Position numbers and translations under genes: made by a program. A stretch of 57,921 bases of DNA, counting the filler, from Sluysia triapertura (lineage: Eukaryota): assembly GCA_046118255.1 (NCBI GenBank). It is 5 parts of 5 records of this genome, joined end to end, with 100 filler letters (N's around TTAATTAATTAA, not from the genome) between each part and the next. Parts side by side here need not be neighbours in the genome. Positions count along the whole stretch, not along the records: positions 11,071 to 24,416 come from JBJNIA010045127.1; positions 24,517 to 35,976 come from JBJNIA010183013.1; 3 more parts are not named here. The stretch is one strand, 5' to 3'. Positions 1 to 57,921 of the stretch are shown here, one piece after another (the stretch's first letter is position 1; the number at the start of each line of letters is the position of its first letter). Under the pieces are notes generated by a model. The model was not told where the DNA came from. It saw only the letters and a program-made list of their open reading frames with translations, and did not search any database.

Positions 1-12129: not shown

Positions 12130-14229
12130 TTTTAGTGCCGCCTTAAGACCAGGCGAAAACAATGTATTTTATTTGTAAACCTTAAGTTCGACTTAGGATC
12201 AGAAATTAACGAATAAGAACAAAAATAAAACAAAAATGAATTGTAAAACTTTAATAAAATACAAAAGCAAACATCAATGTTATATAAATCGTTCGTTGGC
12301 ATATACGCTTCAGGGCTACACCACCGGCACATCCACGGACGACTTTTGAGTCAATGAGCAGTTGATAGTGCTGGATATTGTGGTTGTATGTTATTATAAT
12401 ATTTAAATTTATTATCGAATTTACCAGATCATTTACAATGATCATTTTATTTGTAATTTTAAAAAACTTTATTTTTACACAGAAGTATGAATCTAGATTG
12501 AAGAATTTTAGAATGAAAATATCGAAACTGAACTTACAAAAGATTTTATTTGACATAAAAATTTTTAATTTTTTCTTTATCATCCGTCGTCCTTACTTCC
12601 CTTCCTAAAATAAAACTAACATTTAAGTTATTACTAAGATAAAAATAAATAAAATTTACATTTACAAAGTCATTAAGGTTGGCATTATTTGACTGAATAC
12701 GTGCGTTGACCGATTGCAATAAACTTAATAGTCGGGAACGATGGTCCACGTTGCCTTCCTGAAAATGTGGATCCTCCAATTGATCGATAGTGTGGGCACG
12801 TATACATCTGTTTGGATATCTCAAGCATGTACCGTTGAAATCACTTCTATAAGGGCATTTTGATAAACCACTACGCACATTTGAATTTTGCATACTTTTG
12901 ATAGTGTTATAATGTAGATACACTTGAATAGCAGAATTGTTCTCTGATTGCGCAATACATTCACCTGATTTATAGCAAAAACTGTAAGAAAGCTTCTCGT
13001 TATACACTTTACTCTTTGATATATCATAATATTGTGACATTGATTGGTAATGTTTTGTATTGATTATAGACTCAAATTCAGAAATATATTTGTCTAGTAG
13101 TGCTATAGCGCTCAAAAGAATTAGAGATTGACTCTGTGCACTTCGTAATGAACTATATTCATCATCACCAATTATGATAGATTTTTCATTCTTAGATTCA
13201 TCATCAATATTGAGCATGTAAGTTGAGTTCTTCCTCAGATTAAAGTCAAGTGTATTATTATTAACGGTTGTCCTATTTAAAAGAGTAGTTAAATTTTTAA
13301 GACGAACTCCTGATGTGTAATAAAAGACCAGAGCAGCACAAAGGCATCTTAATAACGAATAGGTAACTTTATCAATGTTATGATCAGTGATTGGCCACAT
13401 TTTCGATAAATGATTAACTGAGATTATTGAGAATATTGAATAATTTTGATCAGATTCCGGTAATAATTCCGGGAATTCTCGTAACAGTTCAGTACTGTTA
13501 ACACGACGTTTATTCTCATACAAACTTTCGCCAATTAAAATGCATTGAGTAGATGGTACATGTACCGTAAAATATCATATTCGACTTTGATCACAATAAT
13601 TACTAGTATATAACAACAATGAACCTAAATCACTAAAATTCTGTATATAACACATCCATTCAGAACGCGAATAACTTTGGTTTAATTTCATATGTTATTT
13701 TTTCATTTCCTTACAAGCATTGTTTTCTAACCACACATAAAGATATTTTCGAATATTTAAAAAAATCATTAGAACCGTTGAATTCTACTTCATATGATTT
13801 GGACTGAGATGTCGCAACTGAAGAACTTAAAACATATTGAATCCTTTCTAATGATGTTATTTCGCAAATATAAGCCTTCAAGTAGTAATTAATTAATGAA
13901 ATATGTTTATTGTATCGAAAGGTTCGCTACTACCTAAACTATTTATAAAATCATTTACATCCTTTTCAAATAGTAATTCCATGATTTTTGCAGGGTGATT
14001 CAAAAAATATTGAAAAAATCTGAATTAGAAGGATAATGTGTTAGATATCTTTCACCAAATTCGTTATAAATTTCGCAACCACTAAAAGACTTTTTGAGCG
14101 ATTCTGTGAGAATTTAAGGATGTAAAGAATCATAGCGACTGATCTATATATCCATTTCAAATAAATTAAATGATCCATTACAGTACTAATATGTACAAAA
14201 CGAAATAATGCTTTATTTTTAAAATTCAT
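12130..14229 (-). pseudogene. Copy A (best preserved) of an uncharacterised ORF family with an Unkempt-type CCCH zinc finger
   Basis: 325-aa open stretch 12546-13523 contains CPYRSDFNGTCLRYPNRCIRAH (12792-12857), preceded by YKSGEC. The same frame extends upstream through TGA/TAA stops and frameshifts to MNFKNK at 14229. GT-AG intron candidate 12659-12605 (55 nt). Confidence 0.65.
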
Positions 14230-14289
14230 TTTTTTGCTACACAAAAATCTTTTCTAATTTATTTACTAATTATTTTTTAGTTAACTAAT

Positions 14290-14820
14290 AAATCTGGACA
14301 AAATAGCAATTTTTGATTGGCTGTAGTATTATCAGAGTAACATTTTAATGAATATCAAGAATTTGATTAATTGTGTATTAATGTGTCGAAAACAAATTAC
14401 CCTGATAAAGCGACCACTATCAATGATGACAACAGAACATACATAGCAACTCATAGTGGCACCATTGATAGTGGCAATAAAATTAATAATTTGACAAAAA
14501 TTAAAGGTTTTATTATAAAAATTATCAAAATATAATGATAACAATAATAATAATAGTAACAGCAGGAATATTACCATTATTATTATTATTGTTATTAATG
14601 CATAAATTCTTTTAAAAGTTGAAAACATAATCTTTCTTCTAATTCCTTTAAATTTCTCAACATATTTAAAAGTCAAAGATGATGAAAATTAAGAATGATA
14701 TTAATAATAACAAGAACGACAATGTTATTGTTATTATTATAAAAATACATAAAGTCTTTAGATTCTTTAAAACATAATCTTTTCTTGTATTATTTTATTT
14801 ATTCTCAACATATTTAGGTT
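14290..14820 (-). repeat. Shared upstream cassette, with internal duplication of the AAAACATAATCTTT...TTCTCAACATATTTA segment
   Basis: Homologous to 3790-4170 and 30060-30450; duplicated segment at ~14600-14670 and ~14750-14820. Confidence 0.6.
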
Positions 14821-14939
14821 TATTTAGAGCAGTTGAAAATCTTTAAATGTCCAAGTGTTAAGTGCTACAATGTTAAAAAGTTAGGACTTAAGTACTTTGA
14901 AATGATACAAATATTTTACGTGAATTTAAAAATATACAT

Positions 14940-15425
14940 TGATGTTCTGGATGAAGGTAATGTTTAGATGTTAGAAGGTCGTGATTGAAAATGCATTGAA
15001 AAGAGTGTGGTTTATAGGATAAAAAGAAGATACATGTAGTCTATGTTTTGGTACATTCTAAAAGAAAATGATTTTGGTTATATTGACGTGGGATTATGTA
15101 AAAAAGGTTTTAATGAATTCTTTTGAAAATGTGTATTGTATATTTTGGAGCAGTATGTGGTTTAATAATTTTGTAAAAGAAAATTCTTAATAAAATTTGT
15201 TGAAATTAATAGGTTGGCCACCACACTGGATACCACCAATTTCTCCTTTAATGATCGACAGCTGAAATAAATGAATGTGGACTTCCACATTTGCTTACCA
15301 AGAATTAGAAAAATTAAAAACGTCCATTCTTTCCAGAAATTATTCTTGAAACAATATTGAATTAGGGCTTCAAGAACAAGCTTTAATTGAGTAGCATTAT
15401 ACTTTATTGTGGAAAATTTTAGCAA
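14940..15425 (-). mobile_element. Penelope-like element remnant (RT motif plus GIY-YIG C-terminus, internally deleted)
   Basis: LIQYCFKNNF...VSSVVANLL resembles PLE RT (GSP.S.VVANL). 14940-15060 is clearly homologous at nucleotide level to 30470-30590. No YVDD present. Confidence 0.6.
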
Positions 15426-16789
15426 ACGTACATAACTTAAGAGGATTTGAGTATCCAGTAGAATAGTTGAAGCACAGATGTAACATTTAAATGATATGTC
15501 GGAAAAACTAAGTAAAGCATATGTGACGAATTACGAAAAATGTTTCTCTACAAAATTTCTACTTTTTCATATTGTTTCTTAATTTTAGTGTTGGACAGAA
15601 ATTCCTTTATGAGGTTTGTTGAAACATTTACTCAAGTTGTACAGTTTCAAATTCAAATAAATATTTAAAATGTCATTGTGAGACTTAGAATTATAGCATA
15701 AATAACATAAATCGTGAATGTTCAAATAGGAAAATATTTTAAAATTAATTCAACTAATATTGCAAAAGTTAAATGTCTTTCATGAGAGGATATTTTAAAT
15801 TTTTTTGGTTTTGAAAAATGATCGCAACATGTATTTTCTTTTTAAATTCATGGTTATAATTTAATTAGTTATCGCGTCGAAGTAATATCAATTTTCTTTT
15901 ATGGTACTTTTATTAATTGGCACTTTTTAAGGTCTCCTACTTGACTGCTTATAGCAATTTTTGATTTTAATTAATCTTTCAACATCATTAATGAATTTTT
16001 ATTAAATAATAACAGTAATAATAGTAATAAAATAATAATTAAAATAGTAGTAATAAAAATAGTAATAATAAAAATAAAAATAAATGAATCAACTGTATAT
16101 TGTAATATTTAAACTTTATATAATACTACTTAATAATTTTTAAAATAATTTAAGTTTAAAAGAAGTATAATTTAAATTTTTTATTAAAATTAATAAGATC
16201 AATTTGTATTGGATTTTCCTAACTTGTATGTTCTTCAAGATGTGCTAGCTAGTGACAAAAGACGTGTGAGTGCTAGAACATTGCATGACTAATTGGAGGA
16301 AACAATTAAAACTTTTATTTTATTACGATAAAAATTTATAAAATTTAGTAAAGAGTTGAGTCTACCTTTAACCGAATCTCAGAAATAAGTAAATACATAA
16401 ATGAAATTGATTCATTCTGCGTTTTAGAAAAGTATAAGCATATGCTTCATAAATAAAATTGCATAAATATTGTATATTTTAATTTCAATTTGTAATAAGT
16501 ACATTTAAGTAGGAATAAAAATGAATAAATTATTATGATCTTAAAAATTTATGCTGATTGTTGATATTCATTAAATGAATTTCGAAATAGTTGCATATAC
16601 TCAATGTACATCAGTATAGAAATTCATCATTTAAAATTATAAAAAAAACAATAACTCCATAAAAATTTCATTGGGATGGAAAGTTAATTAAAATTAGCAA
16701 TTAAAAGGAACAGCAAAGCAACCTTAATAATCAGTATAACACATTTTAACTAGAAATTACAAGATTTTGAGGTGTACGGTATTATAAAA

Positions 16790-16960
16790 ATTGAGTTTGT
16801 GTTTTATGTATATTGTTTGATGATCTGATATTTTGTGTGATATTATGTTGAAGTTTGTTTAAGATTTTATTTATAAGGAATATATTATTTTGTGTTGGTG
16901 TTTACTTGTCTTTACATGTACACTGTTTCGATTTTGAGTTGACTACAATAATAAAGTATA
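16790..16960 (-). mobile_element. LINE apurinic-endonuclease C-terminal fragment
   Basis: NFNIISHKISDHQTIYIK contains the terminal SDH motif of APE domains. Confidence 0.3.
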
Positions 16961-17107
16961 AAATGATTTTTTATATGAATAATTTAATAATCATGTTTCA
17001 AAACTTTAAATTATTCCTATAATCCGTAATTATTGATAATATTTAATAATAATAACTATTTATTACTTATAAAATATTGTCAATAATAATAGTATAAAAA
17101 TTATAAC

Positions 17108-17225
17108 CGGTGAATTTTGCTGTCGTGATACCAAGCTTGTAAAGAGTAAAGAAGTTTCCCATCACAAGTAGAGTAAGAATAATGTTTCCCACGGGGAAAA
17201 TAATTGATCCAATATAATCCATTAG
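17108..17225 (-). CDS. MFSD4: MFS transporter (MFSD4-like), C-terminal TM exon
   Basis: ttcag|LMDYIGSIIFPVGNIILTLLVMGNFFTLYKLGITTAKFT; phase 0 matches the preceding exon. The 3' end is either the donor at 17107 or the stop at 17067. Confidence 0.65.
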
Positions 17226-17539
17226 CTGAATTTTAAGAAAAAATGAAATTGAAATCTCTATGACAACTTGCATAATGTTCTGTTTTAATTATTTTTTTAA
17301 AAAGATAAAACTTATGAAAAGATTATAAGTTCTACATTTCACAACAATTTAAAGCTTTTCTAAGAAATCTGAAACTTCAAAAATTAAAACATTTTTTATA
17401 AAATTGCTGTTTACATAAAAATGTAAATTTCGAAAATAAATAAAATCTAATTAAAAAAACAAATTAATTATTATTTTTATTTTTAATGTTATTTTATTTT
17501 ATTTTGTTTAAATTTAATTTAATGTTACCAAGAATAGTA

Positions 17540-17770
17540 AGAGGATAATGAGAAAATATGTGAGTCATGCTAATGTCCTTAGGAAAAGTGATATTGTTTC
17601 TCTGAGTGTAGAATATATTCATTTTCCGCAGACCAAAAAGTGTGCTAATGTGCTTTTTAGTAAAGAGTTTGCCAAATTGTGTATGAGATAAATAATACGA
17701 TATTGTATCTAATGTTGCTAAAAATAGAAATAGAATGTTCCAGAAAAAATTTCAAGTTGTTTTTGAAGTG
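17540..17770 (-). mobile_element. PLE RT-like fragment in an MFSD4 intron
   Basis: TLDTISYYL..LFTKKHISTLF..NIF..PKDISM resembles the PLE RT region preceding G..MGSP. Confidence 0.25.
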
Positions 17771-18883
17771 CTAAAATTAGTAAAATTTCACTTTTTGTCT
17801 TTAGTCTAATCTTTAGCTTACATGGAACTTCAGATGTGATGACAAAGGTCATGTTACATATAGGTGACTCCGTTGACACAACTTAGCGGTCCAGTCCGAT
17901 CTCACAGTAAAATATATGGACAACATTATCAAAAAGTAAAAACAATGAAAACTAAAATTTTTAAATGGTATTAAATTTGTGCAGTCTTCGATGTGTTATT
18001 TTCAAAATATTTTTTATAATACCATTGATTTTTCAATTGTAACATTTTATCAAATAAATACTGAAGATAACGATATTAAAAAAGATTTTATTACTTAAAA
18101 TTTAAAATTATAACTTAAATTATAACTTAATTAAATTGCGTTTTTGAAACATTTTTATAGAAAAAATAAAATAAAATTATTTTTTTAATTTGAATTTTAA
18201 ATATATTTAATAAAAGCGATTAAAAATATTATTTAACAAAAACGTGTTCATTCTTTAACTAAATTTATTCGAATAATTGATATTCTTAATATAAAAATAA
18301 TTAAATAATATTAATAATATATTCTATGTAATATGAATTTAAAAAATATATATACATAAATTATGTTTTCAAGAGGTGAATAAAATAAATACTTGGTTCT
18401 TACACTGTATTATTAAATTGGCTTCGAGAACTGAATAATTAGATAAGAATTTTTTTCATTTTTATTTTAAAATATTTTTATAATATTAAAACATAAATAG
18501 TTGTGTTTTAGAAGTAATCAATTATTTGCAATGTCATATCGAATCAGTTTAAACTTGGTTATCATTTCAAATCATTTCAAAAATGGTTTCATCAAACAAG
18601 TAAATATTGAATTTTATAGTTACCGCTTAACAATGAAGTAAAATACATAAACTACTTCAAATTTATTTCTAAAAAATGTTGCCATAAGTAATTAGCAATT
18701 CTGTAAAAAATTAATAAATAAATCTTATTAAAAAATTTCTTTCTTTAATAATTATTGCATTTAATAAAATTTAATAATATATTTGATATTATTTAATAAT
18801 TTATACCATTTCTTAAATATTATACTAGATTTTATTTTACATTTTAAATGCAAACTATAAAAGTAAGGATCAATATAAATTAC

Positions 18884-18954
18884 CGTGCCAAATATAAGTT
18901 GAAGAAGAGCTTCTCCTAATGATGCACTGAATATAATAAACGTTGTTCTCCATT
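18884..18954 (-). CDS. MFSD4: MFS transporter (MFSD4-like) internal exon
   Basis: 71-nt exon, ttacag|..WRTTFIIFSASLGEALLQLIFGT|gtaatt; resembles MFSD4A TTVLVTGAGVGEMVLQMLVGS (recalled). Phase 1 matches the upstream exon. Confidence 0.75.
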
Positions 18955-19988
18955 CTGTAAAAAATAAACAACAAAACATAAAAGCAATTAATCTTCTTAT
19001 TTTGATTTATTAATTCTTGTTAACAAAATTTATTTGTTGTTGGTTTATATTCTATAAATATTGATATTTGATTGTATTATATTTTCGAAATATTATTTTT
19101 ACACATAATTATATCAATAAAACATTTGGTAAATATATGTTAATATATAAATCAATTAAGAAGTTAGGACGTTTATTGAAGTATTTTTTATTTAAGCATT
19201 TTGTATTTTATATTAGACAATAATTTCATTTCTAAAATAAGAAATATATAACTTACAAAAAAAGGGTATTTGTTAAATACTTTTGATTTCTTCGAAAGCA
19301 ATTTGACATTCTTGAAAAATATTTAATGAAAAATTTGTCATTGTCTAAACTTAAATTTAAGAAAGAATTTATGTAGCACAGAAAAGTGTGAAAATGTAAT
19401 TACTCTTGAATCAAATAATAAGAATAATTTTTTAAGTTAACAAGGTATCTCAAATAGAACAACGTCTTAAAAAAGTAAAGCGGCTATAAGTAAAAGCAAA
19501 AGTAAGATTTAAAATCATGGTGTTAATCCATTTATGTTTATGATAAAGAAGTCTTGAAACAAAAATGTATAAGGAATACGCAATAATAATTACAATTAGC
19601 AATAAATTAGTAATATTCAAAAAAATAATAATTTATTATAGAAAGTCATGATATTCGGGAAAGTATAAAAGCACATAAAAAAGCACATAAAACATAATGA
19701 GTGAAAACAGAAGTAATTTCATTATTTTTATAAGAAAATATTAAAGATGATAAAAAGGTAAATTATTCGTATATAAAATACTAATAAAATATAAATATAA
19801 ATGCATTAAATGTATGAATTAACCAATTTTCTATCTGTACTATCTAATTTCGTTTATTTAAAATGCCTAGTAATTAATTGAGTATATATGACTGTTGCCT
19901 ATGACACTATCAATTATTTCAAAAAGAAAGAATAATGGATGATTCAATATTGCTATTATTTAAATGAAAGTTAATAATTTTATTTATA

Positions 19989-20025
<37 letters not shown>

Positions 20026-21426
20026 GTTGCTGTTGTTATAAAATGACATTTTTATTAAATGAATTTTTCTTTAATTCATTTTCATCAACATCTAAAATTC
20101 AATGAATATTTGAAAATTTGATGATTTTTTATGAAAAAATTCATTTTTGTCTTATTTTTATTTTTTTATAAGCTTGCAACAAAATGAAAAATAAGAAAAA
20201 AGTATTATTTATAGAGACTAATGATACATTAAAGGATTAAAGTATACAGAGTTTACTGAAATAATATATTTATGCTGGTTTTTACAAAATCTGATTTTAT
20301 ATTATTTCTTTAAAACCAAATATTTGCAAAATTTACTTGAATTATTAAAAATCATATTAAAAGAATTGCAATAATAATAATAATAATTATTATTACTATT
20401 ATTATTATAATTATAATTATAAAAGACGTATTGTATTATCTCTAGGAACTAAACCTAATCATTTCCTTTCATTCTTACTTTTAATTTTCTCTCATCAATA
20501 AATGAAAACTGATACTGATTTCAATTTTCTATACTATTTAATGATTTTAAAGTAAACAATAATTTTTATTTATAAAATATCTTTTATACAGTTATGTACT
20601 TTGTGTTGTGTATAAAGTATTTTAATATCGTTTTAATGTTTTTGAACAAAATAATATAGTTCAAATATATCGTATATATTAAAATTACTTATAAAAATGA
20701 TTTTACAAATTATTTTATTAAAATTTAAATTTTTTATAATTTGGAAACACTTTAGAAATGTAATTTTTCTTTAGCATATTATGTGGCTTTTTCATGATAG
20801 ATAAGACATTTTTTCTCTAAGTCATATCAATAAAATAGATATATTAAGTGAGATTTTTGTGATTTTCAGAAATATATTCTTAAAAGGCGAACATATTTGG
20901 AATTTAAATCTCATAAAATAGACTTATGCTTAGAAATTTCGCACACTAGTATATTCTAAAATCATTAATTAGTTTCGTTATGCATTTGTATTATATTTAA
21001 TAAAATACATGCTTTTTATGAGGAAAAGTGATGCAAATTATTTTTGCATTCTTTAAACTAATATATAATTTTTATTTACTAACATTCAAAAAATTAATAT
21101 AAATAAAATAAACTCTACACATTAGCTAAATATATTTCTTAAAGTTGACTAAAGTTAATCATTGGATGACACACATAAATAATACTATGTGGGTGTAGTT
21201 TGTTATTTTCAATTATTTTGATTTATACCTATAATTTCTATAATGTATGTAACAACAATACTGTTTTATTTATTTTTCTAATAAAGTAAATACGACAGTT
21301 ATGTATCCTCTTTAATTAAATATTTTTATTTACTTAAATATAGCTAATATTTAGTTGCGATTTATGTTACAAAATAAAATAATATAAAAATAAATTAATA
21401 TTAAAACAATAGTAAATTAGTATTAC

Positions 21427-21574
21427 TTGTTAAATTAATAAATTCTTCTGCCAAAGAAATTACACCAGGTGTCATGTTACTCAAGCTTAATCCGATGATA
21501 CAAGTGGCTACATAAAGTACTTTACCTTGATTTTGACCACAAGCCATCAACAAAACACCAAAGAATAAAAAAAT
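21427..21574 (-). CDS. MFSD4: MFS transporter (MFSD4-like) internal exon
   Basis: 148-nt exon, tttag|IFLFFGVLLMACGQNQGKVLYVATCIIGLSLSNMTPGVISLAEEFINLT|gtaata; resembles MFSD4A LFVGTASLGLFLSSTFPSMLAYTE (recalled). Confidence 0.75.
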
Positions 21575-22535
21575 CTAAACATTAATGATAGTAATAATTA
21601 TAATATTATTTGCTATTTTTATTAAGAAAGAAAATAAAAATATATTTTATTATTTTGAATTTTTATCCAATTTTTGTGATAATTTTTAATTATATTTACG
21701 TTTTAAGTATTAATTATTTGTATCATAATTTTGTTTTCGAAAGTTATTTTGAAAATAATATCATTCATCACACATTGCCGAAAATATCCAACAATCGATG
21801 GATACATAATAAACATGTTAGATTAAGTGCGACGTGCACAAGGAAAAACAATAATTTTGTAAAATTATTATTAACACATTCTATACGGCTATACAGCTGA
21901 AAAGTGGGCGATTTTTTTATCTTATGATAATTTATTTATTAATTTATTAAAAGTCATAAATATTTATTATTTATTGAACATTTATTACTATGTACATAAC
22001 GTGTTGATTCGTTTCTCGTAAAGAATGTGTTAATATTAGAATTTATATTTTCGTTTTAAATTTTGTTTCGTTTGAAAATTAATATTATCAGGACCATAAA
22101 CATCAGAATAATAATAATATTAAAATAACATTATAACCATAATAATTTTAATCATAGAAATAATAATGCCAAATTGTAAATAATTTAATAAACTAATTTT
22201 CTATAATAATAATAATAATAATTTTAATAATCTAATAAAAACAATAATAATAAAAACAGGATAATAATAATAGCATATAATAATAGCGATTTTAATGATA
22301 AATAATAAAAACAATAAAATAATAAAAATAATTAAATAAAAAATAATTAAATAATAAAAATTTTTCTTCGTACGTCTGATCAAGTGAGTTAAAAATAGAA
22401 AGTACACACATATTCAGATAGTGAATAATGAGCCAAGGAAGAGGATAAAACGTAAAAAAAATAAAATATTATGATATTGATTAATTGACTTAATCGTCAA
22501 GACTAATGTTTTGTTGGATTAGTAAAAATTTGGTT

Positions 22536-24250
22536 ATGAATTTGAAGTCATTTTTTCGACTCTTGTCCTTTCTCATTGTTTGCATATTTATCTTTAACTA
22601 TTTATCATGCAATATTATGGTTTAATAAAAAGGAACGTGATAGTAATCATGTAAATCCATTACAAAGATATTCAGTAATGATTTTAAATGTTACGAATTA
22701 TTTTACTACGAAGTTATTCGATATACAAAGTAAATTAACTTTTCTAGAATAACATAATGAAATATGTAATGATAAAAATCCATTTGATTACCATTTTCCA
22801 TTATTTCCACATGAAATTAAAGTTGATAATGATGATCGCATATCAAACGCGTTATGTACCATATCAAAAGTCAAATAAAACAATTTATGAAGTGTTTTAA
22901 CATATATATAGAAGATGAAATGAAAAAGTGCTATATTTAAAATGTCGTTCGGCAAATAATATTTCTTCGGCTAATTTAGTATGGAGCAATTTCAATTCCG
23001 TATCTAATCTCGCGAAACTAACATTGAACAAACAGATTTATGTACTTTAATCTAAAACACGATATTACATCAGTATAAACGATAAACAATTAAATAACAA
23101 GAAAGTATAATGATTCAATTTATAAGGTGATCCTTTATATTGCATTTAACATATCTAGAATTGACAACAAGCAGAAAACGGCACAAGCAGATGTGCTACA
23201 TGAGTTGTTTGACGTGAGTTGTGTTCAGTAAATATGTCAACAGTACTGTAATGACGGTAATGTCGTAACTACATTTGTAACGGAATTTATATTGAATTTA
23301 GAAATTTAACAAAAGAAAATGTTAAAATCTTGTTACAACTTTGACGTACACTATCATGATTTGGTGAGCCAAGACTCAAAAGGACCTTATCTCAATTTCG
23401 AAATAGCTTAATCATAACACAAACAACTTTCATGCACAACTACTTTTTCTGATATTTCCGATATTTGCATGACTTATAGAAGTTTTGATACATTGTCATT
23501 AATAAATCTTAACTAACTAAAGGTTCGTTATTTGCTTTAAGACTAGAAAGAAAATTTAAAATTTCATTTAGCACTCATATCTCTTAAATCAGAAACGATT
23601 AGTACTTCGAATTTCAATAAAGAATATTTATATTATTAAATAAAGTATCACGTTAGTTTAAAGTGAATTCAGTTACGTTTGAATATTGTTAAAGAAGTAA
23701 AAGTTCTACTATTAATAATTTGAAAGGTAATAAGAGTTATTATTTCTAAGTATTGTGAGTTTAAATTAAGAAAAGATAAGCAGTTTATATTCCTTATTTT
23801 AGTGATTTTTATAAATTCCTAAAATTATCAAAAATGAAACCTTTCTGTATTTATTCCAGTATAGAATCCAATTACGAAGATTCAACACGTGATCATTAAC
23901 AACCATGCGACAACAACAAAAGAAATTTTATTAAATCCGACCTTTAGATGTAAAACAGCTTAGAGATGGTAGCGAAAATATTAAACAAGAACCCCATGCT
24001 GAAGTAATAAAATTGAAACTGAAAATATAAAAACAGATGGAAAAATTAAACGAAAACGAAAAAATTAAACAATCAAATATAACAGTTCCTAGGGATGAAA
24101 ATATAAAGTCAATTAATCAAAGTAATCAATGGACCTATACGACTTTAAAAACCGCATCTTCATACTTACGAGGTAATAAATTAGGCAACAGTTTTTATGA
24201 ATCCAAAAAGTCATTTACAAAATATCCATTGCTGGACCTGATCATCAGCA
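22536..24250 (+). pseudogene. Decayed copy E of the same ORF family (N-terminal/central part; finger not reached before the LINE fragment and contig end)
   Basis: Collinear matches to copy A: MNLKSFFRL/MNFKNKALFRF, EMKKCYI*N/EMKK..CYIQN, QYCND/NYCDQ, FSDIS/FSIIS, KVRYLL/KVTYSLL, DENIKSI..YTTLKTASS/DESKNEKSI..YSSLRSAQS. Confidence 0.6.
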
Positions 24251-24325
24251 CAAACATTATTCTAATGGGTCACTTCCATTTTCGATATCAATGTCTCATT
24301 TTGTCTCCTAATCTCTACTTATTTC

Positions 24326-24416
24326 ATAAAATGGTTTGAAAATAAATACTTGAAAATCAATGAAGAAAAGTCAGAATTTATAATCTTCAGTAATAAAAAT
24401 AGCGACAATGCCAAAA
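24326..24416 (+). mobile_element. L2/CR1-type RT fragment
   Basis: IKWFENKYLKINEEKSEFIIFSNK matches the W...N.LK.N..K.E RT motif. Confidence 0.65.
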
Positions 24417-24516
24417 NNNNNNNNNNNNNNNNNNNNNNNNNNNNNNNNNNNNNNNNNNNNTTAATTAATTAANNNNNNNNNNNNNNNNNNNNNNNNNNNN
24501 NNNNNNNNNNNNNNNN
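24417..24516. other. Artificial contig linker
   Basis: N44-TTAATTAATTAA-N44. Confidence 0.98.
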
Positions 24517-25818
24517 CACTTTATATAGTAAAATCCAACGGCTGGCCCTCGCTGGTAAGTCCAGTACGTTGGTGAACTCACAATAAGTTTTTAAATAAAC
24601 TTTCTTTTCTTTTATTCTCTCTCACTATCTTTATAAGACCTCACTTTAAATTGATTATTTCTACATTTTCACTTTAATTGTTATTTGTTATTAAATTTTG
24701 AATTTATATTAACTATATATTATCTCATTTTAAATTGATACTAAAGCATTATAATTTTAATAAACTTTAACCAATATTTTGTTAAAAATGAATATGTTAA
24801 ATATTATATTTTATTAAAAATGAGTTTATAAATTATTTTATTAAGAGTGAGTTTAATTAAAATGAAGAATGAGCATCATGTATGTATTACATTTTACATT
24901 ACAAAATGATTAAAAATAAATACTCATGTATAAACAAACTATATATCATGAAACTATCAAAATTTACTTTAATTCATACCAAGAATCTTTTCACGATTAT
25001 ATTTTAAAATTACATATTAAAGTTCATTTCATAATTCACAATGAATATTTTACGCAACATAAATGAGACTTCCATTTTTAATAAAATTCATTAGGTTTAA
25101 CTTCTTTTCCTTAGAAACATCAATGGACTATTCTATTGCATTGAGCCTAATTTCTAAGTGTGCTATATCATTACCCAAATTCATACCATTAGAAAAATTG
25201 TACCAAGAATCAACACTAGATAAATAATAAAAATATCAAAACTACGACAATATTTTAATTATTTTAAAAAATGGTGTGACATCGGATAATCACGCTTACA
25301 ATTAATTAGTATTCGTATAAATAACTGAAACAAGCTTAGTTTTATCACAATAAAAGTACAAGGAAAAATTGACAATTAAATAATAATAATTTATTAATTT
25401 TGAAACTACTCAGAGAAAATAAAGTTCTTTGAGATTTAATTTATATTTAATTACGATAAAGTATCAACAAAAGTAAAGTTAATCCTTCGATTCAATTAAT
25501 AATCTGTTTCATTCAATATCTGCAATTAATAAAGTCATCATAGTGCAGAAAGGAAGAATTAGTTATAAAATATCCGAAATTTTTGACTTAAATCCTTAGT
25601 ATTGAGACAAATGGCAAAATTATTTAAGTTAATTGCTATAAGTTCTTACTTGATTAAATCAAGTCATAAAATCAGAATATATTAATTATTCGAATAATAT
25701 AAAATTAATAAAAATATTATTGGAATTAATACTAAATTTCTTTAACATTCACTTAAATTTTATTATAGAATATTAAATTGACATCACTTATAGTTTTCAA
25801 GTGCTACATTAAACGAAC

Positions 25819-26383
25819 CCAGTAGTTTCAATATCTTGAGACGTGAATGATAATCTCTTTGTTGACCAAAGTATACCATTTTTGTCCTTACTCTTTTGAC
25901 CTGTCCAATAACGATAACGTCCTTCTGACAATGATAAATCTTTTAGTTTATTCAACACTTTCTTTGTTTCTTCAGATTTTGGTAATACTCGTACCATAGC
26001 ATATGCAGCCAAGGCGATTCGGTAAATATTATTATTATTATCTTTGTATAATGCATCTTTAATACATTTTATTCCAAGACCAAAATCCACATATTTTATC
26101 ATCTGTTTTCGAATTCCACTCAATGCAATCATTATATATGATGTAAGCATACCTTTGTCAATACTGCGATCTCTATTTTGCCCAACTCCTCCAGCTAAAG
26201 AACTGCTCAATAATTTTCCGTTTTCCACAAAGCAACCACTTTTTTTGTCTTGCATCTTAGTCACATAATTTATAGATTTGTTCAAATCAAGTTCATTGAT
26301 AAAGTTTTTATCAATCAAATATGCTTCCCAAAATGATTTCATTACAAATCCAGTAAGCCATGTGCTTCCACGTGTATATTTAT
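25819..26383 (-). CDS. TEP: Thioester-containing protein (A2M/TEP family), TED-domain exon
   Basis: GSTWLTGFVMKSF, QDKKSGCFVENGKLLSSSLAGG, LTSYIMIAL, IALAAYA, RYW, DIETTG. NAGNAG acceptor (26386/26383); donor near 25818. Confidence 0.9.
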
Positions 26384-26947
26384 CTACTAAATATTAAATA
26401 TATAAACATTAATTGATTATATCATTCATATTAATAAAATATTGATACATTAAAACGTTTTCATCTTGTCTTAAAAGCTTTATCCAATGCAGAGGTTTGT
26501 CAGTGCATAATAGTTTGATAATTTAATAATACACCATATCTTTAGCTTAAGTACATGTAAGTTTACTAAATAAATTGTTAGTTGGCAAATTTTCTAGGTG
26601 AGATGGAATGTTTTGGTTGCGGACAAAGCCACAGTAGAAATATATATATATTAATGTTCACACTTTTTTATTTGCAAAAATATACGAAAAAGTGTATACC
26701 GAAAAATTTATTAAAAGTGATCAAAGAAAAGTAGACAATTGCTCTGATTAATACTCTACAATTTGGAAAAACATTATCGATGTTAACGTGATATAAAACT
26801 AGTACATACGAAATTAATTTGGAAACTGTATAATTAGATTTAGTTTATTTATCATCAAACATTTTAAAAATTTAAGAATAATTTAACATAAAAAGTCATA
26901 ATAATAGTTTGAAGCTAGATTAAAATATGATATAGACCCAAATATAC

Positions 26948-27542
26948 TTGGTCCGAAAGCAGAATATGATCCATCCGGATGCTGATACATCATTTGATTC
27001 AGAATTCCACTCTTTATATACATTCGTGCTTTTTCTACTAATTTTTTATTATTGTTGTCTGCTCCAGTATTCTTTAGGAATTGTAATACATAAATACTTG
27101 GAACCAACTTCGCCATATTTTGTTCTCCACAACCACTTGGTAATCGAATTAATCGTCCAATATCATTCAATGAAGAACCAAGTACATTACCCACCATTAC
27201 AAGATATGAACGCAATGATTTTGGAACAGCTTCTGAAGGAATTTCATGGATAGATTTCAATTCAATAACGCCTTTTTTTACGCACAACAAATCAGAAAAT
27301 GTAACTTCATGAGGAACTCCTGGAGCTTCTACTCGTAATTGACGTCGAATAGTATCTCTTTGAAACACTACTGTTTTCTTTTTCTTTTCTGTTTTGTCCA
27401 TACCACAAAAACTTGAGTACCGAGACTCAACAGAGACATTAATATTCAGATTTTCACCTATAATTTTCGGTTCTACTTTAAAATACATGGTCTTGATGCC
27501 ATTGGAGCACATACACATTGTAAAAGATTTGGGACCAGATAT
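26948..27542 (-). CDS. TEP: Thioester-containing protein (A2M/TEP family), exon with thioester motif
   Basis: DTIRRQLRVEAPG, LIRLPSGCGEQNM (GCGEQ at 27120-27134), YQHPDGSYSAFG. Acceptor aatag at 27543, donor at 26947, phase 1 joins the next exon. Confidence 0.93.
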
Positions 27543-29057
27543 CTATTTTAAAATATATCAAAAATAATTTCAATAAAAATATTCCATAATGAAATTGTAA
27601 TTTAAATATTCCTCTATTTCTTAAAAATGTAGAAATTTATTTAAAATAGATTTTATGTTCCTCTTCAAAGCTCGAAATAATATAAACTTTTATCAATTGG
27701 TACGGTAACTCGATTCTTCTCCTACGATTATATTACACAACATACAAAATCTCACTCCAAACACTTATTAAAACACACTCCACATATACTATCACATAGT
27801 AGTATATGATTCCTCCATTACCTACAAAATGTTTATTACATTTCGTGAGATACATTTAAGAGTTTAACTAATAAAAATAAAAGAAATTAAAAATTTTTTC
27901 ACGAGTAATTAAAGTATTAAACTGACACATATCGTCGTTGTTTTGTCATCATCATTGATACTGTTAAGTATAATGCTCATTTTAATTTTAAAATCATTTT
28001 AAGTTTATTTTAATCATTATAAAATCACGTCAATAATTTAATCATTTTGAAAAACTTATTTTAAAATTACGTCATTAAAAATCATAGAAATTATCATTGA
28101 GATCATAATGCTTTTATGTTAAATTAAAGTGAGATAACAGAGATAATATAAATTCAAAATTTAGTAAAAATAACAATTTTAAATTGAAATTGTATAAATA
28201 ATCATTTTAAAGTGCAATTGTATAAAGATAATGTGAAATCAAAATTTACAAACATTTAACCTTACTATTACAATCAATAAAATTATTTTAAAATAATAAT
28301 TAATAAAAATAGTATGAAATCAAGAGCATAAAATCTAATCAAAATTATCTTAAAAACTGTGATAAGTAGAATAAGATCATATTAAATTAGGATTAAATAA
28401 AATCACTATGTAATCAAAATTTAATAACATTATATTCAATCAAAATAAATTTAAATTAAAGAATAGATAAATTACATAATTACATAATAAATAACTATTG
28501 TTATATATAATACGTAAATTCTTAATAAAGGTAAGAACATATAACTATTAATAGATGTGAGTTACTAGTTGTATCTAATACATAACAAAAATATTAGTTA
28601 CATCAACTTATAATTATTATTAAATTGTTTAGATAAAAGAATAAATTAATATATAATAATTGTTATATGTTAAATTAATGAAGAATAATTATTACATCGT
28701 TTTATAAAATTATCACAATAACATAAAGGAGAAAGAATCATATAAATTAAATAACTATATAAATTAAATAAATTATATCTTATCGAGAAACGGAACTACT
28801 TGTGTTGTGGATTTTTAATGATTTGAATGTTTTTTAAGTTAAGATAAGATGCAGAATTTAATTTATATTTTTCATTATCTGTTTAAATTATACTATTTAA
28901 CTTTATTAAAACTTTTTGTTTCAAAATTTTTAAACCAAAATAGGTAATTATACTTTCTGTACTCAAAAAGGACAAAAAAACAAAATTTTATATATTAGAA
29001 ATTTTAATTTAAATTCCTGACTCCTACGAATAACTATCTTTTTATCTGTTTCACCTA

Positions 29058-30006
29058 CTAGCAAAAAAAAGTATTGACAACACTAAGAATGCGAACATAA
29101 AAATTGTTTACCTTATGGTTATTGATCATTGAACTCTTGTCAGTCGAACTGATCGAAGTAATTCCAATACTCTTAAGGAATCCTGCAATTCTATGTATAT
29201 GATGATTATTATGATTTGCTTCATCTTCTTTATTAAACTTTAATTCGTAATTAGAATGTGCGTAGAGGCAGCATATTCCGTGCATTAGACATATCTCATT
29301 GTTGTCGGTAGAGAATGGACAAAGACCAGTCGCATTAGCATTTTTATAATCGTTGAATTCGTAATGCTTATCTTTATCATCGTTAAGTTTGAAATCATTA
29401 GTTTTATAATCATTAAGTAAGTAAAGATTATTAATATCGTCGTTAAATTCGTAAACATTAATTTTGCAATCATTAAGTTCGTAAATATTATTACTATCGT
29501 CGATAAACTCGTAAACGTTAATTATATAATCATTAAGTACGTAAATATTAATACTTTTGTCGTTAAACTCGTAAACATTAATTTTACAATCACTCAGTTC
29601 GTGAATATTATTATTTGTCATTAAATTCGTAAACCTTAATTTTATAATCATTAAATTCGTAAGCATTATTTTTATTGTTAAAATCATAAACATCAGTTCT
29701 ATAATCATTAAGTTCATAGTAGTTATCTTTATAATTGTGAATTTGGTAAGTATTGTCTTTATTATTGTTAACTTCATGATCATCACCTTTAATCTTGTTA
29801 GCTTGAATAACATCATCTTTGTCATTGTTAACTTTGCCATCATCATCTTTGCCATTCTTAGCTTGATGATCTTCATCTTTAGCATTGTTAACTTCTTTAT
29901 CATCGTCTTCACCATTGTTAGCTTGAATGTGATCATCTTTATCATTGTTAATTTCGTGATCATCGTGTTTACAATCGTTAGATTTAACAGAAAATATGAT
30001 TAACAA
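29058..30006 (-). pseudogene. Copy B of the Unkempt-type CCCH ORF family; N-terminal part made of 10-aa tandem repeats
   Basis: LCPFSTDNNEICLMHGICCLYAHSNYEL (C-x9-C-x6-C-x3-H, 29256-29321), then HHIHRIAGFLKSI. GT-AG intron candidate 29111-29058 (54 nt). One frameshift near 29612 links the repeat ORF 29611-30006 to the finger frame. Confidence 0.65.
29340..29990. repeat. 30-bp minisatellite (~21 units, partly 60-bp higher order)
   Basis: Units such as ATCATTGTTAACTTTGCCATCATCATCTTT grade into ATCATTAAGTTCGTAAATATTATTACTATC-like units; encodes NNDKDDHIQA grading into YEFNDYKINV-type repeats on the minus strand. Confidence 0.9.
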
Positions 30007-30059
30007 AAATCTATTTTTTAAATAACAATACGAAATTTTTTAATTATGACAAATTTTTG

Positions 30060-30450
30060 TGATTAAGCCACTACTGATTGGTCATCTAACCAGAAGTATC
30101 GTAGTGATAAAAACAGTGATACTTGCTCTGGTTGGATGGCCAATATGAGCACATGATTATCATCATTAATAATTACTAAAGCCAAAATAAATATGATGAC
30201 AACCATCATCAACAATGTCATTGAATTATAAATGTAAACCAAAATGCCATTGTCGATGATGGCAGCTACTCAGTTAATTATTCACATCATCAATAATGAA
30301 TAATAATGAAAATAATAATAATAACAATAATAATAACAATATAATGTTATTATTATTATTATAAAAATCACAAATTCTTTATTTCTTAAAGCTTTATACA
30401 TGATCTGTCTTTTGAATCTTTAAAATATTCTCAACATATTTAAATCGACT
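30060..30450 (-). repeat. Shared upstream cassette (CCAAT boxes, AAT tract, TTCTCAACATATTTA)
   Basis: Homologous in motif order to 14290-14820 and 3790-4170; directly upstream of copy B. Confidence 0.6.
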
Positions 30451-30469
30451 AAAAATTAAATGTCTTTGA

Positions 30470-31090
30470 TGATGCGTGAAGGTTAGATGTTAGTAGATCG
30501 TGGGTTAAAATTATGTTGAAAGATAATGGTTTCGAGAATGAAAAGAAGATAAGTTATAGTATAGGTTTTGGTATGTATGTAAGAATGATTAGAGAATGTT
30601 CAAAACATGATTTATTTTCTTGATATGTTTATGTAGTGATATCGTTATGTGTTGTAGAGAATTAAATGATACAGATCATGAATTTAGAATGTTTGGATTG
30701 CTTTGAAGATGTTTGTTAGTTAATCTCGAATGTGATTGTCATTGAATTGTTGAGAATTGGAGAATGAAATATTTTAGATGAATTTTTTAAATGTAAATTA
30801 TGCGATTGTGCGTTTAAGTTGACTTAAGCGGATGAATTGTTTTAGTAGATATAGAGGAGATAAATATGGGAGTGTTAAAATGTTTAAGAGTATGGTTTTA
30901 CGTACAATGTGTTGATTTAGTGTAATGTTGTTTTATGTTGATTTTTGAATGTAATTTGTAGATTTTGAGGATAAATGTTATATTAGCGAAAGTTTATGTA
31001 AAAGGAATATTTTTGATGAGTGTTTTGGGAAATATGTAATAAAATTTTTTAATAAAATTTATTAAGAAAATAGGTTGGCCACCACAACTT
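30470..31090 (-). mobile_element. Penelope-like element remnant
   Basis: VVANLF (31070-31085), NIYP, TLPYLSPL, SLHKHIKKINH..LHTYQN and LLFILETI..QHN correspond to the PLE RT/thumb/linker/GIY-YIG C-terminal motifs in order; YVDD region missing. Confidence 0.65.
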
Positions 31091-32384
31091 GATTATTTAT
31101 TGGAATCAATCGTCAATTATTCGTCATAAATTACTAATTAAATGATTAACAATTATTCATTAAACTTGATCATTAATTGATTAAACCAGTTAACAATTAT
31201 CAATTAAATTTAATTATCATAAACAACGAACTTCTAGAATCATTTGGTAAATTTACTTGAAGTCATTTATTGGAACAATTATTGGAAATATCGAATTAAG
31301 TCTTATATTAAAGGATTGGAACAAACTGATAGTTATCTGATAAGAATTTTCTTTTGGTCTCGACAATTAATATAAAATTATAATTATATTTGACTCATAA
31401 ATTTATATAATTAGTTTAATTTTATTGTACCATTATTGAAGTTGTTTATCATTTTGAAAATAAAATCGTTGCAGAATAGAAATTTTTAATTCGGTAAAAT
31501 AAAATAAAGTAGGATTCAGATAGAGTACGTTTATACGAAATTAACTAAGAGATATTCAGAACATAACAAGAAATAAACAAGATTTAAAAGAATAATTTAG
31601 TAGAGAAGCACTTCCATCCCAAATAACTGGAACGAGCATTCGAATTAACACTTTCAGATAAGTTAAAGCTAATATATTAGTATAGAGATAGAATAAACTA
31701 GTAAAGGAAGTTACATTAAGAATAGTAGTCTAGCCTCTTGAATTTTGACTTACAAAATTTTAAAGTTTAAATAATATAAAGCATATATAATCATTCATAA
31801 AACAAAATTATTGTCTGACACACAGAGTTTATTTATGCACATTCAAACACTTATAACCTACAGAACTTTATTTTTACAATACCATTGATTTTTATGAAAT
31901 TATTTATGTTTCTTAGTAAAAACTTTGATTTCCGGACTTGCGATGATAATCATTCCGGTTTACTTAATTATATAGGAAAAACTAACGTTATCTAATATTT
32001 GGTTTACTTTTAACCCTTTATCGTCACTTTACGTTACTATAGTAGAGATCTCATCTACATAAATAAACTTATGAACTCATACAGTCATGTTTATTTATTT
32101 ATTCTAAATGACTTATTTTGACCAAAAAATTAGTTTTGATCTGGCTACCTCTTAATTTTACCTTAGTATTTTTATTAATTTTATTATATTATTAATATGT
32201 CATTAATGATAATAATAATATTTATTATTATTAATATTATCATTTAATATTGAATATTTTATTATTTTACATTACTGTTATTATTATTTTTATTATAAAT
32301 ATTATCCTAACAAACTTGCAAAAAAATTAATTTTGAAATATAAAAAGAAGAATTTTGAAAAATAAATGGTTCCGAAGGATTAAC

Positions 32385-33430
32385 AAGATGAATGAATCGT
32401 ATAATGGATGATTTAGATTGTTTCAAAATTGTACCAGTAATTGAATGCGAAGCGAATTTAAAGTTATCATTCAGTCACTATGAATCAGTAAGAATTCTAA
32501 GCGCAGACGTTAGTGTGGGAGACGACAGAGATACCAGTGATGTATTTTTAATGACTTAACAAAAGAAAGATTCGAATCTGAAAATGTGTGTAAAAATTTT
32601 GCCGAATTTATTAAATACTAATCAAGAAAGTGAATTGGACAAAGTTACGCCTTTGAAAAGTATTAAAGTTATGTCTAAATGCGTACTGATCGGAATGCTT
32701 GGTTCCCTAAAATTACTATCAGGTGGCGATGGGATCGAGAGACTTTACCAACAATTTACCATTCAAAAATTTTCATGTAAAAAATAATATTAATATGAAA
32801 TTTGATATAATGCAGGAACAGATTGATTTTGCAAAAAATGGTGTAGATTACACTAGAATCGAATCCTTATAAGTTAAGGTCAAACACACATTGTGAATCA
32901 TGTAATAATTGTGAAGACCGGTTATGAAATTTATAGCGACACCATCATGATAGTTTAAAATAAATAGTAAAGATAAACAAATAGTTTTAAACCACAATTT
33001 TAAAATTAAATCACAAAGATTGTTGATTGAACGATCGAAAGCTAAAATAAGCAGTCTCACAATATTTAATAAAGAAATTTATTCAAAATACGCGAAATTA
33101 CGTGAATCTGTGGTAGAACGACTTCGAGATATACTGAAAAACAAATAGTTTAAAGAAGAATAGTGATATATAGATGGTTTATGGGCAATTTTTAATGAAG
33201 CGTGGACATTGAATTATGAAGAATTAAAAACAAATCGCTAGCGACTTCAATCAATTAGTGTTGGTTGGCGAATCTCTGTGAAATTCATTAGTGATAAACT
33301 TCGAGTTGATAACGACAAACCATTCACAGGAGCTTCTCATCACAGCATGAAAGGTTTATTAGTTACTCTGATAAAAGCTCAACCGTCCCGAAGAATTCCT
33401 TACATAAAAGCTCGATGATAACCAGACTTA
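32385..33430 (+). mobile_element. Decayed gag-like (LTR retrotransposon) remnant
   Basis: G*FRLFQNCTSN* (WF..F..C..NW gag-like) and a broken zinc knuckle EI*YN...DFAKN near 32795-32840. Confidence 0.35.
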
Positions 33431-34310
33431 TAACCAATAGTACAATGTTGAATTAATTTGTTTATATTATAAACTTGATAAAAATTATAAATTATTTTAC
33501 AAAAAAAAGAATATTTAATAACAATAATTTTATTTGTTTATATAATGTTCATGTAGCAATATAAATGCTATAGAAACTTCGAAATAATTTCCCATTATTT
33601 TTATGAATCTGAAAATGGATATTTCTTTATCATTACCTTAGAATATTATAATTCTGAATATCAAAAGTTCGGTTAGTTTTTTATTTATTTTACTGTCAGT
33701 TTAAAACGCCATTAAATATTCATCAAAATGATTTATAATTTATTTAAAGGCTTTTGAATGAAAATATCATTGGATCATTAGAACCTTACTGTTTTAATAA
33801 TTAACTAAACTCGTAAGCAAACATATCGCACCTTGTTACTCCAATTTAAAACGAGAAAACTTTTGTGTCAACCTCATTTTAAAAAGAAGATAAAATAATT
33901 AAAAATATATCATTAATTGAAAAATCCTCCGGAACAATAACGATTTATTAATAACAAAGAAGACGTTAAGTGACCTCGAAATTTTATTTATGAAAATTCC
34001 AAAATCCTATGGATAAGCCCTTAAATGCAAAAGTTTTAGATCATTTAAAGTTACTAAAATATTTTATGATAAAAACCCATCAACTCTATATTGAACTGTA
34101 ACGTAAAGAATCTGTGCATATTTTACAGATTTACTATAAATAACGTTAATAAATCCATTACTTTTTTTGGTTTTAGAATTTAAGGCTTTACTCGAGTAAC
34201 ATTTACTCGTACTATAATTTCTCTTTTTACAATAACTTTAAAGTTAAATAATTTATCTACGAGTACATCAATTAACGTGCTTAGACGTTTATATCTTTCA
34301 ATATTGTAAA

Positions 34311-34636
34311 GGTTTTCTTAAATAAACCTAATAATTAAATCTTATGCTTTAGTATATTATTATGATCCTCTTAAAATTCGGCCCAAAAATGAATTTTCAA
34401 TAATTTTAATAAATAGAATTTGTGAAATTATGCTTTCGGTTATTATGGTCCCTTATTAAATAGAACCGGGAACTTAATATAGATTTTAGTACGGTTTTTA
34501 TTAAATAAAACCTGTAAAATATAGGTAATAATTTTAGTAATAATTTACTGAGGTTTCTAGTAAATGAAACCTTTTAACATGATCTCTTTATATATTTTGA
34601 CTTGATATTTTAAACGGTTTCTACTTTATATGAACG
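34311..34636. repeat. Five imperfect palindromes GGTT..TATTAAATA.AACC
   Basis: Copies at ~34311-34328, 34447-34467, 34493-34512, 34552-34571 and 34616-34636. Confidence 0.6.
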
Positions 34637-35976
34637 TCTTATGAAAGAATTTCAGAATTAATTTTCTTGTCAAAAATTTAGATATATTAATGATTCATTA
34701 AATAGAAATGAAATTTATAATAAAATAAATTGCGCAATTTAAAAGTAAGTTACGTAACAAATCAATGATAAAAAGAAACACAAGTTATAATAATATATCA
34801 GGATTATTCTGGATAATCCTATGATTTTAATAGTTTAAATAAAAATTTAATTTACTCAGGTATCAAATTAAAGGACACCTTAAAATTAATTATTATATAA
34901 TTTAAGTGTAATTTATACTGTAATGATTAAAGATTGGTATCTTATTCGATAAAAAACTAACGATATTGGGAAAATAATCAATTTGGATTTTCTAATAATG
35001 TCTTGTCTGGAATGAATTTGCAATCGATCGAAGAGCATCCGAAATTATAATTCAATTCGGAATTATCACATTAGCAAATTAAAACCGAAAATTATTTAAA
35101 ATCGTAAGTTCACAAATTAATTGTTAGCTGCGTTGAAAAATTAGTTGTGTGGTTTTATCGTTTTGTTGCATATATTTATAACTTCAGAATTTAGCCTTAA
35201 ACTGATTTTAAACAAAGATGGTAAATAATAAAATAATTATAATAAAACAATAATAATATTTTAATAAAAATTAAGATATTCTGAAATAATTATAATAATC
35301 GATAATTGTTTCTACGTATTATTTTACATCAATTTACTTATTTTACATTAAATCAATAATTGTTTATATTATTTACATAATCACTTATTTTGATTTTACT
35401 TATAAAAAGAAAATGTTATCATTTAAAATAGCAGTTTGTACCGAAACATCAGAAGTAACAGCTTAATCAAGACTAATTGACTTGTTAAGTTCTTTTAAAT
35501 AAAATTTGTACTTTTAATGTTCATCTTAGGCTATCAAACAAAACAATATAATTACCTAGATTTTTATTCAACTGGTTATAGTAAATCAGTGTCTTCATTT
35601 AATGAATCAATCACAATATTAGCTTCAGTACTTGAGTTAAGAGAATACTTTATTATTCCAATAGCTCTTTTGTTATCGTGTATATATTTTTGTACGTATA
35701 CTTGAATTCGAATTTTCTTCAACATAAGATTTTCCTGAATCTTCATTAGTTAAATCAAGATTCTTGTTAAGGTCATATACAATTTATCATCCATAGTCAG
35801 GAGTTAAATTTATTCCTAATAAATTTCATTATAATTCATTTTAATCTTCATTCTATAGCAAAGCATTAGCATGAAAGTGATGATCTTACATAGTAAGTTT
35901 TATATAATTCTGGTTGTATTAACTGTATAAGTTCAAAACAACTAACAATTACAATTCATTGAGTTATGACAAAACT

Positions 35977-36076
35977 NNNNNNNNNNNNNNNNNNNNNNNN
36001 NNNNNNNNNNNNNNNNNNNNTTAATTAATTAANNNNNNNNNNNNNNNNNNNNNNNNNNNNNNNNNNNNNNNNNNNN
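35977..36076. other. Artificial contig linker
   Basis: N44-TTAATTAATTAA-N44. Confidence 0.98.
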
Positions 36077-36199
36077 GCCCCGTCTAACAATTTCATTTTT
36101 AATATATTCAATTATACTACTTGGCACTTTTTAGGCCTTTTACCCCAACACTACTTTTATTTCTGTAATATTTGAACTTCAATTTTTTGTATGATGTTT

Positions 36200-39100
36200 T
36201 CATCATTTATGTATGCCAGTCATTTTTATTTTTATTTATTTATTGTTGTCCCTCCTTTGTAAAAGATGTAAGGGGTTGCCTTTCATTCCACCTTTATTCT
36301 CCCATTCTATAAGTGTTTGTCCTACCAATAAAATCATATATCCTTTCGTCCATTCTAAACCACGCACAAGGGGAGGTCCTTATTCAAAGGATCCGTGGCT
36401 CTTTGAGACAAAATTGAGTCTTACTTTTCTTCTTTGCGCACAACTAACATTTCTTATACGAACCCTACTGCAAAAATCCTTACCTCTTTAAAAGATCAAT
36501 CTTAAGATATGTCCCCAGTATATATACGCATTAGAGCTCATGCCTCTTTCCTTGTTATTGATACTAATGACGCTTGTGCCTGTGTTCTCCACCCTTTGCG
36601 ACGGCATAATGATCAAAATACAATCCTAAAGGGAAAGACTATGTTAACGCATTTGTACCCTACTAAATCTTAGAAATATCACATTCCTCCCAAATGCCCC
36701 ATTCCCATTTCAATTACAGGCCAATTCACATGACTGCGGTGTCATGATCTGTGGGTATTTGAAGACCCTTGCGCTAAGGCGCTCACTTCTAAAAATTGAT
36801 CCTCAGGCAATTCGTTCTTTCCTTCGATCTGAGCCGCTTTTCTCTAAAGGAAAACCGAAACTTGGTCCCACCCAACTTTTGGGATTTCAATCGGCTCCTC
36901 AGCCACACCATGAGATACAAAAAGGAGTTTGAAACCAGTGCCAAAGAAAGTTTGATTTGCCGATGTTATAAAAACTGACAAACCCAATGACGAAACGCAT
37001 TGGGAAGATATCAAAGGGAAAATAACTTTTGCCCAAGCTACAAAATCAATAAAACTACCGACCCTCATTCCTCGGTGGATTGTCACATCTACGCCACAAC
37101 AAGCAACTTCGGCCAAAGTTGCAAAGTCTAGGAAAGACTTGTAACCTACCCGAGTTATACATTGGACAGTCCCATAACCCAAGGCTGCATACAACCAGCG
37201 TCCTAAAAGGGTCGAGCGTAATCTACATAGACCTCAATTACCACGTAGATATAATAGTAATCGCCAACAAAATGAGTGGAAAGAGAAACCATTGCAAATA
37301 AAATTGGAGCCTCATACTGAAGCATTGAAGAAACATCCCATATATATTACTAAAGGATTCTTATTTTTACAATAAATGATAATACATATTTCTGTGTCAA
37401 ACTCAATGACACAGAACCTTTGTCTATTCCTCCTATTCCTCCTATTCCTCCTCTTTTTCCTCTTCCTAAAGATGTTGATTCTCCAATTCCTCCTACGACT
37501 ACTGTTGTACCTAAAATTCCTACAGTTTTAGCTAATCCTATTTTCCCAAAGGTAATACTAGAAAGCTTTTGCGTTACATAAGACACACCACTACAAGATT
37601 CTAATGTAAATTTATCCTGCACCACGATCGGTTGAGCTTATCCCTAATGAGTGTCGTGAAAGTTTCTGTTTGCAAGAACAAGCCGCTACCACTGAGAACC
37701 AGTCAATTTCTGCATCGGCTAATCTCGATGACTGCACCACTTCTTTAACTAACTCAACATTTGTATCATATTGATTTGACTCCCACATCTTTATCTCCCG
37801 TAAGGGTTACATTAAATGTTCCCTTCTGGACTGTAACATGAAAGGCCTTACAATTAAGAACCACTCCGATTGTAGTGAACTCTGTGGATACTTTATCCGG
37901 AAACACAAATTCACTACCCATATGAATGAATTAAAGGTAAAGCGCACCTGTGGTGCAATCAAACATGGGAAGTATTCACCATGTCTCACATTGAACACAC
38001 TAATGCATTAAACATTGAAATCCACGGCACAAGGAAAATAATCACTGCAATGCCACGTATATCAGAGAATGACACCCAGATCCTTTATTCTGTATCTTCT
38101 CCTACCATGGTTCAGTGTACATCCTGCGAGATTACATAAAAACTGAACTCTAACAATGCCTGCAGCCTTAAACGACATCAGCGTAAGCTTACTTATACCT
38201 ACCTCGTTATTAAATGTTCCTGTTCTCTTGTATTTGACAACGTAACTTCGTTTTCCCAAACATCTACTAATCCATACAATCTCTACTAACCTTAACTTTG
38301 TCCCATCTATCAAAGATATGGATACCACTTACCAGTCCGATTAACTATCTTTGGGCGCAGTCATGACTTTCTTTGATTCTCACATCTCTTATGCTAACTC
38401 ACTAGTAATTTATTCTATTGTTGCTAACTTTGCAATGTTCAGTGATGAACAAGCAATTCTAAACCATTTTACCTTTCCCAAATGCACAACTTGGCAACAC
38501 TTCTACCGGATCATAATCATTGAGAATCACTGGATTCTTCTTATCTTTAACAGAGATAACAATTTTTATTGCATCGTTTTTTGAATTTTGTGAATTTTTT
38601 TAGAAATGTCATTACCACATACAGACAAAATTTCTCTCATAAACGTATACCCTATCCAGCTCAGGTGTGTCCTACTGACTGGGGTCCCTTTATTTGTAAT
38701 ATCGCCCTACAGTACAAACGTAACCCTGATATCTTATGTTCTACCAACCTGATATCGACGCCACAATGGAAATAATATACAACATTGTAGCCCACCCTAT
38801 TATGCAACCATCGAACACAAAAAGTAAATGCCACATTCCTCTATTCAATCAATTTGTAATAGAATTCATAAGGACAACCTTGCTATTGATAATGCGTTTT
38901 CTGAATTTTATGACTTGATACATAAACTTTTCCCACACAAATTTCTCAATATCCTATCCCAATTTAAAAAGAGTTCACATGTTAAACAGAAAGTATGCAA
39001 TTCGGAATCTATCAGTCTTGACCTTGATAAAATATTTGAACAGAATCAGACTAAAGCATTCCAATTGATTACAGGTACCAGATCCCTCGGTACTACGGAT

Positions 39101-41320
39101 CTGGAATCGTTTCTCCAAACCAACTCAGATGGGAATACTGCCTTACTATACGGACGCATCAAGTAATGATCCAATAACCGAAACAGAAATCCAGATCACT
39201 TTAAAATTTGAAAAAATCTGCTCCCGAATCAAAAAAAGATTACTTTTGAAAATATTAAAAATGTTGATCCTTCGCTTACATTTCTGTCTTTTCTTTAATA
39301 AAATTATTTCCATTCAAAAATTGCCACGGGCCTGGAAAACCTTCACCACCTTACTTATAATTAAACCGAATAAATTTCACCTTGCGCACGAAGTCTCATC
39401 CTGGCGACATATTGCGATACTCGACTGTACATATCGTATCTTTACTAAAATATTAAACGATCGCCTTCTTTCGTGGATACATAGCTCTAACCAGGCTGCG
39501 CTGTTACGTTCTGATAGATGCACTGAGCATAATTTCTTACTACACTCCATTCAGGCAATTATTGCGTCTCTCAATCACCGTAAAACTAATAAAACTGAGC
39601 TCCAGGTAATATTTCTTGACTTAGCCAATGCCTTTGTCGCTATGTCCCACCAACTAATCTGGCACACTACATCACTATACCCTAAACCTTATCAAAGACC
39701 TATATGACGGTACTAGTACGAATTACAAATGTAGCAAACTTGTAACAAATATGGAGTTAAATAGGGTTGTCCTATCTGTTTAATTACTCGTTCACAGATT
39801 TAATTATGGTCAAGTTTCCATATCGTGAAATATCATTTCACCCTTATCTTGCAATAATTGCTACTTACCATAATTACCTCCAGCGAACACTTACATACAT
39901 AGTAGAACACACAAAATCTGCAAATCTATTCTTTCGGCCCACAAATGTTTCTACTTTCACAATATTCCAGGTAATACAAATCTTTTACTTCTTATCAACG
40001 TACACCAATTGCGAAAATGAATGATGAATAAAACATGATCTACCTGGGTGTTCCTTTTGGTGAACTCCAGAAACATAATTTGATTGACTCTCTCAATGAA
40101 AACTTAACTCTGCAGAAACAAATTCATCATGTTTCACAACTTTATTCAATCGCGCCTTATTTTTCATTTGCGCAATATTAATATAAATACTCAAATTTTT
40201 TTAGTCCTCATGCAAGGCAATCCAAGATCCTTCCGTAAAATATTGAAAATGATGAGAAAATTCATCATATACTTAAGGGCTTCGAGGTCTGAAAAAATTT
40301 CCATTTAATAATTCCTTTTTTTGTGCCCAAAAAATCATGGTGACTTCAGTTTAATTTTCTCTTACGATGACTATATCTGCCAGAATATAATCTTTTTTTA
40401 ATAGTCGAACAACCGTAATTCGCACCCTAGATTTACAGTAAATACTTCGAGTCGCTTCTGACAGACTGAATAAAGTTGATAATGTGTCTGATGCCCTTTT
40501 GTGGATAAATGGTGCTAAAGCCGATAAACGCGCAAGACTTCAGATATGGTGGACAAAAATTAGCCAATCAAACCTTAACCTGTTCTGCAAATATAAAATC
40601 AATGTGAGGAACACATTAAACTGAATATTAAATGTGACATCCTTGGAGATTTCGAAGTCACTTTTAATTGGGGAAATATCTGCATGGGCTGACTAACCTT
40701 TCCAACACCAATTCCTCGAAATCAAGTAAAGTTTAAGGTCGTTTTGTCAAATGTTTCGTGGAATGTCCTCTATCTGCTCATCCTTTTTCTCTACAATTAA
40801 GAAATCAGTGTTGGATTTTCATGACTAAAGCCAGGAATAATAATATGAAGCTTAATATTTGTCCCCAAAACAATCTACTTAATCTTCCTCTTACCTGTTG
40901 CTGGTGTGGCTTCGAACGAGAAACTCTTGCCCATATACCATTACTGGCCGTACAGTAAGATATAATAAAAGTTCAGAATGTTTATTTAGTAAACTAAAAC
41001 AAATGGACTTCTCGGTGAAAAAAGATACCCAAACCCCATTAGTTGGAGATTATAGGCGATATGATATTCAAGCGAAAGGTACTAATTCTTCCCAACTGTT
41101 TCTCATAGAGATCAAATCTCCTATTGGTGATTACGAAAACTTTCAAGCGGCCCGACATTTAATGTTACCAAGTATTCTGATCTGAGGCAAAAACTCCAAG
41201 ACCAACTCAAATGTTCTGTCTCCCTAAGCACATTTGTAGTTGGAGTTCTTGATTCTTTGGATCCAGGACATGATTTTGTCCTTAAAAAGTTTGGTTTCCG
41301 TAAAGCTGATACTACTGAAT
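36200..41320 (+). mobile_element. Decayed NeSL-group (RLE-type) non-LTR retrotransposon: Ulp1-like protease(s), zinc fingers, RT, CCHC, restriction-like endonuclease
   Basis: RT motifs SWRHIAI, NQAALLRSDRCTEHNFLL, FLDLANAF, GVK*GCP, YLGVPF (YADD lost before LAIIA). Also CCWCGFERETLAH; RRYDI..LIEIKSP; FVVGVLDSLDP; zinc fingers IKCSLLDC, QCTSC..LKRH, IKCSCS; protease motifs ENHWILL/PAQVCPTDWGPFIC and QANSHDCGVMIC. Confidence 0.9.
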
Positions 41321-42379
41321 AAATAAGCTTGAATTTAACACTTATTATTTATATTACTTTCAAAACACAGTAAATTATTTCACTAAAGATATCAATAAAA
41401 ATGTAATGTCAACATACATATGCGACAATATTGTAGAAACAAAAATGTTTTAAATATTTTAAAAATAATAAATTTAGCATAAAATTCAATTATTTATAAA
41501 ACACAATTAATTTAAAATTAAAAAATGTCTGATAAAACAAAAGTTTATTTTAATAATATTAAATAAAAAAACTTTAAGAATTTAATGTACATTTTTAATT
41601 AATAAAACAATTTATTAACTTTCTTAAAATAATTTTTAATACTATACGCAAATATTATACTTCCAATACTTTTATTTTTTCATATTTTTAATAATATTTT
41701 TAACACATTCTTTGCGGGAAACAAGTTAACACGTTCTGCACATAGTATTGCTAGTGTGCGGAACACTATGTTATATTATAATAAATATATTATAATAAAT
41801 ATATTATTTATATATTATAATAAATAAAATATAATAATAAAATGTAATAATAGATAAATTATAAGATAAAAAACTGAAAGATTTATTTTTTGCACAAATG
41901 TCCAAAATCGCCCTCTTTCAGCTTGGATTGGGGCAAAATAGTTGACACAGAATGTAATAATATTCTTAGCATTTACATTTTTATAATAGAGTTAAAAACA
42001 TTTTAAACTTTAGATTCAAACAAAATTCAAAATACTTTTTAGATGTTACTAAATTTAAAATTCATTTAATTTATTAATTTTCTTTGAAATTATTATATAA
42101 CGGAATAATATAATTAAATTTAAGTCTTTGGTTTATTTGGATAATTGAAAAAATGTAACACTTCCGTTAAATCAAACTTTTATTGCAATAATTGATCGCA
42201 ATTGATTTTTTACTAAATCGTTTTTATTATTAATCATTTTCGAACCTTTGTCTTATTTTTACATTTATTGTTTTTCTGAGCTGCGTGTGTATAAAATAAA
42301 CAAAAATTTAATTTGGTTTCTGAAGTATTTAAATCTTTAAAAAATGCATTATTTAGGTCCGATAATTCAGTTGAATTAT

Positions 42380-43010
42380 ATTTATCCTTGAGATTTGTTA
42401 ATTTGTACTAAGAAAGAAAGGAAAATAATAAAGGAAACAAATAATCCGTTAGTACTTACTTAATTTTTGGTAGCAAAACACAGTGTCCTGCAAAACTTCC
42501 AGTAACAACTTCACAATGTTTGAAAAAAGTTGTATAACTTTGAAACCAACTCAATAACAAAGGCCATTTGTGACATCCAAGTTACTTAATAGCATTACAA
42601 TAGCTTCCATTTTAAAGTGAAGTTTATGATTAAAATGGTACTTAAAATTCCATTAGATATTCTGATACACTTTCTTCAGGATCACAAATTATTTGGTCAA
42701 TGCATTTTAGTATTGTCAATTCTTCAGCACGTTATTGAATAATTTTTGTATTTAATTTTGGTTAACTTTGTGCCCAAAATAACGTTTGATTGCAGATCGT
42801 GCATGCCATTATGTTGAATTGCATCACCAAATATTTCTATAGTCAAATTGTTTTCAAGAGATTTCAACAAAAAATAATGTTTAAAGTGACTTAATAGATT
42901 AAAAATCAAATAGAAATTTCAATACTATCATTTGAATAATAATTTGTAAAGTGAAACTTATTTTACACTGATCTGCTTCCTTTATTGTGAATGGTAATTT
43001 GTGTAGGGAC
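42380..43010 (-). mobile_element. Helitron PIF1-type helicase remnant
   Basis: EIFGD..VILGTK, EYLMEF, HKLHFKMEAIVMLLSNLDVTNGLC, VVTGSFAGHCVLLPKI, INKSQG* (42385-42402) in the correct order. Confidence 0.85.
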
Positions 43011-43097
43011 ATTACAAACAAACAAAATTACTTTATTTTCACAATTTTGTTAAATAATTAATTCATTTTATTATGTATTTTGTTTAAATTAAATTTA

Positions 43098-43253
<156 letters not shown>

Positions 43254-43871
43254 TTAAATATTAATGTGGATAATTTTAGTTATAAATAAATGATTTCGAT
43301 GTAGAAAAAATTTAGATTTTTGAAGCCATCCAAACATTAGGCCAAAAGAATTAATATTTTGCTAAGAAATAGCTAGTAATTTATTTGAGCTAAAATCTGG
43401 AAGTAAAACGGTATGTTTCGTTGATTGGCTATGTGTGAAACTCATCTTTTTTATGTTTCAATATTTTCTTTAAGTTTTCATGTAAAAATGGTTATTCCTT
43501 TTTAAGATAAAAACGTACAAAAATATTTTTTAACTAAAGCAATTATTAAAATCATTTTTTTGCTCATAATAATTAATAATTAATTTGAAAATCATTAATT
43601 AGTATCACTTTCTGAATAATCATTTACGAATGGCATTGGGAAAAATAATAATAATATTTTCATATTAATAAAATAATAATAATGCATAAAAATATAAAAT
43701 ATATTTTAGCATACTAAGTTTAAGATTACTTGATATTTTATATTAGAAAGAGTTTATGTATTAAAAAAATTAATTATTATTAAATTTCAATTATTTCAGT
43801 AATTACAATAAAATTATTGTATTTGAAAATCAATACAATAAAAATATCTACCTTGCTAAAATAAATAAATA

Positions 43872-44410
43872 ATGTACGTAGGACTAACTATTCGAAATAT
43901 AGGATTCTACATGAATTCAAAAATAAATATTGAAGAAAATATTAATTGTATAGTTAAAATGCCTGAATATCAATTGAAGGAAATATCAAATATTAGAAAG
44001 ATTTTACTAAGGAAACTAATTGTTCAGTCATTGATCATACAGATTATAATTAATCGTATATTGTATTTAATATTATATATAAAAATCGAAAATTACAATT
44101 ATTATTAATGGATCAATAAGAATAACGTTTCAAGTTAAAGATGACTGCATGCTGTAGCTTATCTTAAAGAATTAGACTGGTATTGAATAAAAACAAAAGT
44201 AGAATTCGAAATTATGATGGTAATCCATGAAAGTCCTGAATATCTCTTGGAAATAATAAAAATTCGGAAACCAATAACAATTTGTGATGTGATAGGTTGT
44301 ATGTCTTGTATGTTTGAAAAATCTCAACCAGTAACCATAAATGTTGAATTACTGAAAGATTATGAAATATCAAAAAAGATAGAGTTATTTCTATTTTATA
44401 AATATACTTA
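43872..44410 (+). mobile_element. L2-clade LINE 3' fragment
   Basis: TIRNIGFYMN..INCIVK..ISNIRK..LIVQSLI and YLKELDW..KVEFEI..SPEYL; similar to 54470-54915. Confidence 0.75.
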
Positions 44411-45939
44411 ATTTAGTATTCATAATTACACTAAACATTACTATATTATTAGTTTTGGAATATAATATACTTTTATTAAGTTAGAAAATATATGTGACCT
44501 AAAATATTATATAAATATTAAGATTTCCGAATAATCCGATTATAGGAGTATAACTATGGAAAATTAGTTGATGAAAATATAAAACTTTTCATTATATCTT
44601 AATTATTTTAAAATATCTTATATTTTTACATTTTGTATCTTCGTTATTATTTTTATTCATTTCTTATTTATCAAGTATAAAATAAAACCATATTAATAAA
44701 TTTGTGAACATTATTTAATCTGCCTTATTAATAAAAATCTAACAATTCTAAAAACATACTAAAACCAATTCTAAACACAATACATAAACATTTAATTCTA
44801 AATAAAAATAAAAACATTAATAAATGTTTTATCTATCATATTAGATTTCAAAAGTTAGGTTTTTATTATAATAAAATAATATTAATGATATTGTCATCTT
44901 CATTATAATATAAATATTACAACTTACACCAGAATTAAGGTTAAAAGTTCTAACAATTCTTAATTCAAGTTACTTTTTAAATTTTAATATAATCATGTTT
45001 AATATTTTTAATTTTAAATTATTAATATTTTAATTAATATAAGTTTTTTATTATTAATTTTTTTAAATTTCATTTTGTAAAATGAGATTGATTTTAAAAA
45101 TAAATTTAAAGTAAAAATAATTAAGAATTTTAAGTGCATAATTTTAAGAATATTATAAAATTATAACAAAATAATTTTTAAAATAAAAATAAAGTAAAAT
45201 AATTTTTTGTCAAAATGTAAACAAAAAATATTGTAATAAATTATTAAAACTAATTATTTCGAAAATAATTTATAATTAATATAAATTGCGTTGTTTCATA
45301 AATTTCCTTAAAATCAGTAAAATGTTTGAATAATAATATTTTGGAAATTTAAATTAATTTTAGCTATAAAAATGGAAAATCTTTATAAAAACAGAATCTT
45401 GAAAGTTATGATTAAGTATTTAATTTTTTATATTATTTAAATAAATACAAAATAAGTATTTTAATTTATTAAATAGATTTATATAATTAAGTTAGATATT
45501 AAAGAAAATTATATAAAAAGATGCTAATACTTATTAGTAACACTTATTATACAAACATTGTTATTGTTTTAATTTAAAATTTTTATATTATTTTAACTAG
45601 TTTTAACAATCAAATAAATCCGATAATTTATTTGCAAGTTTTATATTTTAAATTTTGCTTGATATTATATTTTGTAATTTTAAATTAAGTTAAATTTTAA
45701 TTAATTATTATAATTTTAGATTATTCAATTAAACAAATATAACTGATGAAATTTGTAGTTAATAATATTGCCAAATTTAACAGCTTATTATTTGACATTG
45801 GCTCAATATTTTCCTGTTCTGTTTTTTGTTTGAAAGTTCTACATCTCGCTGTTTAAAGAAATCATCGTAAAATTTAAAATACTAAAGAATGTTTTTTAAA
45901 TTTAATTTTGTTGAAAATAGAATAGTCAGGATGTCACAC

Positions 45940-46681
45940 TTTTTACGTGAAACTTCGGCATCGCATACCACAAAAAACATGAGTAGTGTATTTGGTTCTA
46001 GTGTTACTACACAGTAGAGAGTATCAAATTGGATTGCAAAATTTCGTATAAGTAACTATGATTTCACAAATGAGCCATAAATGTCAATAATAAAACTAAA
46101 AGTCATTGTTGAGTATGGCCTATCTCAGAGTGTTGGAAACAAGCAATATTAAACAGGTAAAGTGAAAATTTTGGATAAGTGAACTGAATGAAATGCAGAA
46201 ACAAAAGCGTTTGGAAGCTTGTTGTTGCTTTCTCGTCACAAATTTGATCCATTTTTGAATCGAATTGTCACTACTAATGTGAAAAGGAACAAATAGGACA
46301 ATCAAAAGCGTTCAGCACAGTGGTTAGAAAAAGACGAATCACTAGAACACACTCCAAAGCGCACTATTCATCAGAAACATTTGATGGTCTAGCGCGATTG
46401 TGATCAATTATGATTTCATGAAAAATGATTCATCAATCGCATCAGAAATATATTGCAACCATCTGGATGAAATGATGCAAAAATCTATAGAAAAACAGCT
46501 TAGATTGGTAAACATATCGATGCATATCTTATTGCATGATAATTCTAAACCACACAGTAACAAGCAATTGTGGCACAACTATAGGAATCTTAACCGACAA
46601 CCGCTTCTTCCGCAATTTGGACAACGTTTAATAGGAAATCAAATTAATTCCGACAATGATACAAAATACCTTAACTCTTAA
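45940..46681 (+). mobile_element. Decayed mariner (DD34D-type) transposase
   Basis: VFG..RVSNWIAKFR..DFTNEP, KRLEAC, PFLNRIVT, DNQKRSAQWL..PKRTIHQKHLMV, YCNHLDEM, ILLHDNSKPH. Confidence 0.9.
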
Positions 46682-46824
46682 ATGTCAGAAGAACAAAAAC
46701 AATTCATTATATTTGTAAGTTGTCAACCAACTTTGACTTTTTCTACAAATTTATCTTGGCGACTAGATAAAATTAAATTTTTAAAATAAATTTATACAAT
46801 AATAATTTTTATATTAATTTTCAG

Positions 46825-46903
46825 ATTTCACAGTTTTATTTGCTTCGTGTGTTGTTTTATCATTTGGTAGTTCTGGACAAGTTTTTGCAACTTCCGCAAT
46901 CAG
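46825..46903 (+). CDS. KCNQ: KCNQ voltage-gated K+ channel exon (S3 to start of S4)
   Basis: 79-nt exon, tttcag|(D)[25 protein letters not shown](R)|gttatt; matches KCNQ1 [27 protein letters not shown]. Confidence 0.93.
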
Positions 46904-46927
46904 GTTATTTTATTATATAATCAATAT

Positions 46928-47027
46928 NNNNNNNNNNNNNNNNNNNNNNNNNNNNNNNNNNNNNNNNNNNNTTAATTAATTAANNNNNNNNNNNNNNNNN
47001 NNNNNNNNNNNNNNNNNNNNNNNNNNN
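46928..47027. other. Artificial contig linker
   Basis: N44-TTAATTAATTAA-N44. Confidence 0.98.
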
Positions 47028-47101
47028 GTTCAACGCGATTTCCTATAACGCGATTTCATACAACACGTAACATATTAATCGCGTTATACGGGAGTCTACT
47101 G
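47028..47101. mobile_element. Short pogo/Tigger-type MITE, left end cut by the contig start
   Basis: Right end AATCGCGTTATACGGGAGTCTACTG|TA (TIR CAGTAGACTCCCG..., TA target); internal direct repeats AACGCGATTTC are inverted relative to the TIR. Confidence 0.7.
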
Positions 47102-48275
47102 TATTTGTTTTTATTGTAAAGATGTAATAATGCCACAAGTAAAAACTTTTGCGATTGATTGATTTTATTTTAATTTTTTAATAATGTTAGGAATTAATAG
47201 AAAATATCACTCCTATATACAGCGATTTTCACTCTAGTTTTCTGTAGTTAATTTCTCCATATGTTAAATCGATTTTATTCAGCCATTTTAATAATTATTA
47301 ATTATTTTTAATATAAGTATTATTATTTTTAGTGTGCTACAATTTCTATTTTTGACTAGACTATCATTATTTGCACTATCATTATTTTTTAAATTATTAT
47401 TGTTAGGTGTCCATCACAACTTTTTAAAATCTTAAAAAACACAAAAATAGGGTGTAAGTCTTAAAATACACGTAAAATTTGTAAGAAAATCCTTAATTAT
47501 AAAATTTAAACTGTTATTCTTTTATCTAACTATATTGTGATTGTCGAATTTTATAAACTATTAATAATAAACATTCGTATCAACGTGTTTTTGTTTTGAA
47601 TTTTGCGCTCTGATCAAGTAAATCCAATAAAGGATCGACAATACCTTAGAAAACTCAGGAGCCTCGGTTAACTTAAGTATATATAAGTAAGTGACCAAAG
47701 TGTAAGGAAGTTAGTACTAACTTTGATATAGAATAGTTAAGACGTTAAATAAAAACAGATCCTCAAAAGTATAGCAAAATATTAGTTAAAAGTATCGATT
47801 TGTAACCATTAAAACACATTTATTGTGGTTAAAACAATTTAAAATATAAATTATTTCTGTTGAGTGATAGGCCCTGTAGTTGTCTTAAGTTTAAGTTTCA
47901 ATTGCATTCTAAATGCGGAATATCTTTATGTATAATTAAATCATCTTTTCGAAAAATTCCCGAAATTTCAAATAAAGTATGATTACGAGGTATTAAAACA
48001 TTATATATTTAGCATTTAAGTTTCCAAACAGTGCTTACTTGTAAAAATTGTTTCTTTATTATGATTTAACTTAAGATAATTCTTAATATTAATAACGAAT
48101 ATACTCAAATATGCAAGAACCAAATCTTTTATAATTTATAAAATCACATAATTCTACCAAATTTGTTACATAAGAATGCTCTTTCTTAGAAACATGTCAG
48201 ATTAGCTAGGACTAAATTAAAATATAAATGAAAATAAAAAATATTGCTGTAATAATAAAAATAATTATTTTTTAG

Positions 48276-48785
48276 ATAATGATGAAAAATTTTTCTCGAG
48301 CTGCTGTAACAAGTGGTGGGGCTGTTCTCCTTGCTGTCATTGGTGGTAAATTATCGGAAGGTATTAATTTTGATGACGAATTGGCGCGATTAGTTATTAT
48401 AGTTGGTGTACCGTATCCTAACAAAACTAATTACATATTGATGGAGAAGATGAGATTTTTAAATCAAATAGCGAAAACATCATGTTCAAGATCAGATAAA
48501 GATATGTGTGTATCGTCATCATTATCTGGTAATATATTCTATCATAATTTGGCTATGAAATCAGTAAATCAGGCAATTGGACGTGCTATTCGGCACAAAT
48601 ATGACTACTCAGCTGTCGTATTACTTGATGAACGTTTTAACAGTATTCTACGATATAAAGATGGAAGTGATTTGTTGAGTGTGCCTAAATGGATGAAACC
48701 GGGTCTGCATTTTGAAGGTAATGAAACATTTGAAGGATCTTGCAAAATATTGCAGAACTTTTATAAGAAAGTATCAACAAATTAG
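48276..48785 (+). CDS. DDX11: DDX11/Chl1 DEAH-box Fe-S helicase, terminal exon
   Basis: GAVLLAVIGGKLSEGINFDD, IIVGVPYPN, NLAMKSVNQAIGRAIRHKYDYSAVVLLDERF; acceptor tttttag at 48275; TAG stop. Confidence 0.92.
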   Translation: MMMKNFSRAAVTSGGAVLLAVIGGKLSEGINFDDELARLVIIVGVPYPNKTNYILMEKMRFLNQIAKTSCSRSDKDMCVSSSLSGNIFYHNLAMKSVNQAIGRAIRHKYDYSAVVLLDERFNSILRYKDGSDLLSVPKWMKPGLHFEGNETFEGSCKILQNFYKKVSTN

Positions 48786-49129
48786 ATAATGTGTTGTATT
48801 TTTTAAAAATAATTTGCTAGTCTAAAAGTTAGAAAATTATTACAAAAGCGCTAAAATGAAGTTTTACAGATTTTGTAGATTTATAATTCAATAGAATGGT
48901 AATAGATAACAAGTAACGTTTAAACTTTTATTCTACGTTATTTTAAACATTTTAATTAAGTATTAAAAAGCGCTACTCAGAACAATCATTAACCATCTTT
49001 AAAATTAGTTGGAGTCAAAATTGGAAGTACACATTAAAAACAATGACTAATCCTGATTAAATTGTTATATTTCATCTATTATTAAAAAAGAGCAGACGTT
49101 AAGTAAGACTTTTGCTAGACTTCATTAAA

Positions 49130-49189
49130 TGGACTGACTGAGATTTGAACCCGAGTAATTCGATTCTCTGACCACTGAGATATCAGCCC
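49130..49189 (-). pseudogene. tRNA-like element lacking the anticodon arm
   Basis: GGGCTGA/TCAGTCC acceptor stem plus A, D arm TCTC-AGTGGTCA-GAGA, T loop GGTTCAAATC; only 10 nt between the D and T arms. Confidence 0.65.
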
Positions 49190-50555
49190 GCTTAGCAATT
49201 TTATTATAGTCAATTATACTATCATTAAGCCTGGACCTCAACATTACCAATGTAAATAAATTCTAATTAACATGAATAAACCAATCTGAAACTAAGATAC
49301 ATCAAAAGAGTGCTTAATATCACTTTGACTTAAATAATACAAATGATTTATTCAAAAATGAAATGAACGCAAGGTTAACTCGTTTTTTATTATGGATTAA
49401 AGCGTGTAGTATTATATTTACAGGTGTTTACAGTATGAATTATCACTTACAAAATATCATCACTTTAAGATCCGCCTATAGCGAATGAAGCTTTATTTAA
49501 ATTTAAAGGTACGTTTTTGTGTCCTTACAGAATAAAAGAAAAATCTAGGCTTACATGTTATAGCTGGACCGTTGGATTTTTTAAAGAAATTTCGTAGTTT
49601 TAGGACGTATAATTACGTTTACTTTAAATAAATGATTAAATATGAACAATAATAAGTTTATGTTTTCTTCTTAAATGTGATTTAATATTTCTTTGTTCTT
49701 TCCTTCTATCGTTATTATTTAAACAAATTAATTTACTAAGTTTATAATTATCGAAAATTTATTGAAGTTTCTTGTATGAAACTTTAAAAGAAAGTATTTT
49801 TATTTTAAAAATACTTCAAACTACGGAGATATATTATGAATAGAAGGTATACAACTTCGTAAAATGGTAACAAAATTTTATATAATAAAATGAGAAATAG
49901 TTTAAATAGATTATTCTTTTCAATAATAATCTCTTTCTTTTTTAGATTCTAAATAGATAATTTTAATGAGCTATCTTAATTAAATGACAGCTATTCAAAT
50001 ATTACCGAAAAGATTTTATCTGAATTTTATTAACGCAATTTTAAATATTGCAAATCTTATAAATAAAACTAGCAATACAATTAAATGTCAAAGAAATCTC
50101 TTGTAAATAATGTGATATTGACTCCAATTTTGAATAAATCTTTCTTTTAAAAACCTTGATATCTTTGCTTGAATAAATTAAATATCTTTAAAATATCTGA
50201 AAACTTTTTAAAGTGTACAAACTTTTGATTGTGAAAGAATTGATTCAAAAAAATGATTTTTATATTTATAATAAATTTGACCTTGAAGGTCAAATGCCTA
50301 AATTTAAACAAAATTTATATAATATAAATTTAAATAATATACATTTTATAAATATACATTTGGTTAAAATAAATATTTACATTTCTAAAAATTCATTTCA
50401 TAATAATAAAATTTATAATTATTTACAATTAAAAATAAAAATTAATTTCATAATAGAATTCATAATTATTAATTTCACATATAAGTTATAATTATTTATA
50501 ATTAGATTATTAATTTATAATTTAACAACATTGACTTTAAACTTTAACAAAGTAA

Positions 50556-50593
<38 letters not shown>

Positions 50594-53500
50594 GTGCGTC
50601 TTTGTATTTAATAATAATATCGATTACTCTTTAACAAAACCTCAATAATTTATCACTAAATTCAATATAAAATTATTGTAAATTTCCTTATTTCGATAAT
50701 GTTATTTATTCAACCTAAAGATTAAGTTTTTTAAAGTGAAATACACAACAATTCAATAATTTAATGATTACAAAAAAATACAAATTACTGTTATAAGTCT
50801 TTACTAAACAACAATAAAATGACTAAAATGATGTAACATTTCGTTTACGACAATAGTTCGACTAAGAAAATTGTCTAAGAGCGCAGTAGAACAGGATGAT
50901 GCAACGTACCTGCAGGTCAGTGCGTAGGCCATGTTTCGGACAACTCTGGGTTACGGCCAGCAGGACCACGATAATGGTTGGCGAAATAAGTTTGCCGTGT
51001 GGATTAATCGCGTCATCACTCTATCTGGGCCTGAACCAGTCGGTGATACTTCATAAACAATTATAAACTTAATAAAACTGGTTAAAAAAAGGTAACGACA
51101 TTTTTAATTAATCGTTTCATCACTCTTAAATTATTTTTAAATTGACTTTTGGTAGGCTCCGTGCCCAAATTGTTTTGAAAAACTTTAAGATAAATATTGG
51201 ATTGATATTTTAATTTTAAATTTTAGATTATTTATAAACTGATTTTTGGGAGGTTATTTTTATAAAATTATTCAGAAATATTTAACAAACTTATTTTGAG
51301 TTTATAATTTTAAAATTATGAATCAATTAATTGTAAATTTTACCGAGTGTACAGATTTAATTTTTGCATTGAGATTGTTGTAGTTGCATCATCCTTGGTT
51401 TTTTGATTAAATTATTGTGTTGCTAATATTATCATAAATTTACTGATGATTATCTAGTGTTAATTTCTATTAAATACAGCTTATAGACATTTTAGTTTTT
51501 TCGAAATTTTGGATATCTTTATCTATTAATATTTATTGTAATTGTGAGATTAGTTGCTTTTATTATCTAATTGAAACAATTTTATCTCATTGAATATAAT
51601 TGAGTTGAATCTTTTTGATTTTAATAGATTTTAAATTTAATTCTAAATTCAAGTAAATTAAGTAGTAAGAAAGAATTATTAAATAAATAACAAATTGATT
51701 TGTATCATTATTAAGGAAGAGATTGGTACTAATAGTTTATATCAGATTTTAAATTTATTAAAGTAGGTAATTAATCTCATTGAGATCAGGATTAAATTAA
51801 TTTTAGAGTTTAAAATAAGCAACATTAGTTATGTTGAATTTTCACATTTCAGTTTTATTAATGATATCAGTAATAAATATTTAATTTCATTATCTAAACA
51901 ACAACATAAATATAGATTTAAATACTATTTTAACAGCTGGTGTTTTTTCAGTATTTAATTTTTGCTTTAAAGATAAAAACCCACCATACGAAACTTTGGC
52001 TTTAGAAAATGCAGAAGTAAATAAAAGGTGAATAAATGAAACGTAGAATGGGCTACTAAATTTCTCAGATATTTAAATATGAAAAAGTTAGGAGCAGAAA
52101 AATTAGAATCGATATTTATTAATAAGTTTGCTAACGGATCTAAAATTACAAATAAATTTATAACAAAACCATCCCGTACACATCCATAAATAATCAAAAT
52201 GTATTATTTTGTGTTTACTATCAGTCAGAAAGACTCTTCTAAATCAGCCTATGTTTATAGTATTTAACATCGGCGTCCTAATATTGTTTATTAATTATTG
52301 TTCTAATTATTATTATTGCTCAGATTTTTGTTTTCCTTACAACTAATAATTTAGCAAATATGAATTTAAGTAACGGATTCGCTTGAAGTCAACGATTTAA
52401 ATACACGGAAGACGTTGCTTCAAGATTCTTGACTAAAAAGAATATCCCCATGCATGTGAAGTATGTTGAATAAACGAATTCTTCTACTTTATACGAGGGT
52501 TTGCTTGACGCGGTAAAAGTTACGACTAATGAATTTAAACTTTCACTTAGGTAGGTCTCTTGTCTGTAAAATTTTTTCTTGTGTGAAAATGTTAATTTTT
52601 AATAACGGGAGTTACTCAGACTAATTAGTGATTTTCTTAAATTAAACAAAATAACTTAGACACATTTTATTAATAGGTATATGATATAAATATAAATCAA
52701 AGAATTTAAATATGATAATTAGATTTTATAAATGTAGTTTAACCCAGGAGTAAATCTTGGGCGTAAAAAATATGATAATAATTTAAGTCTATTTTAATTC
52801 TAATATTATAGAATAAAAACTTATGATGAAAAACTTACGTTGACATTATCATGAAATTTAATTAAGTTCCAGTTAATTGATTGATTATATATACTCGATC
52901 GAATTCCTCAGAAAATATCAATGTCTGTTCGAGAATGAATTTCCAATGTCGAAAATAACGCACTTCGCGAAAAGAATTTAAAAGTGTGTGAGTTTTATTT
53001 CGTTGTTGCTATTGTCAAGTTGTAAATTTTATGTTTCATTTTTTATGCTTATTTGTCAATTTAATTGTAAGATTTATTTTGTATATAATTTTATAATATT
53101 ATTATTATATGAATTAAATTAATATTATTGTTTAATTAATAAAATAGAGAAATTAAGGAAATTTATAATTTAATTGATAATTTCAAAAACAAATATTTTT
53201 TATAATTTTAAAATTAAAATTAATAATTTAATATTAAAAGCAAAATTAAAATTAATAAAATATTAAAAGAAATAATTTTAATTTTAAATATTTTGAATTA
53301 AACAAGTTTGTTTTTTGTTGGAATTGCCCAACTGTAGATCAGAAGATGAGTGAGAAACATGTAGAACTATTAAATGAAGGAAAAACTGATACAAAGTGTT
53401 GGATTGAACATGGCAAACATTGTTGGAATAAGAATCATGAAAAAGAAAACATTAATAAATAATATCGTAAGGTTCCAAAGACCTATATAAGGGTTTGTAA

Positions 53501-54469
53501 CCCTATGGAAGTTTGAGATGGACTCGAAAAAACTTTAGAAGCATTAAGGTACTTTTGAACTTTAGAACTTTTAGACCATTTAAGACCTTAGTAACCTTTA
53601 AGTATCTCGGAACATCGATGAGCATTTAAGATCCTTTAGTAATCTTATAAAAAGTTTAAAATCTTTGAAATTGTTGAGAAATAAAATCATTGTTATTGGT
53701 ATTAAGAATAAATCTAGTATAGTAATAATTAACATGAAGAAGTAGAAAAAGGAATCAGAGAAGTGAAGGTTATTAGTAATTACTTTGTTAATGAGTAATT
53801 TTACTAGCTCTGTATTGCTTTGTCATGGCGAAATTGTGGTCAAAAACGGTTGTAACATTCTAGAAACTTTTGTTTTTAGAATTTTCTTTTTTGGAAAATA
53901 AGTTTTTCTTTTTGGAATTTGATGTTTTACATTATTCTATTAAGAGGTTTTACTAATTTTTAAACATTTTGAAGGTTTATGATGACAACCTAACAATTAT
54001 AATAATGACAACCTAACAATTATTATTATCACTATTATCATTATTATTACTAGTATCATTATTATTATTATCACTATTATTATTATTATTATTATTAATT
54101 CAGTTTGTTAATTAAAATCTCTGTGAATCGTAATTAATCTTATTATATTGAAATCATTATTTATAAAGTTGTATTTCGAATTCAGATTGGTAATAAATAA
54201 CGATGTATTGATCACGTATCATCATTAATAACAGATTACTTTGTTATCAGAATCAATTTTTATCAAGTTTTTCTCATACTTACTTAGATTAAATAATTTT
54301 ACTGTTAATCAAAATATAACTTAAATATAATAAGCTTTAATTTCTATCAACTAAATAAAATATTATCACATATTCGAATATTTATTAATAAAGAAGCCGC
54401 TAAACTTATTGTATTGTATGTTGTATTCAATTTCATATAGAAAAGTGAAAAAACTACAATTAATAATTA

Positions 54470-54915
54470 ATCAAACAGATAGACTAATATTCTCCAAGTG
54501 GGAAGAACATCTCATGTAACACACCTTATCTTAAGGAATTACATTGGTTGCCAATAAAAGCAAGAATAGAATTCAAAATCATAACAATAATTTACAAATG
54601 CTTACATTATGTAAGTCCTGAATATATTTTAGAAATAATAAAATTTTCATTGAGACAATAATAATCTATACAGAATCCACAGTGATAATAAGAGCTAAGT
54701 GATAAGTTATATACCGTTTATTTTTCAAAAATATACAACCAGTACTACCAGAGAATGTCAAATTAGTGGAAGATTATGAAATATTTAAAAGGCAAAATTT
54801 TTTCTGTTTCAGAAATATTATAATGAATGATTTACCTTAAGCGCTTTTGAGTACTTACTTTGCAGTAGATATGGGCGCAATATAAATTAATAATAATATA
54901 ATAATAATAATATTA
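54470..54915 (+). mobile_element. L2-clade LINE 3' end in a P4-ATPase intron (antisense)
   Basis: PYLKELHWLPIKARIEFKIITIIYKCL..SPEYI, then tail AAGCGCTTTTGAG..GGCGCAATATAAAT(TAA)n. Confidence 0.85.
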
Positions 54916-54958
54916 TTATTATCATAGTAGTAGTAATATAAAATATAATAATAATAAC

Positions 54959-55071
54959 CCGCGTAAACAACGATTCCTCGAATTTCTTCGGTATTTCGTA
55001 AAATGGTGTCTCGCAATGCAACGTTGGAATTATTGACCACCTTAACGACTCTGTCGGATCTAGCGGAATAC
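54959..55071 (-). CDS. ATP10: P4-ATPase phospholipid flippase (ATP10-like), 4th visible exon
   Basis: YSARSDRVVKVVNNSNVALRDTILRNTEEIRGIVVYAG (LR..LRNT..GIVVYAG motif); phase 2 matches the previous exon. Confidence 0.85.
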
Positions 55072-55395
55072 CTGAATATAGCATGAAAAATATTATAAAT
55101 TCGTAAAGCAGCAGTACCATCACTGTACCACGAACGACTTGTTACTTTTTGATGATGCTACTGAAAGACTTATCTTACTTATTGCTAGCAGTAATACTTC
55201 TGGAAATCCTTGCATGTCGCACGAACAGAAAAAGGCATATAACAGAAAGCCAAACTTGTCAGTGAATAATCCGATAAGCATGTGATTGCACCCTAGTCCT
55301 GCTAACATTATGGTGTGCCACTTGGAAAATATGATGTAACCTAGTGCCCGTGTCGTGATGGAATATTTCAATTTCCGAAAATAACCAATACTAAC

Positions 55396-55481
55396 ACTTT
55401 CCCGTTGAATCGGTACACGTCCTTATTGGGCGCATCGACCTCGAAATAAAAATCTCCGATCACATCTTCGACTTCCGTTTT
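55396..55481 (-). CDS. ATP10: P4-ATPase (ATP10-like), 3rd visible exon
   Basis: 86-nt exon, tttcag|KTEVEDVIGDFYFEVDAPNKDVYRFNGK|gttagt (E..PN...F.G motif). Confidence 0.8.
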
Positions 55482-55574
55482 CTGAAATTGTCCATCACAT
55501 TTAAATAAATAAATAAAATGAGTTATATTTTATATAAATTTATTAAACAATTTTATTAATTTTAAGTTTTTTAT

Positions 55575-55930
55575 TAAATTATTATTATTAATTATTATGA
55601 TTATAATTATTATTAATTACTCTCATCATTACTAATTATTATTATCATCATTATTAATATTATTATGATTATTATAATTATTATTAATTACTCTCATTAT
55701 TACTAATTATTATTATCATTATTATTATCATCACTATTAATATTATTATGATTATTATTAATATTATTATGATTATTATTAATTACTCTCATTATTACTA
55801 ATTATTATTATCATTATTATTATCATTACTATTAATATTATTATCATTATTATTAATATTATTATGATTATTATAATTATTAATTACTCTCATTATTATA
55901 ATAATTATTATTATTTATTATTATTATCAT
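55575..55930. repeat. Compound ATT-rich tandem repeat with recurring TTAATTACTCTCAT unit
   Basis: TTAATTACTCTCAT(C/T)ATTA occurs four times inside (ATT/ATC)n tracts, in a P4-ATPase intron. Confidence 0.8.
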
Positions 55931-56188
55931 TACGCCTAAGTATTGGCCCACCAATACTTGTCTTACATATTTTGCAGTATTATTTTCTTTTGCTCGATAA
56001 TGTTGATCAAATTATTTGAAAAAATTCTCAAATTTAATTGTTTTAACGAACTATTCAACGTGCAGACTAAATAAATCTACTTATAAAAGAATTAAAAGAG
56101 GACAGAATTGAGTCCGAATACCTTGAAGCACATCTTCGAAATCATTAAATATTACAACCTTATTTGAGAGGAAATAAATAAAACGAAC

Positions 56189-56432
56189 AGAGTTACAGTT
56201 GCATTTTGATTGGCTCGCCACATGCTGAACAGACTGGAAGTTGACTACCGTCTTCATCTTCAAATTGGTCTCCCCATCGATGTCACTGGTCTCCAGATAG
56301 CACGTGCGAGTAGCACTGTCACTGGAGTAATACAGCAGCAGATCAGCAGGAATCCTTTCGTTTGTCGTTATCTTTATAAAATCTCCAACTTGTACCTCAC
56401 TCCATTTGCCAATCAGGAATTCCTTCTTCTGT
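56189..56432 (-). CDS. ATP10: P4-ATPase (ATP10-like), actuator-domain exon
   Basis: WSEVQVGDFI..ERIPADLLL..SSD..CYLETSDIDGETNLK (DGET P4-ATPase signature); the 3' donor position is a best guess. Confidence 0.9.
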
Positions 56433-56690
56433 CTAATTAACCAATAACATTGTTACGTTTTTAAACGAAAATTTAAATTCCTAACGTAACTTAATTAATT
56501 AATTAAATAATGAGGCCAATTTCACTGCTAAACCTTCAGCCTTACGTCTATTCCAATACAGAATGATTTCATTCATTCTAATAAATGTATATCGTAATTT
56601 AATTCATGACATTTTTTTAGAACCTAACTTTATTATAGAAACTCAATATTTAATTTACAAATCAAATTAAATTTAAATTAAATATCGTAC

Positions 56691-57091
56691 GTGTTGTAAA
56701 TTTGAACTCTGTTTTGATTCACTTTCTTGTCACTCAGAAAACGATTTAGATCCTCATAACCGTCTTTTATTAGAGTCACTATCAATACAAACGCCAATGG
56801 AATCGGTGCAGTTTCACTAGAAAAAGCTTTTACGTATGGCAAGAAATTCAATATTACACAAATCATAAAGAAAATATTCGAAAAGCGTTTGAATTGTTCA
56901 AATAAATTCAACCAAAAGAAGTTGTACCAACGATATTTCGTAGTTCGAATAGCATTTGTATTGGTCTTATTTAATGGAACTTTCTGGGAATCATCAAATC
57001 GATTATTGTCATTTTTAAAATTGCACGGATATATTAAAATTGGCTCTTTGGATGTACTTTGTTTAGTACAGTTACAAAGTATGTCATTCAT
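56691..57091 (-). CDS. ATP10: P4-ATPase (ATP10-like), N-terminal/TM1-2 exon
   Basis: NAIRTTKY..NLFEQFKRFSNIFF..LNFLPYVKAF..IPLAFVLIVTLIKDGYED..SDKKVN; donor gtacga at 56690. The LNF.P.V.AF motif points to the ATP10 class. Confidence 0.9.
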
Positions 57092-57921
57092 TATTATTCG
57101 AACTTTTGAACAACACTGATTATTTTTTTTGTTACTAAAATTAGTTCATATACTTCAAAAATAATTTCATCAAAATAACTCACAAAATCATCTTGATAGA
57201 ACTTTAAATTTATTCAAATATAAATAAAAGAGTATTTTTAATATTTAACAAAATGGTATATATTTATTCATTTTCATGTGAAATTAAAAATTTTAAATAT
57301 TAGTCACAAATGAGTTACTATAGATAATACTTAAAACAAATAATTAGATATAAGTTATTAAAAATGTTACATTAAACATTATATTCTTCAAGTTAATTTA
57401 TTACGTTTTTCTTATTATTATTTTCTTTGTTTAGAGTTTAATTTTCTTGATAAAATATAAATAAAGAAATAATTATGTAAACAAAGAATAATAATGATTA
57501 TACTTTTGTAATTCAATTAATGATATCCAAAGGTTGCTTAATACCGGCAATCTTTAATAAACAGTGATTATTAAATTAATTTAGAATAAATAATTGATTA
57601 TCTAAGTCTAAAAATGAAGCAATATATAGCAAAGTCAAAATTCAAAACCAAGTAAGTCGTCAAAGCTGTTATTTTGTCCAACTTTTTCTATGTTATGAAC
57701 AATTATAGAATTATTAAATTTACGGGTTCGCCTGTGACACACGGTTTATATTGCATGAAAGACGTGCTCACAGGATTTTTGGTGAAGAGTGCTGCGTAAA
57801 AGAGTTCCTTATTACTTGAGTGCAACTTCTTAGTTGTTACTATACTTACTACTTTAGTATATTTTGACAGAACTTAATATTATGAATTTCGCGATATTTT
57901 ATAAAAGTACTTAATAATTAA

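Follow-up and report, generated by a model that had tools for sequence, protein, structure and literature searches.

Three separate contigs within an AT-rich stretch of the genome of Sluysia triapertura, likely an animal, each carry one Unkempt-like zinc finger (broken in one of them) and a predicted intron, and two share an upstream non-coding block. The whole stretch analysed (57,921 nucleotides, filler included) is referred to here as the window. Because finger and predicted intron recur on three contigs, in two of them downstream of a common block, copies A, B and C are likely to be decayed mobile-element copies. The reading we favour, at a probability of roughly 40%, is that they represent an old, decayed, modular and non-autonomous mobile family, in which a captured Unkempt-type finger was moved by Penelope-like machinery.

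Fingers, predicted introns and ORF bodies

The preliminary description placed A, B and C on three unlinked contigs, which the N spacers separating them bear out. The spacing C-x9-C-x6-C-x3-H reported for A and B occurs at exactly two sites in the window (12857–12792 and 29321–29256, both on the minus strand), compared with a mean of 0.04 per shuffled window (150 shuffles). The broken finger of copy C was recovered with the pattern C-P-[YF]-x7-C-x6-C, with a frameshift before the histidine; this pattern matches A, B and C in the real window and nothing in 150 shuffled windows. The downstream motif H-x2-R-x3-[LF]-L-x-S, also reported earlier, is present behind A and B only.

12792–12857, minus strand: CCCH finger of copy A, C-x9-C-x6-C-x3-H (Pfam zf-CCCH_UNK, E 0.021, 15.2 bits, below cut-off)
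29256–29321, minus strand: CCCH finger of copy B, the most Unkempt-like of the three (zf-CCCH_UNK, E 0.00027, 21.2 bits, below cut-off; 5ELH_A, E 0.0078)
2937–2990, minus strand: finger of copy C, frameshifted after the third Cys (C-P-[YF]-x7-C-x6-C pattern)
12711–12743, minus strand: H-x2-R-x3-[LF]-L-x-S motif, copy A (pattern match)
29169–29201, minus strand: the same motif, copy B (pattern match)
12605–12659, minus strand: predicted 55-nt phase-0 GT-AG intron, copy A; the frame stops three codons on
29058–29111, minus strand: copy B intron, predicted at 54 nt (57 nt if the following AG is used) and in phase 0, with a stop 0 or 6 codons beyond it
2780–2862, minus strand: predicted 83-nt GT-AG intron, copy C, with an 11-nt donor identical to that of A
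12549–13574, minus strand: stop-free frame of copy A, 342 codons long, 305 of them before the predicted donor at 12659; searches with its body found no homologue
13575–14000, minus strand: probably ORF A continuing 5′ in decayed form, with two stops and two frame changes, or else introns that went unrecognised (judged by eye)
29342–29981, minus strand: copy B body, a 30/60-nt tandem repeat encoding an N/D/K-rich peptide (repeat and frame analysis)

Unkempt itself combines six fingers with a RING domain; neither tandem fingers nor a RING domain were seen with any copy. The curated zf-CCCH_UNK cut-off of 31.1 bits was reached by none of the three fingers (B 21.2 bits, A 15.2 bits, C no match). 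The best and only PDB match of the copy B finger is mouse Unkempt 5ELH_A (E 0.0078), and it falls on the last finger of that chain, in agreement with the earlier comparison to a single Unkempt finger. In another search an enterotoxin chain ranked second (E 0.042); it was taken as a chance match. The likeness to Unkempt (Pfam PF25427; 5ELH_A) lies in the spacing and in the flanking residues HY..YK..TG.C, TD and G..C..AH..L of that last finger; unlike Unkempt, each copy here joins a single finger, below the Pfam cut-off, to an unrelated N-terminal body.

Between A and B, 29 of 66 finger DNA positions are identical (44%) and synonymous sites are saturated; the same residue stands at 9 of 22 codons, none of the nine using the same codon. 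This comparison shows amino acid conservation despite synonymous saturation, as would be expected under purifying selection. The finger is likely a piece of a predicted RNA-binding gene borrowed from the host.

The 54–55-nt GT-AG intron-like stretches reported behind the A and B fingers were found, with the donors as given, and are treated as predicted introns; judged from sequence, all three copies have one. Intron-like features, by a definition that is post hoc, lay 60–160 nt behind 3.6% of 3,000 random positions. The longest open run in 2,000 shuffles was 122 codons, compared with 342 in the copy A frame, and the codon-position composition of 13575–14000 is partly coding-like. In copy B, there is one frame change near 29612 and the final repeat unit continues into the finger. 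The three copies have bodies that do not align with one another. Of the dispersed intron-containing ORF family proposed earlier, the common finger and predicted intron therefore stand, but not the shared ORF body. Structure prediction, also proposed earlier, gave an AlphaFold model for copy A alone with a mean pLDDT of 34.9, which is meaningless.

Two further proposed copies were not recovered. Copy D (779–835) scored z −0.6 and −1.0, with the spacing C-x7-C-x9-H plus a stop and no Pfam hit, and copy E (22536–24250, plus strand), described as collinear with A, scored z 0.9 and −0.1. Since a profile built from the three fingers also found no fourth in the window, we count three copies rather than 4–6 in 58 kb, and a high copy number would be an extrapolation from these three. 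An additional candidate picked by eye (32300–34000) was rejected (z −0.8 against A).

The databases searched returned no relative. For copy A against 5.8 billion proteins, 0 of 794 candidates were confirmed, and for the three-finger alignment against longer proteins 0 of 479. HMMER against 1.84 billion representatives gave two matches, both to tandem-repeat proteins with scores summed from weak stretches, and these were rejected. The Atlas yielded nothing usable for copy A and generic CCCH clusters (≤0.90) for the B finger region. None of the 42 and 2 pattern matches in viral contigs was confirmed, and PHROGs gave 0 of 3.

The upstream module of copies A and B

A and B have in common a non-coding upstream module of ~1 kb, whose aligned pieces are 72–83% identical (blastn). 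It combines a sharp start and a very G-poor block with an AAT/ATT palindrome and an 18-bp hairpin. At its start 18 of 18 nt are identical (2 matches in the window versus 0.02 expected), and in both copies this start is a sharp compositional edge. Outside the module, neither the 5′ flanks (z −1.2) nor the 3′ sequences (z −0.7) align between A and B.

14930–15225, minus strand: G-poor block, copy A (G 6%, C 22%), from the 18-nt start motif; ~340 nt shorter than that of B
30450–31086, minus strand: G-poor block, copy B (G 4%, C 23%), perhaps what is left of a degenerate Penelope-like RT, though unsupported by profile
14596–14819, minus strand: cassette head, copy A, as two tandem units (14819–14741 and 14673–14596)
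30364–30447, minus strand: cassette head, copy B (nhmmer)
14533–14597, no strand: AAT/ATT palindromic tract, copy A (inverted-repeat listing)
30289–30382, no strand: AAT/ATT palindromic tract, copy B (inverted-repeat listing)
14413–14475, minus strand: 18-bp hairpin, copy A, covarying with B
30202–30263, minus strand: 18-bp hairpin, copy B
30076–30145, no strand: second long hairpin in B, CCAAT in one arm (z −3.0 on the minus strand, −4.7 on the plus)
14314–14320, minus strand: CCAATCA close to the end of A/B homology, a putative promoter box
3780–4180, minus strand: AAT/ATT tract and CCAAT upstream of C, with no demonstrable homology to the A/B cassette

The same CCAAT/AAT-tract cassette had been described upstream of all three copies. 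Homology holds between the A and B cassettes (z 16 and 23; 100 local shuffles) and between the G-poor blocks beyond them (z 13.8), but copy C drops out: it scores z 5.2 against B, where three unrelated AAT tracts reach 4.8–9.4, and is absent among the nhmmer matches of cassette head and tail. Both modules lie on the strand of the finger, <2 kb upstream of it, a linkage that independent placement would produce in ~0.3% of cases by a rough estimate (3 × 2 kb of 116 kb, squared).

The covarying 18-bp hairpin, absent from the preliminary description, is a candidate cis signal. Between A and B, 36 of 36 cells are paired, and of the 18 pairs 4 carry a change in both arms and 2 in one; this covariation comes from two sequences and is equalled by 39 of 500 shuffles, and conversion between arms could have given the same compensatory pattern. 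Three long GC-containing stems occur in the window, all inside the A and B modules. As the CCAAT of B forms an arm of the inverted repeat 30145–30076, it is not clearly a promoter box. Interpretations of the hairpin as a hammerhead (no Rfam match, no core motif at the hairpin) and as a SECIS (judged by eye) were dropped. The signals by which PLE enzymes move intron-containing cargo are little understood, which is why a candidate cis signal matters; the available text of PMC8557442 calls the significance of intron retention unknown.

Penelope-like features of the G-poor block

The block had been described as a Penelope-like remnant running from VVANL to a GIY-YIG tail. Its VVANL stretch scores: SSVVANL, with which the block begins, corresponds to RT motif B (p 0.020 for copy B and 0.025 for copy A), and in copy B weak matches read by eye follow at about the expected spacing, one of them a thumb-like stretch at 30776 (z 1.4). 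Sub-profiles of the GIY core and of the endonuclease tail, however, were negative (p 0.36–0.88 and 0.48), no GIY-YIG pattern was found, and reading each block in its three minus-strand frames gave no Pfam match; a tail sub-profile p of 0.025 in copy A belongs to a match on VVANL, not on the tail. The putative Penelope label derives from SSVVANL, and the block as an RT/GIY-YIG remnant comes down to one five-residue motif with negative profile tests.

The PLE profile, built from 46 of 101 PLE loci fetched with a Penelope/Poseidon-type motif, covers loci of that type. The whole profile gave z 2.3 (B) and 1.5 (A) against the block, under chance peaks elsewhere in the window. Codon models with G-to-A, G-to-T or C-to-T bias brought no improvement (all z ≤1.4), whereas three PLE controls, 40% mutated, scored 38–212 against nulls near 33; these controls belong to the training set, so that power is overstated. 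The block measures ~630 nt in B, compared with ~1,000 nt from motif B to the stop in PLEs (330–372 aa, 8 of 8 long ORFs), and its G–C skew is about −0.6 to −0.7, compared with −0.28 to +0.21 across 57 PLE loci. G-to-A hypermutation as the source of the skew was rejected, with no gain in profile score. No finger comparable to ours occurs in the 101 PLE loci. No hammerhead was found (Rfam to E 1), the one core-motif match lying inside ORF A; the available text of PMC8557442 describes Naiad/Chlamys as lacking a hammerhead ribozyme.

Origin of the family

PLE cargo is our leading hypothesis. The module would derive from the 3′ end, now degenerate, of some Penelope-like element and would let Penelope enzymes copy the intron-containing ORF behind it. 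An ancestor may have taken up a host Unkempt-family segment comprising one finger and an intron; the finger would then have been kept by selection, most simply for binding the element's own RNA or its hairpins, and the body upstream of it would have turned over freely, in B via tandem amplification beside the finger. The module might be a younger or more constrained cis unit (promoter and recognition hairpins) joined to different old ORF lineages. As neither an RT nor a transposase ORF adjoins any of the copies, we infer mobilisation in trans. In the available text of PMC3846280, pLTRs of Adineta vaga moved an intron-containing host gene in trans; the pLTRs contain palindromes of 18 to 38 bp, and inserts rich in asparagine are also described. 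As there, cargo with a predicted intron here stands behind a palindrome-bearing repeat with no RT within the unit, and the copy B body has an N-rich coding expansion. The Adineta vaga cargo is, however, pLTR-framed, with a target duplication, and a single occurrence, whereas our copies yielded neither a downstream repeat nor a duplication, their cargo forms a diverged family, and a PLE origin for the repeat is putative. No second module (terminal repeat or pLTR) was detected downstream on the three contigs, copy A having only a local 147-nt head duplication, and A and B start at the same base, unlike the outcome of independent 5′ truncation.

That fixed common start, with its sharp compositional edge in both copies, would suit a captured ORF family on a DNA-level carrier (Helitron/Helentron-like, another DNA transposon or a TG-starting LTR), with the G-poor block as a non-coding terminus and VVANL a product of chance. 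We consider this unlikely, though not far-fetched: DNA copying would preserve introns with no special mechanism, a conserved end followed by variable cargo is in keeping with it, and the PLE profile is negative. The microsatellite tract and stem-loops recall the non-autonomous Helentrons DINE-1/HINE, which the available text of PMC4067079 describes as non-coding units with a microsatellite tract and stem-loop that can carry gene fragments. Their palindromes, however, span 5–10 bp against our 18-bp stem, a long ORF follows here, and no (sub-)terminal inverted repeat pairing with the start is among the longest pairs listed (best 25 of 325 and 25 of 358). The window also contains no Rep/helicase or LTR partner, and the copies show no defined 3′ ends. 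hAT-like inverted termini at 12133 and 15229 proved mismatched by eye.

It is rather improbable that the copies are host genes with a single CCCH finger that multiplied in this lineage, some of them pseudogenes by now, with the block stemming from an unrelated repeat or segmental duplication. Purifying selection on the finger, the 305 open codons of A, predicted introns throughout, the lack of any demonstrated transposase, RT or termini, and a copy C without a demonstrable module would all accord with it. Yet paralogues normally conserve coding sequence more than upstream DNA, the reverse of what is seen here (module 72–83%, finger 44%), the bodies do not align, B and C are frameshifted, and 2 of 2 modules lie directly upstream of a finger. 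Such a lineage-specific CCCH expansion would be of modest interest. Least probable by far is an origin of the copies as pieces of one large element with many ORFs, either Terminon-like or a large DNA virus that integrated, with the block as a preceding gene and the hairpin as its 3′ processing signal. The available texts on Terminons/Athena (PMC6431247, PMC5408684) tie many accessory ORFs to PLEs, and the third Atlas match of the B finger region is an unnamed Nucleocytoviricota cluster (0.86), a lead only. The extras named in those texts, however, are exonuclease, esterase, Rep, GIY-YIG, coiled-coil and membrane ORFs, with no CCCH ORF among them; for the copies no hammerhead was found, nor relatives in viral contigs or PHROGs, nor further shared ORFs around them.

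Both Penelope-like and rolling-circle elements have already been described as capturing host genes with introns; in the literature searched we found no captured RNA-binding finger kept by selection in many dispersed copies with the rest of the ORF replaced. It is possible, albeit doubtful, that the copies belong to an undescribed and very abundant modular element (tens of copies per megabase), pairing a G-poor multi-hairpin terminal module with an intron-containing ORF rapidly re-modelled around a captured Unkempt finger selected for own-RNA binding; were it Penelope-driven, it would be a PLE lineage that has domesticated an RNA-binding gene of its host, for which no description was found in the literature searched. 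A finger so kept would offer a testable case of an element retaining a host RNA-binding module for its own cycle.

The Unkempt-type finger and its open frames

We found three minus-strand copies of a CCCH-type zinc finger in the window, a family that is real and has a new structural feature, with a putative carrier:

12857-12792, minus strand, finger of copy A
29321-29256, minus strand, finger of copy B
2990-2937, minus strand, finger of copy C

The pattern C-x9-C-x6-C-x3-H matched twice in the window, at A and B (shuffled windows, 0.04 each), and C-P-[YF]-x7-C-x6-C matched three times, adding C (0 in 150 shuffles). Searching with Pfam zf-CCCH_UNK retrieved B (E 0.00027) and A (E 0.021), both below cut-off, and gave no match on C. 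The sole PDB match of B was Unkempt (5ELH_A residues 85-128, E 0.0078), in an alignment that reaches upstream of the cysteines; 5ELH_A was not retrieved with A alone, and came first with a three-copy profile (E 0.029). We take the matched segment to be the third finger of Unkempt. Unkempt is described as an RNA-binding protein (PMC4358403). The A and B fingers carry the same residue at 9 of 22 codons, with the codon differing every time, and their DNA is identical at 29 of 66 positions, which, at the sequence level, points to copies that separated long ago while selection acted on the protein.

Predicted GT-AG introns lie 3' of the finger in A (55 nt), B (54 nt) and C (83 nt), all in phase 0, followed by a stop within 0-10 codons, the frame of C being taken after its frameshift. 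An intron-like feature, under a definition set after the copies had been seen, lies behind 3.6% of random positions. The two host-gene gaps visible in the window are longer (~230 and ~580 nt). Upstream of the finger, the open frame of A runs to 342 codons (at most 122 in 2000 shuffles), and the body of B is a 30/60-nt tandem repeat encoding an N/D/K-rich peptide. In B the final repeat unit coincides with HY..YK, a stretch of the Unkempt alignment, and local amplification next to the finger is the likely origin of this body.

Frameshift-tolerant alignment revealed no shared body (A-C z 0.6, A-D -1.0, A-E -0.1; z ≤2.3 throughout 13 pairs, 12 shuffles each). With the finger included, alignment to A gave z 5.2 for B, a score no higher than the best of 8 whole-window shuffles, 2.7 for C, 0.9 for E and -0.6 for D. 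Because their scores are at chance, we dropped D (~779-835), tentatively proposed in the preliminary description as a family copy, and E (22536-24250, plus strand), proposed as a collinear match of the A body. A profile of the three fingers found no fourth copy in the window, leaving a smaller family than first reported; on the assumption that these contigs are representative, this density would extrapolate to 11-152 copies per Mb (three in 58 kb; Poisson 95%). No transposon with an Unkempt-type finger appeared in the full-text literature searched, and the three-copy family is apparently undescribed; Terminons may carry a CCCH accessory ORF. PHD and SAP domains have been reported in some Penelope-like elements (PLEs; PMC8557442).

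A module common to A and B

Upstream of their fingers, A and B share a module of ~1 kb (pieces 72-83% identical; z 13.8-23). It starts at an identical 18-mer present in the window only at these two copies, with no A/B alignment 5' of this start (z -1.2) or 3' of the cassette (z -0.7). Its first part, read on the strand of the ORF, is a very G-poor block with 4-6% G and 22-23% C; the skew sets in at the shared start in A and B alike, and the window's two most skewed 600-nt bins both fall in the B block. The A block is ~340 nt shorter, and the cassette head is duplicated in A. An AAT/ATT palindrome follows, and after it a hairpin of 18 bp (folding z -3.2 and -3.0). All 36 of 36 hairpin cells are paired in A and B, with four pairs changed on both sides and two on one side, a pattern that rests on two sequences, is equalled by 39 of 500 shuffles and would be mimicked by arm-to-arm conversion.

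Long GC-containing stems number three in the entire window, every one within the A/B modules; the supposed CCAAT box of B sits inside the third. The cassette had also been assigned to C. An AAT/ATT tract with a CCAAT does lie at a comparable distance in C, but its score does not exceed that of AAT tracts unrelated to the family, and its folding does not beat that of shuffled sequence.

The G-poor block and the putative carrier

The block had been read as a PLE remnant with a GIY-YIG tail. We compared it with a PLE profile (382 positions, from 46 of 101 loci fetched via a motif-B pattern). The whole profile, which covers Penelope/Poseidon-type loci only, gave z 2.3 for B and 1.5 for A, on the motif B-like VVANL stretch alone, with higher chance peaks elsewhere. 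In a set of eight tests with sub-profiles, p was 0.020 (B) and 0.025 (A) for motif B, 0.085 and 0.78 for the thumb, and 0.88 and 0.36 for the GIY core; the tail gave 0.48 for B and 0.025 for A, the latter again placed on VVANL. Biased-mutation models brought no gain in the profile score of the block; mutated controls from the training set stood well above null in nearly all runs. The block has ~60% of the length expected from motif B to the stop, and its skew is beyond the range of 57 PLE loci. Searches around the copies in the window turned up neither a hammerhead nor GIY-YIG nor a repeat downstream, and none of the 101 fetched PLE loci contains the finger. By eye, weak counterparts of motif C, of the thumb and of an H-x5-H...LE tail occur in this order in the B block, so that a PLE origin stays a candidate.

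The module is kept far better than the synonymous sites of the finger, each of the two modules lies just 5' of a finger, and the bodies show no relationship. A modular non-autonomous element accounts for this pattern better than paralogous genes of the ordinary kind. A host gene family preceded by a repeat appears unlikely. As to what moves the element, we tentatively favour Penelope-type machinery acting on finger copies in trans (probability about 0.4). Our grounds are the motif with which the block starts and the precedent of PMC3846280, with its intron-containing cargo, palindromic PLE terminal repeats and N-rich inserts. A DNA-level carrier, less probable but ahead of the host-family explanation, is favoured by the 5' start fixed in both copies and by the microsatellite-plus-stem-loop anatomy (PMC4067079). 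That the copies belong to a larger multi-ORF element is very improbable. For the finger family, we infer capture, RNA binding, promoter activity, splicing and mobility.

Other features of the window

The five N-joined contigs are each ~11-13 kb, with GC mostly at 18-32% and a single 4-kb stretch at 36-37%.

4424-5167, plus strand, C-rich ORF of 248 codons, head-to-head with the upstream region of copy C (open frame)
25812-27548, minus strand, alpha-2-macroglobulin/thioester protein, two exons, GCGEQ motif (relative search)
36600-41200, plus strand, decayed non-LTR retrotransposon (RVT_1 piece 39069-39704, E 4.5e-6)
44053-44405 and 54413-54818, plus strand, 3' tail, two copies, 65% identical (sequence comparison)
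46385-46678, plus strand, mariner-type transposase fragment (Transposase_1, E 3.8e-5)
48276-48782, plus strand, Helicase_C_2 exon (E 3.4e-34)
49130-49189, minus strand, tRNA-like sequence (Rfam RF00005, 34.2 bits)
56084-57145 and 54858-55422, minus strand, exons resembling P4-type ATPase (by eye)

The C-rich ORF had no credible match in Pfam or PHROGs; its PLE profile score, the highest, probably reflects low complexity. The retrotransposon, presumably NeSL/R2-like, has Ulp1-protease-like and endonuclease-like stretches by eye; we take the paired tails to be CR1/L2-like and the helicase exon DDX11/CHL1-like. Downstream of A, a GC-richer patch (12130-12360) encodes a minus-strand C-x2-C peptide and includes a short stretch that we take to resemble hAT termini, for which no partner end was found. 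Among the matches listed, the top relative of the alpha-2-macroglobulin-type exon was Hydra vulgaris murinoglobulin (37%, 124 bits), the others scoring 71-103 bits. This gives a weak indication that the host is probably a divergent animal, perhaps a cnidarian. On either side of the thioester-protein exons, within a single contig, lie two inverted copies of a 140-nt repeat (24620-24761 and 28096-28236), 80% identical.
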